From NCBI GenBank assembly GCA_031370565.1, contig JANMQO010000163.1:7576-71575 (forward strand): a DNA stretch of 64,000 nt, read 5' to 3'. Below are positions 1 through 64,000 of this stretch, piece by piece. Position 1 is the stretch's first letter; every line of letters begins with the position of its first letter. Both the position numbers and the translations under genes were made by a program. The stretch is from Chloroflexota bacterium (lineage in GTDB: Bacteria; Chloroflexota; Limnocylindria; Limnocylindrales; CSP1-4). The notes under the pieces are model-generated. The model was given only the letters and a program-made list of their open reading frames with translations. It searched no databases and was not told the origin of the DNA.

Positions 1-383
1 AGGACCCGCGACAGGTCGCCCGGCGCGAGCTGGGCCAGCTTCTTCGCGAGCGCCACCGCCGGGCGGTTCGTGTAGCGCCGGGTCGAGAACGGCAGAGCGT
101 CGAGCTGGGCCTTGATCGCCGCGATGACGGCCGGATTGCCGAAGCCGACCTGGTGGACGCTGTTGCCGTGGAAGTCGAGGTAGCGACGGCCTTCCAGATC
201 GATGAGCTCTGCGCCCTCGGCCCCCGACAAGGCGTTGAGGCAGGGCGTCGACAGCGTCTGGTGAAGGAAGTAGCGAGCATCCTCATCGAGGAGATCCTGC
301 GTCTCGCGGTCGAGGTTCGCCGCCTGCCAGGCCGCCCGGCGCCGGTCGCGGTTCGAATCGCCCTCCGCCAGGGGCCGAGCCAC
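1..383 (-). CDS. class-III (aspartate aminotransferase family) PLP aminotransferase, N-terminal part; gene runs off the window start
   Basis: Reverse-strand translation of 1-383 reads ...NRDRRRAAWQAANLDRETQDLLDEDARYFLHQTLSTPCLNALSGAEGAELIDLEGRRYLDFHGNSVHQVGFGNPAVIAAIKAQLDALPF..., a typical N-terminal block of class-III transaminases. It is absent from the ORF track because it is truncated at the edge. The start is not fixed (GTG at 383 is one candidate). Confidence 0.55.
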   Translation of the reverse strand, partial: MARPLAEGDSNRDRRRAAWQAANLDRETQDLLDEDARYFLHQTLSTPCLNALSGAEGAELIDLEGRRYLDFHGNSVHQVGFGNPAVIAAIKAQLDALPFSTRRYTNRPAVALAKKLAQLAPGDLSRV

Positions 384-460
384 GTCCGCGGGGGACGCAC
401 CACCAAGCGGTTCGGTCCGCCGGAGCGGCGCTGGGCCATGCCGTCCAGTTTCCGCGCTGG

Positions 461-1354
461 TCACGGGCGATCGCCTCGCCCGAGCCGCCGCTCGATATCG
501 TCGACGACGGGGATGACGTCGGCGATCGACTCGACCACGTAGTGAGCACCCTGGCGGCGGAGGAGGTCGTCGGCGTCGGCGACGAGCGCCTCCTGCTCCT
601 GGACCGGCAAGGCGAAGAAGTCGTCCTCGTTGCGTCCGACGTAGTTCCCGGTCCGCGATACGCCGACCGTCCAGCAGCCGGCGTTGATGCCCTCGTCGAT
701 GTCGATCTTCGTGTCTCCGATCTTGACGACGGCGGCCGGCGGGAAGACACCCAGGATCTCCATGTTCCGGAGGACCATCCACGGTTCCGGGCGACCGGCC
801 GGGACTTCGTCGGCGCAGACCGTGGCATCCGCCCAGAAGCCCTGCCGGCGCGCCTCGGTGGCCGCGATGTCGGCCGCCGCCCGCGTGTAGCCCGTCGTCG
901 ACCCGATCCTGCAGCCGCGCCGGCGCAACTCGTCGACCGTCTCGACCGTGCCCGGGATGAGCGTCGCGTAGGTCGTCATGGCCGCTTCCTGCATCGGCTT
1001 GAAGTCCTCGAACATCTTCCGGACGTCGTCCTCCGTGCACGGCCTGCCATGGACGCCTTGCCAGGCCGTGGCGACCTCAGGATCCGTGGCGATCGCCCGA
1101 ATGTGGTCCAGCTTGAACAGTCCCATCGGTCGGCGGGCCTGGGCCATGGTGAGTTGGACGCCGTAGTCGCGGAAGAGGTCGATGAACACGACCGACGGCG
1201 CGAAGACACCATGGTCCTGGGTCGTGCCGGCCCAGTCGAGGATGACGGCCTGGACCGGGCCGCGGTACTCGCGCCGGTAGGTGAACCGGCCGGATCGCTC
1301 GTGCCCGAGCCACGGGTAGCGGGCGACCGGGAACGACTCGGAGGGGGTGATCAT
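461..1354 (-). CDS. phnX: phosphonoacetaldehyde hydrolase (phosphonatase), HAD superfamily
   Basis: HAD motif I VILDWAGTTQD, and the C-terminal VKIGDTKIDIDEGINAGCWTVGVS motif. ATG at 1354 (MITPSES...) is preceded by a perfect AAGGAG SD. The upstream in-frame Met residues in the track ORF lack an SD. Confidence 0.85.
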   Translation of the reverse strand: MITPSESFPVARYPWLGHERSGRFTYRREYRGPVQAVILDWAGTTQDHGVFAPSVVFIDLFRDYGVQLTMAQARRPMGLFKLDHIRAIATDPEVATAWQGVHGRPCTEDDVRKMFEDFKPMQEAAMTTYATLIPGTVETVDELRRRGCRIGSTTGYTRAAADIAATEARRQGFWADATVCADEVPAGRPEPWMVLRNMEILGVFPPAAVVKIGDTKIDIDEGINAGCWTVGVSRTGNYVGRNEDDFFALPVQEQEALVADADDLLRRQGAHYVVESIADVIPVVDDIERRLGRGDRP

Positions 1355-1417
1355 CGGGATGGTCTCCTTGTTCATGCCGAGAGAACGGTTGGGCTGGTCA
1401 GGGTCGGGTGGATCCAA

Positions 1418-3025
1418 TCAGAGAACGGTCGTGGGCGGTCGGATGTCTTCGATGGCTCGCTCGAGGGAGGCGATGAAGCCCTCCAGCGCGCCGATCTCGA
1501 GCGCCCCGAGCGCGCACACGCGGAAGCCGGTGGTCGCGGCCGTCCCGAGGCCCGCGTAGATGACATAGCCGTCGCGCTTCACGGCGTCGTGGAGCTGCTC
1601 GTAGGTGCTACCGGTCGGTAGCGGCAGGCTGCGAACCGAGGCGGAGCGGTAGGCGGGCTCCACGATCGGCTCGAGGCCGAGCCGCGCGAACTCCCCATCG
1701 AGATAGGCCATCCGGGCCCGGTAGTGCTCCCGCCGGTGCTCGACGCCCTCGTCGAGCAGCTCATCGAGCGCGGCATCGAGCGCGTAGATGGCCGGCGTGG
1801 CCGGCGTGAATGGCACCGTTCGCTTCGCCTGGGCCCGCAGGTAGTTCGGGATGTCGAAGTAGAGCGAACGCGGCGGAACGTCTGTCGCGCGTGCCTGGGC
1901 TCGCGGTGAGAGCAGGACGAAGGCCACCCCCGGAAGACCGTGGAGACACTTGTTCGACGTGCCGGCGACGATGTCGATGCCGGATTCCACGATCCGGAGC
2001 TCCTCGGCACCGAACGAGCTGATCGCGTCGGTGATGACCAGGACATTGCGGTCGTTGGCGACCGCGGCGATGTCATGGACAGGGTTGAGCAGTCCGGTGG
2101 TCGTCTCGTGGTGGACGATTGCCACAGCATCGATCGGGGCTCCCCCGTCGAGCATGGCCGCGACCAGCGCGGGGTGGATCGGCTCGACATGTGGGCTGGT
2201 CAAGGGAGCGACCTCGACGCCCAGGCGATCAGCGATCGTGGCGATCCGCTCGCCATAGACACCGTTCTGGCAGACGAGGAGCTTCCGCCCGGGTCGGACG
2301 AGCGCCCCGGTCATCGCCTCCAGTGCGGCCGTCCCGCTCCCGGCGATGAGGGCAACGGCCCAGTCGTCACCGACACCCGCGACGTGCAGGAGCTTCGAGC
2401 GGACGGCCGAGAAGAGCGCCTCGTACTCCGGTTCTCGGTGGCACAGGTCCGGGCCGGAGATGGCCCGGTGGACCCGGTCGCTGACCACGGCGGGGCCCGG
2501 GTTGAGCAGCACCCGTTGCCGGTGGGCACGTCCACTGGCGTAGCGCTCGGCATCCACGGCCGCAAAGCCACTGGCCTCGACGATGAGGTCAGGCTGACCC
2601 GCCAGGAGTTGCCGACGGGCCGTGGGATCGGCCGGCGCAAGGCCGACGATCGCGCCCGCTCCTGCGCGGTGACCCGCCTCGAGCACCGCGACCGAGCCGC
2701 CCAGAACTCCCAGGCGGCGCGCGTCCCCGAGGCCGGCCGTCTCCAGGGCCCGGAACAGGCCGAAGGGCGTCGGGGCCGCCGGCCCATCGACGACGTGGTC
2801 GGCGAGCCCTCGTTCTCGGGACGTCGCCGGGCGGGCCGCGATGACCGCCACCCGGGCGCCATCCCGTCGAGCCTGTGCGAGCGCACCGGTCAGCGTCTCC
2901 AGGGTGACCCGATCGAGGTCACCCGCGAAGACCGCCCAGAGATCGATGGCCCGGTCGGTCGCCCAGCGCCGAGCCGTGGCCGCGCTGTCTGCGTACGGCA
3001 TCCGCTTCCTCCAGAGATCGCCCAT
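1418..3025 (-). CDS. phnW: 2-aminoethylphosphonate--pyruvate transaminase (class-V aminotransferase) with an N-terminal ~170-aa degenerate HAD-like half-domain
   Basis: C-terminal 370 aa match class-V AT/PhnW (RVLLNPGPAVVSDRV..., TSNKCLHGLPG PLP-lysine motif). The N-terminal domain resembles the C-terminal half of PhnX but lacks the catalytic Asp residues. An alternative start at 3001 (MPYADS...) has an AGGAAG SD. Confidence 0.85.
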   Translation of the reverse strand: MGDLWRKRMPYADSAATARRWATDRAIDLWAVFAGDLDRVTLETLTGALAQARRDGARVAVIAARPATSRERGLADHVVDGPAAPTPFGLFRALETAGLGDARRLGVLGGSVAVLEAGHRAGAGAIVGLAPADPTARRQLLAGQPDLIVEASGFAAVDAERYASGRAHRQRVLLNPGPAVVSDRVHRAISGPDLCHREPEYEALFSAVRSKLLHVAGVGDDWAVALIAGSGTAALEAMTGALVRPGRKLLVCQNGVYGERIATIADRLGVEVAPLTSPHVEPIHPALVAAMLDGGAPIDAVAIVHHETTTGLLNPVHDIAAVANDRNVLVITDAISSFGAEELRIVESGIDIVAGTSNKCLHGLPGVAFVLLSPRAQARATDVPPRSLYFDIPNYLRAQAKRTVPFTPATPAIYALDAALDELLDEGVEHRREHYRARMAYLDGEFARLGLEPIVEPAYRSASVRSLPLPTGSTYEQLHDAVKRDGYVIYAGLGTAATTGFRVCALGALEIGALEGFIASLERAIEDIRPPTTVL

Positions 3026-3111
3026 CGTCGCCGGACGGCGACAGTGACTGCGCCACGGCCGAACCGTACCGAGACTTGGTCAACGTCTCGTTGCTGGGCG
3101 GTCGTGGTGCT

Positions 3112-3139
3112 GTTCACAGAACACAAATCCGGCGTTCAC
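3112..3139. promoter_or_regulatory. candidate PHO box: two GTTCAC direct repeats spaced 22 nt (two 11-nt units) in the phnW / phnS-like divergent promoter region
   Basis: The sequence tGTTCACagaacacaaatccggcGTTCACccggt lies in the 226-bp divergent intergenic region. GTTCACC 11-nt direct-repeat units are the actinobacterial PhoP/RegX3-type PHO box consensus. Confidence 0.35.
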
Positions 3140-3251
3140 CCGGTGCCCCGAAGGTGACCGACGGGACACCTCACCGGGTGTCCTCGCAGCCGGGCACGCG
3201 CGCGGACCACTGACCGTCGCGTGCTGACACGCCGCTAGAGGGAGATGCACG

Positions 3252-4352
3252 TTGAAGCTCAAGGGAACCCGACTGCTCGCGCTGGGGGCGGCAGGCCTGC
3301 TCATGGTCAACGCCTGTAGCAGCGGCGCCGGCGACTGGAAGGCAGCCGCCGACAAGACCAAGGCCGCGGAGCAGGCCAAGACGTTCGCGACCTACGGGGC
3401 TCCGAACGACTGGGCCAACTACGGCGAGGAGTTCGCCCAGTTCTGCTCGACCAACGGATTCACCTGCAACCCGAGCCGCTCGCTCGGCGAGGACATGTCG
3501 TCCGCCGAGGAGATCACGGCCTTCGACGCCGAGAAGAACAACCCGAAGGCCGGTCTGGCCGACATCGGGATCCTGTTCGCGAGCCAGGCCGAGGCCAAGG
3601 GCGTCCTGCCCGCCTACACCCCGTCGACCGCCGGGAACCTGGCGGCCTACCTCAAGGGCGCCAAAGGCGGCTGGGTCGCCACCTTCGTGGGCGTCCCGGG
3701 CTTCGTTGTCAACACCGACGTTCTGAAGTCGAAGAACATCGCCGTCCCCACGACCTGGGCGGACCTCGCCAAGGCCGACTACAAGGGCCTCGTCGGGCTC
3801 GGCAAGCCGGGCTCGTCGGGCACGGCCACGATGGCCTTCGTGGCGATGAACCTGGCCGCCGGCGGCACCATGGAGGACTACACCAAGGGCATTGCCTACG
3901 CCAAGGCGATGGTCAAGAACCTGGCCTCCTCCGAGGGCAACGCGGACACGTTCGAGAAGGGCGAAGTCCCGATCCAGATCAAGTACGACTTCAACCTCAT
4001 CGCGCTGGCCAGCAAGATGAAGGCCAAGAACGTCGGCGCCCAGGTGGTCATCCCGACCGACGGCTCGATCTACGCCCCGTCGGCGATCATCGCCAACACG
4101 TACGACACGGCCCACATGGACTTCGACGAGATGTTCATGGACTGGGTCCTCAGCGACCAGGGCCAGACCATCTTCGCCAAGTTCGGCGCCCGCCCGATCC
4201 GGTACGTCTCCGGCGACCTCACGCTGCCGGCCGACGCGAAGACCCTGTGGCTCCCGGACGACCAGTACAAGGCCGTCCAGCTGGTCGACACGTCGAAGAT
4301 CGACCTCGCCAAGATCGCCGATATCTGGCAGAACCAGGTCACGGCGCCCTGA
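3252..4352 (+). CDS. ABC transporter substrate-binding lipoprotein (Fe3+/polyamine-type SBP family; PhnS-like 2-aminoethylphosphonate binding protein by context)
   Basis: TTG start with a GAGGGAG SD. Signal peptide with lipobox LMVNAC. The fold is SBP family 1. It heads the operon with two permeases and an ATPase, divergent from phnWX. Confidence 0.8.
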   Translation: MKLKGTRLLALGAAGLLMVNACSSGAGDWKAAADKTKAAEQAKTFATYGAPNDWANYGEEFAQFCSTNGFTCNPSRSLGEDMSSAEEITAFDAEKNNPKAGLADIGILFASQAEAKGVLPAYTPSTAGNLAAYLKGAKGGWVATFVGVPGFVVNTDVLKSKNIAVPTTWADLAKADYKGLVGLGKPGSSGTATMAFVAMNLAAGGTMEDYTKGIAYAKAMVKNLASSEGNADTFEKGEVPIQIKYDFNLIALASKMKAKNVGAQVVIPTDGSIYAPSAIIANTYDTAHMDFDEMFMDWVLSDQGQTIFAKFGARPIRYVSGDLTLPADAKTLWLPDDQYKAVQLVDTSKIDLAKIADIWQNQVTAP

Positions 4353-4381
4353 GGCACCCGACTCAGCTCTGACGGACCGAC

Positions 4382-5323
4382 GTGAAGGCGCAGCAGCCGA
4401 CCGCCCCTGCCGCCGACCAGGCGACGGGGACGGCCGCGCCTCTGGGTGTGTCGGCTCCGGAGGCGACCCCGGCGGGTCGCCTCCGCTCCTTTGGCGCGGC
4501 CTGGGGCCCCGCCATCCCGCTCCTCATGCTGGTCGGTGCCTGCCTGCTCGGGCCCGCCATCGTCCTGGTGGCCCAGACCGTCTGGGGTGCGAGCGGCTTC
4601 ACCCTTGACAACTGGACGAAGGTGCTCGGCCAGGCCGCGAACCAGGATGCCATCGTCACCAGCCTCGAGCTGGCGGTCGTGTCGGCCAGCGCGACCCTCA
4701 TCATCGGGTCACCGGTCGCCTGGCTCGTCAGCCGGATGCTCGCCGGCCCACGGGCGTTCTGGCTGGGCCTGCTCAACGTCGCCGCGAACTTCGGCGGGAT
4801 CGGCCTCGCGTTCGCCTACCTCGCGACGCTCGGCGTGGTGGGCATGCTGACGCTCGCCATCCAGGCCTTGGGGATCGCCTTCGAACCGCCCCGCTCGAGC
4901 TCGTTCATTGCCCTCCTGTTTGCCTACGAGTACACCAACATCCCGCTGTTCGTGCTGCTGACGATCCCCGCCATGGGCGTCGTCCGGGACGACTGGTGGG
5001 AGGCGGCCCAGACCGCGTCCGCCACCCGACAGCAGTTCTGGCGGCGGGTGGGCCTGCCGATCCTGACCCCGTTCCTGGTCGGCGGCTGGATCCTCATCTT
5101 CACCTGGTCGATCGGGATCTACGGCATCGCCTACGGTCTGGCCGGCCAGTCGGGCGGGACGGCCGTCCACCTGATCACGCTCCAGATCGGGAACTCGCTG
5201 CAGTCCGACGTCCTGTTCGGGCCGGCCGGGGCGGGAGTCCTCGCCGTCGTCCTGATGGCGATCGCCACGGTCTCGCTGCTGACCTACCGGGCGCTCCTCC
5301 GGCGCGCCCTGCGCTGGTTCTGA
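4382..5323 (+). CDS. ABC transporter permease (PhnU/PhnV-like)
   Basis: Multi-TM protein of the BPD_transp_1 type, immediately downstream of the SBP. Confidence 0.8.
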   Translation: MKAQQPTAPAADQATGTAAPLGVSAPEATPAGRLRSFGAAWGPAIPLLMLVGACLLGPAIVLVAQTVWGASGFTLDNWTKVLGQAANQDAIVTSLELAVVSASATLIIGSPVAWLVSRMLAGPRAFWLGLLNVAANFGGIGLAFAYLATLGVVGMLTLAIQALGIAFEPPRSSSFIALLFAYEYTNIPLFVLLTIPAMGVVRDDWWEAAQTASATRQQFWRRVGLPILTPFLVGGWILIFTWSIGIYGIAYGLAGQSGGTAVHLITLQIGNSLQSDVLFGPAGAGVLAVVLMAIATVSLLTYRALLRRALRWF

Positions 5324-5333
5324 GGTCGCCAAT

Positions 5334-6230
5334 GTGACCACGATCGCCGCCGCCAACCGCGCTCCGGACTCCGTCCGTCGGCGGCCGTCCACGACCCGCT
5401 GGGCCCAGCGGCTGCTGTTCGTCGGGTTGTTCGTCTACTTCCTGCTGCCGATGGTCGCGGTGGTCATCTACTCGCTGGCCACCCGCTGGACGGCCCACAT
5501 CCTGCCCGACGGGTACACGCTCGACTGGTGGAGCCGGGTCTTCAGCGACCCGACGGTCGTGGGCGCCTTCGGTACGACCCTCGTCCTGGCCACGCTCACC
5601 GCGATCCTCGACATCGCCCTGGTCGTGCCGGCTGCCTACTGGGCCCGGGTCCGCAACCCGCGGATCCGGCCGGTGATCGAGCTGGCCGCGGCGATCCCGT
5701 TCGCGCTGCCCTACCTGGTCATCGGCTTCGCCCTGCTCCAGTTCGCCGGCGTCGTGGTGCCGGGACTCCAGGGCACGTTCCCGCTCCTCGTCCTCGGCCA
5801 CGCCGCGATCGCCTTCCCGTTTCTCTATTGGGCGGTCGACGGGGCGATGGCCGCGGCCGGGATCGAGCGACTCTCCGAAGCGGCCGAGACGTGTGGCGCC
5901 AGCCCGTTCCAGATCGTCCGACGGGTCGTGCTGCCGAACATCACGCCCGGGATCGTGAGCGGCGCGCTCCTCGCCTTTGCAACGAGCTTCGGCGAGTTCG
6001 CCATGGTCCAGACGGTCGCCCGGGGCGTGTACACGATCCCGATCTGGAGCGCCGCGGCGATCCGCTCCTACTCCGGCGAGCCGGGCTCGTTCAACCGCCT
6101 GGCCGCGGTGACCACGATCAGCTTCGTCGTGCTGTTCGTCCTGTCCGCGATCGTGGTCTACTGGAACCGCGGGCAGACAGTCCGGATCTTGGCGGGCGCT
6201 CGTGCCATCGAACAGCGGGAGGGCACATGA
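5334..6230 (+). CDS. ABC transporter permease (second membrane subunit)
   Basis: Multi-TM permease with an EAA-like loop region. Its stop overlaps the ATPase start (ATGA). Confidence 0.8.
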   Translation: MTTIAAANRAPDSVRRRPSTTRWAQRLLFVGLFVYFLLPMVAVVIYSLATRWTAHILPDGYTLDWWSRVFSDPTVVGAFGTTLVLATLTAILDIALVVPAAYWARVRNPRIRPVIELAAAIPFALPYLVIGFALLQFAGVVVPGLQGTFPLLVLGHAAIAFPFLYWAVDGAMAAAGIERLSEAAETCGASPFQIVRRVVLPNITPGIVSGALLAFATSFGEFAMVQTVARGVYTIPIWSAAAIRSYSGEPGSFNRLAAVTTISFVVLFVLSAIVVYWNRGQTVRILAGARAIEQREGT

Positions 6231-7270
6231 GTGGCGTCACGCTCGAGCGGGTCACCAAGACGTTCGGCCAGGTCCGGGCGCTCGACGTCGTCTCGTTCGA
6301 GATCGAGTCCGGCGAGCTGCTCGCCCTGCTCGGGCCGTCCGGTTGTGGCAAAACGACGCTCCTGCGCTCGGTCGCGGGCCTCGAGAAGCCGACGAGCGGG
6401 CGGATCCTCATCGCCGGTCGCGATGTGACATTCGTCCCGACCCGCGAGCGCCCGATCGGGATGGTCTTCCAGAGCTACGCGCTCTTCCCGAACCTGTCGG
6501 TCCGCCAGAACATCGCCTTCCCTCTCGAGGTCCGCAAGCGTCCGGCCGCCGAGGTGGCGAGGCGGGTCGACGAGCTGCTCGATCTCGTCCGACTGGTGCC
6601 CCAGGCCGATCGCTATCCGAACCAGATCTCGGGCGGTCAGGCGCAGCGCTGCGCCCTCGGTCGGGCCCTGGCCCCGAGTCCGGAAGTGCTCCTGCTCGAC
6701 GAGCCGCTCTCCGCGCTCGATGCGCTCGTACGGACCCGGCTCCGTGACGAGATCCGGCGGGTCCAGCAGCTGGTCAAGACGACGGCGATCTACGTCACCC
6801 ACGACCAGTCCGAGGCGATGGCGATCGCCGACCGGGTGGCCGTGATGAACCACGGGCGGGTCGAGCAGATCGCCCGGCCCCTCGAACTGTACGAGCAGCC
6901 GACCACCCGGTTCGCGGCGACGTTCGTGGGGAGCCGCAACGCGCTCGAGCTGCCGGTCATGAACGGGCGGATCCAGCTCAGCGGCGCGTTCGACATGCCC
7001 GCACCGGCTGGTGCCACGGACCGCGCGGTCGCCTTCTTCCGGCCGGAGGACGTAGAGGTCTCGACCGATGGCTCCGGCCACCAGGCGACGCTGGAGGTGA
7101 AGATCTTCCTCGGAGCGACGACCCGCCTGCACCTGGTGACGGACGTGGACGGTCGGCCTGCCCGGTTCTACGCGGACCTGCCGAGCCGGCGTGCCCTCGC
7201 GTTCGAGCCGGGATCGCCGCTTGCTGTCCAGGTTGATCCCGCCCACGTCACGGCGTTTGCGGCCGACTGA
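6227..7270 (+). CDS. ABC transporter ATP-binding protein with C-terminal TOBE-like domain (PhnT/PotA/FbpC type)
   Basis: Walker A GPSGCGKTT, signature ISGGQAQRCALGRAL, Walker B LLLDEPLSALD. Start is at the internal ATG 6227 with a GGGAGG SD. The 580-aa track ORF upstream extension overlaps the permease. Confidence 0.85.
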   Translation: MSGVTLERVTKTFGQVRALDVVSFEIESGELLALLGPSGCGKTTLLRSVAGLEKPTSGRILIAGRDVTFVPTRERPIGMVFQSYALFPNLSVRQNIAFPLEVRKRPAAEVARRVDELLDLVRLVPQADRYPNQISGGQAQRCALGRALAPSPEVLLLDEPLSALDALVRTRLRDEIRRVQQLVKTTAIYVTHDQSEAMAIADRVAVMNHGRVEQIARPLELYEQPTTRFAATFVGSRNALELPVMNGRIQLSGAFDMPAPAGATDRAVAFFRPEDVEVSTDGSGHQATLEVKIFLGATTRLHLVTDVDGRPARFYADLPSRRALAFEPGSPLAVQVDPAHVTAFAAD

Positions 7271-7291
7271 GCACGATACGACGCACGTGCC

Positions 7292-7329
7292 GCGTTTGGG
7301 TTCGTAGCCACCGCCACGAACCCAACGCC
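7292..7329. terminator. GC-rich hairpin between convergent genes (putative bidirectional terminator)
   Basis: gcgtttgggttcgt-agccaccgcc-acgaacccaacgc gives a ~13-bp stem with one bulge. There is no U-tract, which is common at this GC content. Confidence 0.35.
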
Positions 7330-7474
7330 GTCGACGCCCCCGCCCCCGCCCGAGCCGACGCAGCCGACGAGCAGGTGGACCGAGGTCGAGCCGATGTCGA
7401 CCGCGGCGGCGCAGCTGCCGGCGACGCCGGGAGCCGAGACTGTCACGGAGCGGCCAGGAGGGTCGGTCGGCGGG

Positions 7475-8014
7475 TCACGCGTCGGTGGTCGGATCGGTCG
7501 GTAGCGACGCCTGGACCGCTGGCGCGGCGCGGGATCGTCGGGCCGCTGGGCCGACCGGCGAGGCTGGCTTGGGCGCTCGCGTGCGGACCACCCGAGCGGC
7601 TGCGGTCGTGCTGTCGGACGCAGGCTCGGTCGCCCGGCCGGTCGCCCGGTCGCGCGTCGCCGGCTTGGGCGATCGTGGCGCCGGCTGGCTGGCCGCAGCA
7701 CGGACCGCGCCCGCTGCCTCGTGGGCCACATCCTTGACGACCTGGCCGGCCTGGGCCCGGGCGTTGGCCACGATCAACTCGGACAGCTCGGTGAGGAGCG
7801 TCTCGATCTCCGCCACCTCGGCGTGGGCGGCACTCAGCTGGGCCGCCCGCCGGGCCACCGCGTCGCCGCTCGCGCTGGCCTGCTGGCGGGTCCGCTTGGC
7901 CGCTTCGGTCCGGGCTCGTTCGAGCCGTCGCTCCAGTCGGCCGAGCAGCTTCCAGGCCCTGCGAAAGGCCGTGTCCGCCGTGTTGCGCCGCCGCTTCGCG
8001 TCCGCTTTCGCCAT
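7475..8014 (-). CDS. hypothetical protein, N-terminal coiled coil and Ala/Pro-rich disordered tail
   Basis: GAGGTG SD 9 nt upstream of the ATG. Residues are MAKADAKRRRNTADTAFRRAWKLLGRLERRLERARTEAAKR... No family was recognised. Confidence 0.5.
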   Translation of the reverse strand: MAKADAKRRRNTADTAFRRAWKLLGRLERRLERARTEAAKRTRQQASASGDAVARRAAQLSAAHAEVAEIETLLTELSELIVANARAQAGQVVKDVAHEAAGAVRAAASQPAPRSPKPATRDRATGRATEPASDSTTAAARVVRTRAPKPASPVGPAARRSRAAPAVQASLPTDPTTDA

Positions 8015-8120
8015 GGTTTCAGATCACCTCTGTGGGAGCGCCGGTCAACCCGTTGCGCGCATCGTGCCATCTTCGCGCGCGATCTGGGCTGGTGACGGCG
8101 ACCGCTGCGTGCCGGAACAC

Positions 8121-8153
8121 GAGGGCCCGGCCAGAGGAGCGGGCCGGGCCCTC
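8121..8153. terminator. strong GC hairpin downstream of the MerR-ArsC gene
   Basis: gagggcccggcc-agaggagcg-ggccgggccctc is a perfect 12-bp stem. Confidence 0.4.
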
Positions 8154-8235
8154 GGTCCGACGAGCAGCCGAAGCGTGGGAGGCGCTCGGCCGGGTGGCAA
8201 ACGGTGGGTACGGCTACCAGCCTGCCGAGGTCGTG

Positions 8236-9135
8236 TTAGCGGCGTGTGTCCGGCTCGTCAACGAGCGCCCTGGCGCCGTCACTAGCCGAACCTGCCGCCC
8301 GGGCCAGCCTGCTGGGCCTCCGGTCGGCGGCCCGCAGGGCGACCTCGATGAAGGGTCGGATCCGCATCGCAACCTCGAGACGGGTCCGGCGAAAGGCCTC
8401 CAGTCGCTCGGCGTCCGTGCCCTCCACCTCGGCCGGATCGTCGAGCCCCCAGTGCAGCGAGTTGTACGACCCGGGAAAGACTGGACAGCTTTCCCGGGCA
8501 CGGTCGCAGACGGTGATGACGTAGTCGAAACGTTCGTCGAGGACGTCACTGATGGGCCGGCTGCGAGCGCCAGACCAGTCGATGCCGATCTCGCCCAGCG
8601 CCTGGACGGTGTAGGAGTTGACCCCCTTGGGTTCCGTGCCGGCGGAAGCGACCTCGAAGTCCGGACCCCCGTAGTGGGCCAACAGCGCCTGGGCGATCTG
8701 GCTCCGGGCGCTGTTCCCGGTGCACACGAACAGGACCCGGATCGGAGCGGCGGTCATGGTGGCGTCCTCTCTGGCCGCCCGGGCGCGGCCGGCGGCATCA
8801 ATCGTGAGCTCGATGTCGACGAGCTCGGCTTCCAGTCGGTCGAGGTCATCGCGCTGGCGCGCGATCGCGCTGCGCTGCGTGGCGATGAGCGGTGCCAGGT
8901 CGAGGTCAAGCCCACCCCGTTCCAGACACAGCCGGGCGATCCGGCCGGCATCTTCGGGACCGAGCCCGAGTCGACGCAGGGTGATGACCAGGCGCAGCCG
9001 CGCCAGATCGTCCTGCGTGTACTCGCGGTAGCCGTTGTCGCGGCGAAGCGGGCGCGGCAGGACGCCCACCGACTCATACCAGCGCACCGCGGACGGAGCG
9101 ATGCCGGCACGCCGACCGAGCTCGGAGACCTTCAT
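8236..9135 (-). CDS. MerR-family HTH regulator fused in one ORF to a low-molecular-weight-PTP-type arsenate reductase (ArsC)
   Basis: N-terminal MKVSELGRRAGIAPSAVRWYESVGVL...GYREYTQDDLARLRLVITLRRLGL is a MerR HTH plus a coiled-coil dimerisation helix. The C-terminal IRVLFVCTGNSARSQIAQALL...DYVITVCD is the LMW-PTP/ArsC CX5R P-loop fold. There is no stop codon between the two halves. Confidence 0.8.
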   Translation of the reverse strand: MKVSELGRRAGIAPSAVRWYESVGVLPRPLRRDNGYREYTQDDLARLRLVITLRRLGLGPEDAGRIARLCLERGGLDLDLAPLIATQRSAIARQRDDLDRLEAELVDIELTIDAAGRARAAREDATMTAAPIRVLFVCTGNSARSQIAQALLAHYGGPDFEVASAGTEPKGVNSYTVQALGEIGIDWSGARSRPISDVLDERFDYVITVCDRARESCPVFPGSYNSLHWGLDDPAEVEGTDAERLEAFRRTRLEVAMRIRPFIEVALRAADRRPSRLARAAGSASDGARALVDEPDTRR

Positions 9136-9143
9136 GACGCAAC

Positions 9144-9172
9144 CGTATACCTTCGAGTTGCTGGAAGGTCAA
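9144..9172 (-). promoter_or_regulatory. MerR-type promoter: -35 TTGACC, 19-bp spacer containing the dyad ACCTTC-N9-GAAGGT, -10 TACGGT ending 6 nt before the ATG (leaderless transcript)
   Basis: The minus-strand read is gcTTGACCttccagcaactcgaaggtaTACGGTtgcgtcATG. A 19-bp spacer with an internal palindrome is the hallmark of MerR/CueR-regulated promoters. Confidence 0.55.
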
Positions 9173-9518
9173 GCGGACCCGGCCGTCGCTGGCCGGCCGT
9201 CGCGATTCGGGCTCCGAATGCCGATGGTTGCGTCGTGTACGGGCGGATCATCGAACCGGGCGGCGTCGGGCCGCGTGCCGCGCGCCGCGCCACAGACGTC
9301 GCCGGGCGGCGCCCGCGTGTGCTGCACATGCCAACGCCGATCGAGCAGCGTGGGCTGAGGACCGACGGAGATGCCCGGCCTGCGCCGAGCTGTACGACTG
9401 GTTCGGCTGGGGTGTCATGGCGTGGACGATCGGAGACACTCGTGAACACCCGATGATCGCGACGTCAAGACGTCGCCCGCCGCGCAGCCCATTGCGGTGC
9501 GCGCCAGCGCGGCACCTC

Positions 9519-9911
9519 ATGCGCTATCGTCGCGGGGTGCATCTCGTCCTCATCGGCCTCGGCGGGTTCGCGGGGGCGATCGCTCGCTACGTCGTCGACG
9601 GCTGGGTGTCCGGCCTGACCCGCGGCGGGTTCCCGTGGGGCACCCTGGCGATCAATGCCTCGGGCTCGTTCGTGCTCGGGCTGCTGGCCGCGCTGACCAT
9701 CGACCGGAGCCTGCTCAGTCCCGAGATCCGGGGACCGGTCATGATCGGGTTCATTGGCGCCTACACCACCTTTTCCACCTGGATGCTCGAGAGCTCGCGA
9801 CTCCTCGAGGCCGGCAACTGGGCGGCGGCGCTGGGCAACCTTGGCGGCTCGGTCGCCGTCGGGTTGCTGGCCGTCTTCGCCGGGCTCACCGTGGGCCGGA
9901 TCATCGCGTAG
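9519..9911 (+). CDS. crcB: fluoride ion channel CrcB/FluC
   Basis: 131 aa with four TM helices. Residues GGFAGAIARY...GFPWGTLAINASGSFVLGLL...GFIGAYTTFSTW match the CrcB family. Confidence 0.85.
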   Translation: MRYRRGVHLVLIGLGGFAGAIARYVVDGWVSGLTRGGFPWGTLAINASGSFVLGLLAALTIDRSLLSPEIRGPVMIGFIGAYTTFSTWMLESSRLLEAGNWAAALGNLGGSVAVGLLAVFAGLTVGRIIA

Positions 9912-9920
9912 GAGGCTCGG

Positions 9921-10319
9921 ATGAAGATCGAGGGACCGGCACTCCTCGTCCGGATCTACATTGGCGAGGCGGACCGCTGGCACGGCCGACCGCTCTATCA
10001 GGCCATCGTCGAAGTCCTGCGTGAGCGCGGCATGGCCGGCACCACGGTCCTGCGTGGGATCGAGGGCTTCGGCGCCAAGGCGCATCTGCATACCGCGCGG
10101 ATCCTGCGCCTCTCGGAGGACCTGCCCATCCTCATCGAGGCAGTCGACCTGGAGGACCGCATCCGGGCCGTCTTGCCCGAGCTTGACGCGATGGTGGCCG
10201 ACGGCCTGATCACCCTCGAACGGATCGAGGTCGTCGCCTACCGCGGCACCGCTCCGGACGCCGCCGCTCCCGACGCTGCCGCCTCCGACGCCGCGGCCAA
10301 CGCCGTCGACAAGCGTTAA
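9921..10319 (+). CDS. DUF190 (PII-like) protein, commonly co-operonic with crcB
   Basis: LLVRIYIGEADRWHGRPLYQAIVEVLRERGMAGTTVLRGIEGFG matches DUF190. It starts 10 nt after the crcB stop. Confidence 0.8.
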   Translation: MKIEGPALLVRIYIGEADRWHGRPLYQAIVEVLRERGMAGTTVLRGIEGFGAKAHLHTARILRLSEDLPILIEAVDLEDRIRAVLPELDAMVADGLITLERIEVVAYRGTAPDAAAPDAAASDAAANAVDKR

Positions 10320-10347
10320 CACACTGGAAACAGGCTGACCACCGCTC

Positions 10348-10367
10348 GTTCATCCGTATGGACGAAC
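10348..10367. promoter_or_regulatory. inverted repeat GTTCATCC-gtat-GGACGAAC ~70 nt upstream of pstS (candidate PhoP/RegX3-type site)
   Basis: It is palindromic apart from one position and contains the GTTCA core of PHO boxes. Confidence 0.3.
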
Positions 10368-10433
10368 CTCTTGGCGCACTGACATCGCAGCAGCGCGGGC
10401 CCATGCCGCCCGCGATCAGGAGGACACGATCAC

Positions 10434-11345
10434 GTGACGACGACCACAGCGACGCGCCTCGGCAGTCTCGCCCTCGCAGCCGGCCTGTTGCTGGCGGCCT
10501 GCGGCGGTTCGGCCAGCTCGACGCCAACGACGGCCGGCTCGACGAACGCGGCCGGAGCCTCGGCCACAGGCGCAGGTACCTGCGTGGCGGGCAGCATCAC
10601 CGCCGCCGGCTCGACGGCCCTCCAACCGCTCGTCGAGAAGGCGGCCAAGAACTATGGGGCCGCCTGCCCGGGCGCCACGGTCAACGTCCAGGGCGGCGGT
10701 TCCGGCACCGGACTGACCCAGGTGCTGGCGGGCGCCATCGTCATCGGCGACTCCGACATCTTTGCGGCAGACAAGCTCCAGGCCGCCGACGCGTCCCAGC
10801 TGGTCGACCACCAGGTCGTCCGCCAGGGCTGGGTGGTGGTCGTCAACAAGAGCGTCACCGGCGTCACCAACCTGACCAGCCAGCAGGCCAAGGACATCTG
10901 GACCGGCAAGATCACCAACTGGAAGGATGTCGGGGGCAACGATCAGGCCATCGTGCTCATCCTGCGTCCGCAGTCGTCGGGCACCCGGGCCACGTTCAAG
11001 AAGGTCGTCCTCGGTGGTGCGGACGAGGCAGCCGGCCAGGCGCTGACCGAAGACTCCAACGGTGCGGTCACCCAGGCCGTGGTGGCGACACCCGGTTCGA
11101 CCAGCGTCATCGGGTTCGCGTTCTACCAGCAGAACAAGGCCAGCCTGACTGGCCTCCAGCTCGATGGCATCGACGCGACCGTCGCGAACATGGCGAGCGG
11201 CACGTACAAGCTGCAAGCGTTCGGGCACATGTACACGAAGGGCCAACCAGACGGGCTGACCAAGGCCTTCCTGGACTACATGCTCAGCCCGGACGTCCAG
11301 AAGAACCTCGTGCCGAGCCTGTTCTACGCCCCAACCCAGCCGTAG
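10434..11345 (+). CDS. pstS: phosphate ABC transporter substrate-binding lipoprotein
   Basis: GTG start with a CAGGAGG SD. Lipobox LLAAC. SITAAGSTALQPL...GGGSGTG PstS motifs. Confidence 0.9.
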   Translation: MTTTTATRLGSLALAAGLLLAACGGSASSTPTTAGSTNAAGASATGAGTCVAGSITAAGSTALQPLVEKAAKNYGAACPGATVNVQGGGSGTGLTQVLAGAIVIGDSDIFAADKLQAADASQLVDHQVVRQGWVVVVNKSVTGVTNLTSQQAKDIWTGKITNWKDVGGNDQAIVLILRPQSSGTRATFKKVVLGGADEAAGQALTEDSNGAVTQAVVATPGSTSVIGFAFYQQNKASLTGLQLDGIDATVANMASGTYKLQAFGHMYTKGQPDGLTKAFLDYMLSPDVQKNLVPSLFYAPTQP

Positions 11346-11367
11346 CCCAACGATAGTCGCCCGAACC

Positions 11368-11437
11368 GCGCCCCGAGACCGTCCGGGGCGCCAGCCACAG
11401 GACCACGCGAACACCGGCCCGAGCGGGCCGGTGTTCG
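11368..11437 (+). promoter_or_regulatory. two consecutive intercistronic stem-loops between pstS and pstC (partial terminator / mRNA-stabilising element)
   Basis: The first is gcgccccg-agaccgtc-cggggcgc (8-bp stem). The second is cgaacaccggccc-gagc-gggccggtgttcg (perfect 13-bp stem), followed directly by the pstC SD GGAG. Confidence 0.5.
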
Positions 11438-11455
11438 CCCCGTTGGAGTCCGCCG

Positions 11456-12391
11456 ATGACCGATAGCGCCGTCCCGTTCAGGTCGACCGTCCTGCGTCGA
11501 CCGTTGACGCGCCGGGAGCGGCTCGATCTCCCGCGACGGCTGACCCTGGTCGCGGCCGCCATGGTGATCGTATTGGTCGGCCTGCTGCTCGCGTTCATCA
11601 GCTGGAACGGCGTCCAGCTCTTCAGCGCGTCCCATGTCTCCCTGGGAGACGTCCTGTCCACGCGCTGGCAGCCCGACAGCAGCGCCGGCAACACGTACGG
11701 CATGTTGCCGTTCATCGCCGGCACACTGGCGGTCACCATCGTGGCCGCCCTCATCGCGACGCCGCTGGCCGTGGGTCTGGCCCTGTTCATGGCCGAGATC
11801 GCACCTCGCTGGGCGCGCTCGATCACCCAGCCTGCGATGGAGGTGTTCGTCGGCATTCCGAGCGTCGTCTACGGTTGGCTCGGCATCACCATCCTCGTCC
11901 CGTTCCTGCGCGAACACTTGTCGGGCGTTGGCTTCACGCTCGGCTTCAGCTGGTTCGCCGGCTCACTCGTGCTGGCTCTGATGATCCTGCCGACCATCGC
12001 CACCATCACCCACGATGCCTTTCGGGCGGTGCCGGCCGAGTTGCGCAGCGGGTCGCTCGCGCTGGGCACGACCCGCTGGCAGACGATCCGGCACATCCTG
12101 GTGCCAGCCGCCAAGAATGGAATCGCCACAGCGGTCGTGCTGGGCATGATGCGCGCCGCGGGCGAGGCGCTGGCGGTCCAGATGGTCATCGGCAACCGAC
12201 CGGTCATGCCGACCAGCTTGACCCAGCCGCTCACAACGCTGACCAGCCAGATCACCCTGGACATGGGCAACACGGTGGCCGGCGAACCGTGGAACCAGGC
12301 CCTCTGGACGATGGGCCTGATCCTCCTGCTCCTCTCCTTCGGCTTCGTCGTCCTGGTCCGAGTGCTCGGTCGCGGGAAGGCCCGCGCATGA
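11456..12391 (+). CDS. pstC: phosphate ABC transporter permease
   Basis: Six-TM permease. The order pstS-pstC-pstA-pstB supports the call. Confidence 0.9.
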   Translation: MTDSAVPFRSTVLRRPLTRRERLDLPRRLTLVAAAMVIVLVGLLLAFISWNGVQLFSASHVSLGDVLSTRWQPDSSAGNTYGMLPFIAGTLAVTIVAALIATPLAVGLALFMAEIAPRWARSITQPAMEVFVGIPSVVYGWLGITILVPFLREHLSGVGFTLGFSWFAGSLVLALMILPTIATITHDAFRAVPAELRSGSLALGTTRWQTIRHILVPAAKNGIATAVVLGMMRAAGEALAVQMVIGNRPVMPTSLTQPLTTLTSQITLDMGNTVAGEPWNQALWTMGLILLLLSFGFVVLVRVLGRGKARA

Positions 12392-13275
12392 GGCGCGTCC
12401 TGCTGGCCGATCGGATCGCGACAGGCGTGCTGTGGGCGATCGCCGTCGTCGTCGTACTCATCCTGCTCGCGATCATCGGGCATTTCGTGATCGGTGCGAT
12501 CGCCATGCTGGGTCCGTCGTTCCTGCTCTCCGAGCCGAGCGACTCGAGCGTGGGAGGCGTGGGCCCGGTCCTGTTCAATTCCGTCTACGTGCTGGTCCTG
12601 ACCCTGCTGCTGACGGTGCCGCTGGGTACGCTCGGCGGGATCTACCTGGCGGAGTACGCCGGGTCTGGACCGCTGACCAGGATCATCCGGTTCTGCCAGG
12701 AACTCATCGGCTCGGTGCCGTCGATCGTCGTCGGGCTGTTCGGCCTGGCCCTCTTCGTCAACGCGACGCACTGGGGATTCACGGCCCTGGCCGGCGCGCT
12801 CGCCCTGAGCGTGTTCAACCTGCCGCTCATGGCACGCCTGGCGGAACAGGCCTTCCGGGCCGTGCCGGACGACGAGCGTAGCGCGAGCCTGGCCCTGGGC
12901 AGTAGTCAGTGGCAGACGATCCGCCACGTGGTCCTGCCGCTGGCCATCCCGGGCCTCGTCACGGCGATCATCCTGACGGCCGGCCGGATCTTCGGCGAAG
13001 CCGCCGCACTGCTCTTCACCGCAGGGCTGTCGACGCCGACGGGGTACGATTTCGCCAACCTCAACCTGGGCGACCCGCGCTCTCCATGGAGTCCATTGCA
13101 TCCTGCGACGACCCTCTCCGTGTATATCTGGAAGTTGAACTCCGAGGGGCTCGGCAGCTTCGTGCGCCAGATCGCCGACGGCAGCGCAGCGGTCCTGGTG
13201 GTCATGGTGCTCGTGTTCAACCTCGGCGCACGCGGGCTCGGTCGGCTGCTCCAGCGCCGCATCACCGGTGCCTGA
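12388..13275 (+). CDS. pstA: phosphate ABC transporter permease
   Basis: The internal ATG 12388 overlaps the pstC stop (ATGA). The long upstream track ORF is an artefact. Confidence 0.85.
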   Translation: MRRVLLADRIATGVLWAIAVVVVLILLAIIGHFVIGAIAMLGPSFLLSEPSDSSVGGVGPVLFNSVYVLVLTLLLTVPLGTLGGIYLAEYAGSGPLTRIIRFCQELIGSVPSIVVGLFGLALFVNATHWGFTALAGALALSVFNLPLMARLAEQAFRAVPDDERSASLALGSSQWQTIRHVVLPLAIPGLVTAIILTAGRIFGEAAALLFTAGLSTPTGYDFANLNLGDPRSPWSPLHPATTLSVYIWKLNSEGLGSFVRQIADGSAAVLVVMVLVFNLGARGLGRLLQRRITGA

Positions 13276-13290
13276 AGGGTCGACCAGACA

Positions 13291-14244
13291 ATGACGATCA
13301 GCAACCCGGAGGACGCGATGACCATCCTCGCCCCGCCCACCATCGCCCATGGTGCCATGCCGTCCAGCGGTGGCGCGGTCGCTTCAGACCGGCCGGTCGC
13401 GCCGGGCTCGCCTGGGCCGGAGACCGGCTTCGGGGCCGATGTCGAGACCGGACTCACGACGGGCCACCGCGTTGCGGCCAAGCTGGAGGTGAGCAACCTG
13501 CGCGTGTCCTACGGCCCCAAGCTCGCCGTTCGCGACGTGACGATGCGGATTGAGGCACACGCCGTCACCGCCTTCATCGGTCCGTCTGGGTGCGGCAAGA
13601 GCACGATCCTGCGCTGCTTCAACCGGATGAACGAGCTCGTGCCGGGGGCGAGGATGGAGGGCAGCGTCTGGCTCGACGGTGAGGACATTTACGCCCCCGA
13701 TGTGCAGCCGGTGGCCGTCAGGACTCGAATCGGGGTCGTCTTCCAGCGACCCAACCCGTTTCCCATGTCGATCTACGAGAACGTGGCCTACGGACCGCGT
13801 CGGCACGGGGTGCGCGAGCGGGCCCGGCTCGATGAGACCGTCGAGCGCTGTCTCCGGCGGGCAGCACTCTGGGATGAGGTCAAGGACGAGCTCCGGCGCA
13901 AGTCAGGCCTGGCCCTGTCTGGCGGCCAGCAACAGCGCCTGTGCATCGCCCGCACGCTGGCCACGGATCCAGAGGTCGTCCTGATGGACGAACCGGCCTC
14001 TTCGCTCGACCCGATCTCGACCTTGAAGATCGAGGAACTCATCCACGAGCTGCGCGACACGTACACCATCGTCATCGTCACCCACAACATGCAGCAGGCG
14101 TCGCGCGTGAGCGATCGAACCGCGTTCTTCACGATGGGCGATGATCGTGCCGGCTACCTGGTCGAGGTGGGCGACACGACCCAGATCTTCACCAACCCCA
14201 GAGAGCGGCTGACCGAAGACTACGTGTCCGGTCGGTTCGGCTGA
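13291..14244 (+). CDS. pstB: phosphate ABC transporter ATP-binding protein (with ~45-aa N-terminal extension; start uncertain)
   Basis: [36 protein letters not shown], and the PstB-typical C-terminal half. Confidence 0.9.
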
Positions 14245-14254
14245 GAGGAGCGCG

Positions 14255-14998
14255 ATGAACCCGGACAGCGGCGCTGATGTGGACGGCGAGGGCGCCGGCG
14301 TCCGAGACGTCCGGTCCGATGGCGGGGAGGAGCGCCGGGCGGCCCTGCGCCCGCCGCTCGACCGAGGCGAGCGCGAGGTCAAGGACGGCGTGCTGCGGAT
14401 GGGCGTGCTGGTCGAGGACCAGATCCTGGCGGCCCTGGACGCCCTGATCCGGCACGATGCGGACGCCGCCCTGGCGGTCATCCGCGGGGATCGCCAGATC
14501 AATGAGGCGCAGCGGAACCTGTCGACCCTCATCGCCACCGTCATCGCCCTCCAGCAGCCGGTTGCTCGTGACCTGCGCTTCCTGCTCTCGCTCGACCACG
14601 TGACCTACGAGCTGGAGCGGATGGGCGATCACGCCGCCTCGGTGGCCAAGCAGGCACGCAAGCTGGCCCCACACCCGCCACTCGGCGCCTATGTCGACCT
14701 GCCCGAGATGGCCCGCCTGGCCGCCTCGCTGGTCCGCGGAATCCTGGGTGCGCTGGTCGACATTGACCAGGCTGCCGCGCGGGCCGTTGCGCTGCGAGAC
14801 GACGACATGGATCGGCTCTACCACCGGACCTTCGAGCAGACGCTGGAGCTCATGCGGGCCGACCCGGCCAATGTCGATCCGGGTGTACGCATCCTGTTCG
14901 CCGCCCACTACCTGGAGCGAATCGGCGACCGGGTCACGAATATCGCCGAGGGCATCGTCTTCCTGGCCACGGGCGAGAGCGTCGACCTGAATCCGTAG
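14255..14998 (+). CDS. phoU: phosphate signalling complex protein PhoU
   Basis: Two PhoU repeats, with ELERMGDHAASVAK and HYLERIGDRVTNIAE motifs. Confidence 0.9.
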   Translation: MNPDSGADVDGEGAGVRDVRSDGGEERRAALRPPLDRGEREVKDGVLRMGVLVEDQILAALDALIRHDADAALAVIRGDRQINEAQRNLSTLIATVIALQQPVARDLRFLLSLDHVTYELERMGDHAASVAKQARKLAPHPPLGAYVDLPEMARLAASLVRGILGALVDIDQAAARAVALRDDDMDRLYHRTFEQTLELMRADPANVDPGVRILFAAHYLERIGDRVTNIAEGIVFLATGESVDLNP

Positions 14999-15022
14999 TC
15001 GACTCGGGGGCGAAATCGGGCA

Positions 15023-15550
15023 TTGCGTCAACACCGCACTGGGCGTCACACTCGAGCCATGGCCGTCACCGCGATCCACCTGCTCCGCCATGCGCACGCC
15101 GGCGATCCGATCAAGTGGTCCGGGTCCGATTTCGACCGACCGCTCTCGGCTAAGGGACGGGACCAGATGGCCCGACTTGGGTCCCTCCTCGCGCTGACGG
15201 GGTTCAGCCCGGACGTGATCGTCGCCTCACCGCGTCTTCGGGCGGTCGAGACGGCCGAGCTCCTGGCAGGGCGACTCGGCGTTCGGTCCCGGACCGACGT
15301 GCGCATGGCCGACTCACTCTCGCTCAGCGTCGTCGAGCAGATCCTGGTCGATGCCGGCGACCCGGCCCGGCCGCTCCTGGTGGGCCACGACCCTGACTTC
15401 AGCGAGCTACTTGCGCTGCTCACCGGCGCGCTCGACATCCCGATGCGCAAGGGCGCCCTCGCTCGGGTCGACGCCGAGCGTCCGCTCCAGCCCGGCTCCG
15501 GTACCCTGCGCTGGCTGCTGCCCCCCGAGCTCGTGCCGGATCTCGGCTAG
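15023..15550 (+). CDS. histidine phosphatase superfamily protein, SixA-like phosphohistidine phosphatase
   Basis: LLRHAHAG...LSAKGRDQ...VIVASPRLRAVETAEL...LLVGHDP is the RHG motif of branch-1 histidine phosphatases. The start is either TTG 15023 or ATG 15059. Confidence 0.7.
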   Translation: MRQHRTGRHTRAMAVTAIHLLRHAHAGDPIKWSGSDFDRPLSAKGRDQMARLGSLLALTGFSPDVIVASPRLRAVETAELLAGRLGVRSRTDVRMADSLSLSVVEQILVDAGDPARPLLVGHDPDFSELLALLTGALDIPMRKGALARVDAERPLQPGSGTLRWLLPPELVPDLG

Positions 15551-15611
15551 CTCACCGGCGGGACGGCGGCGGGTGCCGAGCCAGCCGCGGGCATCGAGCC
15601 AATGGTGGGCG

Positions 15612-15992
15612 TCAAGCCAATGGTGGCCGACCGGGCCCCCGTCCGCGCAGCTGGCTGGCTGGGATCAGTCCGCCCGGAACGAGTCCGAGCGCGATCGCGC
15701 CGAGTCGATCCGCGAGCTTGGGTGCGAGCCGATACCAGATCCACGTGCCACGTCGCTCGCCGTCGACAACGCCAGCCTTGCGCAGCACGCGCAGATGGTG
15801 CGACACGGTCGGCTGGCGGACGCTGCAGCAGGAACCGAAATCGCAGGCACAGACCTCGCCTTGACCCGCCAACTGCCGGACGATCGCCAGGCGGGTCGGG
15901 TCGGCCAGCGCCTGGAGAAGTTGGATGTCCGGGTCGAGGCTACGCGTCTTCACCGGGGCAGCATATCGACAATCATCTATATTGACAAACAT
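15612..15992 (-). CDS. arsR: ArsR/SmtB-family metalloregulator
   Basis: LQALADPTRLAIVRQLA...GEVCACDF...QPTVSHHLRVLRKAGVV is a wHTH with a CxC metal(loid) site. The ATG lies inside the AT-rich operator and the -10 TATATC abuts the start codon. Confidence 0.85.
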   Translation of the reverse strand: MFVNIDDCRYAAPVKTRSLDPDIQLLQALADPTRLAIVRQLAGQGEVCACDFGSCCSVRQPTVSHHLRVLRKAGVVDGERRGTWIWYRLAPKLADRLGAIALGLVPGGLIPASQLRGRGPGRPPLA

Positions 15993-16012
15993 CGATATAT
16001 CGCCCAGACTCC
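15963..16012. promoter_or_regulatory. AT-rich palindromic operator/promoter island between divergent arsR and arsM
   Basis: ATATCGAcaatcatctatattgacaaacaTCGATAT plus the perfect palindrome CGATATATCG. A TTGACA -35-like hexamer faces arsM. The local GC content is far below that of the window. Confidence 0.5.
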
Positions 16013-16053
16013 AGACTCGCCCAGCCAGCCAACGCGCCAACGAGGATGCCCCG

Positions 16054-16884
16054 ATGCCCGACGCCACGCAGCAGATCCACGACGAGGTCCGCGCCCGATA
16101 CGCCGAGGCCGCCTTGTCCGTCCTGGACCCCACCCTGCCGACCGGTGGGGCGCGTTCCTCCACCACGCGGACCGACGCCGGATCGTGCTGTGAGCCGAGC
16201 GCGGCGGAGACGGCGGTTGGCGGCGGATGCTGCTCCGGCGCGGTGTCGCCTGATGTCTTCGGCGCCCAGTTGTATGACGCGGCCGACCGCGGCAGCCTGC
16301 CGGACGCGGCGACCCTGGCCAGCCTGGGCTGCGGGAACCCGACGGCGGTCGCAGAGCTCCACGAGGGCGAGACGGTCCTCGACCTGGGCTCCGGCGGTGG
16401 GATCGACGTTCTCCTGTCTGCCCGCCGGGTGGGTCCGAGCGGCCGAGCCATCGGCCTCGACATGACCCCCGAGATGCTGACCCTCGCCCGCCGCAACGCG
16501 GTCGAGGCCGGCGCGACCAACGTCGAGTTCATCGAAGGGACGATCGAGGCGATCCCCCTGCCCGCCGCCAGTGTCGACGTGGTCATCAGCAACTGCGTCA
16601 TCAACCTGGCTGCCGACAAGGGTGCCGTGCTGACCGAGATCGCCCGAGTCCTGCGCCCCGGCGGTCGCGTGGGCGTGAGCGACGTGGTCGCCCGCAATGA
16701 CCTGAGCCCAGCCCAGCGCGCCGAGCGGGGCAGCTACACCGGCTGCATCGCCGGGGCGCTGTCGTTCGCCGAGTACGAAGCGGGCCTCCGTGCGGCGGGT
16801 TTGGTGGACATCTCCGTCCGACCGACCCATGAGGTCGCTGACGGCCTGTTCGCGGCGATCGTCCGGGCGACGAAGCCCGGCTGA
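16054..16884 (+). CDS. arsM: arsenite S-adenosylmethionine methyltransferase
   Basis: GAGGA SD before the ATG. SAM motif VLDLGSGGGIDVLLSA. Conserved Cys residues (CCEP, CGNP, CIAG) are typical of ArsM. Confidence 0.85.
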   Translation: MPDATQQIHDEVRARYAEAALSVLDPTLPTGGARSSTTRTDAGSCCEPSAAETAVGGGCCSGAVSPDVFGAQLYDAADRGSLPDAATLASLGCGNPTAVAELHEGETVLDLGSGGGIDVLLSARRVGPSGRAIGLDMTPEMLTLARRNAVEAGATNVEFIEGTIEAIPLPAASVDVVISNCVINLAADKGAVLTEIARVLRPGGRVGVSDVVARNDLSPAQRAERGSYTGCIAGALSFAEYEAGLRAAGLVDISVRPTHEVADGLFAAIVRATKPG

Positions 16885-16940
16885 GGCCGGTCGACCTGCG
16901 CGGAATCGGAAACGACTGCGTGGAAAGGAGGTGAGTGCAG

Positions 16941-16994
16941 GTGACGCGATGCGACTGCCCGTGCGGGCCGGAGTGCCCGTGTGAGTCCTGCTGA
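16941..16994 (+). CDS. candidate smORF encoding a 17-aa cysteine-rich peptide (M)TRCDCPCGPECPCESC
   Basis: A perfect AAAGGAGG SD lies 9 nt upstream of GTG 16941 (alternative GTG at 16935). It is bounded by an in-frame TGA immediately upstream and ends at TGA 16992-16994. It sits 57 nt downstream of arsM on the same strand. Confidence 0.3.
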   Translation: MTRCDCPCGPECPCESC

Positions 16995-17018
16995 CGCCAC
17001 GCCGTAGCAGGCCGATGG

Positions 17019-17044
17019 ACAGGGCGACGCTGGAGTCGCCCTGT
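17019..17044 (+). terminator. hairpin after the arsM/smORF unit
   Basis: acagggcgac-gctgga-gtcgccctgt is a perfect 10-bp stem followed by tctaat. Confidence 0.4.
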
Positions 17045-17354
17045 TCTAATGTCCGCCGTCGAGCTGCTGCCGATCCGGGCCACCTGTCCGTCTCTGGTGC
17101 GAGTGCCCACGATTGGCCTGGTCTGGCACTTAATGCCGCCCAATCTTCGACGCCTTGCCGTCCACCCCAGTCACGCGGACTGCCTGCGCTGAGCCCGCCG
17201 CTGCACGGCCGAGCAGCCCACGTTACGCACGTCACACGCAAACCGGCGTGGCAGGGCGAGGCCGGACGAGGCGGGCCGGACGAGGCGGGCCGGGGCGCCC
17301 GCCGAACGCGTTCGACGGGCGGCACACGCGGCTCCTCAGCGGGATGCCGCGGAG

Positions 17355-18572
17355 CTAGCGACCAGCCTCCCGGCCACGTCGGGCGATCGCGTCGATGGTG
17401 ACAGCTGCCAGGAGGACCGAGCCCGTGATCATCTGTTTCACGGCCGGCTCGAACGACAGCAGGTCCATGCCGTTCGAGATCGACTGGATGACGAGGATCC
17501 CGAGCAGGGCCGCCCAGACGGTCCCCCGGCCGCCGAACAGGCTCGTCCCGCCGATGACCGCCGACGCGATCGCGTTGAGCAGGACGTCACCGGAGCCAGC
17601 CGACTGGTTGACCGCCAGCAGCCGCGACGACGCCATGACGCCGCCCCAGGCCGCCAGCGTCGAAGCGATGGCGAACACGGCGATCCGGACCCTGGCCACC
17701 GGGATACCGGCTCGACGGGCAGCTTCCGCGTTGCCACCGACCGCGAAGACCATGCGGCCGAACCGAGTCCGTCGGACGACATAGTCCATGACCACGATGA
17801 GCCCCACCAGGAAAACGACCGAGAGTGGTAGCCCACGGTCCAGCTGCAACACGTACAGCGCCGCGATGACGAACAAGGCGACGATCGCCGCGCGCACCAG
17901 GACGACCGCGGACGGGTCTGCGGTCAGGCCGGCCGCCAGTCGACGGCGGCGCGCGAGCACGCCGTTGCCGGCCACGTAGACCACGAACAGCGTTCCGAAC
18001 ATCCAGGCCACGGGACCCTTGAAGAAGGTCCCGGCCAGCCCCGTGATGAAGTCGTCGCGCAGGTTGACCGTGCCGGTGTTGCCCAGCACGAACAGCAGCG
18101 CCCCCTGCCAGCCGATCAGGCCGGCCAGGGTGACCACGAACGACGGGATCCGGAAGCGGGTGATCCACAGGCCGTGCAGGACGCCGATGAGCAGCCCCGC
18201 GCCGACGCCGGCCAGGACCGCGATCGGGCCCGGTACGCCCAGCTTCACGTTGAGCACGGCCATCAGGCCGGAGCACAGGCCGCTCACCACGCCGACGGTC
18301 AGATTGATCTCGCCGAGAAGCAGCACGAACACCACGCCGACCGCGATCGTGCCGACCGCGGCCATCTGGAGGGACAGGTTGACCAGGTTCTGCGGGACGA
18401 AGAACGTCCCGTCCGAGGCCAGGTAGAAGATGCCCCAGATGAGCAGCAACCCGACCACCACCGGCAGCTGGCCGACGTCTCCCTGGGCGATCCGCCGCCG
18501 ATACTGGGCGATCACCCCGCGCAGGCCCGGCTGTTCCGCGACGAGCCGCGGATCATTGAGCATCGTGCTCAC
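17355..18572 (-). CDS. sugar ABC transporter permease (RbsC/XylH/FrcC-like)
   Basis: Ten-TM permease of monosaccharide-type ABC importers. Its start overlaps the ATPase stop. Confidence 0.8.
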   Translation of the reverse strand: MSTMLNDPRLVAEQPGLRGVIAQYRRRIAQGDVGQLPVVVGLLLIWGIFYLASDGTFFVPQNLVNLSLQMAAVGTIAVGVVFVLLLGEINLTVGVVSGLCSGLMAVLNVKLGVPGPIAVLAGVGAGLLIGVLHGLWITRFRIPSFVVTLAGLIGWQGALLFVLGNTGTVNLRDDFITGLAGTFFKGPVAWMFGTLFVVYVAGNGVLARRRRLAAGLTADPSAVVLVRAAIVALFVIAALYVLQLDRGLPLSVVFLVGLIVVMDYVVRRTRFGRMVFAVGGNAEAARRAGIPVARVRIAVFAIASTLAAWGGVMASSRLLAVNQSAGSGDVLLNAIASAVIGGTSLFGGRGTVWAALLGILVIQSISNGMDLLSFEPAVKQMITGSVLLAAVTIDAIARRGREAGR

Positions 18573-19339
18573 CGCGCCACCTCGCCGGGCACGGCACCAG
18601 TCATCAATGCCACGAGTTGCTCCCGCCCCACCGTCCGCGCGTCATAGGTGCCGACATAGCGCCCCAGGCGCAGCACGGTGATCCGGTCGGCGACCTCGAA
18701 CACGTCGGCCAGGTTGTGGCTGATGAGCACCACCCCATGCCCCTCGTCGCGCAGGCGTCGGACCAGCTCGAGGACTTCATGCGTCTGGGCGACCCCCAGG
18801 GCCGCCGTCGGCTCGTCGAGGAGGACGACCTTGTTGTCCCACAACACCGAGCGCGCCACGGCGACTGACTGGCGCTGCCCGCCCGAGAGCGACGCGATCG
18901 CCGTGCGGACGTTGGGGATCTTGACCGACAGACGGCGCAGGACCTCGATCGAACGCTGCTCCATCGCGACTTCGTCGAGCACGCCCAAAGCCCCCGCCGG
19001 ATTGGCCGACTCCCGACCGAGGTAGAGATTGGCGACGACGTCCAGGTTGTCGCACAAGGCCAGGTCCTGGTACACCGTGGCGATGCCCAGGGCGACCGAA
19101 TCGTTCGGAGTGTGGATGGTGACCTCACGACCCTCCCAGCGGATCGTGCCTTCATCGATCGGGTAGATCCCGGCGATCGCCTTGATCAGGGTGGATTTGC
19201 CCGCCCCGTTGTCGCCGACGAGTGCGACCACCTCCCGAGCGCAAACGTCGAACCGGACGTCGGTCAGCGCCTGCACAGCGCCGAACCGTTTGCTGATCCC
19301 CTGCATCTCGAGCAGCGGGGTGCCCTGGGCGACGGTCAT
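18569..19339 (-). CDS. sugar ABC transporter ATP-binding protein, single NBD (FrcA-like)
   Basis: GDNGAGKSTL, LSGGQRQSVAVARSV, VLLDEPTAALG. Start at ATG 19339 with a GGAAGAGGA SD. The longer track ORF has no SD. Confidence 0.8.
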   Translation of the reverse strand: MTVAQGTPLLEMQGISKRFGAVQALTDVRFDVCAREVVALVGDNGAGKSTLIKAIAGIYPIDEGTIRWEGREVTIHTPNDSVALGIATVYQDLALCDNLDVVANLYLGRESANPAGALGVLDEVAMEQRSIEVLRRLSVKIPNVRTAIASLSGGQRQSVAVARSVLWDNKVVLLDEPTAALGVAQTHEVLELVRRLRDEGHGVVLISHNLADVFEVADRITVLRLGRYVGTYDARTVGREQLVALMTGAVPGEVAR

Positions 19340-19421
19340 GGTCCTCTTCCCTGGGAATCGCACGGCGGGGAGCAGTGAGCTCCCCGCCGTGCATGATGCG
19401 CCGTCGAAGGGACGGTCGTCG

Positions 19422-20531
19422 CTACTTGATACCGGCCGCCGTACACGCCGCCGCGAAGTCCGCGGTGCAGATCTGGGCGACCGAGTTGGCGCCGTAGAAC
19501 TTGTCGGCGATGACCGTGGCGGCAACGGACTTGGTGCCCGCAACCTTGCCATCGACGGTGACTGCAATCGGGGTGAGCAGGACGGAGGGCACGTCCACCG
19601 TGCCATTGTTGACGACCTTGCCACCGGTCATGTCGGCCGGGACGGCCTTGCCCGTGGCCAGATCGCAGGCAACCGCAGCGGCCGCCTCGGCTTCCGGCTG
19701 AATGGCCTTGTAGACGGTCATGTACTGGTCGCCGGTGAGGATCCGCTGGATCGCGTCGACCTGGGCATCCTGTCCGGTGATCGGCTTGGTCTTCGGATCG
19801 ACCCCACCGGCCTTCATCGAGGCGAACACGCCACCGGCACCGCCGTCATTGGCAACGTAGACCGCGTCGAAGCCGTCCTTGCCGTACTTGGCAATGGCGG
19901 CGTCCATGATCGCCTGGGCCTCTTCTGACTTCCAGTTGGCCATGGCGTCTTCCTTGAGGATGGTCACCTTGCCGTCAAGGACGCTGTGCGCACCCTTGGC
20001 GAACAGGAGCGCGTTGTTGTCCTTGGGCGAGCCATTGATCCAGATGATCTTGGCGTTCGTCTTGCCATCGGCCGTGAGCTTGTCAAGCAGGGCCTGACCC
20101 TGCAGGCGGCCGACCGCCTCGTTGTCGAACGAGAGGTAGTAGTCCGGCTTGGAGCCGCCCTTGATGAGCCGGTCATAGCTGACCACCTTGACGCCCTTGG
20201 CGGCGGCATCGGTGACGATCTTGCCGGCCGACTGACCGTCGACCGGATCGAGCACGAGTACCTTGGCGCCGGCCGTGATGGCCGCCTCGGCCTGGTTCTG
20301 CTGCGCGGTGGCGTCCTCGCCGGCGTTGTTGTAGATGAGCTCGACGTTCGGGCAGAGCTCCTTGAACTTCGCCGTGAAGAATGGCTTGTCCGCCGCCTCA
20401 TACCGGGCGGTCTGCTTCTCCGGGAGCAGCAGGGCAACCTTGCCACCGCCGCCGCCGGTGCCGCCGGTGTTGCAGGCCGCAACCACCAGCACTGTCCCAG
20501 CCGCCAGAGCGACCAGTTTCGAAACCTTCAC
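19422..20531 (-). CDS. sugar ABC transporter substrate-binding lipoprotein (RbsB/XylF/FrcB family)
   Basis: GTG start 20531 with a GAGGAGGAG SD. Lipobox VVAAC. Periplasmic-binding-protein type-I fold residues. Confidence 0.8.
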   Translation of the reverse strand: MKVSKLVALAAGTVLVVAACNTGGTGGGGGKVALLLPEKQTARYEAADKPFFTAKFKELCPNVELIYNNAGEDATAQQNQAEAAITAGAKVLVLDPVDGQSAGKIVTDAAAKGVKVVSYDRLIKGGSKPDYYLSFDNEAVGRLQGQALLDKLTADGKTNAKIIWINGSPKDNNALLFAKGAHSVLDGKVTILKEDAMANWKSEEAQAIMDAAIAKYGKDGFDAVYVANDGGAGGVFASMKAGGVDPKTKPITGQDAQVDAIQRILTGDQYMTVYKAIQPEAEAAAAVACDLATGKAVPADMTGGKVVNNGTVDVPSVLLTPIAVTVDGKVAGTKSVAATVIADKFYGANSVAQICTADFAAACTAAGIK

Positions 20532-20643
20532 GCGTACACTCCTCCTCTGTGGGGCTCGGCCGCAGCGCAGCCAAGCCTTCGCCCACCGGCTCATTGTGGC
20601 ACCCGGAGGCAACCTCCGATACCGGCCAGTTCGGGCGACCTGT

Positions 20644-21999
20644 CTAGTTCGCCAGCACGCCGGGCCTCACCTCCTTGCCGCCGCGCGGGCGCCGAGTTCG
20701 AGTCGACGGGGCCGACCGTGGGATACGGGCAACGGACGCTGGGTCCGCAAGGATCGATTCGAAGGCGAGTTCGGCGGCGCCCAGGAGGGGCCCGTTCGTG
20801 CCCAGCCGAGCAGGCACGATGTCCGCGACCGCCCGAGAGGCCGCGAGGCCGCGGTTGCCGAGGGTCCGCTCGATCGGTGCCTGGACGTGTGGGTGGATGA
20901 GCGCCAGCAGGCCACCGAGGGCGATCCGACCGGGGTTGAGCAGGTCGACCAGTGCGGCCAGCCCGATGCCCAGCCACGCGCCGACCGACTGCAGAGCCGC
21001 CAGCGCGACCGGATCACCTCGATCCGCCGCGTCCACGATCGCCTCGACCGCGGGCCGGCCGCCGGTCAGTGGGACGCCGGCGGCGCGCAGGATGGCGTCC
21101 TCGCCGACCTCGGTCTCCCAGCAGCCGACCGCCCCACAGTGGCACGGCAGTCGGTTTGGGCTGAGCGGCAGGTGGCCAACCTCACCGGCGAACCCGGACC
21201 GGCCCGTCAGTGGCCGGCCTCCGGCGATGATCCCGGCCCCGATGCCGACCTCGGCCCACAGACACACAAAATCGTCGCAGCCCACGCCGGCACCGCGGAC
21301 GTGCTCGGCAAGCGCGGCGAGCTCGCCGTCGTTGGCTACCAGGACAGGCACGTCCAGCTGCAGCACGTCGCCCAGCAGGCGCGCCAGCGGCACGTCGCGC
21401 CAGCCAAGGTTGGGGCCGTGCACCACTACCCCGTCGCCATGCCGGACGAGCCCGGCCACGGCGGCCCCGACCGCCAGTATTCGCGGCGCCGGCGAGGAGG
21501 CGGGGTGCGCGAGCAGCGGTCCGACGATCGTCGCCAGCGCCTGGGCGGTCGCTTCGGGTGGCAGAGGGGCGCGCGTCCGGGCGATCCGGGTCTGGGCGAT
21601 GATCCGGCCACCGAGCCCGATGGTGGCGGCCCCCAGCGAGTCGGCAAAGACCTCCAGGGCCAGAACCGCGACGCCGTTCGGATCCGGATCGACGACCGGT
21701 GACGGACGGCCCGGCATCCCGTTCGAAGTCGACTGGCGCTCCCGCACGATGCCCCGCTCCGACAGGTCCGCGACCAGCGCCGCGACCGTGCTCCGGTTCA
21801 GCCCGGTGTAGGCCACAAGATCCGAGCGAGACGCCGGCCCCGCAACGTGGACTCGGCGCAGGATCGCGGACAGATTCTGGCGGCGGACGGCGTCGAGCCC
21901 GGCACCCGGATTGGTGTCCCGAGCCGCGGCTCCCGCGCGGCCGAGACCGTCCGGCCGGCGGTCGGCCCGGGCGACGCCGTCAGCCGAGTCGTCGTGCAT
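20644..21999 (-). CDS. ROK-family transcriptional regulator (NagC/XylR-like)
   Basis: N-terminal wHTH (RQNLSAILRRVHVAGPASRSDLVAYTGLNRSTVAALVADL), a ROK sugar-kinase-like domain, and the zinc motif CHCGAVGCWE. Confidence 0.8.
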   Translation of the reverse strand: MHDDSADGVARADRRPDGLGRAGAAARDTNPGAGLDAVRRQNLSAILRRVHVAGPASRSDLVAYTGLNRSTVAALVADLSERGIVRERQSTSNGMPGRPSPVVDPDPNGVAVLALEVFADSLGAATIGLGGRIIAQTRIARTRAPLPPEATAQALATIVGPLLAHPASSPAPRILAVGAAVAGLVRHGDGVVVHGPNLGWRDVPLARLLGDVLQLDVPVLVANDGELAALAEHVRGAGVGCDDFVCLWAEVGIGAGIIAGGRPLTGRSGFAGEVGHLPLSPNRLPCHCGAVGCWETEVGEDAILRAAGVPLTGGRPAVEAIVDAADRGDPVALAALQSVGAWLGIGLAALVDLLNPGRIALGGLLALIHPHVQAPIERTLGNRGLAASRAVADIVPARLGTNGPLLGAAELAFESILADPASVARIPRSAPSTRTRRPRGGKEVRPGVLAN

Positions 22000-22190
22000 G
22001 GCTGCACCCCTGGCGAGGAATGTGGTCTGCAACAACAAACATCTGGCGCACGGTGCGGCACCCGGTGCTTCCATGTCAAGTGGTCTGACCGCCCACGTGG
22101 CATTGCCGGCCATTGTCGACGCCCGGCTCGCTCCTCGTGGCGCCACCAGCCGACGAGCGCGACAGCCCGTGAGCTGCGAGCCTGAATGAC

Positions 22191-22883
22191 CTAGCCCGTG
22201 AGCGCGCTGCCCTCAACGCAGATCGCGACGACACCAAGATCGGCGAGGCGGCGGTAGGCCCGTCGCTGGGTGACCGTCCACACGGCTACCTCGAGCCCGG
22301 CGGCGTGCGCCGTCGCGACGGCCTCCTGCGTGAGCCTGGTCCAGTCGACCGAGACTCCGCGACAGCCCATGTCGACGGCCGTCCGAATCGTCGCGGCATC
22401 GAGACCGTCGGCGTTGAGCCAGCAGGGCCAGCCGGGCACGAGGGCGCGGATCCGCTCCAGTGCGACCGGTTCGAACGACGAGATCACCGCATTGTGCAGG
22501 TCCGGTCCACGGCCCGCCGCCAGCACCTCGATCAGCCCACGCCCGAACGTCTCCTTGAGTTCCACGTCCAGCACGGCCCGGCGCGGCAGTGCCGCCAGGA
22601 CATCGGCCAGGGCTGGCACGCCGAGCGCGGCCAATTCCGTGGCGATCAAGTCGGCCACTGCCTCTGGGCGGCCCTGGACGCGGGCCAGCGTGCCATCGTG
22701 GACGACCACCGGTACGCCGTCGCGCGATGCCCGGACGTCGAATTCGACGCCGTCGCAGCCAGGTACGTCGAGGGCTGCCCGGATCGCGGCGAGGCTGTTC
22801 TCCGGATCGTGCCGGTGATCGCCCCGATGGGCGAGCCGCAAGGTCTGGGTCGGGCCCTTGCCCGGGCCGGTCAACGCGCTCAC
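22191..22883 (-). CDS. glycerophosphodiester phosphodiesterase family protein
   Basis: HRGD...ENSLAA...GCDGVEFDVRASRDGVPVVVHDGTL. The start is probably GTG 22883, 2 nt after the upstream stop. Confidence 0.75.
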   Translation of the reverse strand: MSALTGPGKGPTQTLRLAHRGDHRHDPENSLAAIRAALDVPGCDGVEFDVRASRDGVPVVVHDGTLARVQGRPEAVADLIATELAALGVPALADVLAALPRRAVLDVELKETFGRGLIEVLAAGRGPDLHNAVISSFEPVALERIRALVPGWPCWLNADGLDAATIRTAVDMGCRGVSVDWTRLTQEAVATAHAAGLEVAVWTVTQRRAYRRLADLGVVAICVEGSALTG

Positions 22884-22884
22884 C

Positions 22885-23631
22885 TCAGCCGACCCGGAGT
22901 CGGGCCGCCAGGCCCAGGTGGTCGGATGGGTAGAGCGTCGGATCGTCCACGGCTGATCGGTGGAAGACGAGCCCACAATCATCGACCGTCGCGAGACCAC
23001 GAATCCAGAGGTAGTCGAGGCAATCAGGATCTCCGTCGGTATCCATGCCCGGCGCCTGGATGCCGGAGGGCCAGGTCAGCGCGGGCTCGCGACCGTGGGC
23101 CTCGCGGTGCGCCGACCGGAAGCCAGCCGCCACCATCCGGGCGTACGTCGCCTCGTCTGGATCCGCATTGAAGTCCCCGACAACGGCCTGCGCATCGGTC
23201 GACGGACCGTCGTCCAGCCAGCGCACGAGGGCCTCCGCCTGCACGTCGCGCTGCACTGCTCCGTCCACCGTGTGGTGGAGGTGGGTCACGGCGCACAGCA
23301 CACTGCTGCCGCCGGGCAGCTCGAGCCGAACGCGCTGCGCCGAACGCCCCAGGCCCAGATCGAGCCGATCGGCATCCGCCACAGTCAACTCGGCCCGCAC
23401 GAGCAGCGCGTTGCCGTATTCCGGACGCCCGGCCCAACCCCGAATCGTGCGGTACTCGCCCGCCCCAGCCGCCCCGATCAGGCGATCCTGCTGCGCGGCG
23501 AAGACCACCTCCTGGAGACCGATCACATCCGGCTGCAGGGCGGCGAAGTCAGCCAGCAAGAGGGGCAGCCGCTCGTCCCAGCGATCGGCCAGGTTGCGAA
23601 TGTTGAGCGTCGCCAGGTGCAGCTGGTCCAT
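22885..23631 (-). CDS. endonuclease/exonuclease/phosphatase (EEP) family protein
   Basis: LATLNIRN...LQEV...GDFNADPDE...SDH motifs are catalytic hallmarks of the EEP fold. Confidence 0.75.
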   Translation of the reverse strand: MDQLHLATLNIRNLADRWDERLPLLLADFAALQPDVIGLQEVVFAAQQDRLIGAAGAGEYRTIRGWAGRPEYGNALLVRAELTVADADRLDLGLGRSAQRVRLELPGGSSVLCAVTHLHHTVDGAVQRDVQAEALVRWLDDGPSTDAQAVVGDFNADPDEATYARMVAAGFRSAHREAHGREPALTWPSGIQAPGMDTDGDPDCLDYLWIRGLATVDDCGLVFHRSAVDDPTLYPSDHLGLAARLRVG

Positions 23632-23698
23632 ACGTGCTCCGAGTCTGTGGGGTCTGGTCGTGGAGGTTTCGGCTGAGACTGGTCGGGCTGGTCGCGAT

Positions 23699-25021
23699 TC
23701 AGGGCTGGTCCGGCACCATCATCGGAATGCTGAACGAGAACGTCGAGCCACGACCCTCCTCGGACTCGACCCGGATCCGGCCGCCGTGCCCTTCGACCAC
23801 GTGCCGCGCGATGGCCAGGCCGAGGCCCGTGCCGGCGCCGCGTCGGCGTGCCTTGTCGGCCTTGTAGAACCGTTCGAAGATGCGCGCCTGGTCCGCCTTC
23901 GGGATGCCGATCCCATGGTCCTCGACCGCCACGCTGACCTCCTCCGCGGCCGACCAGACCCGGACGGTCACTTCCCCGCCGTCCGGGCTGAACTTGACCG
24001 CATTGTGCAGGAGGTTGATGAGCACCTGTCCCAGCCGATCCTCCGCTCCGAGCACGACCGGCACCTGCTCCGGCACGTCCGTCCGCAGGACGACGCCCTG
24101 GCGTTCCGCGAACAGGCGGAGCCGCTCCACCGAGGCTAGCGCCAGCCGCCCGAGGTCGATCGAATCGAGCAGCGGCATCGGGCCGCCGGACTCGATCCGG
24201 GAGAGGTCGAGCAACTCATTGACCATCTGGACCAGGTGGCCCGTCTCGACCTCGATCTTGGCGATCCGGTCGCGCATCCGGGGCGGCAGCGCCTCGCCAG
24301 CCTGGTCCGCCTCGCGCACGAGCGTTTCGGCAAGCAGGCTGACGGTGGTCAGCGGAGTCCGCAGCTCGTGCGACAGGTTGTCGATGAACTCCGTCCGAAT
24401 CCGCTGCAGGCGGCGCAGCTCGGAGACATCCTCCATGACCAACCAGATGCCGCTGACCGGCGAGCGGCGGGCCCGGATGAGCAGGGTCGGGCCGTCCGCG
24501 TGGCGAAGCGTGCATTCGCCGTTGGCCGCGCCCGATTCGCGCGCCGTCCGGGCGATCCCTTCGATCGTCGGGTCGATGAACGCTTCGATCGCCGTCCGGC
24601 CGACCAGGCTGCCCGCCGGCCGCCCGAGGAACGCATGCGCGGCCGCATTGGCGACGTCCACGACCAGCGCATCATCGAGGCGGACGATGCCCACCCCGAT
24701 GATCTCCAGCAGACCGACGCGATCGCCAACGACCTGGTCCAGTCGCCACTCGGCGGCCCGAGTACGATCGAGCGTGGCGCGCACCTCCTGCTCGGGATCG
24801 ACCGCGTGAGCGGCCGTACCCGATGCCTCGGCCAGCAGTTCGCGCAGCCGCCCCAGTGCCCGGCCCCGGGCCAGGGCGACCGACAGCGCCAGGCCGAGAA
24901 GCAGCGCCTGGACTACGATGAAGCCGACCGCCACAGGATCCACGCTCGGAGCATCGCACAGACGACGCCGGACGGCCGCGCCGATGCGCAGTGGACACCG
25001 TGGACAGGGACCGCCCGCCAA
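23699..25021 (-). CDS. sensor histidine kinase, PhoR/SenX3-like (TM, PAS, HisKA, HATPase_c)
   Basis: H-box NLSHELRTPLTTV, N/G boxes LHNAVKF...DHGIGIP...GTGLGLAIARH, FERFYKADKAR. The TTG start 25021 is uncertain (alternative GTG about 24943). Confidence 0.8.
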   Translation of the reverse strand: MAGGPCPRCPLRIGAAVRRRLCDAPSVDPVAVGFIVVQALLLGLALSVALARGRALGRLRELLAEASGTAAHAVDPEQEVRATLDRTRAAEWRLDQVVGDRVGLLEIIGVGIVRLDDALVVDVANAAAHAFLGRPAGSLVGRTAIEAFIDPTIEGIARTARESGAANGECTLRHADGPTLLIRARRSPVSGIWLVMEDVSELRRLQRIRTEFIDNLSHELRTPLTTVSLLAETLVREADQAGEALPPRMRDRIAKIEVETGHLVQMVNELLDLSRIESGGPMPLLDSIDLGRLALASVERLRLFAERQGVVLRTDVPEQVPVVLGAEDRLGQVLINLLHNAVKFSPDGGEVTVRVWSAAEEVSVAVEDHGIGIPKADQARIFERFYKADKARRRGAGTGLGLAIARHVVEGHGGRIRVESEEGRGSTFSFSIPMMVPDQP

Positions 25022-25047
25022 CCAGGAGATTCGGATTGCGACTTCGG

Positions 25048-25653
25048 ATGATTCCCCGCGAAGAACGCTTCTACGACCTCTTCGTCGAAGATGCCGCGAA
25101 CGTGCTGGGGGCGGCGCGCATGCTCGAGGGGATGCTGCGCAGCTACGACGAGATCGATCGGCGCAACGCGGAACTCCGGGCAGCCGAGCATCGCGGCGAT
25201 GAGATCAGCCACGACATCGGCCACCGGCTCGAAGGCACCTTCGTCACTCCGTTCGACCGGGAGGACATCCACAGCCTGATCAGCGGGCTGGACGACGTGA
25301 TTGACATGATCGAGGAGATCGGCGACACGTTCGGGCTGTACCGGATCGAGGCGCCCACGGCGATCGCCGTGCAGCAGGCCGCGATCATCGTCAAGCAGTG
25401 TGAACTGCTCCACGAGGCGCTCCTCCACCTGCGCGGAATGAAGCACCTTGACACCTATTGGATCGAAGTCCATCGCCTCGAGAACGAGGGCGACCAGCTG
25501 GTCCGGAGCGCCATCGCGGACCTGTTCGAGGGCAATCCGGATCCCATCCACGTGTTCAAGTGGAAGGAGATCTACAACCTGCTCGAGTCCGCCATCGATC
25601 GCTGTGAGGATGTGGCGAACATCATCGAGCGCATCGTCGTGAAGCACGCCTGA
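25048..25653 (+). CDS. DUF47 / PhoU-like phosphate-transport regulator family protein (usually partnered with PiT)
   Basis: MIPREERFYDLFVEDAANVL... and the C-terminal HRLENEGDQLVRSAIADLF match COG1392/DUF47. An alternative TTG start lies at 25036. Confidence 0.75.
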   Translation: MIPREERFYDLFVEDAANVLGAARMLEGMLRSYDEIDRRNAELRAAEHRGDEISHDIGHRLEGTFVTPFDREDIHSLISGLDDVIDMIEEIGDTFGLYRIEAPTAIAVQQAAIIVKQCELLHEALLHLRGMKHLDTYWIEVHRLENEGDQLVRSAIADLFEGNPDPIHVFKWKEIYNLLESAIDRCEDVANIIERIVVKHA

Positions 25654-27533
25654 TGAGCGAAGACGCGCTGACGACCGCGACCGTTGGTACCGCCGGCGCC
25701 GAGAACATCGGCAGGGCCGACGCCGTCGCCGCGGGCGGGGCGGCCACCGACGCGCACGGCACGACCGCCGGCGCCGACGGGTTCGCGGCCTTCGGCCTCC
25801 ATCCGGCACTGCTCGCGGCCCTGGCCGGACTGGGCTACGAGGAACCCACCCCGATCCAGCGCGCGGCGATCCCACCGCTGCTCGCAGGCCACGACGTCCT
25901 GGCGCAGGCGCCCACGGGCACTGGCAAGACGGCCGCATTCGCGCTGCCGGCCCTGCAGCGCATCGCCGCCAGCGCGGGCCAATCGGGCGGTCCGCTCGGC
26001 CTCGTCCTGGTGCCCACGCGCGAGCTGGCCATGCAGGTCGCCCAGGCGTTCCATCGCTACGGTCGAGATCTCGGTGCCCGGGTCCTGCCGGTCTTTGGCG
26101 GACAGCCGATCGGCCAGCAACTGCGCGGGCTGCAGCGCGGGGTGGACGTGGTGGTTGGCACGCCCGGCCGCATCCTCGACCACCTGCAACGAGGCAGCCT
26201 GCGCCTGGAGCGGGTGGAGCTGCTCATCCTGGATGAGGCCGACGAGATGCTCGACATGGGCTTCGCGGACGACCTTGAGGCGATCCTTGCGGCCACGCCC
26301 GCGACCCGTCAGACGGCCCTCTTCTCGGCCACCATCTCGAAGCCCATCGCGCGCATCGCGGCCCGCCACATGCGCCAGCCCAGGCAGGTGACCGTGGCCC
26401 ACGAAGCGACCAGCGGCGAGGCGGCTGGCTCGGTGCGCCAGATGGCGTACGTGGTCCAGCGGGCATACAAGCTGGCGGCACTGAGTCGGCTGCTCGATAT
26501 CGAGAGTCCGACCTCCACGCTCGTGTTCGCCCGGACGCGTGGCGCGGTCGATGAACTGGCCGACGGACTGACCGGTCGCGGCCACGACGCCGGGGCGCTC
26601 CACGGCGGCCTGTCGCAGGAGCAGCGCGACCGGGTCATGGGTCGCTTCCGCGATGGCGCCCTGGACGTCCTGGTCGCGACCGATGTCGCCGCCCGGGGTC
26701 TGGACATCCCGCACGTCTCGCACGTCATCAACTACGACATGCCGGCGGCGCCTGAGGCGTATGTCCATCGGATCGGGCGCACCGGCCGAGCGGGACGAGA
26801 TGGCGTTGCGATCACGCTGGTGGAGCCGCGCGAGCATCGCCTCCTGCGCGACATCGAGCAGTTCATTCGGGCGCGCCTCCAGCTGGCCAAGCTGCCGACC
26901 ATCGCGGACCTGCGTGAGCGCCGACTGGATGTGCTCCGAGCCACCCTGCGCGAGGCCTTGGTGGCAGGCGAACTCGACCGCTATCGGGCGGTCATCGAGC
27001 CGTTGGCCGACGAGTTCGACCTGGTCGATGTCGCCTTGGCCGCCGTGAGCCTGGCGGACGCGGCCGGCCCGCGTGCCGACGACGAGGTCGAGGTGCCCGC
27101 GGCCACGTTGCCGACGTTCCAGCCGATCCAACGGCCAGTGCGGCCCGGTCCGGCACGGCCGAATCCGGCTCGGCCGAATCCGGCTCGGCCGAATCTGGCA
27201 GCACCGGGTCCGGCCGGCCGAGCGTTCGGAGCGCCCGGCCGAACGGGACCGGGCCCCAGCCGGGCCGGGCGACCGAGCAGCCCCGGTGTGACCACGCTGT
27301 TCGTGGGCGGGGGCCGACAGGCGGGGATCCGCCCAGCGGACCTGGTGGGCGCCATCGCCAACGAAGCCGGCATCGGCGGGCGGGCGGTCGGCTCGATCGA
27401 GATCTCGGATGCCTTCTCGATTGTCGAGGTTCCCGAGGAAGCCGCCGAGCACATCATCCGCGCCCTGCGGGCCACCACGATCAAGGGCCGCCAGCTCATC
27501 GTGCGACGCGAGCACCCCAAACCCAGGGGCTGA
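25653..27533 (+). CDS. DEAD-box ATP-dependent RNA helicase (DeaD/CsdA-like) with C-terminal DbpA-type RNA-binding domain
   Basis: Q-motif, AQAPTGTGKT, DEAD, SAT, HRIGRTGRAG. The C-terminal TTLFVGGGRQAGIRPADLVGAI is a DbpA RBD. Its start overlaps the DUF47 stop (TGATG). Confidence 0.9.
   Translation: MSEDALTTATVGTAGAENIGRADAVAAGGAATDAHGTTAGADGFAAFGLHPALLAALAGLGYEEPTPIQRAAIPPLLAGHDVLAQAPTGTGKTAAFALPALQRIAASAGQSGGPLGLVLVPTRELAMQVAQAFHRYGRDLGARVLPVFGGQPIGQQLRGLQRGVDVVVGTPGRILDHLQRGSLRLERVELLILDEADEMLDMGFADDLEAILAATPATRQTALFSATISKPIARIAARHMRQPRQVTVAHEATSGEAAGSVRQMAYVVQRAYKLAALSRLLDIESPTSTLVFARTRGAVDELADGLTGRGHDAGALHGGLSQEQRDRVMGRFRDGALDVLVATDVAARGLDIPHVSHVINYDMPAAPEAYVHRIGRTGRAGRDGVAITLVEPREHRLLRDIEQFIRARLQLAKLPTIADLRERRLDVLRATLREALVAGELDRYRAVIEPLADEFDLVDVALAAVSLADAAGPRADDEVEVPAATLPTFQPIQRPVRPGPARPNPARPNPARPNLAAPGPAGRAFGAPGRTGPGPSRAGRPSSPGVTTLFVGGGRQAGIRPADLVGAIANEAGIGGRAVGSIEISDAFSIVEVPEEAAEHIIRALRATTIKGRQLIVRREHPKPRG
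27150..27194 (+). repeat. 15-bp tandem repeat x3 (ccggcWcggccgaat) inside the helicase linker
   Basis: Read directly. It encodes PARPN-PARPN-PARPN. Confidence 0.8.
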
Positions 27534-27537
27534 TCCA

Positions 27538-27570
27538 CGCGCACCGGTTGCCCTCGGCCAACCGGTGCGC
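27538..27570 (+). terminator. perfect 12-bp palindrome hairpin after the helicase gene
   Basis: gcgcaccggttg-ccctcggc-caaccggtgcgc. Confidence 0.5.
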
Positions 27571-27626
27571 TACGGTGCCTCCCTGAACCGTGGCCGCTCG
27601 GGCCCGCGTCAACCCGGAGACCGCCG

Positions 27627-28118
27627 ATGGGGATACTCGACAAGGCACGCCAGGCCGCCGAAGATGCGGCGCAGGCCGCGCGGGCGAAAGCCGAGATGGC
27701 CGCTGCGGTCCTGTCGGATCCGGCCACCGCGGAGAAGGCACACCGCCAGCTCGACACGACCGGCCAGCAGGCGCGCAAGGGGTTCGGCCTGGCCAGGAAA
27801 GGGCTGTCGACGGCGATCGATCGAATCAACCCGACGATCCTCGCCGACATCGTGATCAAGGCGACTGCGCTCCAGGAGCGTGCAAACCGGTCACTGCGAG
27901 AGAAACGCTCGCCGTACCGGATCACCGAGATCGTGATCTCCGCGGCCATCCCGCCCAACGTCCAGTTCTCGATCGGCCGGATCGACGACACCATCGAGCA
28001 CATCACCGACGGTGCAATCGAGTCGTCTGAGCTGGTCGCCCTGCCCGGGCTGACCGAGGGCCCGGTCCTGGCTCTCGATGGCAGTGAGGTCGACATCGAC
28101 GGCTCTGCCGCCGACTGA
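27627..28118 (+). CDS. hypothetical protein (163 aa)
   Basis: GGAGA SD, balanced composition (K, I, D, E), strong GC3 bias. No family was recognised. Confidence 0.5.
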   Translation: MGILDKARQAAEDAAQAARAKAEMAAAVLSDPATAEKAHRQLDTTGQQARKGFGLARKGLSTAIDRINPTILADIVIKATALQERANRSLREKRSPYRITEIVISAAIPPNVQFSIGRIDDTIEHITDGAIESSELVALPGLTEGPVLALDGSEVDIDGSAAD

Positions 28119-28150
28119 CCGTCGTGCCGGCCGAACGGCCGCCCGCGAGC

Positions 28151-29848
28151 CTACCCGCCGGTCAACCAGGCCTCGACATCGGCCAGCGGCCGCACAGACC
28201 GTTCGCCGCTCGCACGCTCGGTGACCTCGGCGCCACCCGCGGCCAGCGAGCGCGGGCTGATGGTCACGATCCAGGGCATCCCGAGCAGCTCCGCGTCGGT
28301 GAACTTCACCCCGGGCGACTCGTCGCGATCGTCCCACAGGACGTCGCGCCCGGCCGCCGCGGCAGCATCGTGGAGCGACTCGGCCACCTCGGCCACCCGC
28401 GGTTCCTTGTTCGCCCCGATCGACACGAGATGCGCCCGGTACGGCGCCACTTCCTCCGGCCAGATGATCCCCTTGTCGTCGTGATGCGCCTCGACAATGC
28501 AGGCGACGTTGCGCCCGACGCCGATCCCGTACGAGCCCATGACGATGGAATGCGCCTTGCCGTCCTCGCCGAGATAGCTCGCCCCGACCGCATCGGTGAA
28601 CTTCGTGCCGAGCTTGAAGATGTTGCCGACCTCGATCCCGTTGCGCAGGATGGCAGGCTGACCGCAGACAGGACAGGGATCGCCCTCCTGGACGTTGGTC
28701 AGGTCGGCGACGACGTCTGGCCTGAAGTCACGCCCCACGTTCACGTTCCGGTAGTGGAACCCTTCGCGGTTCGCACCCGCGACGAGGTTCGCCGAGCGCG
28801 CCACCAGCTCGTCGACCGCGATGACCGTGCCGTGTGCGCCGATCGGCGAGCCATAGCCAGGCTCCATTCCGGCCGCGCGGATCTCCTCGATCTGGGCTGG
28901 CCGGATGCCACCGACCGCGTGCACGGCATTGCTCAGCTTGGTCTCGTTGACGTCGTGGTCGCCACGGACGATGGCCGTGATGAGGCGACCGTCGCCGCTG
29001 ACGAAGAAGGCGGCCTTGGCCGTCCGGTCCGCTCCGATGCCCAGGAACGCCGTGAGCAAGGCGATCGTGGTCGTGCCCGGTGTCGCGACCTCCTCCAGGG
29101 AACGAGCTGGCTCCGGCTCAGGGTCAGGTTTGCGGACCGCCGCCACCTGACGGTTCGCGGCGTACCCGCATGATCCGCACAGCACCAGGACGTCCTCGCC
29201 GGCGGGGTTCAGGAACATGAATTCGTGCGCCTGCGAGCCACCCATGATCCCCACGTCGGAGGCGACCGCGACCGTCTCGATCCCCAGTCGCTCGAACGTG
29301 CGGACGTAGGCGTCATGCTGGGCCTGGTAGCTGACGTCGAGCCCAGCCTCGTCCCGGTCGCAGCTGTAGGCGTCCTTCATGACGAATTCGCGGACGCGGA
29401 TGAGCCCGCCCCGAGCACGCGGCTCATCGCGCCACTTGGTCTGGAAGTGGTAGACCTGCACCGGCAGCTGGCGGTACGACTTCACGAGGTCAGCAAGGAG
29501 GATGCCCACGACCTCCTCGTGGGTCATGGCCAGGACCATGTCCCGGCCGTTGCGGTCCTTGAACCGGGTCATCTCCGGGCCGATCGCGTCGTAGCGACCG
29601 CTCGCCCGCCAGATGTCGGCCGGGTGGACGACTGGCATCTCCATCTCCTGGCCACCGATTCGGTTCTGTTCCTCGCGGATGACCTGCTCGACGCGGTCGT
29701 GGACACGCTTGCCCAATGGGAGCAGCGAATAGATCCCCGAGCCGAGCTGGCGGATGTAGCCGGCCCGGACCAGTAGGCGATGCGAGGGCATCTCGGCGTC
29801 GGCGGGATTGTCTCGGAGGGTACTGAAGAACAGGTGACTCATACGCAT
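28151..29848 (-). CDS. proS: proline--tRNA ligase (bacterial type with INS editing domain)
   Basis: MRMSHLFFSTLRDNPADAEMPSHRLLVRAGYIRQL closely parallels the E. coli ProS N-terminus. Class-II motifs are present. Confidence 0.9.
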   Translation of the reverse strand: MRMSHLFFSTLRDNPADAEMPSHRLLVRAGYIRQLGSGIYSLLPLGKRVHDRVEQVIREEQNRIGGQEMEMPVVHPADIWRASGRYDAIGPEMTRFKDRNGRDMVLAMTHEEVVGILLADLVKSYRQLPVQVYHFQTKWRDEPRARGGLIRVREFVMKDAYSCDRDEAGLDVSYQAQHDAYVRTFERLGIETVAVASDVGIMGGSQAHEFMFLNPAGEDVLVLCGSCGYAANRQVAAVRKPDPEPEPARSLEEVATPGTTTIALLTAFLGIGADRTAKAAFFVSGDGRLITAIVRGDHDVNETKLSNAVHAVGGIRPAQIEEIRAAGMEPGYGSPIGAHGTVIAVDELVARSANLVAGANREGFHYRNVNVGRDFRPDVVADLTNVQEGDPCPVCGQPAILRNGIEVGNIFKLGTKFTDAVGASYLGEDGKAHSIVMGSYGIGVGRNVACIVEAHHDDKGIIWPEEVAPYRAHLVSIGANKEPRVAEVAESLHDAAAAAGRDVLWDDRDESPGVKFTDAELLGMPWIVTISPRSLAAGGAEVTERASGERSVRPLADVEAWLTGG

Positions 29849-29956
29849 GGCAGGTAGGATACGGGCTGGCGGCCGACTCCTGCCGGAAGCCGCGATCCCG
29901 CACCGTGCACCTCGTCGAGATGGCCGCCTGCGCCCGGCGGACGGAGACCGCGCCTC

Positions 29957-30988
29957 GTGCCCTCAGGCTTCACTGCCAGCCTCATCGCTGTGCTCCTCCT
30001 GGCCGTCATCTTCGACTACATCAACGGATTCCACGACACCGCCAACGCGATCGCCACGTCCGTCTCCACCCGGGCCCTCAAGCCCGAATACGCCATCGTG
30101 CTGTCGGCCACGGCCAATTTCGTCGGGGCGCTGACGGGCACCGCGGTCGCCAGCACGATCGCCGGCGGGCTCGTCACGCCACTGCCGGCCGGGGCTGGTG
30201 CGGACGTCATCGACCCGAACCAGCTGGTCGTCATGGCGGCGCTCATCGGCGCCATCTGCTGGAACCTGCTCACCTGGCGCCTCGGCATTCCGAGCTCATC
30301 GAGCCACGCCCTCATCGGCGGCTTGCTCGGCGCGTCGGTCGCCGGCGGTGGCCTCGGGACCGTCCAGGGGGCCGGGGTGTTCAACAAGGTCATCGTGCCG
30401 CTCGTGTCCTCGCCGATCGCCGGGTTCGCCATCGCGTTCGCGCTGATGGTCGCCATCTACTGGCTCTTCCGGCGAGCCCGACCAGCCCGGCTGAACGAAC
30501 GATTCCGTCGGCTGCAGGTCGTCTCGGCCGGGTTCATGGCCTTCAGCCACGGCTCGAACGACGCCCAGAAGACGATGGGTATCATCACCCTCGCCCTCTT
30601 CTCGGCCGGGATCATCCCGAGTCGGGCGATCGTGCCACTGCCGGTCATCCTGCTGGCCGCCACGGCCATCAGCCTGGGAACCATGGCCGGCGGCTGGCGG
30701 ATCATCAAGACCATGGGCCAGGGCGTGGTCAAGCTGGACCCGGTCCATGGCTTCGCCGCGGAGACGACGGCGGCCACGGTCATCCTGGTCGCCTCACACC
30801 TGGGCATGCCCGTGTCGACGACCCACGTCATCTCCACGGCCATCATGGGTGTCGGCAGCGTGGATCGACCCAAAGCCGTGCGCTGGGGACTGGCCGGCAA
30901 CATCGGACTGGCCTGGGTCCTGACCTTGCCGGCCTCGGGGGCCGTTGCGGGCGCTGCCTTCGTCGCGCTCCACGCGATCCTGGGCTGA
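29957..30988 (+). CDS. pit: inorganic phosphate transporter, PiT family
   Basis: GTG start with a GGAGA SD. Duplicated signature GFHDTANAIATSV / GSNDAQKTMG. Confidence 0.85.
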   Translation: MPSGFTASLIAVLLLAVIFDYINGFHDTANAIATSVSTRALKPEYAIVLSATANFVGALTGTAVASTIAGGLVTPLPAGAGADVIDPNQLVVMAALIGAICWNLLTWRLGIPSSSSHALIGGLLGASVAGGGLGTVQGAGVFNKVIVPLVSSPIAGFAIAFALMVAIYWLFRRARPARLNERFRRLQVVSAGFMAFSHGSNDAQKTMGIITLALFSAGIIPSRAIVPLPVILLAATAISLGTMAGGWRIIKTMGQGVVKLDPVHGFAAETTAATVILVASHLGMPVSTTHVISTAIMGVGSVDRPKAVRWGLAGNIGLAWVLTLPASGAVAGAAFVALHAILG

Positions 30989-31002
30989 GCGCGACGGGCC
31001 GA

Positions 31003-31698
31003 TCAGGTCGGGCGACGAAAGACGTAGCCCACGCCGCGGACCGTGTGCAGGTAGGCGGGCGCCCCGGGATCCGCCTCGATCCGGCTGCGCAACCAGTGGA
31101 TGTGGACGTCGACCGTGCGCGTTTCGCCGGCGTAGTCGTAGCCCCAGACCCGCTCGAGCAGCTGGTCCCGGGTGAACACCTGGCCCGGGTGGTGCAGGAG
31201 GAAGGCGAGCAGGTCGAACGCCTTCGGCTTGAGCGGGACCGTCTGGCCATCCTGCAGGAGTCGGTGACCGGCCAGGTCCACCTGGACCACGCCGAGGTCG
31301 ATGACCGCGGGCGGCTCGGTCGCCGCCACGCCACGCTCCGTACGGCGGAGGAGCGCCCGGACCCGGGCCAGCAGCTCGCCCAGGCTGAACGGCTTGGTCA
31401 CGTAGTCGTCCGCCCCGAGCTCGAGGCCGACAATCTTGTCCACCTCGGAGGTCTTGGCCGTCAGCATGAGGATGGGCACCGCCGATTCCGAGCGGACGAT
31501 CCGGCAGACCTCCACCCCGGACAGCTCCGGCAACATGAGGTCGAGAATGATCAGGTCCGGGCGACTGTCGCGGAATCGAGCCAGGCCGGCCCGGCCGTCT
31601 GCCGCGGTGACGACGCGGAATCCCTCCGCCTCGAGGTTCTCGGCGAGTGTCTCCCGCAGGGTGGGCTCGTCATCGACGACGAGGATCGTGCGTGCCAT
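31003..31698 (-). CDS. OmpR/PhoB-family response regulator (PhoP/RegX3-like)
   Basis: Receiver domain LVVDDEP...DLIILDLMLP...K, plus a C-terminal winged helix. It is convergent with pit. Confidence 0.85.
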   Translation of the reverse strand: MARTILVVDDEPTLRETLAENLEAEGFRVVTAADGRAGLARFRDSRPDLIILDLMLPELSGVEVCRIVRSESAVPILMLTAKTSEVDKIVGLELGADDYVTKPFSLGELLARVRALLRRTERGVAATEPPAVIDLGVVQVDLAGHRLLQDGQTVPLKPKAFDLLAFLLHHPGQVFTRDQLLERVWGYDYAGETRTVDVHIHWLRSRIEADPGAPAYLHTVRGVGYVFRRPT

Positions 31699-31757
31699 TG
31701 TCGGCGATGGTAGCCGGCCCGGGTTAACACGGGATCAACGGACGCGCCGGACGGCGG

Positions 31758-33296
31758 TCAGTGGGCCTGCTCGAGCAGGGCGATGGCACCGTCGAGGCGC
31801 TCGAGGGTACGCGTGCGACCGAGCGTGACCAGCGTCTCGAACAGGGGCGGCGTGGCCGTCCGGCCGGTGGTCGCCACCCGGATCGCCATGAACAGGTCGC
31901 CGGCCTTCCAGCCGCGCTGCTCGGCCAGTGCCCGCAGCCCGGCCTCCAGCGAGGCCGCCTCGAACTCGAGACTGCCGTCGCCGTCAACGTCGCCGTCGCC
32001 GCCGGCCGCGATGGGCCGGGCCGCGCTGAGACCGGCCAGCGTCGTCGCCGCGTCCCAGCGCTTGGGGACCAGCAACGCCGGCTCCACCGTGATCCGGTCG
32101 ACGAACAGGAAGCCGACCAGATCGCCGATCGCACCGAGCACCGGCAACCGCTCCTGAACGAGCGGGATGAGCGCCAGCAACTCGACGTCGGTCGGCATCC
32201 GTTCGATCCGAGCCGCGGCCACTTCGGCGGCCAGGAACGGTCTGAGCCGGTCGACCAGCTCGTCCGCGGACAGTTTGCGGATCCATTGTCCGTTGAGCCA
32301 CTCGAGCCGTTCGCGATCGAAGACCGCGCCGCCCTTGTGGACGGCCTCGAGCGCAAAACGAGCGCACAGTGCGTCGAGCGCGAGCACCTCTTCCTCGGTC
32401 CCGGTCGACCAACCGAGCAGGGCCAGGAAGTTGACCAGCCCTTCGCGGATGAAGCCCTCCGCGATGTAGTCCGAGATGGCCGTCTGGGTCTTGCGCTTGC
32501 TCATCTTCGTGCGATCGGGGTTGAGGATGAGTGGCAGGTGGGCAAACCGTGGCTCCGCATAGCCGAGCGCGCGGAACAGCAGGATGTGTTTGGGCGTGTT
32601 GCTCAGGTGGTCCTCACCCCGGATCACGTGACTGATCTGCATGGCGGCATCGTCGACGACCACGGTGAAGTGGTAGAGCGGCGTCCCATCGCCGCGGACG
32701 ATGACGAAGTCGCCGCCGAGGTTGGCCACGTCGATCTCCACCCAGCCGCGTACCAGGTCCTCGAAGCCGACGACGCCCTCCCCCACCCGGAAACGGAGCG
32801 CTGCGGCGCGACCCTCGGCCACCAGTCCGGCTCGTTCCGTGGCGCTCAGCCGGGCGCAGCGGCCGCTGTAGCGGGGCGGCAGCTTGGCCGCTTCGAGTCG
32901 CCGACGCTCCGCGTCCAGCTCTTCTGGGCTGCAGTAACAGGGATAGGCCTGGTCGGCCGACAACAGGCGTTCGGCCTCCGCCGCATAGCGTGGCAGCCGC
33001 TCCATCTGACGATACGGGCCGTGCGCGCCCCGACCCTCCGCCCCGGCCACACCCGGACCCTCGTCCCAGGTCAGGCCCAGCCAGTGCAGACCGTCGAGGA
33101 TATCCCGCTCGTAGGCCAGCGTGGACCGTGCGACGTCCGTGTCCTCGAGCCGCAGGATGAACGTCCCGCCCATGCGTCGGGCGAAGAGGAAGTTGAACAG
33201 GGCCGTGCGCGCCGTGCCGATGTGCAGCGGGCCGGTGGGGCTGGGAGCGATCCGGACCCGGATGTCCGGGCCGCTGGTTGGCAATGCGTCCGTCAT
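31758..33296 (-). CDS. gltX: glutamate--tRNA ligase
   Basis: HIGH-region variant PSPTGPLHIGTART and KMSKR. Confidence 0.9.
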   Translation of the reverse strand: MTDALPTSGPDIRVRIAPSPTGPLHIGTARTALFNFLFARRMGGTFILRLEDTDVARSTLAYERDILDGLHWLGLTWDEGPGVAGAEGRGAHGPYRQMERLPRYAAEAERLLSADQAYPCYCSPEELDAERRRLEAAKLPPRYSGRCARLSATERAGLVAEGRAAALRFRVGEGVVGFEDLVRGWVEIDVANLGGDFVIVRGDGTPLYHFTVVVDDAAMQISHVIRGEDHLSNTPKHILLFRALGYAEPRFAHLPLILNPDRTKMSKRKTQTAISDYIAEGFIREGLVNFLALLGWSTGTEEEVLALDALCARFALEAVHKGGAVFDRERLEWLNGQWIRKLSADELVDRLRPFLAAEVAAARIERMPTDVELLALIPLVQERLPVLGAIGDLVGFLFVDRITVEPALLVPKRWDAATTLAGLSAARPIAAGGDGDVDGDGSLEFEAASLEAGLRALAEQRGWKAGDLFMAIRVATTGRTATPPLFETLVTLGRTRTLERLDGAIALLEQAH

Positions 33297-33388
33297 CGGC
33301 CGATTCTACGGGTCCGAACGAGGACGCGTTCCCCGACGCCAGCCGGGACGCACTCGCGCTGTCCCCGCCCGCGCTCGGGCCGGTCCGG

Positions 33389-34138
33389 TCAGGCGCCGTC
33401 GACGACTGGTCCAGGGACCTGGTGGAACAGCGCCGGGTCCGCTTCACCCGGCAGGACGTGGATGAGCGCAGCTGGCCGGAGCCCGAGAGTGGCTCGGCCG
33501 CGCGGCCCTTCGAGCGTCAGTGAGTCGAGCGACTCGGACCGGGCCAGGATCGTCACGTGGACGCCGGGCAGCAGCGCTCGCGCCTCGAGGTAGGAGAGCA
33601 GGCCCGGGTCCTCCTCGGCTTCCTCGGTGATTCGGTAGATGGTCACTCGGTCACCTGCCTCGCAGGCGCTGAGCCGAATTCCGCTGGGACGGCCGCGGGC
33701 CGTGGCCGCGTCGATCGGATTGCCATGCGGGCACGTCTGTGGGTGGCCCAGCATCTCATCCAGGCGAGCCTCCACTCGTGGGCTGATCGCACCCTGGAGT
33801 CGGGCCGCTTCCTCGTCCGACTCGGCCCAACCGAGGCCGACAACCGCCGTGAGCAACCACTCGAGCAGGGCATGGCGACGGAAGATGCCATCGGCGGCGG
33901 CCCGACCCGCATCGGTCAGGATCAGCTCACGGCCGCCGGCCTGGGAGACGAGCCCATCCGTGCCGAGTCGACGGAACATCTCGCTGGCGGCCTGCGTGCT
34001 CACCCCAAGATGACGGCCAACCTGCGCGGCCGTCACCCGGCAGCCATCGACTGCCATGACCCGCAGCGCGAGCAGGTACTCTTGGGCGGCACTGGACAGA
34101 GCGGACTGGCGGTCGGCGCGGCGGGTCACGGGGCTCAT
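33389..34138 (-). CDS. DtxR/IdeR/MntR-family metal-dependent regulator with C-terminal SH3-like (FeoA) domain; primary metal-site residues diverge from IdeR
   Basis: HLGVSTQAASEMFRRLGTDGLV HTH, RHALLEWLL, CPHGNPI, plus a C-terminal SH3-like domain. Its ATG overlaps the upstream J-protein stop (ATGA). Confidence 0.75.
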   Translation of the reverse strand: MSPVTRRADRQSALSSAAQEYLLALRVMAVDGCRVTAAQVGRHLGVSTQAASEMFRRLGTDGLVSQAGGRELILTDAGRAAADGIFRRHALLEWLLTAVVGLGWAESDEEAARLQGAISPRVEARLDEMLGHPQTCPHGNPIDAATARGRPSGIRLSACEAGDRVTIYRITEEAEEDPGLLSYLEARALLPGVHVTILARSESLDSLTLEGPRGRATLGLRPAALIHVLPGEADPALFHQVPGPVVDGA

Positions 34139-35295
34139 CCTATGCGCGGCCGTCCGCGTCGTGAGTCAGTCGAGCGGCGCAGCGGGCCAACTCGCAGTCG
34201 GTCGAGCGCCGCCCAGACCCGGACGTGTGCCGAGCGGCGGCCCGCCGCACCTGGCTGGTTCGACTCGCCGGCTGGTGTCGCCCCAGCGGTTCCGGAGGGC
34301 GCGGCCGCAGTGTTGGACCCGCCGCTGGACGCAGTGCTCGACGCGGTCGACGGACCGGCGACAGCTTCAGGCCGGGGTTCAGGCCGGGGTTCAGGCCGGG
34401 GCTCGGGCCGGGGACTTTCGGGGGCGGTCGATGGACCGGCGGCAGCCTCCGGCCGAGGCTGCGGGCGAGGGTCCGGCCGGGGCTCGGGCCTGGGGTCCGG
34501 TCGGGGATCGGCCGGGCGACGTCCCGGTCCGGTCGATGGACCTGCCGGATCGGTCGGTCGCTGGTCGGCCCCTGTGGTGTCACCGGCCTGGCGGGCCCCC
34601 GGCGCAACGTCGGCGTCCGGCATCGCCCGCCTGGAGCGCGCCAGGTACTCCGGTCCATGCTTGCGAGGGTCCGCGTATTCCTTTGGGTTGATCGTCCAGT
34701 ATGTCCCGCTGCCGGCGCCGTACCAGCTGGCACCCTCCCAGGCCGGATCGAACGGTTCCCGGTCCGCTCCGTCGTAACTGGTCGAGCCGATCGTCGCCTT
34801 GGAGCGCCGGCGTTCACGTGGACCCGCCCGTGACGCGCCGCCGGTACTGCCGGTGCCGGTGCCGGTGCCGGTGCCGGTGCCGCGACGCTGACGGGTGCCG
34901 CCGCTGTCAGTACCGCTGTCGGTGCCGCCGTCCGCATCCGACGCACGCCCGGCGGCTGGCTCGGCCGACCCGGCCGCGCCCCCTCCGGTCCGACCCCGAG
35001 CTCGAGCGCGGTACGTCTCGCGGGACGCTCGGGTGCGCGGGTCGCCTCCCTCGGTGGAAGCCGGCGGCGTGGCGGGCCGGCTCGCCGGCCCGGCTCGGAC
35101 GGACCACGGTCGGACCGCTCCGTCGACGACCAGCAGCTCGTACGCGGCCTGGATCGCCAGAAACCTTGGCAGGGCGCGCTCCCCGGCGGAATCCGGGTGG
35201 TACTGCTTGGCCAATCGTCGGTAGGCGCGCTTGATCTCGGTGGCGCTGGCGCCGCTGGTCAGGCCCAGCGTGCCGTACGGGTCGGTGACGGTCAT
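34135..35295 (-). CDS. J-domain (DnaJ N-terminal) protein with long Pro/Gly/Thr-rich disordered repeat region
   Basis: DPYGTLGLTSGASATEIKRAYRRLAKQYHPD is a canonical J-domain with the HPD tripeptide. The rest is low-complexity with PEPRPEPRPDPRPQPRPE and (GT)6 repeats. Confidence 0.65.
   Translation of the reverse strand: MTVTDPYGTLGLTSGASATEIKRAYRRLAKQYHPDSAGERALPRFLAIQAAYELLVVDGAVRPWSVRAGPASRPATPPASTEGGDPRTRASRETYRARARGRTGGGAAGSAEPAAGRASDADGGTDSGTDSGGTRQRRGTGTGTGTGTGSTGGASRAGPRERRRSKATIGSTSYDGADREPFDPAWEGASWYGAGSGTYWTINPKEYADPRKHGPEYLARSRRAMPDADVAPGARQAGDTTGADQRPTDPAGPSTGPGRRPADPRPDPRPEPRPDPRPQPRPEAAAGPSTAPESPRPEPRPEPRPEPRPEAVAGPSTASSTASSGGSNTAAAPSGTAGATPAGESNQPGAAGRRSAHVRVWAALDRLRVGPLRRSTDSRRGRPRIG
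34368..34415 (-). repeat. 12-bp tandem repeat (caggccggggtt) x3-4 inside the J-protein ORF
   Basis: Read directly. It encodes the PEPRPE repeats. Confidence 0.75.
34849..34885 (-). repeat. hexanucleotide microsatellite (gccggt)x6 inside the J-protein ORF
   Basis: Read directly. It encodes GTGTGTGTGTGT in frame. Confidence 0.8.
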
Positions 35296-35302
35296 TGCTG
35301 GC

Positions 35303-36456
35303 TCAGCCGATCAGCTCGCCAACCGGGGCGAGCTCGAACTGGGCGACCGCCTCGGCGGCCACCCCACCGTGCGGATCGAGCGACAGCGGCCGATGGTAGC
35401 GGGCCAGCTCGCGCAGCGGTCCGCCATCCAGCACGCCAGTCTGCCGGAGCGCCTCGACCGTGGCCGCCCAGGTGGCTCGGTTGTAGCCGTCCCCGTCCTC
35501 GATCTTGAGCGCCAGGCCCGTCGGTCCGGCCGCGGCGGGGGACCGACTCGCGCTGGACGACCCCATCCCGCCAGAAGCTTCCGATCGAAGGCTTGCCCGC
35601 GGCCCCGCCAGGATCGCCAGGCCGCGCAACGCTTCCATGCCGCCCTTGCTGATGAGCCGGCCGGGAACGGCCTTCATGAGCGAGGTATCGAGGCGCTCCC
35701 GGTTGCCTCCGATCATCTCCGGATGGGCCAGCATCGCATCGCGGATGAGGGTGAGCGCCGGTGCAAGGCTCCGCCGTGGGTCACCAGCCGGGATCGAATC
35801 TGGACCGGCCAGCAGCGCGTACGCCCGGGCGACTTCGCGCAGCGGGAAGGCGTAGGTCGGGATGCCGCAGCCGTCGATCGCGCTGGTCAACCGATCCGGC
35901 CTGGTTCCGAAGGCCCGGGCGACGGCCGTGCGATACGCGGCTTGCGCCGGATGCTCCGCGTGCCAGTAGTCATCGAGCGGCCAGTCGCGCAGGCGGGCAA
36001 GCAGGAGCATCGACGCGTGCTGACCGGAGCACATGTGGCGGACCGGGCCGGCCTTCTCGCCATCACGCGCGAGTCGGGCCGCCGTGAGCGCGTCCAGCGG
36101 CATCCCCTCGGCGCCGCAGGCGAGCTGCTGCTGGCTCAGCCCCGCCCGTCGGAACATGCCCTGGACCGTGCGGACGTGGACGTCTTCGCCAGAGTGAGAG
36201 CTGGCCATGATCGCGATCTCGGCCGTGGTCAGCTCGAAGGCTTCGACGCCACCGGCCTCGATGAGCGCGAGCAGTCCGAACGGCTTCACACAGGAGCGCA
36301 GGGTGACGATCCGGTCGGCGTCGCCGAGCAGCCGAACGATCCGACCGGCCGCGTCGACCTCGACGACATCGCCCCGGTGCACGCTCTCGACGATGCCGTT
36401 TCGGATCTGTCGCACGAGGACCGGCGGCGCGAGCTGCCGGCGCGCGGCGGGACGGG
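35303..36456 (-). CDS. L-asparaginase II family protein (PF06089-type)
   Basis: VESVHRGD...RSCVKPFGLLALIEAGG and HMCSGQHASML motifs. The start is probably GTG 36456 (GGAGG SD). The track ORF extends to 36571. Confidence 0.65.
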
Positions 36457-36746
36457 GCACGGTCACGTCGGGTGGGCCTCCGGGTCGGCTGCGGGTCTGC
36501 GACGGGTGAGCGGACCCGAGCATACCGCGACGCGCTCGCCGGGACCGCGGTGACGCCGCGCAGGGGGGCAAGACGGTCGGGAGGACGCCGTCGAATGACC
36601 TGCAGGGGGCACACCGAGGGCCATCCGATGGGCCACCGACCGTCTGGCGGCACGCTACGCTGACCCCTTGAACCCGTCAATGTCGGCTGGCCGACACTGA
36701 CGGCCCGACGCCCCAACCCGGTGCTAGGATTTCCGAGATCCGCGCG

Positions 36747-37484
36747 ATGCCATCCCCGGAGGACCCCGTGCCCGACTCGCCCCTGGACTCGCCCCTGGAC
36801 CCGCCTGCTGCGCCGCGTCCCAGCACGACATCCGTTCCTGGCTCAGCTGCCCTCGGGCCGACCCTGCACGTCTCGACCCACCCGGCCGTCCTGCACAAGC
36901 TAGCCATCCTGCGCAGCACGGAGACGGAGCCCAAGAAGTTTCGCGAGGTGGTCCGCGAACTGTCCTGGCTGCTGGGCCACGAGGCGCTCGCCGATGCCCG
37001 GCTGCGGCCGATCACGATCGAGACGCCGCTCGAGCCGATGGAGGCGTTCCAGCTGGCTGACCGCATCGGCCTCGTGCCGATCCTTCGAGCTGGTCTCGGG
37101 ATGGTCGACGCCATGCTCGAGCTGATGCCCACGGCACAGGTCTGGCATCTGGGCTTGTTCCGCGACGAGAAGACCCTCCGACCGGTCGAGTACTACAACA
37201 AGCTGCCCGATTCGGCGACCGTGGACCTGTGCCTCATCCTCGACCCGATGCTCGCCACCGGCGGCTCGGCCACGGCCGCAATCGAGGTGCTCAAGCGTTG
37301 GGGCGCCACGCGTATCAAGCTGATCAACCTCATCGCCGCGCCGGAAGGCGTTGCCGCGGTCACGGCGGCGCATCCCGACGTGGACCTCTACTGCGCCGCG
37401 CTGGATCGAGGTCTCAACGACAAGGGCTACATCATGCCCGGCCTGGGCGACGCCGGCGACCGCCAGTTCGGCACGGGTCGCTGA
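36747..37484 (+). CDS. upp: uracil phosphoribosyltransferase (with ~40-aa Pro/Asp-rich N-terminal extension; start uncertain)
   Basis: [12 protein letters not shown]...[19 protein letters not shown]...[13 protein letters not shown]...[17 protein letters not shown] are all Upp signature blocks. The N-terminal extension contains a 12-bp x2 repeat (DSPLDSPL). Confidence 0.85.
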
Positions 37485-37516
37485 CGGTCGTCAAGCGGTT
37501 CGTTGTCCCTGAAATC

Positions 37517-37551
37517 GCAGACGGCCGGCCCTCGTCGGGCCGGCCGTCTGC
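37517..37551. terminator. perfect 15-bp stem hairpin between convergent upp and the NMT1-type SBP gene (bidirectional terminator)
   Basis: gcagacggccggccc-tcgtc-gggccggccgtctgc. Confidence 0.6.
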
Positions 37552-37640
37552 GCGAGATCGAAGCTCAGGACCTGACCAGGTCCCGCCCTGAGCGCCCCGA
37601 GCGCCCGCGGCGGAGTCGATGGGAGGTCCCGAGCGCCGGA

Positions 37641-38798
37641 TCAGTTCCCGCCGGCCGTGACCGTGACGGAGCCCTTGGTGAAGCCAGCGCCCTTGACGTC
37701 CATGTCGCTCAGGGTAGCCAGCGCCTTCTGTGCGAGATCCGTCCGGACGGCGGCCGGATCCGGGTCCTTGGTGATGACCTTGCCGGCCTTGGCGATGGCC
37801 ACGGTCTGCGTGTAGAAGCCGGCCGGCAGGATGCCGATCCCGTCCGGCGCCGGCCAGATGAGCGGGTTGACCTCGTTCATCTGCCAGGCCTGATGGCCCT
37901 TGCCCAGCGTGCTGCCGGACTTGAGCACAATGTCGACGCAGTCGGCGGCATTGTCGCGGCAGTGGATCCAGCCCTTGAAGGTGGCCGCCAGGAAGCGGAC
38001 CGCGATGTCCTCGTTGCCCGGCTTGGCCAGCCAGCTGGCTCGGGCGAAGATCGCGTCCTGAAGCATCGCCGTCCCGACCTGGTTGTAGTCGATGACGTTG
38101 AGATCCTCGGGCTGGTACAGCTTGCCGGTGGCCGGGTTGGTCGCCTCGAGCACCTGTGCGTACTCGTTGTAGATCATCGCCTCAGCCACATCGATCTGCT
38201 TGTTGAGCAGGAGCGACATGTCAAAGGGCTGGATGACCTTCTCGTAGCCCTTGCCCGCCTCGAGCCCAGCCTTGTTGGCCCCAGCGGTCACCTCGAACTC
38301 GTTGCCGAAGTCCCAGACGCCCACCTTCTTGCCCTTGAAGTTGGCGGGGCTGGTGATGCCGTTGTCTTTCCAGGATACTGAGCGCGTGCCCGAACGCTGG
38401 TAGATCTGGGCGATGTCCACGAGGTCCGAGCCGGCCTCGCGGGCCTGCAGCACCTTGGGCACCCAGGCGAGCGTGAACTCAGGGCCGTCGGGCGCCGAGC
38501 CGACCTGCTGCGGTACGACATCGGGACCGCCCGGCAGGATGGTGACGTCGAGCCCGGCGTCCTTGTAGTAGCCCAGCGCAGCCGCAGCGAGCTCGCCGGC
38601 GAACTGCGCCTGCGGGACCCATTGGAGCTGGACGCGGATCTTGACCATGGCCGGTGCCGCGCTGGCCGGTGCCTGTGAGGTGGTCGCCTGGCTGGCCGGT
38701 GCCGCCGATGGCGCCGTACTGGCGGCTCCCGGCGAACACGCCGCGGCAAGGAACAGGGCGCCCGCACTCAGGGCGCTCAGTTTCCGAATGGACTGCAT
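37641..38798 (-). CDS. ABC transporter substrate-binding lipoprotein, NMT1/THI5-like (SsuA/TauA/ThiY family)
   Basis: Lipobox LAAAC. NMT1-like fold residues. Last gene of the AT-permease-ATPase-permease-SBP operon. Confidence 0.75.
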   Translation of the reverse strand: MQSIRKLSALSAGALFLAAACSPGAASTAPSAAPASQATTSQAPASAAPAMVKIRVQLQWVPQAQFAGELAAAALGYYKDAGLDVTILPGGPDVVPQQVGSAPDGPEFTLAWVPKVLQAREAGSDLVDIAQIYQRSGTRSVSWKDNGITSPANFKGKKVGVWDFGNEFEVTAGANKAGLEAGKGYEKVIQPFDMSLLLNKQIDVAEAMIYNEYAQVLEATNPATGKLYQPEDLNVIDYNQVGTAMLQDAIFARASWLAKPGNEDIAVRFLAATFKGWIHCRDNAADCVDIVLKSGSTLGKGHQAWQMNEVNPLIWPAPDGIGILPAGFYTQTVAIAKAGKVITKDPDPAAVRTDLAQKALATLSDMDVKGAGFTKGSVTVTAGGN

Positions 38799-38936
38799 CG
38801 ACTCCTCCTACCTTCTGGGCCCCTGGACGGGACCGACCTTGTTTGACTGCATCGGAGCACCCGATGCTACTCGACGGCGAGCCTCGTGACGACCCCCACC
38901 AGAACGAACCGGCCGAGCCGCCCGTCGGCCGCCCTG

Positions 38937-39803
38937 TCAGCCTCCCTCGCGGACTGAGCCGTGCCACGGGATGAGCAGGCGCTCGAGGCCGGCCACGACC
39001 AGGTAGAAGACGATCCCCATCGCGGCGCCCAGGACAATCGCGGCCCAGGTCACGTCGAACCGCAGCGCGCTCGCACTCTGGACGATCTGGCGGCCCAGGA
39101 CCAGGTCCACGCCACCGAAGTACTCGCCTACGATCGCCCCAATGAGGCTCAGCGTCGTAGCGATCTTGAGCGCGGTGAAGAAGAACGGCAGCGCATTGGG
39201 GATCCGGACCTTGCGCAGGATCGTCCACTCGCTGGCCGCGTAGGAGCGCATGAGCTCGACCGCCGAGGCGTCCACCTGGGACAACCCGCGGGTCACGTTG
39301 ATCATGACCGGGAAGAACACCAGGATTGCCACGATCATCATCTTGGACAGCGGGCTGAGCACGCCGAACCAGTTGTTCATGATCGGCGCAAAGGCGATGA
39401 TCGGGACGGCGTTGGCCGCCACCGCCCAGGGCAGCAGGGCGTCTCTGGCCGTCGCGAAACGCGAGGTCACGAAGGCCACGAGCGTCCCCGCCAAGGTCCC
39501 GATCGCCAGCCCGCCGACGGCCTCGACGAACGTCGTGCGCGCCGACGGCACGAGCGTCCCGGCACGCTCGATGAGCGCCGCGGCGATCGCCGACGGCTTG
39601 GGCAGGATGAACTTCTGCAGCCCGAGCGCGCTGACCGCAAACTCCCACAGGACGAGCCCGGCCACGAACACGACGATGGCCGGGGCGTAGTAGCGCAGGG
39701 TGTCCCAGGCGCGCGAGGCGGCGGAGCGGCGCGCGGGCGACCGCGGACCAGGCACCGACGAGCCAGGCGCCGGCCGGTCGGCAGCCCGCGGGTCGGCCAT
39801 CAA
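38937..39803 (-). CDS. ABC transporter permease (NitT/TauT family)
   Basis: Six-TM BPD_transp_1. It overlaps the ATPase stop. Confidence 0.75.
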   Translation of the reverse strand: MMADPRAADRPAPGSSVPGPRSPARRSAASRAWDTLRYYAPAIVVFVAGLVLWEFAVSALGLQKFILPKPSAIAAALIERAGTLVPSARTTFVEAVGGLAIGTLAGTLVAFVTSRFATARDALLPWAVAANAVPIIAFAPIMNNWFGVLSPLSKMMIVAILVFFPVMINVTRGLSQVDASAVELMRSYAASEWTILRKVRIPNALPFFFTALKIATTLSLIGAIVGEYFGGVDLVLGRQIVQSASALRFDVTWAAIVLGAAMGIVFYLVVAGLERLLIPWHGSVREGG

Positions 39804-40648
39804 CCCACTGCACCTTCCGCTGCGGTCCGCGCCGGCGAGCCCGGGCCACCGACCGTCGCGACCTGCGCCTGTGGTCCGTGCAGGGCTTCGCGCACCTGGG
39901 TCACCAGCCCGAAATAGCGCGGTTGCTCGCGCGTCTCGAAGCCACGTGGTCGAGGCAGGTCAGCCTCGATCACCTGGCTGATCCGGCCCGGTCGGGCGCT
40001 CATGACAACCACCCGTGACGACAGGAACACCGCTTCGGGGATGGAGTGGGTGACGAACACGATCGTGGTGCCGGTCCGCTCCCAGATCCGGAGCACCTCC
40101 GAGTTCATCCGTTCACGGGTCATCTCGTCGAGGGCGCCGAACGTTTCGTCCATGAGCTGGATCGACGGCTCGAAGGCGAGCGCCCGGGCGATCGCCACCC
40201 GCTGCTGCATGCCACCTGAGAGCTGGTACGGGTGGTGGCGCAGGAACCCCTGCAGCTCGACCAGCTCGAGCATCTCGCGGGCCCGGGCAATGCGTTCCGA
40301 CTTCGGCCGACCGAGGATCTCGAGCGGCAGCGCGACGTTTTCTTCGACCGTCCGCCAGTCGAACAGGACCGGCGCCTGGAAGACCATCCCGTAGTCCCGA
40401 TCGAGGCGCGCCCGGTGGGCCGTCTTGCCATTGACCGTGACCGTCCCGGCCGATGGCGTGGTGAGGTCGCCGATGAGCCGCAGCAGGGTTGACTTGCCAC
40501 AACCCGATGGGCCGATGAGCGACACGAATTCGCCTCGGCGGATCTCCAGGTCGATCCCCTGCAGCGCCTGGGTGCCAGCCTGGCCGGCGACCTCGAACGT
40601 CTTGTCGACGCCGGCGATCGTGACGACGGCGGGTGCGGACTCGGTCAT
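39800..40648 (-). CDS. ABC transporter ATP-binding protein (NitT/TauT family, SsuB/TauB-like)
   Basis: [37 protein letters not shown]. Confidence 0.8.
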   Translation of the reverse strand: MTESAPAVVTIAGVDKTFEVAGQAGTQALQGIDLEIRRGEFVSLIGPSGCGKSTLLRLIGDLTTPSAGTVTVNGKTAHRARLDRDYGMVFQAPVLFDWRTVEENVALPLEILGRPKSERIARAREMLELVELQGFLRHHPYQLSGGMQQRVAIARALAFEPSIQLMDETFGALDEMTRERMNSEVLRIWERTGTTIVFVTHSIPEAVFLSSRVVVMSARPGRISQVIEADLPRPRGFETREQPRYFGLVTQVREALHGPQAQVATVGGPGSPARTAAEGAVG

Positions 40649-40664
40649 GACTGGCTCGGACCTC

Positions 40665-41558
40665 TCAGACAGCCGGGGCTTGGCGACCGCGCAGGACGAG
40701 CGTCTCGACCAGACGGATCAGCAGGAAGAAGGCGATCCCGACCAGGGCGGACACGAAGATTGTCGCCCAGAGTTTGGCGGGAAATGTGATGTAGGCCTGG
40801 TTGAAGTTGATGATCGCGCGTCCCAGCCCGTCCGGGATGCCGCCCGGTCCTTCCCCGATGATCGCCCCGACGATGCTCGCCGTGGCCGAGATCTTGAGCG
40901 CGGTGAAGAGGTACGGCAGCGAGGCCGGCAGGCGCAGCTTGCGGTAGGTCGCCCAGCGCGAGCCCGCGTACGAGCGCATAAGCTCGAGCGCCCGCGGGTC
41001 GGGCGACCGCAGGCCCCGGATCCCGGCGATGGTCACTGGAAAGAAGGTCAGGTAGGTGGCGATGATGACGACCGAAACGACCGACTGGCCGAAGGCGAAG
41101 GCGATCATCGGGGCGAGCGCCACGATCGGGATCGTCTGGCTGGCGATGACGTAGGGCACGAACGCCCGCTCGAGCAGCCGGAAGTGGACGAACAGGCTGG
41201 CCAGACCCAGGCCCAGCGCGGCACCCAGGGCGAACCCGATAGCCGCCTCCCGCCAGGTGTAGAGCGCCGCGCCGACGAGGAACTGCCCCAGGCTGATCGG
41301 CGACTCGCGCTGGGCGGGCGCGCCGAACACCGAGACGATCGTCCAGACGTGCGGCAGGTTGAGGTCGCTCGCGAAAAAGATGCGCAGCGGCGGGTTCCAG
41401 AGAACCTGCTCGCCGCTGCGCCAGGGATCCCCACCGACGAACTTGACCCCCTCCCACAAGCCAAGGATGAGGACGAAGAAGCCCACGACGGTGAGCCCCT
41501 GGCGGACGAGCCCGGCCTGGCTGCCGGACTTGCCGAACCCGGCCCGTGGGCCTGCCAT
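40665..41558 (-). CDS. ABC transporter permease (second NitT/TauT-type membrane subunit)
   Basis: Six-TM permease. Its start abuts the aminotransferase stop (1-nt gap). Confidence 0.75.
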   Translation of the reverse strand: MAGPRAGFGKSGSQAGLVRQGLTVVGFFVLILGLWEGVKFVGGDPWRSGEQVLWNPPLRIFFASDLNLPHVWTIVSVFGAPAQRESPISLGQFLVGAALYTWREAAIGFALGAALGLGLASLFVHFRLLERAFVPYVIASQTIPIVALAPMIAFAFGQSVVSVVIIATYLTFFPVTIAGIRGLRSPDPRALELMRSYAGSRWATYRKLRLPASLPYLFTALKISATASIVGAIIGEGPGGIPDGLGRAIINFNQAYITFPAKLWATIFVSALVGIAFFLLIRLVETLVLRGRQAPAV

Positions 41559-42896
41559 CTAGCGGCGAACCGCCTCGTCCGCCAGCTCGAGGGCGGCGTC
41601 GATGATGGCGAAGCCCTCGTCGAGTTGCTGCTCGGTGATGCACAGCGGCGGATTGGTGTGGATCGAGTTGTTGGCGATCAGGGTGTACAGGCCGTGGTCG
41701 CGCAGGTACTTCCCGATGGCCTTCATCTCATCGCTCGTGCCGTTGAACGGCGTGAGCGGGTCGTACGGCTCGCGAGTGCGGACGAGGTCGATGATCCCGA
41801 ACAGGCCCAGGTTGCGATACGCCCCGACCGAGGGGTGGCGGGCATACAGCCGCTCGTGGTGGGCGCGCATGACCGGCCCGAGGCGAGCGGCGTTGTCGAT
41901 CAGGCCGTCCTCCTCGTAGACCCGGATCGTGGCGAGCGAGGCAGCCAGGCTGATCGGGTGGCTGCTGTAGGTCAGTCCGCCGTAGAACATCGTCGTGTCG
42001 AACTTCTCGGCGATCGCCCGACGCATCGCCACGGCGCCCAGCGGCAGGTACGAGCTGGTCAGGCCCTTGGCCATCGTCATCAGGTCCGGGACCACGCCGG
42101 CATGGTCCACCGCGAACCACTTGCCGGTCCGCCCGAAGCCGGCCATGACCTCGTCGGCGACCATCAGGATCTGGTGGCGATCGCAGATCTCGCGGACGCC
42201 CTGGAGGTAGCCATCGGGCGGGATGAGGATCCCGTTCGTGCCCACGATCGTCTCGAGGAAGACGGCGGCGATCGTATGGGCGCCCTCGTAGCGGATGACG
42301 TCCTCGAGGCCCTGCAGCGATTCGGCCACCGGGCGGGGCTCCTTCTCGCCCCAGCGGTGGGTGTCCGGATAGCGCACGACGCCCCAGATGCCGGGCTCGT
42401 TCGCCCAGCGGCGAGGATCGCCGGTCAGGGTCATGGCGCCCAGCGTGGCCCCGTGGTACGAGCGGTAGCGCGCCAGGATCTTGGTCCGGCCCGTGTAGTG
42501 GCGGGCCAGCTTGATCGCGTTCTCGATCGCCTCCGCGCCGCCGAGCGTGAAGAAGACCTTGTCCAGGTCGCCCGGCAGGATCTCGGCCAGCTTCGCCCCG
42601 AGCCGGGCCCTGGGTTCCGTGGCGAAGGCCGGCTGGACGAACTGCAGCTTCGTCGCCTGCTCGGTGATGGCGTCGATGACCCGCCGGTCCCCATGGCCGA
42701 TGTTGACCGACATGAGCTGGCTGTTGAAATCGATGATCCGGCGACCGTCGGGCGTATACAGGTAGATCCCCTCGGCCCGGTCGATGGCGATCGGGTCGAT
42801 GGCCCCCTGGACGGACCACGAGAAGAAGGTATGTTCGCGCGATAGCGCGACGATCTGCTCGCCGGTCAGTCGTTCAGGCAGGGTGGTGGTCGCCAT
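41559..42896 (-). CDS. class-III PLP aminotransferase (omega-transaminase; candidate beta-alanine/3-aminoisobutyrate--pyruvate transaminase by context)
   Basis: 445 aa, aspartate aminotransferase family. The substrate is assigned only by proximity to the pyrimidine-catabolism genes and mmsA. Confidence 0.75.
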   Translation of the reverse strand: MATTTLPERLTGEQIVALSREHTFFSWSVQGAIDPIAIDRAEGIYLYTPDGRRIIDFNSQLMSVNIGHGDRRVIDAITEQATKLQFVQPAFATEPRARLGAKLAEILPGDLDKVFFTLGGAEAIENAIKLARHYTGRTKILARYRSYHGATLGAMTLTGDPRRWANEPGIWGVVRYPDTHRWGEKEPRPVAESLQGLEDVIRYEGAHTIAAVFLETIVGTNGILIPPDGYLQGVREICDRHQILMVADEVMAGFGRTGKWFAVDHAGVVPDLMTMAKGLTSSYLPLGAVAMRRAIAEKFDTTMFYGGLTYSSHPISLAASLATIRVYEEDGLIDNAARLGPVMRAHHERLYARHPSVGAYRNLGLFGIIDLVRTREPYDPLTPFNGTSDEMKAIGKYLRDHGLYTLIANNSIHTNPPLCITEQQLDEGFAIIDAALELADEAVRR

Positions 42897-43218
42897 CGAA
42901 GCACCTCGAGTCCGTCGGTCCAGGCGGGCGGGGCCCTCGGTCTTCGGCCTCCGTCCGTATTCGGCCCCCGCGGTCTTCGGCCAGTGCGGCTGGCGCCCAC
43001 GGCGGGGGGTCGATGACGAGGAGCGCCTCAGTCGACTGCCGACCGCGACATCCCACCCTGCATCGGAGTGGTCATTAGATCACAATCGGGATGCGCCCGA
43101 CGTCTGGTCGGTGCGAGTCGGGGCGGGTCCGTGCGGTCCCCGGGGTCGTGGCGCCGCGCGCCCCCCAACGTGGGCTACCATGTCCGTACCTCGGATCGGC
43201 TGCACTGGCGAGGAACCC

Positions 43219-46155
43219 ATGCGCGCTCATCAGCCCCGGAGGGTCGCCGCCGCCCTCATCGCGAGCCTGTTCGCGGCCGGCCTCCTCGGCCCCGTCTCGA
43301 TCGCCCGTGCCACCATCAGCGTCCCGTTCGCCGCCGCCGGCACGGAACCGATCGGGCCGGGCACCGTCCACAGTTGGGGCCAACTCAGCACCGATTCGGC
43401 CGGCATCCAGGTGGTCAACCTAGTTGAGGCCAACCTGGCCGACCCGACCATCCATCTGGAGACGCTCCTCTCGAACGGGACGGCGACGGGCCTCGAGCCA
43501 ACCTCGGCCATGGCCACCAACGCCACGACCGAGGGCCACCGGGTGGTCGCCGCGGTCAACGGCGATTTCTGGAGCGGCCAGAGCGCTGGTGCCCTGGCCG
43601 CCCCGAACGGCCTGCAGGTGCACCTTGGCGAGCTGCTCGTGGCGCCGCGCGGTGGTCGCCCCGCGATCGGGGTCAGCGCCGGGGGCGTGGCCCAGATCGG
43701 AACGGTGACCGAGCGGCTCACGCTCGACACCGGCGCCGGCGTGCTCCTCTCGATCACGCGCATGAACCAGGCCCGCGGCGGCGCTGACCTTGTCCTGTAC
43801 ACCCCCCGGTTCGGCGTTGCCACGGCGACGACGGATGGCGGGACGGAGGTGGTCCTGACGGGCGTCGCCGGGCCGATCGGGCCGAACGGCTCCTACCCGG
43901 CCACGGTCCAATCGATCACGGTCGGGACCGGCAACGCAGCGCTCGCCCCGGGCACGGTCGTGCTGTCCGGAGCCGGTGCCGGCGCAACCGCACTGAGCGC
44001 CCTGATCCCGGGCCAGAGCGTGACCCTGACCACGGCGATCACGCCCGGCTGGGAGAGCGTGACGGAGGCGATCAGCGGGGGCCAGTGGCTGGTCCAGGCT
44101 GGCCAGGTCAACGTGTCACCGCCGTGGTACGCGGCGACCCAGCATCACGCTCGAACGGGCGTCGGGCTGACCGCCGATGGGCGCCTGCTGCTGGCCACCG
44201 TCGATCGCGGTCCCGGTGGCTACAGTGGCGGCGTCCGCCTCGACGAATTCGCCCAGCTGTTCCTCGGCCGGGGGGCGGTGACCGCCATCAACCTTGACGG
44301 TGGCGGCTCCACGACGATGGTCGCACGACGGCCCGGCGACGAACTCGCCTCGCTGGTCAACCGCCCGTCGGACGGCCAGGAGCGCTACGTTTCGAACGCG
44401 CTGGCGCTAGTCAGCACGGCGGCCACCGGACCACTGGCCGGGATCGGCATTCGACCGGCACCGAGCCGGCTCGTCCTGGGAACCTCCACGGCATTCACGG
44501 CTGTCGGCTGGGACGCGGCGATGAACGGGGTGGTGGTCGATCCAGGCAGCGTCGGCTGGTCGGCCAGCGCCGGCACGATCGACGCCAGCGGACACTTCCA
44601 GGCCAGCGCCCCTGGCCCGATCACCATCCAGGCGAGCGCTCAGGGCCAGGTCGGCCAGCTGTCCGCGGAGGTCGTGGCCGACACGATCCCGCCGGTCGCG
44701 GGTGCCCCATACCTGTCGTTCCTGCCGAACGCGCAGGCCGGCCAGCAGCGCATCTGGGTCCGGGTGGACTGGCCCGCCGCGACGGATATCGGCAGTGGGG
44801 TGGCAGCGTACGGGCTGTGGTTGAGCACGGACGACGGTCCCTACGTGGCAGTGCCGTTGTCCGCCCCGCTGGTCCGCTCGACCACCCTGCAGCTCGCCCC
44901 CGGACCGGCCTATCGATTCGCCGTGGACGCCACGGACGCCGCCGGCAATGTCGGGGCGAAGGTGGCCGGCAACCTCGTCCGGCAACTCGCGGTCCAGGAA
45001 ACAGGCGGTGCCATCACCTACAGCGGACCCTGGGTCCGGGGGGTGGGCACCGGCTACTACGGCGGGGGGATCCGGACCGCCTATTCGGCCCGGGCGAACG
45101 CTGCGTTCCGTTTCAGCGGCTCGGACGTCGCCTGGGTGTCTGCGCTCGGCCCGACCCGCGGCTCCGCGCAGGTGCTGCTCGACGGCAAGCTCGTGGCCAC
45201 CATCGACTTGTTCCGCCCGACCAACGTCGGTCGACGAGTCGTGTATCGCGCCGGCTGGCCGACCATCGGCAGCCATCGGCTGGAAGTCCGACCGCTGGCC
45301 ACGACGGGCCACCCAAGGGTCGATATCGACGCGTTCCTGATCGAAACCGACGCGGCCGCAGACCCGGTCCTCGTCGGGGCCGGCGACATTGCCGCCTGCG
45401 GGACGACCGGTGCCAGCTTCACAGCGGCGCTCATCAAGACGATCCCCGGCACGGTCTTCACGGCGGGCGACAACGCCTACCCGGTGGGCTCAGCGGCCGA
45501 CTTCGCCAACTGCTACGACCCGACCTGGGGCGCGTTCAAGGCGCGCACCCGACCGGCGCCCGGCAACCACGATTGGGTCACGCCAGGAGCAGCCGGCTAC
45601 TTCAGCGCGTTCGGGCCACGTGTCGGTTCGTCCAGCGCCAGCTGGTACGCCTACAACCTGGGCAGTTGGCGGATCTACGCGCTGGACAGCGACTGCGATC
45701 AGCAGGGCGGCTGCGGCAGCGGCTCGCCGATGGAGGCATGGCTGCGTCGAGACCTCGCGGCCAACCCACGCCAGTGCGTCCTGGCATATTGGCACCATCC
45801 CCGCTTCAGCTCCGGCATCCACGGCAACGCCACCAACATGCAGACGATCTGGGCGGACCTGCAGACGGCTGGCGCCGAGATCGTGATCAATGGTCACGAT
45901 CATGACTACGAGCGGTTCGCGCCACAGAATGCGACCGGCGGCCTGGACTTGGCCCATGGCATGCGCGAATTCGTGGTCGGCACCGGCGGCGCCGAGCTGC
46001 GCTCGTTTGCCACCGTCCAGCCGAATAGCCAGGTTCGCCGGGCCGGCGTCCTGGGCGTCCTCAAGCTGATCCTCCGGCCAGCCGGCTACGAATGGTCGTT
46101 CATTCCGGTGGCCGGTTCGTCCGGAGCCGACAACGGCTGGGGCTCCTGCCACTGA
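43219..46155 (+). CDS. secreted multidomain protein: signal peptide, phosphodiester glycosidase (NAGPA/DUF2233-like), Ig/FN3-like repeats, C-terminal calcineurin-like metallophosphoesterase
   Basis: Signal peptide MRAHQPRRVAAALIASLFAAGLLGPVSIARA. AINLDGGGSTTM is a phosphodiester-glycosidase motif. The C-terminal GDIAACG...GDNAY...GNHDW...WHHP...GHDHDYER are metallophosphatase motifs I to V. The 145-codon upstream part of the track ORF overlaps the AT gene and was rejected. Confidence 0.75.
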   Translation: MRAHQPRRVAAALIASLFAAGLLGPVSIARATISVPFAAAGTEPIGPGTVHSWGQLSTDSAGIQVVNLVEANLADPTIHLETLLSNGTATGLEPTSAMATNATTEGHRVVAAVNGDFWSGQSAGALAAPNGLQVHLGELLVAPRGGRPAIGVSAGGVAQIGTVTERLTLDTGAGVLLSITRMNQARGGADLVLYTPRFGVATATTDGGTEVVLTGVAGPIGPNGSYPATVQSITVGTGNAALAPGTVVLSGAGAGATALSALIPGQSVTLTTAITPGWESVTEAISGGQWLVQAGQVNVSPPWYAATQHHARTGVGLTADGRLLLATVDRGPGGYSGGVRLDEFAQLFLGRGAVTAINLDGGGSTTMVARRPGDELASLVNRPSDGQERYVSNALALVSTAATGPLAGIGIRPAPSRLVLGTSTAFTAVGWDAAMNGVVVDPGSVGWSASAGTIDASGHFQASAPGPITIQASAQGQVGQLSAEVVADTIPPVAGAPYLSFLPNAQAGQQRIWVRVDWPAATDIGSGVAAYGLWLSTDDGPYVAVPLSAPLVRSTTLQLAPGPAYRFAVDATDAAGNVGAKVAGNLVRQLAVQETGGAITYSGPWVRGVGTGYYGGGIRTAYSARANAAFRFSGSDVAWVSALGPTRGSAQVLLDGKLVATIDLFRPTNVGRRVVYRAGWPTIGSHRLEVRPLATTGHPRVDIDAFLIETDAAADPVLVGAGDIAACGTTGASFTAALIKTIPGTVFTAGDNAYPVGSAADFANCYDPTWGAFKARTRPAPGNHDWVTPGAAGYFSAFGPRVGSSSASWYAYNLGSWRIYALDSDCDQQGGCGSGSPMEAWLRRDLAANPRQCVLAYWHHPRFSSGIHGNATNMQTIWADLQTAGAEIVINGHDHDYERFAPQNATGGLDLAHGMREFVVGTGGAELRSFATVQPNSQVRRAGVLGVLKLILRPAGYEWSFIPVAGSSGADNGWGSCH

Positions 46156-46234
46156 GCCGCCGCGCTCCACCCGGCCAAGGGTGTACCCTCACCACTTCTT
46201 CCTGCCACCACACCCGCTTGACGTGAGGGTCGAG

Positions 46235-47086
46235 ATGCCGCGAATCGTCCGAGGAGCCCTGGTCCAGGCAACCTGGACCGGGGACAAGGAATCGATGATC
46301 CAGAAGCACGAGGCGCATGCCTACGAAGCGGCTCGGCAGGGCGCCCAGATCATGCTCTTCCAGGAACTGTTCTACGGACCCTACTTCTGCCAGGTCCAGG
46401 ACCCCCAGTACTACAGCTACACCGAGCTCATCCCGGACGGCCCGACCACCCGGCGGATGCAGGACCTGGCCAAGCAGACGGGGATGGTCCTGGTCGTCCC
46501 GATGTATGAAGAGGACGGCACCGCCAGCGGGATGTACTACAACACCGCCGCGGTCATCGACGCGGACGGCCGCTACCTGGGCAAGTACCGCAAGACCCAC
46601 ATCCCGCAGGTCAAGGGCTTCTACGAGAAGTTCTACTTTCGGCCCGGCAACCTGGGCTATCCGGTCTTCGAGACCGCCGTGGGCAAGGTCGGCGTGTACA
46701 TCTGCTATGACCGCCACTTCCCGGAGGGTGCCCGGGCGCTGGGTCTGAACGGCGCGGAGATGGTATTCATCCCGAGTGCCACCAGCCGTGGCCTGTCCGA
46801 GTATCTGTGGCGCATCGAGCAGGTCAGCCACGCGGTCGCCAACGGCTACTTCGTGGGGACGATCAACCGAGTTGGCATCGAGGCGGACTACGGCGACGAC
46901 GACTTCTACGGGCAGAGCTACTTCGTCAACCCACGCGGCCAGTTCATCGGTGAGGTCGGCAGCGCCCATGACGAGGAGCTCATGATCCGGGAGATGGACC
47001 TCGATATGGTCACCGAGGTGCGCCAGACCTGGCAGTTCTATCGCGATCGACGACCGGACGCCTACGCGGACCTGGTCCGACCGTAG
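46235..47086 (+). CDS. beta-ureidopropionase (nitrilase superfamily, eukaryote-like type)
   Basis: The E-K-C triad context is ...FQELFYGPYFC..., GKYRKTHIP, ICYDRHFPE. FIPSATSRGLSEYLWRIEQVSHAVANGYFVGTINRVGIE closely parallels human UPB1 ([41 protein letters not shown]). ATG 46235 has a GAGGG SD. Confidence 0.8.
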   Translation: MPRIVRGALVQATWTGDKESMIQKHEAHAYEAARQGAQIMLFQELFYGPYFCQVQDPQYYSYTELIPDGPTTRRMQDLAKQTGMVLVVPMYEEDGTASGMYYNTAAVIDADGRYLGKYRKTHIPQVKGFYEKFYFRPGNLGYPVFETAVGKVGVYICYDRHFPEGARALGLNGAEMVFIPSATSRGLSEYLWRIEQVSHAVANGYFVGTINRVGIEADYGDDDFYGQSYFVNPRGQFIGEVGSAHDEELMIREMDLDMVTEVRQTWQFYRDRRPDAYADLVRP

Positions 47087-47116
47087 GCGGCCCGCCAAGC
47101 GGAGGACCTCGCCTCG

Positions 47117-48127
47117 ATGCAGTTTGGATTCACACTCAAGCCGAGCCACTCGATCGAGCGCACGCTGACGCTCACCCGGCAGGCCGAGGCCGCCGGATTC
47201 GCGTACGGCTGGCTGTTCGACTCGCACGTCTTGTGGCGGGACCCGTACCCGTTGCTGACCCTCATGGCGGGCGCCACCGAGCAGTTGCGCCTGGGCACCT
47301 GCGTGACGAACCCGGCGACCCGCGAACCGTCGGTGACGGCCTCGGCTCTGGCCGTCCTCGATGAGCTGAGTGGCGGCCGGATGGACCTGGGCATCGGTCG
47401 AGGGGACTCGGCGCGACGAGTCCTGGGCAAGCCACCGACCACGATGGCCACCCTCGAGGAGGCGATCGGCGTCATCCGCGACCTCGTCGAGGGCCGCACC
47501 GTGACCTACGAAGGGACGGAGCTCAACCTGCCCTGGACGGGATCGTGGAAGCTGCCCGTGTGGGTCGCGGGCTACGGCCCGATGGCGCTGGCCATGACCG
47601 GACGGGTGGCCGATGGCGTCATCCTGCAGCTGGCCGACCCGGACCTCATCCGCTGGTTCGTCGGCCAGATCCGTGCGGCGGAGGCAGCGGCCGGCCGCCC
47701 GGCGGGCTCGGTCCAGGTGCAGTCGGCCGCACCGGCCCACTTCGGCGATCTCGAACTGTGCCGCGAGCGGACGCGCTGGTTCCCGGCGCTCGTCAGCAAC
47801 CATGTCGTCGACCTGGTCAACAAATACCCGCGCGAACGGCTGCCCGAATCGCTCACGGGCTACGTCCGCGACCGGGCCGGCTACGACTACCTCCATCACG
47901 CCGAAGTCGGCTCGTCCAACGCCGGTTTCGTGGGCGACGACGTGACGGATCGCTTCTGTGTCCTCGGTAGCGTGGCTGACCACCTGGCCAAGCTGCACGA
48001 ACTGGCGGACGCCGGGGTCGACCAGTTCAACATCTACCTGATGAACGGGGATGAGGAAGCGGTCCTCGAAGCGTACGGGCGGGAAATCATCCCGGTGATG
48101 CGGGATGTCGCGGCCGCCCGGGCCTAG
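47117..48127 (+). CDS. luciferase-like monooxygenase (LLM) family, F420-dependent oxidoreductase type
   Basis: 336-aa TIM-barrel LLM. The N-terminal MQFGFTLKPSHSIERTLTLTRQAEAAGFAYGWLFDSHV and the GIGRGDS block are typical of the F420-dependent LLM class. Confidence 0.7.
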   Translation: MQFGFTLKPSHSIERTLTLTRQAEAAGFAYGWLFDSHVLWRDPYPLLTLMAGATEQLRLGTCVTNPATREPSVTASALAVLDELSGGRMDLGIGRGDSARRVLGKPPTTMATLEEAIGVIRDLVEGRTVTYEGTELNLPWTGSWKLPVWVAGYGPMALAMTGRVADGVILQLADPDLIRWFVGQIRAAEAAAGRPAGSVQVQSAAPAHFGDLELCRERTRWFPALVSNHVVDLVNKYPRERLPESLTGYVRDRAGYDYLHHAEVGSSNAGFVGDDVTDRFCVLGSVADHLAKLHELADAGVDQFNIYLMNGDEEAVLEAYGREIIPVMRDVAAARA

Positions 48128-49940
48128 GCGACTGGACGCGCCGATCACGAACGACAGCCCGGCCGCCGCTGATCCGGAGGCGGCGGTCCGGATCGTGCTT
48201 CTTGGGCCGCCACGGGTCGAAGCGGACGGCGGACGGCGCCGCCTGCCGGGGCACAAACCCTGGGCGCTCCTGACGATCCTCCTCCTGGAGTCGGCCGGCT
48301 CGACCAGACGCGAGCTGGCGGAGCGCATCTGGCCCGCCGCGGACAATCCACTCGGCGCCGTCCGCTGGGCGCTGCTCCAGGTCCGCCGAGCCATCGCACC
48401 AGCGCGGGTCGATGAGGTCGACGGTCGACTGCGCATCGCCAACCGCGCGGCGCTCGCCGTGGACGCCGATGTTGTCCTGGCGGGCAGGTTGGAGGCTTCC
48501 GATGCTGACCGCATCGTGGGCGGCGACCTACTCGAAGGGTTCGCCTTCGATGGCGCGCCGAATCTGGAGCAGTGGCTGGCGCTGCAGCGCGCCCGCGTCC
48601 GTTCGGCCAGTGCCGAAGGGCTGCGCTGGGCCGCCACGGTGCTGTCCGACGCAGATCCCGAGCGGGCCATCTCCCTGGCAGAGCGCGCCGCGCAGCTCGA
48701 CCCGTTCGACGACGCCGTCCACGAGCTGATCGTCTACTGCCATGTCCGGCGCGGTGACCGGCGCGCCGCCCGGGACCACGTCGAGCGCACAACACGCCTG
48801 TACCGGGCCGAACTGGACGAAGACGCGCCACTGTCCATCGCACGGCCACTGGAGCGGCCTTCGACGATCGATCGAGACGACGTCAGCTTGTCGACGGCCG
48901 ATCCGTCGCTGACCGGTGGCCTCGAGGCGGCGACGCTCCTCGAGCTGGCCCGGATGCGACTCGAGAGCGGCGACTACGACTCCGCGGTCGAGCTGGGGCG
49001 GCGGGCTGTCGCGGCGGCGGCGGCGGGGCGGGACGGCGCCCTCGAGGGCCGGGCCACGCTCGATCTGGCCACAACCCTTATCCACTCCGTTCGCGGTCGG
49101 GACCGGGAGGCCCACGGCCTGGTTCGGCGCGCGCTGCAGCTGGCCACGGCACTGGGTGATCGCGGGATGGCCGCCGATGCCGAGCGCGAGATCGGCTACC
49201 TGCACTTCCTGGAGGCGGACTATGGCGCCGCTGAGGCCGCCCTGGAACGAGCCATCCGGATCGCGACGCTGGACGGTAACCAGGTCGCACTGGGAAGGGC
49301 TCTCACGATCCTGGGCGCCTGCCGCTCGGACCGCGCGGACTATGCGTCGGCGGAGCCCACCCTGCGACTGGCCGTCGACCGATTGATCGAGGTCGGCGAC
49401 GAGCGCTGGCGTGCGTATGCACTGTCATTCATCGCACGGGTCGAACTCCGCACAGGCCGAGTAGAGCAGGCGCTGCTGACGGCGACCGCGTCGATCGCGG
49501 CGGCGCGCGCCTCTGGTTGGCTATCCTTGGTGCCTTGGCCGATGGCCATTCTGGGCGAAGCACAGCTGCTCGGGGCCGACATCCGGTTGGCCTCGGCCAC
49601 CTTCGGCCAGGCCTATCTCCTGGCCCGTGAAATCGGCGATCCGTGCTGGCAGGCCGTCGCCCTGCGTGGCATGGCGCTCGTCGCGCAACAGGACGGCGAT
49701 CCGGATCGCGCCCGCGGGCTGCTGGCACAGGGCCTGCGCTGCGCGCGCGAACAGCCGGACACATACACTTGGGCGACGGCGGCGCTCCTGACCGATCTGG
49801 TCGGCCTGGAGGGTGGCGCGAGCCGAGCGCACCTGGCTGAGGCCATTCGGATCGTCACGCGGGGTCCCATGGCGGACTTGGCCAGGCGGGTTTTGGACGC
49901 AGCCAGCTCGCAAACGCTGGACCAAACGGTCGATCCGTAG
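48105..49940 (+). CDS. SARP/AfsR-family regulator (OmpR-type wHTH plus BTAD) with C-terminal TPR repeats
   Basis: VRIVLLGPPRVEADGGRRRLPGHKPWALLTILLLESAGSTRRELAERIW, BTAD-like helices, then TPR-like Ala/Leu-rich repeats. The start is uncertain (48105 overlaps the LLM gene by 23 nt; GTG 48195 is an alternative). Confidence 0.7.
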   Translation: MSRPPGPRRLDAPITNDSPAAADPEAAVRIVLLGPPRVEADGGRRRLPGHKPWALLTILLLESAGSTRRELAERIWPAADNPLGAVRWALLQVRRAIAPARVDEVDGRLRIANRAALAVDADVVLAGRLEASDADRIVGGDLLEGFAFDGAPNLEQWLALQRARVRSASAEGLRWAATVLSDADPERAISLAERAAQLDPFDDAVHELIVYCHVRRGDRRAARDHVERTTRLYRAELDEDAPLSIARPLERPSTIDRDDVSLSTADPSLTGGLEAATLLELARMRLESGDYDSAVELGRRAVAAAAAGRDGALEGRATLDLATTLIHSVRGRDREAHGLVRRALQLATALGDRGMAADAEREIGYLHFLEADYGAAEAALERAIRIATLDGNQVALGRALTILGACRSDRADYASAEPTLRLAVDRLIEVGDERWRAYALSFIARVELRTGRVEQALLTATASIAAARASGWLSLVPWPMAILGEAQLLGADIRLASATFGQAYLLAREIGDPCWQAVALRGMALVAQQDGDPDRARGLLAQGLRCAREQPDTYTWATAALLTDLVGLEGGASRAHLAEAIRIVTRGPMADLARRVLDAASSQTLDQTVDP

Positions 49941-49994
49941 GGTTCATCGCCAGAGTCGGGCTCATTGCCGACCGCAGGAGCAGGAGGACGAACG

Positions 49995-50240
49995 ATGCAG
50001 TTCATGGACGTGCACAACGGGTTCGTAGGGGTGACGGCGGAGCAGCTCCAGGCCGCGCACGACGCGGATCTGGCCATCGAGGCCGAGGAGGGCGTCCATT
50101 TCCAGCAAGCCTGGCTCGACCCGGTCAGCGGCAAGGTCTTCTGCTTGGCCGAAGGCCCGAGCAAGGAGGCGGTCCAGCGCATCCACACGCGCGCCGGTCA
50201 CCCCGCCGATGAGATCCACGAGCTGACCGTCTCCGTCTGA
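49995..50240 (+). CDS. DUF4242-family small protein (SCO4226-like)
   Basis: AGGAGGA SD 6 nt upstream. MQFMDVHNGFVGVTAEQLQAAHDADLAIEAEEGVHFQQAWLDPVSGKVFCLAEGPSKEAVQRIH resembles DUF4242 members. Confidence 0.6.
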   Translation: MQFMDVHNGFVGVTAEQLQAAHDADLAIEAEEGVHFQQAWLDPVSGKVFCLAEGPSKEAVQRIHTRAGHPADEIHELTVSV

Positions 50241-50333
50241 GCACAGCGCGGGAGCGGGGTGACGTGCGGTACCCCGCTCCATCCTCCACAATGACGGACA
50301 TGAACCGGCGCCGCCCCTGCGGAGGAAATCTCG

Positions 50334-51731
50334 ATGCGCACACTCATCACGAATGGCACCATCGTTAGTGCGGACGGCTCGACCATCGCCGACGTGCTCA
50401 TCGACGGCGAGATCATCGTCCAGATCGGCCGAGACCTGGTCGGCGCCGGGGTGACGGCCGACGAGACGATCGACGCGACGGGCCGGTACGTGATCCCTGG
50501 CGCCATCGACGTCCATACGCACATGGAGCTGCCCTTCGGCGGAACGTCCGCCAAGGACACCTTCGAGACGGGCACCCGGGCGGCGGCGTTCGGCGGGACG
50601 ACCTCGATCGTCGACTTTGCGGTCCAATCGCGCGGCAAATCGCTCCGGGAGGGGCTTGACGCCTGGCACGCCAGGGCCGAGGGCAACGCGGTGGCCGACT
50701 ACGGGTTCCACATGATCATGTCCGACGTGAATGACGCGACCCTGGCCGAGATGGACCAGTTGGTCGCTGAGGGCGTGCCCGATTTCAAGCTGTTCACCGC
50801 CTACCCGGGCGTCTTCTACAGCGACGATGGGGCGATCTTCCGGGCGATGCAGCAGACCCGCCGCAACGGCGGACTGATCATGATGCATGCCGAGAACGGG
50901 ATGGCCATCGACGTCGTCGCAGCCGACGAGATCGCGGCCGGCCACACGGACCCGTACTACCACGGTGTGGCCCGCCTGCCCATCTTCGAGGGGGAGGCGA
51001 CCAACCGAGTCATCCGCCTGGCCGAGGCGGCCGGCGTGCCCGTGTACATCGTCCACCTCTCGGCGCGCGACGCGCTCAACGCCGTGCGCGAGGCGCGCGA
51101 TCGCGGCGTCAAGGCGTACGCGGAGACCTGCCCGCAGTACCTGTTCCTGTCGCTGGACGACATGGCCAACGGCTTTGAGGGCGCGAAGTTCGTCTGCTCG
51201 CCGCCCCTGCGGACTGCCGACCACCAGGCGGAGCTGTGGACCGGACTGGTCAAGGACGACCTGCAGCTGGTCGCGACCGACCATTGCCCGTTCGACTTCC
51301 ACGGCCAGAAGGAACTCGGCCGGGGCGACTTTCGCAAGGTCCCCAATGGTCTGCCTGGCGTCGAGGATCGAGTCGACCTGCTCCACGATGGCGGCGTGGT
51401 CGGCGGCCGGATGACCCGTGAGCGCTGGGTTGAGGTGATCTCCACGGCACCGGCCAGGATGTTCGGCATGTACCCGCGCAAAGGCTCGGTCTCGATCGGC
51501 GCCGATGCTGACCTGGTGATCTACGATCCGAACGCCCGCCGGACGATCAGCGCGGCCAGTCACCACATGAACGTCGACTACTCGTGCTATGAGGGCCGCG
51601 AGGTCCAGGGGCGCGCCGACATCGTCCTGTCGCGCGGTTCGATCATCGTCCGCGACGGCCAGTTCACCGGCCGCAAGGGCCACGGCCAGTTCATCCGACG
51701 CGCCCCCGCCGAGTTCGCGCGCAACAACTGA
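50334..51731 (+). CDS. dihydropyrimidinase / D-hydantoinase (cyclic amidohydrolase)
   Basis: GGAGGA SD. GAIDVHTHMELPFGGT metal-binding motif and carbamylated-Lys region. 465 aa. Confidence 0.85.
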   Translation: MRTLITNGTIVSADGSTIADVLIDGEIIVQIGRDLVGAGVTADETIDATGRYVIPGAIDVHTHMELPFGGTSAKDTFETGTRAAAFGGTTSIVDFAVQSRGKSLREGLDAWHARAEGNAVADYGFHMIMSDVNDATLAEMDQLVAEGVPDFKLFTAYPGVFYSDDGAIFRAMQQTRRNGGLIMMHAENGMAIDVVAADEIAAGHTDPYYHGVARLPIFEGEATNRVIRLAEAAGVPVYIVHLSARDALNAVREARDRGVKAYAETCPQYLFLSLDDMANGFEGAKFVCSPPLRTADHQAELWTGLVKDDLQLVATDHCPFDFHGQKELGRGDFRKVPNGLPGVEDRVDLLHDGGVVGGRMTRERWVEVISTAPARMFGMYPRKGSVSIGADADLVIYDPNARRTISAASHHMNVDYSCYEGREVQGRADIVLSRGSIIVRDGQFTGRKGHGQFIRRAPAEFARNN

Positions 51732-51861
51732 CGAGCGGGCCGGCGTGGCCTGCTGGCTCGGCTCGTGGTGGCGGCTCCGCGCGGCGGCTTGGCGTGCCGG
51801 CTCGGCTCGGCTCGGCTAGGCCAGACCCGCCCGCCGGCCGGCTCAGTGGTTCGGTTCGGGA

Positions 51862-53406
51862 CTACCGGCTGCGCGGAAAGCCCAGATCCACCGTGGACGT
51901 GCCCGGGTCCGGCCAGCGCGACGTCACCACCTTTGTCCGGGTGTAGAACTGGATGCCGTCCGGTCCGTACATGTGCAGGTCGCCGAACAGCGACGCCTTC
52001 CAGCCACCGAACGAGTAGTACGCCACCGGTACCGGGATCGGCACGTTGACCCCAACCATCCCGACACTCACGTCGAACTGGAATTGGCGGGCCGCGCCTC
52101 CGTCCCGGGTGAAGATGGCCGTGCCGTTGCCATACGGGTTGTCGTTGATGAGACGGAGCGCCTCCTCATACGTGTCCACCCGGACGATGTTGAGGACCGG
52201 CCCGAAGATCTCGTCCCGATAGCAGTCCATCTCCGGAGTGACGTCATCGATGAGCGAGACACCCAGGAAGAACCCGTCGCGCTGGTACGCCGGATCCTCG
52301 CGGCCGTCGACCACCACCGAGGCCCCCTGTTCGCGCCCGCTGTCGAGGTACGAGGCCACCTTGTCGCGGTGCTCCCGAGTGACCAGCGGCCCCATCTCGG
52401 ACGCCGGATCGGACCCGTCGCCCACCCGGATCTTGGGCAGCCGCGCTCGGATCGCGGCGACCAGCGGGTCCGCCACGCCGCCGACCGCGACCAGCGCCGA
52501 GATCGCCATGCAGCGCTCCCCCGCCGAGCCGTACGCCGCCGACACCGCCGCATCGGCGGCCATCTCGATATCCGCGTCCGGCAGCACGATCATGTGGTTC
52601 TTGGCGCCGCCGAGCGCCTGCACCCGCTTGCCGTTGCGCGTGCCCGTCTCGTAGATGTAGCGGGCGATCGGCGTCGAGCCCACGAACGAGACAGCGGCAA
52701 TGTCCGGGTGGGCCAGGATGGCGTCCACGGCGACCTTGTCTCCGTTGACCACGTTGAACACGCCGTCTGGCAGGCCCGCCTGCTTGAGCAGCTCGGCCAT
52801 CAGCATGGACGCGCCCGGATCCTTCTCGGACGGCTTGAGGATGAAGGTGTTGCCACAGGCGATCGCGTTGGCGAACATCCACATCGGCACCATCGCAGGA
52901 AAATTGAACGGTGTGATCCCGGCGACCACACCCAGCGGCTGGTGGATCGAGTAGACGTCGACGCCGGTCGAGGCCTGCTCCGAGAAGCTGCCCTTGAGCA
53001 ACTGCGGGACGCCGCAGGCGAACTCGATGTTCTCCAGCCCGCGGGCCACCTCACCCAGCGCATCCGAGGTCACCTTGCCGTGCTGCGCCGTGAGCAGCGC
53101 CGCGAGATCCCGGCGGTGCTCGTGGACGAGCTGTCGAATCGTGAACAGGATCTCCGAGCGCTTCGAGAGCGATGTCGCGCGCCACGCCGGAAAGGCCGCC
53201 CTGGCCGTCTGAACGGCGAGATCGAGTTCTTCAGCGCTGGCGAAATCGACCGCGTGCGTCTGCGCGCCGGTGGCCGGGTTGAAGACGGGTCCCTGGCGGC
53301 CCGACGTGCCGACCCTCAGCGTCCCGCCGATCCAATGGTTGATCCGGCTCGGGGCGTCCGAGTCGGACGTCTCTCCGGCGGCTCGCGATGCGGCGACCTG
53401 CGTCAT
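51862..53406 (-). CDS. mmsA: methylmalonate-semialdehyde dehydrogenase (CoA-acylating)
   Basis: ALDH with the MMSDH-specific ALGGAKNHMIVLPDAD, VGVNVPIPVPVAYYSFGGWKASLFGD and HMYGPDGIQFYTRTKVVTSRW blocks. Confidence 0.85.
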   Translation of the reverse strand: MTQVAASRAAGETSDSDAPSRINHWIGGTLRVGTSGRQGPVFNPATGAQTHAVDFASAEELDLAVQTARAAFPAWRATSLSKRSEILFTIRQLVHEHRRDLAALLTAQHGKVTSDALGEVARGLENIEFACGVPQLLKGSFSEQASTGVDVYSIHQPLGVVAGITPFNFPAMVPMWMFANAIACGNTFILKPSEKDPGASMLMAELLKQAGLPDGVFNVVNGDKVAVDAILAHPDIAAVSFVGSTPIARYIYETGTRNGKRVQALGGAKNHMIVLPDADIEMAADAAVSAAYGSAGERCMAISALVAVGGVADPLVAAIRARLPKIRVGDGSDPASEMGPLVTREHRDKVASYLDSGREQGASVVVDGREDPAYQRDGFFLGVSLIDDVTPEMDCYRDEIFGPVLNIVRVDTYEEALRLINDNPYGNGTAIFTRDGGAARQFQFDVSVGMVGVNVPIPVPVAYYSFGGWKASLFGDLHMYGPDGIQFYTRTKVVTSRWPDPGTSTVDLGFPRSR

Positions 53407-53536
53407 GAATGACCTCTCAATGTGCGGCTAACCGGCGTTCTGCAGGCGTCAACGATACCGCCTTGGGCTACGGTCGGGGCGCGGTGGGCCGCGCGGCAGG
53501 CTCAGCGGCAGACGGCGCCCCGACCCACGGACCGAT

Positions 53537-54463
53537 TCAGAACGGCGGCGGACGATCCGGATCCGGCCAACTGAGCGTCGATCCAGGCGCGTTGGCATTG
53601 GGCGGCGGAGTGCCGGTGCGTGCCGACCGGCGGACCACCAGCACCAGAACGACCGCCGAAAGCAGCGCGATGGCGAGATCGAGCACCTGCTCGGTGCGCA
53701 ACGGCCCCCACGCCGGCTGGTCTCGCCAGACGGCGGCCGTCCCGACCCGAACGGCCGCCCAGCCGCCGAGCGCCAGCGAAAACGCCCGCCCGTCGCCCGA
53801 GCGGAAGGCGCCCGCGTCCCAGGCCAGGGTCACGATGAGCAGGACCAGGGCGATGCCGAGCGCTTCGTACACCTGCGCCGGGTGCGACGGGACCTCCGGG
53901 CCGAGGCTGCCCCACGGCCCGGTCCCCAGGTAGCGGGTCGCCCAGGCGAGGTTCGAGGGCAGACCCTGACCGGTGCCACCGAGCGCGAGCGCCAGCTTGC
54001 CCAGTCCCAGGGCGAGCAGCAGCGGCGCTGCGGCCAGATCGAACCAGCGACCGAGCGGCTCGTCGAAGAGACGGGCGACGAGGGCGCCAGTCAGGCTGCC
54101 GAGCAGGACGGCCCCCGACAGCGCCAGGCCGCCGCTGGTCGGATCGAGGATGGCAGCCCGGTTCGCGGCGTAGTAGTCGAGGTGCACCAGCACGTAGTTG
54201 AGCCGACCGCCGAGCACGGCGCCGGGCACGACCCCGAGCACGACCAGGAGCAGATCGTCGCGGCGGAGGTGGTGCGGGGCCGACGCCGGCCGGTGCGGGT
54301 GCGGGAGCGAGGGCAGCCGGATTCGCCCGGCAAGGACCGCGGCCAGGACCAGCGCAACCAGCACGGACCCGCCGATCGCGAGCGTCTCCCAGCGGATGAG
54401 TCGATCGCCGAGATGGAGGTTGGGGTCGAACTGGAAGGTGATGAGGGCGGTCGGCACGTCCAT
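53537..54463 (-). CDS. lgt: prolipoprotein diacylglyceryl transferase
   Basis: The internal ATG 54463 gives a 308-aa membrane protein with Lgt-like GGLALSGAVLLG and HPAQVYEALG blocks. Longer overlapping track ORFs were rejected. Confidence 0.7.
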   Translation of the reverse strand: MDVPTALITFQFDPNLHLGDRLIRWETLAIGGSVLVALVLAAVLAGRIRLPSLPHPHRPASAPHHLRRDDLLLVVLGVVPGAVLGGRLNYVLVHLDYYAANRAAILDPTSGGLALSGAVLLGSLTGALVARLFDEPLGRWFDLAAAPLLLALGLGKLALALGGTGQGLPSNLAWATRYLGTGPWGSLGPEVPSHPAQVYEALGIALVLLIVTLAWDAGAFRSGDGRAFSLALGGWAAVRVGTAAVWRDQPAWGPLRTEQVLDLAIALLSAVVLVLVVRRSARTGTPPPNANAPGSTLSWPDPDRPPPF

Positions 54464-54857
54464 TGCAGTGTAGCGGTCGGTGGTCCCACGACGAATGGGG
54501 CGTCGGGACCAGCGGCGTGCCTCTCTCGACGACGGCCTGGCACTCCAAGGTGTCGGCGGGCCGACACCTTGCCTGTCGGTTCGCGGCTGCCGGGCACACG
54601 ACGTCTCGCCCGATAGTCGACCCAAGCGACGCGAGAGGGAACCCTGGGGGGCTCCTCTCCAGTGTCGACCGCGGCCGGGGGGTCGCCGGAGGGGGGCCTC
54701 GGCAAGGGTCGTCGAAGGCTGTTGGAGACCGATGCACGGCCCCGCAATGGGGGGCGGCCGGGCATCGGTCTCGCAGCAACGGGGAGAGGCAGTGGAACGG
54801 ACACGCGCCCTGAACCAACATCCGACGACCGTCGACGGCGCGGCACCAGGCCCGCCA

Positions 54858-55652
54858 ATGCTCGGTATCCACCTGTTCGGGCGCGTCGAACTGCGCGTCG
54901 GCGATAGAGACGTTCGCCTGCGATCTCGGGCGGCCCAGGCCCTGATCGCGCTGCTCGTGCTGACACCCCGCATTCGAACCCGCGAAGCGGTCGCCGCCGA
55001 ACTCTGGCCGGACAGCGAGGGTGGCGGCGTCGCCGCGTCGATGCGCCAGGCTCTGTGGCATCTGCGGTCGGACTTCGTGTCGGCCAACCTGGCACTGGAC
55101 AGCTACCTCCACATCGAACCGGACGCCATTGGATTGCGGCCGGACGCGCCGGTCAGTCTCGACGTGGATCGCTTCGAGGCGTGCCTGCGTGGACACCCGC
55201 CACGGCTCGAGGATGCGCTCCTCCTCTATCGTGGAGACTTGGCGGAGTGGCTCGGGCTGGAGTGCTTCGCATCCGATCGTGAGCGCCTGTCCGACGCCTA
55301 CGAGGACGCCCTGGCGCTCGTCGCCCAGGAGCGCTTCGAGGCTGGCAGCGCGGAGGGGGCGCGGGAGACCGCCCTTGCCCTGCTCGCCCGCGACCCGCTC
55401 CGCGAGGAGGGCCACGCGACGCTCCTCCGGGTGTTCGGCCGTGCCGGCTCGCGCACGCATGTCGTCCGACAGTATCGCCGCCTCGCCGAGTTGCTCGATC
55501 GGGAACTCGGCGTCGAACCGCTGCCGGAGACGGTCGCGGCGTATCGAGTGGCGCTGGCCGACACGTTTGAACAATCGCGCCGGCGCAGCCTGGGCGCCGC
55601 TCTCGCCGCGGTGGGTGGTCGCAACGGGATCGGGGTCATCGCCCGCAGCTGA
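54858..55652 (+). CDS. SARP-like regulator (OmpR-type wHTH plus BTAD), short form
   Basis: MLGIHLFGRVELRVGDRDVRLRSRAAQALIALLVLTPRIRTREAVAAELWPD, then BTAD helices. The start is chosen at the Met preceding the wHTH. Upstream Met residues are possible. Confidence 0.6.
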   Translation: MLGIHLFGRVELRVGDRDVRLRSRAAQALIALLVLTPRIRTREAVAAELWPDSEGGGVAASMRQALWHLRSDFVSANLALDSYLHIEPDAIGLRPDAPVSLDVDRFEACLRGHPPRLEDALLLYRGDLAEWLGLECFASDRERLSDAYEDALALVAQERFEAGSAEGARETALALLARDPLREEGHATLLRVFGRAGSRTHVVRQYRRLAELLDRELGVEPLPETVAAYRVALADTFEQSRRRSLGAALAAVGGRNGIGVIARS

Positions 55653-55731
55653 CCCGGCCACACGCTGACGACCGTGCGCGGTGGAGACTGAACGACGGCT
55701 GATGACGCGGGACTCGGCCGCGCCCGGACGA

Positions 55732-55764
55732 GACGAAGCCCCGGCACAGGGCCGGGGCTTCGTC
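55732..55764. terminator. perfect 14-bp stem hairpin between convergent SARP-like gene and subtilase gene
   Basis: gacgaagccccggc-acagg-gccggggcttcgtc. Confidence 0.6.
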
Positions 55765-55795
55765 TTCGCAGCGCGACCAGCACGGTCGCCCGGGG

Positions 55796-57997
55796 TTACT
55801 TCACGAAGACGTACACCGCAGCATGGGCGACGGTCGTCGAGCCGTTGCTCACCGTCAGCCAGGCCTGGTGATCACCGAGCGCCGCACCCTGCGCCGCCGC
55901 CATCGTGACGTTCACGGTGGTGGACGACCCGCCGGCCACGGTGACCGATCCCGGGGCAACCGAGAAGGCCACGCCCGAGCTCGTCGTGCCGGTGACTCCC
56001 AGCGTCCACGTTGCCGTGCCTGCCGACAGGTTGGTCAGGGTGACCGCGACGGTCCTCGTCTGGCCGGAGCCGGACGGCACCGAGCCGAAGCTCACGCTGA
56101 CGGGCTCGATCGCGACGGAGGCCCCGACGGCCGACAGCAGGTTCTCACGGCCGGCGCCCTGGATGTTCACGTCCGTCACAACGATCGTGCCGTCCTTGTA
56201 CTTCTTGAGCACGTTCAGGTCAGCGGTGTTGACGATCGCGGACCGGACCTGAGCCGCGGTCCAGTTCGGATGCTGGCCGCGGACCACGGCCGCCGACCCC
56301 GCCAGGTGCGGTGTCGCCATCGAGGTGCCCTGGAAGAACGCCCAGCAGCCGCCGCTCCCGCAATCGCCGGGTACGGAGCTGAGCACGTTCACGCCCGGCG
56401 CAACAACATCCGGCTTGACCCGGAAGTCCACGTCGGTCGGTCCCTGGCTGCTGAAGCCAGCCATGATGTCGACGTTCGCGGTGAGGAAGTACTGCAGCGT
56501 CGAACCGATCGTGGTGGACGTACCGGAGAGGGTCTTGATGGCCTGACCCGTCGCCTGGCCGACCATGTAGGCCGGGACCGTGGGCTGGCTGCCTGTGCCA
56601 TCGGAGGCCATCGCCACCGGATCGCCGGCGACGTTGTTGGCCACCAGGACTGCGACCGCACCCGCGTTGGCGGCGTTGCGGATTTTGGTCGAGAACGTGC
56701 AGACGCCCCGGCTGATCAACGCGATCTTGCCGCTGAGGCTGCCCGCCGGCAGGGCCGCGCAGGCCGTGCCCAGGTCGATGGAGGTGGCGGCCGTCACGAC
56801 CCCGAGCGGCGCCGTGAGGTTCGACGTGGCGACGACGAAGTCACCGGTCGCGGCGCCGTACGTGGCGGAACCGACAGTGACCGGCGCGCCGACGAAATGC
56901 GGAACCGTGGAAGCACCCGCCGTCAACGCCCGCGCTGCCGAGCCTGGCGACTCCACCGTGTAGTGGCCCGGGCCGCTGTTGCCAGCCGCCACCGCGACCA
57001 CCATGTCCGCCGCGTCCAGGTTGTCGACGGCCACGGTCAGCAGATCCTGGATCCCGCTGGCCCCGCCACCGAGGCTCATGTTGGCGACGTCCATGCCATC
57101 CGCATAGGCGGCATCGAGCGCGTTGAGGATGTCCTCCGAGCGGGCATTGCCCACCTCACCCGGGAAGACGTTGTAGTTGCCCAGCAGCGCCCGCGGCGCC
57201 ACGCCGGAGACACCGTATGGAATGGACACGCCGTGCACGGTGGCCGGCGTCAGATAGTTGCAGGCGACCGTGCCCGCCACGTGGGTGCCGTGGTCCTGGA
57301 CGGCCTGCGCGGTGAGGCCGTTCTGGGGCAGCTTGTTGTTGAAGACCCGGGCCACGATCACCTTGTTGTTGGTGAAACGCGGGTCACCGAGCTGCGCGGT
57401 GGTCGAGTAACCGGCATCGTTGAAGCATGGGTGGGTCAGGTCGATCCCCGTGTCGACGATGGCGACCTTGACGCCGGCGCCGGCATTGGCCGAACCGCCC
57501 GCCTGGTTCCAGGCATCGATCGCGTGGATGATGCCCAGGTCCGGATCGCTGGTCGGGTAGTACAGACCCTCATACTCAACGCGGCTGGCGAGTGTGCTCG
57601 TCCGGAGCACGTCGAGGCTCGTGCCGTTGAGCTTGACCGACACGGCATTGAGGCTGATGTCCCAGCCGCCGGTCACCTTGGCCAACGGCGCGTTCGCCCG
57701 CAGCCACTGCTTGAAGTCGTTGCGCAGGGCGGACAGCTGTGCCCGGTAGCTCTTCACGGTCGAGCCGTTGAAGTCGATCTTCTTGCCTGGCGCAGGCTTG
57801 GTCTTGACGTAGGTGGAGAGCGGATCGCCATTGAGTTGCACGAGCGCGTAGGCGGCATCCACGCCGGGCTGCGCGGACGGAGCGTCGTTGGTATTCGAGG
57901 CCCTACCGGCCGGACCGGCTGCCCCGGCCGGTAGGGCCAGGACGAGTGCGGCGACCGCGGCGAGCGCGACCGAGCTGCGAAGACGGCGGGTGGTCAA
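55796..57997 (-). CDS. secreted subtilisin-like serine protease (S8) with I9 propeptide and PA-domain insert
   Basis: Catalytic triad VAIVDTGID / HGTHVAGT / GTSMATPHLAG. Signal peptide RRLRSSVALAAVAALVLALPAGAAG. TTG start 57997 with a GGAGGG SD. Confidence 0.8.
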   Translation of the reverse strand: MTTRRLRSSVALAAVAALVLALPAGAAGPAGRASNTNDAPSAQPGVDAAYALVQLNGDPLSTYVKTKPAPGKKIDFNGSTVKSYRAQLSALRNDFKQWLRANAPLAKVTGGWDISLNAVSVKLNGTSLDVLRTSTLASRVEYEGLYYPTSDPDLGIIHAIDAWNQAGGSANAGAGVKVAIVDTGIDLTHPCFNDAGYSTTAQLGDPRFTNNKVIVARVFNNKLPQNGLTAQAVQDHGTHVAGTVACNYLTPATVHGVSIPYGVSGVAPRALLGNYNVFPGEVGNARSEDILNALDAAYADGMDVANMSLGGGASGIQDLLTVAVDNLDAADMVVAVAAGNSGPGHYTVESPGSAARALTAGASTVPHFVGAPVTVGSATYGAATGDFVVATSNLTAPLGVVTAATSIDLGTACAALPAGSLSGKIALISRGVCTFSTKIRNAANAGAVAVLVANNVAGDPVAMASDGTGSQPTVPAYMVGQATGQAIKTLSGTSTTIGSTLQYFLTANVDIMAGFSSQGPTDVDFRVKPDVVAPGVNVLSSVPGDCGSGGCWAFFQGTSMATPHLAGSAAVVRGQHPNWTAAQVRSAIVNTADLNVLKKYKDGTIVVTDVNIQGAGRENLLSAVGASVAIEPVSVSFGSVPSGSGQTRTVAVTLTNLSAGTATWTLGVTGTTSSGVAFSVAPGSVTVAGGSSTTVNVTMAAAQGAALGDHQAWLTVSNGSTTVAHAAVYVFVK

Positions 57998-58153
57998 GGA
58001 ATCCCTCCAGGGTGTGGTCGTTTGGCCTGCTCCGGATGCGCCGACCCCCGGACACCTCCTGTGGCGGCGACTGTAGTACAGACGGACGAGCCTCTGAAGG
58101 GCCAACCTGTCCAGGTGGTGCGAGGGTGCACCGGCAACCTCAGGGTCGGAAGC

Positions 58154-60765
<2,612 letters not shown>

Positions 60766-61091
60766 GATCTCGACTCCTCAGGTGGTCGGACACGAGCCGC
60801 TTCGACCCGCGACCGATGGCGCATCGGTGCGATCGACCGGCCGCGCGTGCTCCGATTCGTGCCCGTTGGGGGCGCATCGGAGGAGTCGGCTTCCGCAGTC
60901 CGTGGCATTGTACCCCCGTGGACCAAGGATTGCAGCCGGGTTGCGAGGGGGTTGCGTGACGTCGCCGGGCCGGGCCGGCGCGGGCGATGACACGTCCAGT
61001 GGCGCACCCAGTGGCGCACCGAACGTGGAGGAGCCTATAGTTCGGACAGGCCGCTCGGCCCAGTCACGTAGCAGAGGTTACCTCCCCCACA

Positions 61092-61397
61092 GTGCCAGCC
61101 CCGAAGCGCAAGACCGTCTATCGCAAGCCCATCCAGGTCAAACCGCCCATCCCGGGCGTCACCGCCCCCGAGCCATACGTCCGCCCGACCGTCGCTCAGA
61201 TCAACGGAGCGGCCATGATCGGCCGAACCGACCTCACCGTTGGCGATCGTGTCCGGATCATCGGGACGGGCCTCTACAACGGCGAGGCCGCGACGATCGA
61301 GAAGTTCGCCGGCGCCGTCATTCCGACCGCCATCGTGCGCACCGAGGCCGGCCGCAGCCGCCAGGTCCGCACGATCGATCTCGAACCGATCGAATAG
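61092..61397 (+). CDS. small hypothetical protein (possibly only the C-terminal 60 aa from ATG 61215)
   Basis: GC3-biased ORF. The internal ATG 61215 has a GGAG SD. GDRVRIIGTGLYNGEAATIEKF looks like a KOW/SH3-like small domain. Confidence 0.4.
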   Translation: MPAPKRKTVYRKPIQVKPPIPGVTAPEPYVRPTVAQINGAAMIGRTDLTVGDRVRIIGTGLYNGEAATIEKFAGAVIPTAIVRTEAGRSRQVRTIDLEPIE

Positions 61398-61398
61398 C

Positions 61399-62634
61399 CT
61401 ACGCCTCGTCGAGGGCTCGGGCGAGGTCGGCGATGAGGTCGCGGGCGGCCTCGATCCCGACGGACAGGCGGACGAGCGCGCGGTCAACCTCGAGGGTGGA
61501 ACCGGTCACCGAGGCGTGGGTCATGATCGCCGGCACCTCGATGAGCGACTCGACGCCGCCGAGCGACTCGGCCAGGGTGAAGATGCGGGTCGCCTCGCAC
61601 AGGGCGATCGCGCGGTCGGCGGCAGTGCGTCCGTGGCGGCCGCCGGCGCGCGGAGCGAACGAGACCATCCCGCCGAACAACCGCATCTGACGCGCGGCGA
61701 GCGCCGCCTGCGGGTGCGCGTTCGGACCATCGGCCAGGCCCGGGTAGCGGACCCACTCGACATCGTCGCGGGCCGCCAGGAAGCGAGCCACTGCGTCGGC
61801 GTTGGCGGCGTGCCGCTCGGTCCGGATCGCAAGGGTGCGCAGGCCGCGCAGGACGAGGAAACAGTCGAACGGGCCGGGCACGCCGCCCATCGCGTTCTGC
61901 AGGAAGCGGAGCTGCTCGCCCAGGTCATCGCGGCGGGTCGCCAGCACGCCGTTGACGACGTCCGAGTGCCCCGCCAGGTACTTGGTCGCGGAATGGAACA
62001 CGATATCCGCGCCGAGCTCCAGCGGCCTTTGAGCGGCCGGCGAGGCGAATGTGTTGTCGACGACTACAATCGGCCGCTCGCCGCGCGCGCCCCTGTGCTC
62101 CGCCAGCGCTGCCGCGACCGCCGCGATGTCGACGATCTTGAGGTGCGGATTGGACGGCGTCTCAAACCACACCAGCCGGGTCCGCTCGGTGAGGTTGGCC
62201 CGGACCGCCGCGCCCGAGTCGCTGGCCAGGTCCACCCAGCGCGCCGCCACCCCACGCGGTCCGGCAACGCGGTGCAAGTAGCGGTACGTGCCGCCGTAGA
62301 CGTCGTCGCTGGCGATGACCTCCTCGCCCGGCCCGACAAGCTCGGCGATCGCAGCGGTGGCCGCGGAGCCGCTGGCGAAGGCAACTCCGTGCGTCCCGCC
62401 CTCCAGCGTCGCGACGGCCCGCTCCAGGCGCTCGCGGGTCGGGTTCTGGCTTCGAGCGTATTCGTAGCCGCGGGTCGGCTTGCCGACCGCCTGCTGGGCA
62501 TAGGTCGAGGTCTGATAGATGGGCGGCGCAACGGCCCCGGTCAGTTCGTCGGGTTCCTGGCCGGCATGGACACTCAGGGTCTCGAAGCTCAGGGCGTCGT
62601 CGTTCGGGTCGTGCATCGGCGCATCATCGCGCAT
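61399..62634 (-). CDS. cystathionine gamma-synthase/gamma-lyase family PLP enzyme (MetB/MetC-like)
   Basis: The PLP-lysine motif HSATKYLAGHSDV and overall Cys/Met-metabolism PLP fold. It lies downstream of cbs, as in reverse transsulfuration operons. Confidence 0.85.
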   Translation of the reverse strand: MRDDAPMHDPNDDALSFETLSVHAGQEPDELTGAVAPPIYQTSTYAQQAVGKPTRGYEYARSQNPTRERLERAVATLEGGTHGVAFASGSAATAAIAELVGPGEEVIASDDVYGGTYRYLHRVAGPRGVAARWVDLASDSGAAVRANLTERTRLVWFETPSNPHLKIVDIAAVAAALAEHRGARGERPIVVVDNTFASPAAQRPLELGADIVFHSATKYLAGHSDVVNGVLATRRDDLGEQLRFLQNAMGGVPGPFDCFLVLRGLRTLAIRTERHAANADAVARFLAARDDVEWVRYPGLADGPNAHPQAALAARQMRLFGGMVSFAPRAGGRHGRTAADRAIALCEATRIFTLAESLGGVESLIEVPAIMTHASVTGSTLEVDRALVRLSVGIEAARDLIADLARALDEA

Positions 62635-62660
62635 CGCCGGGTACTGTGGGGCCCGGGGCC

Positions 62661-62766
62661 GTGTAGCCGGAGCCGCGTAACCGGGGCCGCGTAGCCGGAG
62701 CCTCAGGTGGAGCCACGTAGCCGGCGCCTCAGGTGGAGCCGCGTAGCCGGGGTCTCAGGTGGAGCG
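62661..62766. repeat. degenerate tandem repeat array (14-nt gcgtagccggRgcc units alternating with 12-nt tcaggtggagcc units) in the cbs / metB-like intergenic region, overlapping the cbs stop codon
   Basis: Read directly. On the coding strand each 26-nt unit reads ggctccacctga (G S T stop), a copy of the last codons of cbs. Confidence 0.75.
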
Positions 62767-64000
62767 GTGGGCCAGGTGCTCAAGCAGGTCGAGCCTGGTC
62801 ACGATGCCGGCAGGACGACCGGCGTGCACGGCCAGGAGCGCGGCAGCCGCACCGGACAGCAGGCCGAACGCCTCATCGAGGCTCGCACCGACATCGATCA
62901 CGGGCAGGGACCGGTCCATCACCTCGCCGACAGTGCGCTCCACCACGGACGGATCGCGGTACGCCCGATCGAGCAGGCCCCGCTCGGAGATGGCCCCGAC
63001 AATCGAGTCGATCGCCTCGCCCTCCGAGGCTTCGGAGACCGGCATCTGGCTGATCCCGTAGGCCTGCAGCGTCTCGATCGCCGCGTCGACTCGCTGCGTC
63101 GTCCGGGCCACCACCACGGCCGGGCGATCCGGGGCGGCGTGCCGGCCGGCCAGCAGGTCCGCCACCCGGACCACAGCGCCCGGCGAGGCGAGCAGGCCGT
63201 TCGTGCGCATCCATTCGTCGTTGTAGAGCTTCGACAGGTAGGATCGGCCGCCATCCGGCAACAGCACGACGAGCACGGCGTTCGGGGCGTCGGCGGGCGA
63301 CTCGGTCATGATCCGGCGCGCCTCGTCCAGGGCGGCCACCACGGCCGTGCCGCACGACTCGCCGGCCAGGATCCCCTCCTCGCGCGTGAGCCGGCGAGCC
63401 ATCGCAAACGCGTCGCGATCCGAGACGCGGACCCAGCGGTCGACCACGGCCGGATCGTACGTGCCGGGCAAAAAGTCCTCGCCGATACCCTCGGTCAGGT
63501 AGGGCCGGGCGGTGTCGCCCGAGAGCACGCTGCCCTCCGGGTCAGCGCCGATGATCCTGACCGCGGGGTTCTGCGCCTTGAGGTACTGGCCCGTCCCGGA
63601 GATGGTGCCGCCGGTACCGACGCTGGCCACGAAGTGGCTGATCCGGCCGTCCGTCTGGCGCCACAACTCGGGGCCGGTGGTGGCCACGTGCGCCCGAGGG
63701 TTCTCCTGGTTCCAGTATTGGTCCGGCTTGAATGCCCCCGGGATGTCGCGCGCCAGTCGGGCGGCCACGGAGTAGTAGCTTTCCGGGCTCTCCGGCGCGA
63801 CGTTCGTTGGACACAGCACCACTTCGGCGCCGTAGGCACGCAGCAGCTGCTGCTTCTCACTGGACTGCTTGTCGGCCATGACGAAGATGCAGCGATAGCC
63901 CTTGCGGATGGCGGCGATCACCAGGCCATGGCCGGTGTTGCCGCTGGTCGGCTCGATGATGGTGCCGCCGGGCTTGAGCAGGCCGGCCCGCTCGGCCGCT
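62755..64000 (-). CDS. cbs: cystathionine beta-synthase (PLP domain plus C-terminal CBS pair), 5-prime end beyond window
   Basis: ...KPGGTIIEPTSGNTGHGLVIAAIRKGYRCIFVMADKQS...VGTGGTISG... is a fold-type II PLP enzyme with a CBS-domain tail. The reading frame continues past 64000. Confidence 0.85.
   Translation of the reverse strand, partial: AAERAGLLKPGGTIIEPTSGNTGHGLVIAAIRKGYRCIFVMADKQSSEKQQLLRAYGAEVVLCPTNVAPESPESYYSVAARLARDIPGAFKPDQYWNQENPRAHVATTGPELWRQTDGRISHFVASVGTGGTISGTGQYLKAQNPAVRIIGADPEGSVLSGDTARPYLTEGIGEDFLPGTYDPAVVDRWVRVSDRDAFAMARRLTREEGILAGESCGTAVVAALDEARRIMTESPADAPNAVLVVLLPDGGRSYLSKLYNDEWMRTNGLLASPGAVVRVADLLAGRHAAPDRPAVVVARTTQRVDAAIETLQAYGISQMPVSEASEGEAIDSIVGAISERGLLDRAYRDPSVVERTVGEVMDRSLPVIDVGASLDEAFGLLSGAAAALLAVHAGRPAGIVTRLDLLEHLAHRST

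Follow-up and report, generated by a model that had tools for sequence, protein, structure and literature searches.

The window, as we call the whole 64,000-nucleotide (64 kb) stretch of DNA that we analysed, comes from a soil Chloroflexota. An earlier note on this DNA had described a cluster of genes for the reductive catabolism of pyrimidines, and every gene that it named turned out to be in place or only a few codons off (Table 1). It had also implied an actinobacterial host, which our homologue search did not bear out: the closest relatives of the window belong to Chloroflexota / Ca. Limnocylindria, not Actinobacteria. To its list of cluster members we can add an NMT1-type ABC importer.

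Table 1. Features at the pyrimidine cluster, in positions of the window.
Feature	Position	Strand	Profile match
upp	36747-37484		
NMT1-type ABC importer, four genes	37641-41558	-	Pfam PF09084, PF00528, PF00005
Importer binding protein, NMT1/THI5-type	37641-38798	-	
Importer permease	38937-39803	-	
Importer ATPase	39800-40648	-	
Importer permease, second	40665-41558	-	
Class-III (omega) aminotransferase	41559-42896	-	PF00202, 303 bits; PRK06062, 529 bits (cutoff 472)
NAGPA / metallophosphatase-domain protein, large	42784-46155	+	PF09992 and PF00149
N-carbamoyl amidase, nitrilase superfamily (PydC role by context)	46235-47086	+	PF00795, 217 bits
LLM-class oxidoreductase, F420-type, luciferase-like TIM barrel, TIGR03842 family	47117-48127	+	PF00296, 207 bits; TIGR03842, 427.5 bits
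TPR-repeat protein	48105-49940	+	TPR_12 and TPR_2 only
SCO4226-like small protein	49965-50240	+	PF14026 (formerly DUF4242), 89 bits
Dihydropyrimidinase / D-hydantoinase (PydB)	50334-51731	+	TIGR02033, 578.7 bits (cutoff 393)
CoA-acylating (methyl)malonate-semialdehyde dehydrogenase (MMSDH)	51862-53406	-	TIGR01722, 724 bits (cutoff 448.5)
ORF with BTAD (SARP-type) transcriptional activator domain	54480-55652	+	PF03704, 55 bits, residues 242-356

By profile annotation, the cluster encodes every step of the reductive pathway but the first, and the LLM is the sole conserved enzyme in it to which no pathway step is assigned. The dihydropyrimidinase matches D-hydantoinases in the PDB at 504-520 bits. 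The reading frame of the amidase is open from a GTG at 46181, with the ATG at 46235 in frame and a GAGGG motif lying 8 nt 5' of it. Its top NCBIfam match is aguB (267 bits, under the cutoff of 410), and among PDB structures it matches an N-carbamoylputrescine amidohydrolase at 207 bits and the beta-ureidopropionases of Drosophila and human at 181 and 170 bits, respectively; we assign it as a putative beta-ureidopropionase by context. The aminotransferase is proposed to be a beta-alanine / beta-aminoisobutyrate transaminase and the importer a nucleobase uptake system.

Other genes are scattered among these. The NAGPA protein is placed between the aminotransferase and the amidase, which adjoin each other, divergently, in two related loci (L003 and L007), and the TPR protein stands between the LLM and the dihydropyrimidinase. 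Neither protein has a full-length tblastn match near the LLM in related loci. Screening for the SCO4226-like protein found it in 0 of 80 Limnocylindria loci, and elsewhere among the related loci only in L144. The three, being without full-length counterparts near the LLM, therefore look like lineage-specific inserts, non-conserved parts of the neighbourhood, and the view of the earlier note that the TPR and DUF4242 genes belong to the unit has to be given up. That note had called the TPR protein a SARP/TPR regulator. The TPR repeats are there; the SARP label is not warranted, as no SARP/BTAD or HTH domain appears in this reading frame even at E ≤ 0.1. A possible local regulator is the BTAD-containing ORF downstream, and a similar SARP-like protein (our cluster 13) is found in nine Limnocylindria loci.

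The first step of the pathway is conventionally the work of a dihydropyrimidine dehydrogenase, PydA or PreT-PreA, and the absence of either from the window, claimed earlier, is borne out. Pfam annotation of the GC3-supported ORFs reveals no DHO_dh/FeS protein in the 64 kb, and six-frame tblastn of the window with Escherichia coli PreT and PreA yields nothing better than E = 2, which is no homologue. Widening the search to 10 kb on either side of the LLM in 179 related loci, 2.13 Mb in all, gave no tblastn match to either protein at E ≤ 1e-3.

What the cluster does have is the LLM, whose ATG follows a GGAGGA motif. It scores above the cutoff of 295.45 bits (E 3e-128) for TIGR03842, a family designated a 'hypothetical equivalog'. 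The solved structure nearest to it by sequence is that of Mer, at 125 bits, and the Mer profile E-value is 4e-44. The two Mer models nonetheless give scores of 151 and 135 bits, under their cutoffs of 276 and 349, and the catalytic Glu6 of Mer is replaced by Thr6, at a position that is variable across the LLM family. An identity as Mer is thereby ruled out, and the profile comparison that the earlier note had proposed places the protein in no clade with a proven substrate. An AF2 model (pLDDT 88.5) was compared with the PDB using Foldseek, and the best 24 matches are all F420-dependent LLMs. Motifs kept in common with jMer are VTNP, in the cis-peptide loop after beta3, GIGxGD in the beta4 loop and GxGP in the beta5 loop, the latter two clamping the tail of F420. 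Invariant, family-specific polar and aromatic residues line up in the lid: W221, F222, N228, H229, R253, Y256, D257, Y258 and H261. The earlier placement of this protein in the F420-dependent class thus survives scrutiny by family and by structure; from fold and motifs we infer that it uses F420.

Is the LLM simply a chance neighbour of the pathway genes? It is not. Counting as well covered those loci whose sequence extends 5 kb or more to each side of the LLM, the amidase is present in 41 of 42 Limnocylindria loci, with a median gap to the LLM of 120 bp, the dihydropyrimidinase likewise in 41, and both in 40; the aminotransferase is present in 30 of the 42. Across all 80 Limnocylindria loci the amidase is found in 73, and in 13 loci the LLM and dihydropyrimidinase are less than 200 bp apart. 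A second LLM clade, 43-47% identical, resides in Actinomycetota (Aquihabitans sp. G128, Ilumatobacteraceae). There the operon runs in one direction and is re-ordered as CN_hydrolase-DHPase-MMSDH-LLM-ABC, with or without the aminotransferase, the ABC portion being a four-gene transporter like that of the window. Its dihydropyrimidinase (DHPase) scores 538 bits against TIGR02033 and its MMSDH 700 bits, and the Aquihabitans locus also has an aminotransferase of the PRK06062 subfamily (745 bits). Among 16 well-covered loci of this type, the amidase is present in 16, the dihydropyrimidinase in 15 and the aminotransferase in 11. The co-occurrence with pydB and pydC that the earlier note had suggested looking for therefore holds in two phyla with different gene orders (40/42 and 15/16 loci).

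More divergent relatives refine this picture. P0131, at 42% identity, represents a third deep branch, in which the LLM overlaps a CN_hydrolase gene by 4 nt; P0156, at 41%, lies directly 3' of a cytosine/cytidine-deaminase-family gene with an M20 peptidase nearby. What the LLM is tied to is therefore the upper end of the pathway, where the ring is handled. Some family members whose scores come close to the TIGR03842 cutoff or exceed it have other neighbours (P0123, P0130, P0151), one of them lying beside a TRZ/ATZ-type amidohydrolase (P0144), and so the family is not mono-functional.

We propose, with a probability of roughly 60%, that the LLM reduces uracil and thymine with F420H2, taking the place of dihydropyrimidine dehydrogenase in a reductive pathway that is ordinary in its other steps. 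The earlier note had advanced it as a non-orthologous replacement, and the linkage in two phyla together with the want of PreT/PreA in the flanks lends this support in silico. Substrate, direction of reaction, use of F420 and the geometry of hydride and proton delivery are all things we infer. Nucleobases would be imported by the NMT1-type ABC system. At the LLM, C5 of F420H2 would then donate a hydride to the pyrimidine at C6, which in uracil and thymine is the beta-carbon of the enone that includes the C4 carbonyl, and an active-site acid would protonate the ring at C5 to give 5,6-dihydrouracil or dihydrothymine. Ring opening by dihydropyrimidinase would be followed by the nitrilase-type amidase, releasing beta-alanine or beta-aminoisobutyrate with NH3 and CO2; the class-III aminotransferase would yield malonate or methylmalonate semialdehyde, which MMSDH would convert to acetyl-CoA or propionyl-CoA. 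F420 production has been demonstrated biochemically in both Chloroflexi and Actinobacteria. Our literature search, in agreement with the earlier note, found no published description of an F420-dependent uracil reductase; if the proposal is true, reduction of uracil or thymine is a reaction so far undescribed for F420.

The ring that is reduced might be a different one. Pairs of D-hydantoinase and carbamoylase also take 5-substituted hydantoins, for which a reductase is unneeded, a point against the uracil-reductase reading, and the LLM could instead reduce another N-heterocycle, such as a 5-substituted uracil, orotate, or an unsaturated hydantoin or imidazolone. On that reading the genes would serve 'cyclic ureide' utilisation, with uracil passing through a canonical dehydrogenase encoded elsewhere or going unreduced. 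TIGR02033 enzymes do include D-hydantoinases, just as nitrilase-type amidases include D-carbamoylases, and in other branches of the family the LLM has as neighbours a TRZ/ATZ-type enzyme (L097) and sub-cutoff hydantoinase-like proteins (L097, L181); since the cyclic amidohydrolases differ from branch to branch, the substrate would vary within the family. We nevertheless consider this unlikely for the window and the Actinomycetota clade, where the PRK06062 aminotransferase and an MMSDH of 700-724 bits make up a set specific for beta-alanine/beta-aminoisobutyrate, the dihydropyrimidinase is far over its equivalog cutoff and PreT/PreA were not found in the 2.1 Mb of flanks. A role lower in the pathway or in cofactor recycling, for instance as an F420-dependent malonate-semialdehyde / 3-hydroxypropionate oxidoreductase in the manner of PydE or RutE, strikes us as distinctly improbable. 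It would suit the position of the LLM directly downstream of MMSDH in the Actinomycetota-type operons, and FGD, Adf and hydroxymycolate dehydrogenase, F420 LLMs acting on alcohols or carbonyls, are among its structural neighbours. Yet its nearest relatives are Mer, not FGD or Adf, the semialdehyde is already used by MMSDH, divergent branches keep the link to an amidase or cyclic amidohydrolase without MMSDH or aminotransferase, and the first step would stay unfilled.

Luciferase-like proteins also include RutA, the oxygenase that acts on pyrimidines in the Rut pathway, and an FMN-dependent enzyme of this kind could attack the pyrimidine ring oxidatively. We give this very little credence: FMN-dependent LLM families match at E 1e-12 or weaker, more than 100 orders of magnitude behind TIGR03842 and well behind Mer, the 24 closest structural matches all use F420, neither a flavin reductase nor other Rut genes are present in the window, and the dihydropyrimidinase would be left without a substrate. 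The resemblance to Mer, its nearest characterised homologue, could even mean that the LLM is a Mer-like reductase of C1 carriers, or an unrelated enzyme, whose position is a historical accident. That idea, already at odds with the missing Glu6 and the Mer scores, is effectively refuted by the conservation statistics, for chance does not explain why the linkage holds in two phyla although the gene order has changed and the sequences have diverged by 55%.

With Mer (EC 1.5.98.2), the LLM shares a TIM barrel and helical lid (TM ~0.8); the two are 29-30% identical along their full length and, by eye, about 40% over the first ~200 residues. The LLM and jMer also have in common the three loop motifs given above, Asp97 (jMer Asp96) and a carboxamide ending beta6. 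The LLM differs, besides its sub-cutoff scores, in Thr6, its family-specific lid set and a genomic context of pyrimidine catabolism rather than C1 metabolism. Three further systems, compared by description, offer chemical precedent for the proposal. LxmJ, an F420H2-dependent dehydroalanine reductase of LLM/LLHT fold, reduces a C=C bond conjugated to an amide carbonyl, although it does so on a peptide, in the making of lanthipeptides. In the mureidomycins, reduction of the uracil C5=C6 bond is tied genetically to a putative F420/FMN oxidoreductase; SSGG-03002 / NpsU, of mureidomycin and napsamycin biosynthesis, for which no in vitro activity was obtained, differs in acting on a uridyl-peptide antibiotic. 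A 2025 paper placed a putative F420 LLM, 'yanthine reductase', in the SsnA (reductive uric-acid) clusters of Chloroflexota (PMC12507026). As in our proposal, a PF00296 F420 enzyme would fill the slot that YgfK or a PydA homologue has elsewhere and would dearomatise a uracil-type ring by reduction, but it belongs to a purine pathway and is a proposal from bioinformatics only (PMC12507026). Homologues of SsnA, XdhD and YgfK are absent from the window, and the only SsnA-superfamily neighbour found in related loci (L097) is not an SsnA orthologue. Finally, the LLM would share with PydA, E. coli PreT-PreA and clostridial PydAc the proposed reaction and a position upstream of PydB and PydC. In sequence and fold it is unrelated to them, with no FMN/FAD or 4Fe-4S domains, and whereas PydA and PreT-PreA draw electrons from NAD(P)H or ferredoxin through an FeS wire, the LLM would take its hydride directly from F420H2.

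Because the window's DNA is ~70% G+C, we picked genes by third-position GC and annotated ~55 ORFs with Pfam and NCBIfam. All the genes that an earlier note had gathered into a reductive pyrimidine cluster are there: PydB (dihydropyrimidinase), a class-III aminotransferase, which is a candidate beta-alanine/beta-aminoisobutyrate transaminase, and the (methyl)malonate-semialdehyde dehydrogenase, MMSDH. Against solved D-hydantoinases and dihydropyrimidinases the window's dihydropyrimidinase scores 504–520 bits. Among curated models the amidase fits aguB best (267 bits, under its cutoff of 410), and in the PDB it matches carbamoylputrescine amidohydrolase at 207 bits and beta-ureidopropionases at 170–181 bits. 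Its role as PydC (beta-ureidopropionase) is assigned by context, as is the substrate of the aminotransferase. The ABC importer (37641–41558) belongs to the same pyrimidine picture.

Genes of the pyrimidine cluster and its surroundings, with window coordinates
Feature	Coordinates	Strand	Remarks
upp	36747–37484	+	
NMT1/THI5-type binding protein of ABC importer	37641–38798	-	
ABC importer permease	38937–39803	-	
ABC importer ATPase	39800–40648	-	
ABC importer second permease	40665–41558	-	
Class-III aminotransferase	41559–42896	-	PRK06062 529 bits, cutoff 472; amine substrate putative
Large NAGPA/metallophosphatase protein	42784–46155	+	
Nitrilase-superfamily N-carbamoyl amidase	46181–47086 (ORF)	+	ATG 46235 in frame behind GAGGG motif
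LLM (TIGR03842-type oxidoreductase)	47117–48127	+	GGAGGA motif precedes start
TPR protein	48105–49940	+	TPR repeats only
PF14026 "SCO4226-like" (formerly DUF4242) protein	49965–50240	+	
Dihydropyrimidinase (PydB)	50334–51731	+	TIGR02033 578.7 bits, cutoff 393.25
CoA-acylating MMSDH	51862–53406	-	TIGR01722 724 bits, cutoff 448.5

A scan of the window between 41 and 54 kb for promoters and terminators gave no signal above shuffled expectation. The gene between the two amidohydrolases that had been called a SARP/TPR regulator does carry TPR repeats; the SARP half of the name fell away, with no SARP/BTAD or DNA-binding domain at E <= 0.1. A BTAD (SARP-type) activator domain does lie to the right of MMSDH, in residues 242–356 of an ORF at 54480–55652 (+), and the C-terminal half of another at 53537–55087 (-) is a prolipoprotein diacylglyceryl transferase (Lgt). 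Both genes were missed by the GC3 filter. Other Limnocylindria loci, too, have counterparts of both next to MMSDH (clusters 13 and 7), which makes the BTAD protein a possible regulator of the operon. In its left half the window abounds in phosphate-regulon genes (10434–15000, 23699–25653 and 29957–31698), namely PstS, PstC, PstB, PhoU, a HisKA sensor kinase, PhoU_div (DUF47), a PHO4-family transporter and an OmpR-type response regulator, with phosphoesterase genes (GDPD, Exo_endo_phos, His_Phos_1) among them. At 9228–10319 a crcB fluoride channel gene is paired with a DUF190 gene; Rfam and tRNA scans of the whole 64-kb window were empty, with neither a fluoride riboswitch nor any other Rfam family at gathering score.

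Dihydropyrimidinase can act only once the C5=C6 bond has been reduced by two electrons, the step of the reductive pathway that is canonically taken by dihydropyrimidine dehydrogenase (DPD), either PydA or PreT–PreA. The absence of such an enzyme from the window, already remarked on in the earlier note, stood up to both of our searches. Queried by tblastn with PreT and PreA from the E. coli K-12 record, the whole 64-kb window gave no match better than E = 2, and Pfam annotation of the ~55 ORFs found no DHO_dh/FeS or GltD-like architecture. We therefore rejected a canonical DPD as the first enzyme in the window, there being no FMN-barrel/4Fe-4S or GltD-like protein to fill the role. The same queries found nothing at E <= 1e-3 in 179 related loci (2.13 Mb). 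We also considered a purine pathway, with the window's dihydropyrimidinase as HyuA. The E. coli reductive uric-acid cluster genes ygfK, ssnA, xdhD, ygfM, ygeW, ygeX and ygeY are absent from the window and from all loci, where the uric-acid queries matched only hyuA (a dihydropyrimidinase paralogue) and, once, yqeA; the purine reading is accordingly inapplicable to the window. What is left is the LLM, the sole conserved enzyme of the operon without an assigned step and, besides MMSDH, its sole redox enzyme.

The LLM scores 427.5 bits on TIGR03842 (CPS_4043; cutoff 295.45), its residues 2–328 covering profile positions 1–329. TIGR03842 is a "hypothetical equivalog" within the LLM-class F420-dependent proteins. 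The next-best families are two equivalogs for Mer, the F420-dependent methylene-H4MPT reductase: NF002619 (151.4 bits, cutoff 276) and TIGR03555 (135.1 bits, cutoff 348.7). Among solved structures the closest by sequence are again Mer enzymes, at 108–125 bits (91 bits for M. kandleri Mer), followed by F420-dependent hydroxymycolate dehydrogenase, FGD and Adf. With its PF00296 domain (207 bits) and a (beta/alpha)8 barrel bearing a helical insertion, the protein belongs to the luciferase-like TIM-barrel superfamily. An AlphaFold2 model built with 33 homologues (pLDDT 88.5, pTM 0.89) was compared with the PDB by Foldseek, and the best 24 matches are all F420-dependent LLMs, with Mer on top (TM ~0.8, 29–30% identity) and Mer, FGD and Adf spanning TM 0.76–0.82. 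Family score, structural matches and the F420-site motifs described next all agree with the earlier note's placing of the LLM in the F420-dependent class, and the profile comparison with characterised F420 LLMs that it had proposed leaves the protein well inside TIGR03842 and under both Mer cutoffs.

To read the F420 site, we aligned the LLM to Mer from M. jannaschii (jMer) and compared it with a mutational study of that enzyme (PMC11094777). The non-prolyl cis-peptide loop of jMer, G61-V62-T-N-P, which follows beta3 under the deazaflavin, becomes C62-V63-T-N-P in the window protein, where it is likewise predicted to be cis. The loops that clamp the F420 tail also correspond, GIGPGD after beta4 in jMer being GIGRGD here and QGP after beta5 being YGP. 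Asp96 of jMer, which contacts the pyrimidine ring of the pterin substrate (PMC11094777), aligns with Asp97, and the carboxamide closing beta6 is Gln171. The difference lies at the end of beta1: the catalytic Glu6, whose replacement by Gln leaves jMer with 0.4% of its kcat (PMC11094777), is Thr6 in the LLM. Across 143 aligned pathway-linked family members we counted 70 invariant columns, which include the F420-site motifs (V63, T64, N65, P66, G94, G96, D97, G154 and P155) as well as His37 and Gln171; position 6 lies outside the conserved columns. A family-specific invariant set (W221, F222, N228, H229, R253, Y256, D257, Y258 and H261) is concentrated in the helical lid, residues 221–261. With both equivalog scores under cutoff and Glu6 gone, we rejected Mer itself as an identity. 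Since the F420-site elements are kept, Glu6 has become Thr and the lid has its own residue set, the sequence points to an F420-type enzyme that resembles Mer without being one, with a polar, strongly conserved and distinctive substrate lid.

Two homology searches with the LLM each returned at least ~8,000 close homologues. The best 80 genomic matches, at 77–89% identity, come almost entirely from Chloroflexota MAGs labelled Ca. Limnocylindria, Limnocylindrales or "Chloroflexia", and several share the wider synteny of the window, including upp and an asparaginase-II gene. These matches and the shared synteny indicate a Limnocylindria-like Chloroflexota source, and the actinobacterial host implied by the earlier note was not borne out. 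We searched the 80 loci, ±10 kb each, with the window's proteins. Many of the contigs are short, and across the full set we found the amidase in 73/80, dihydropyrimidinase in 58/80, the aminotransferase in 41/80, the ABC ATPase in 33/80 and MMSDH in 29/80. Where at least 5 kb is available on both sides of the LLM (n = 42), the amidase and dihydropyrimidinase are each present in 41 loci and together in 40. The median gap between amidase and LLM is 120 bp, and in 13 Limnocylindria loci less than 200 bp separates the LLM from dihydropyrimidinase. Neither the TPR nor the NAGPA protein has a full-length tblastn match in any of ~180 related loci, and the SCO4226-like protein has a single one near an LLM (L144). 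Given this near-absence and the closeness of LLM and dihydropyrimidinase in those 13 loci, the three intervening genes (42784–46155, 48105–49940 and 49965–50240) appear to be lineage-specific, recent insertions in an otherwise compact operon. LLMs 85–86% identical to the window protein also occur in a MAG labelled Verrucomicrobiia (L013), which has the whole Limnocylindria-type cluster, and in Methylomirabilota (P0120), a distribution that comes either from wrongly binned contigs or from a recent horizontal acquisition of the operon.

Close relatives may share synteny simply by inheritance, and we therefore turned to more distant ones, searching the representatives of 50%-identity clusters exhaustively. 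This yielded full-length LLM relatives at 34–51% identity, most of those tested scoring above the TIGR03842 cutoff. P0125 (45% identical to the window LLM, TIGR03842 574 bits) stands for a clade of Actinomycetota to which the cultured Aquihabitans sp. G128 and MAGs of Ilumatobacteraceae belong. Its operon differs from the window's in order and resembles it in genes: CN_hydrolase, dihydropyrimidinase (TIGR02033 538 bits), MMSDH (700 bits) and LLM, then, 3' of the LLM, an importer with the same permease–ATPase–permease–NMT1 set. A PRK06062 aminotransferase (745 bits) is encoded nearby. Among 80 metagenomic loci of this clade, 16 have at least 5 kb on both sides, and of these the amidase is found in 16/16, dihydropyrimidinase in 15/16 and MMSDH in 14/16. 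Two large clades in two phyla thus sit within pyrimidine sets that are complete except for the reductase.

Further out, the contexts vary. In P0131 (42% identical) the genes for the LLM and a CN_hydrolase overlap by 4 nt, and P0221 is clustered with a hydantoinase-like protein. P0156 (41%; JGI 3300056388) comes immediately after a cytosine/cytidine-deaminase-family gene and is itself followed by a second LLM; genes for an M20 peptidase and an IclR regulator lie upstream. M20 proteins are the other known type of beta-alanine synthase, and this locus could be a variant of the same pathway with a cytosine-to-uracil feeder. In the P0144 type (39%; L097–L099) the LLM belongs to a large operon that runs NMT1 ABC importer, TRZ/ATZ-superfamily amidohydrolase, LLM, CN_hydrolase, FAA_hydrolase, second LLM, CoA transferase, hydantoinase-like protein (below cutoff) and GSA-like aminotransferase, and it may serve to degrade some other N-heterocycle reductively. 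We tried the adjacent amidohydrolase as SsnA and rejected it (90–96 bits against cutoffs of 444–455, 25% identity over 146 residues). Several TIGR03842 members share their operon with a second, different LLM-family gene (L083 9950–10822, L094 951–1838, L089 1646–2986), a pairing suggestive, for some variants, of F420 or flavin chemistry in two steps. P0123, P0130 and P0151 lie in unrelated or uninformative short contigs. All told, TIGR03842 is repeatedly tied to cyclic-amide and N-carbamoyl hydrolases. A neighbour-joining tree of family representatives was star-like with context-known members scattered, and we did not count it as evidence.

F420H2 is an obligate hydride donor whose potential lies a little under that of NAD(P)H, and the reduction of uracil or thymine by it should therefore be feasible. 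Hydride would pass directly from C5 of F420H2 to C6 of the ring, in the geometry we envisage, and protonation at C5 would follow; the invariant polar lid residues and Asp97 are our candidates for binding the ring carbonyl and NH groups. We put at about 55% the probability that the pyd-linked TIGR03842 clades form a third class of DPD, free of iron–sulfur clusters and flavin, with F420H2 as direct hydride donor to uracil and thymine, and that sister branches perform equivalent reductive dearomatisations of other N-heterocycles. None of the F420 biosynthesis genes (cofC/D/E/G/H, fbiA/B/C) is among the annotated ORFs of the 64-kb window; for Chloroflexi and Actinobacteria at large, production of the cofactor has been demonstrated (2021 review of F420 enzymes).

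Four other readings deserve weighing. The LLM might act on a related heterocycle instead of uracil, which would suit the family's variable genomic contexts and the hydantoinase/carbamoylase ambiguity of its neighbours; the beta-alanine-specific lower pathway in the cluster and the high dihydropyrimidinase scores speak against this, and we consider it unlikely though well worth keeping in mind. A carbonyl reductase of the lower pathway is a distinctly poorer prospect, since the semialdehyde is already taken by MMSDH and the LLM keeps its link to the genes for ring handling also in loci that have no lower pathway.

An FMN oxygenase resembling RutA is more improbable again. No FMN-type LLM family matches the protein better than E = 1e-12 (TIGR03842 reaches 3e-128), and no RutA model figures in the best 25 of 31 family matches; neither Rut genes nor a flavin reductase occur among the annotated window ORFs, and the structural neighbours (best 24 in Foldseek) all use F420. 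Least credible of all is a Mer-like enzyme that landed in the cluster by accident, in the face of sub-cutoff Mer scores, the missing Glu6 and linkage statistics that contradict chance placement.

The reductive pyrimidine pathway and the LLM superfamily are both already known. The novelty of an F420-dependent uracil/thymine reductase would lie in opening the pathway with a non-orthologous enzyme, in the cofactor used at that step and in the class of substrate, which would be new for F420 LLMs. We found no description of such a reductase in the full-text literature, our search being confined to what lies outside subscription-only sources, and the 2021 review of F420 enzymes lists no nucleobase-reducing enzyme and leaves uracil unmentioned. 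If the proposal is right, the large "hypothetical equivalog" family TIGR03842 gains a function, and nucleobase ring reduction becomes a new reaction class in F420 biochemistry. The cofactor would then take part in breaking down nucleobases in Chloroflexota and Actinomycetota that are abundant in soil and freshwater, and the gap behind "incomplete" pyrimidine catabolism in automated reconstructions of Limnocylindria and Acidimicrobiia would be filled. Both groups are common in these habitats. For biocatalysis, a uracil reductase that tolerates oxygen, has a single subunit and needs no iron-sulfur cluster could be of use, for instance in variants of the hydantoinase process or the production of beta-amino acids, and, by analogy with PreTA of gut bacteria, it might bear on the microbial fate of fluoropyrimidines.

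The chemistry is not without precedent. LxmJ is an F420H2-dependent reductase of the LLM fold that acts on amide-conjugated C=C bonds. SSGG-03002/NpsU, a putative F420/FMN oxidoreductase, is needed, by genetics, for reduction of the uracil C5=C6 bond in mureidomycins. Uric-acid clusters of Chloroflexota carry a putative F420 LLM in the place where other bacteria have YgfK or a PydA homologue (2025, PMC12507026).
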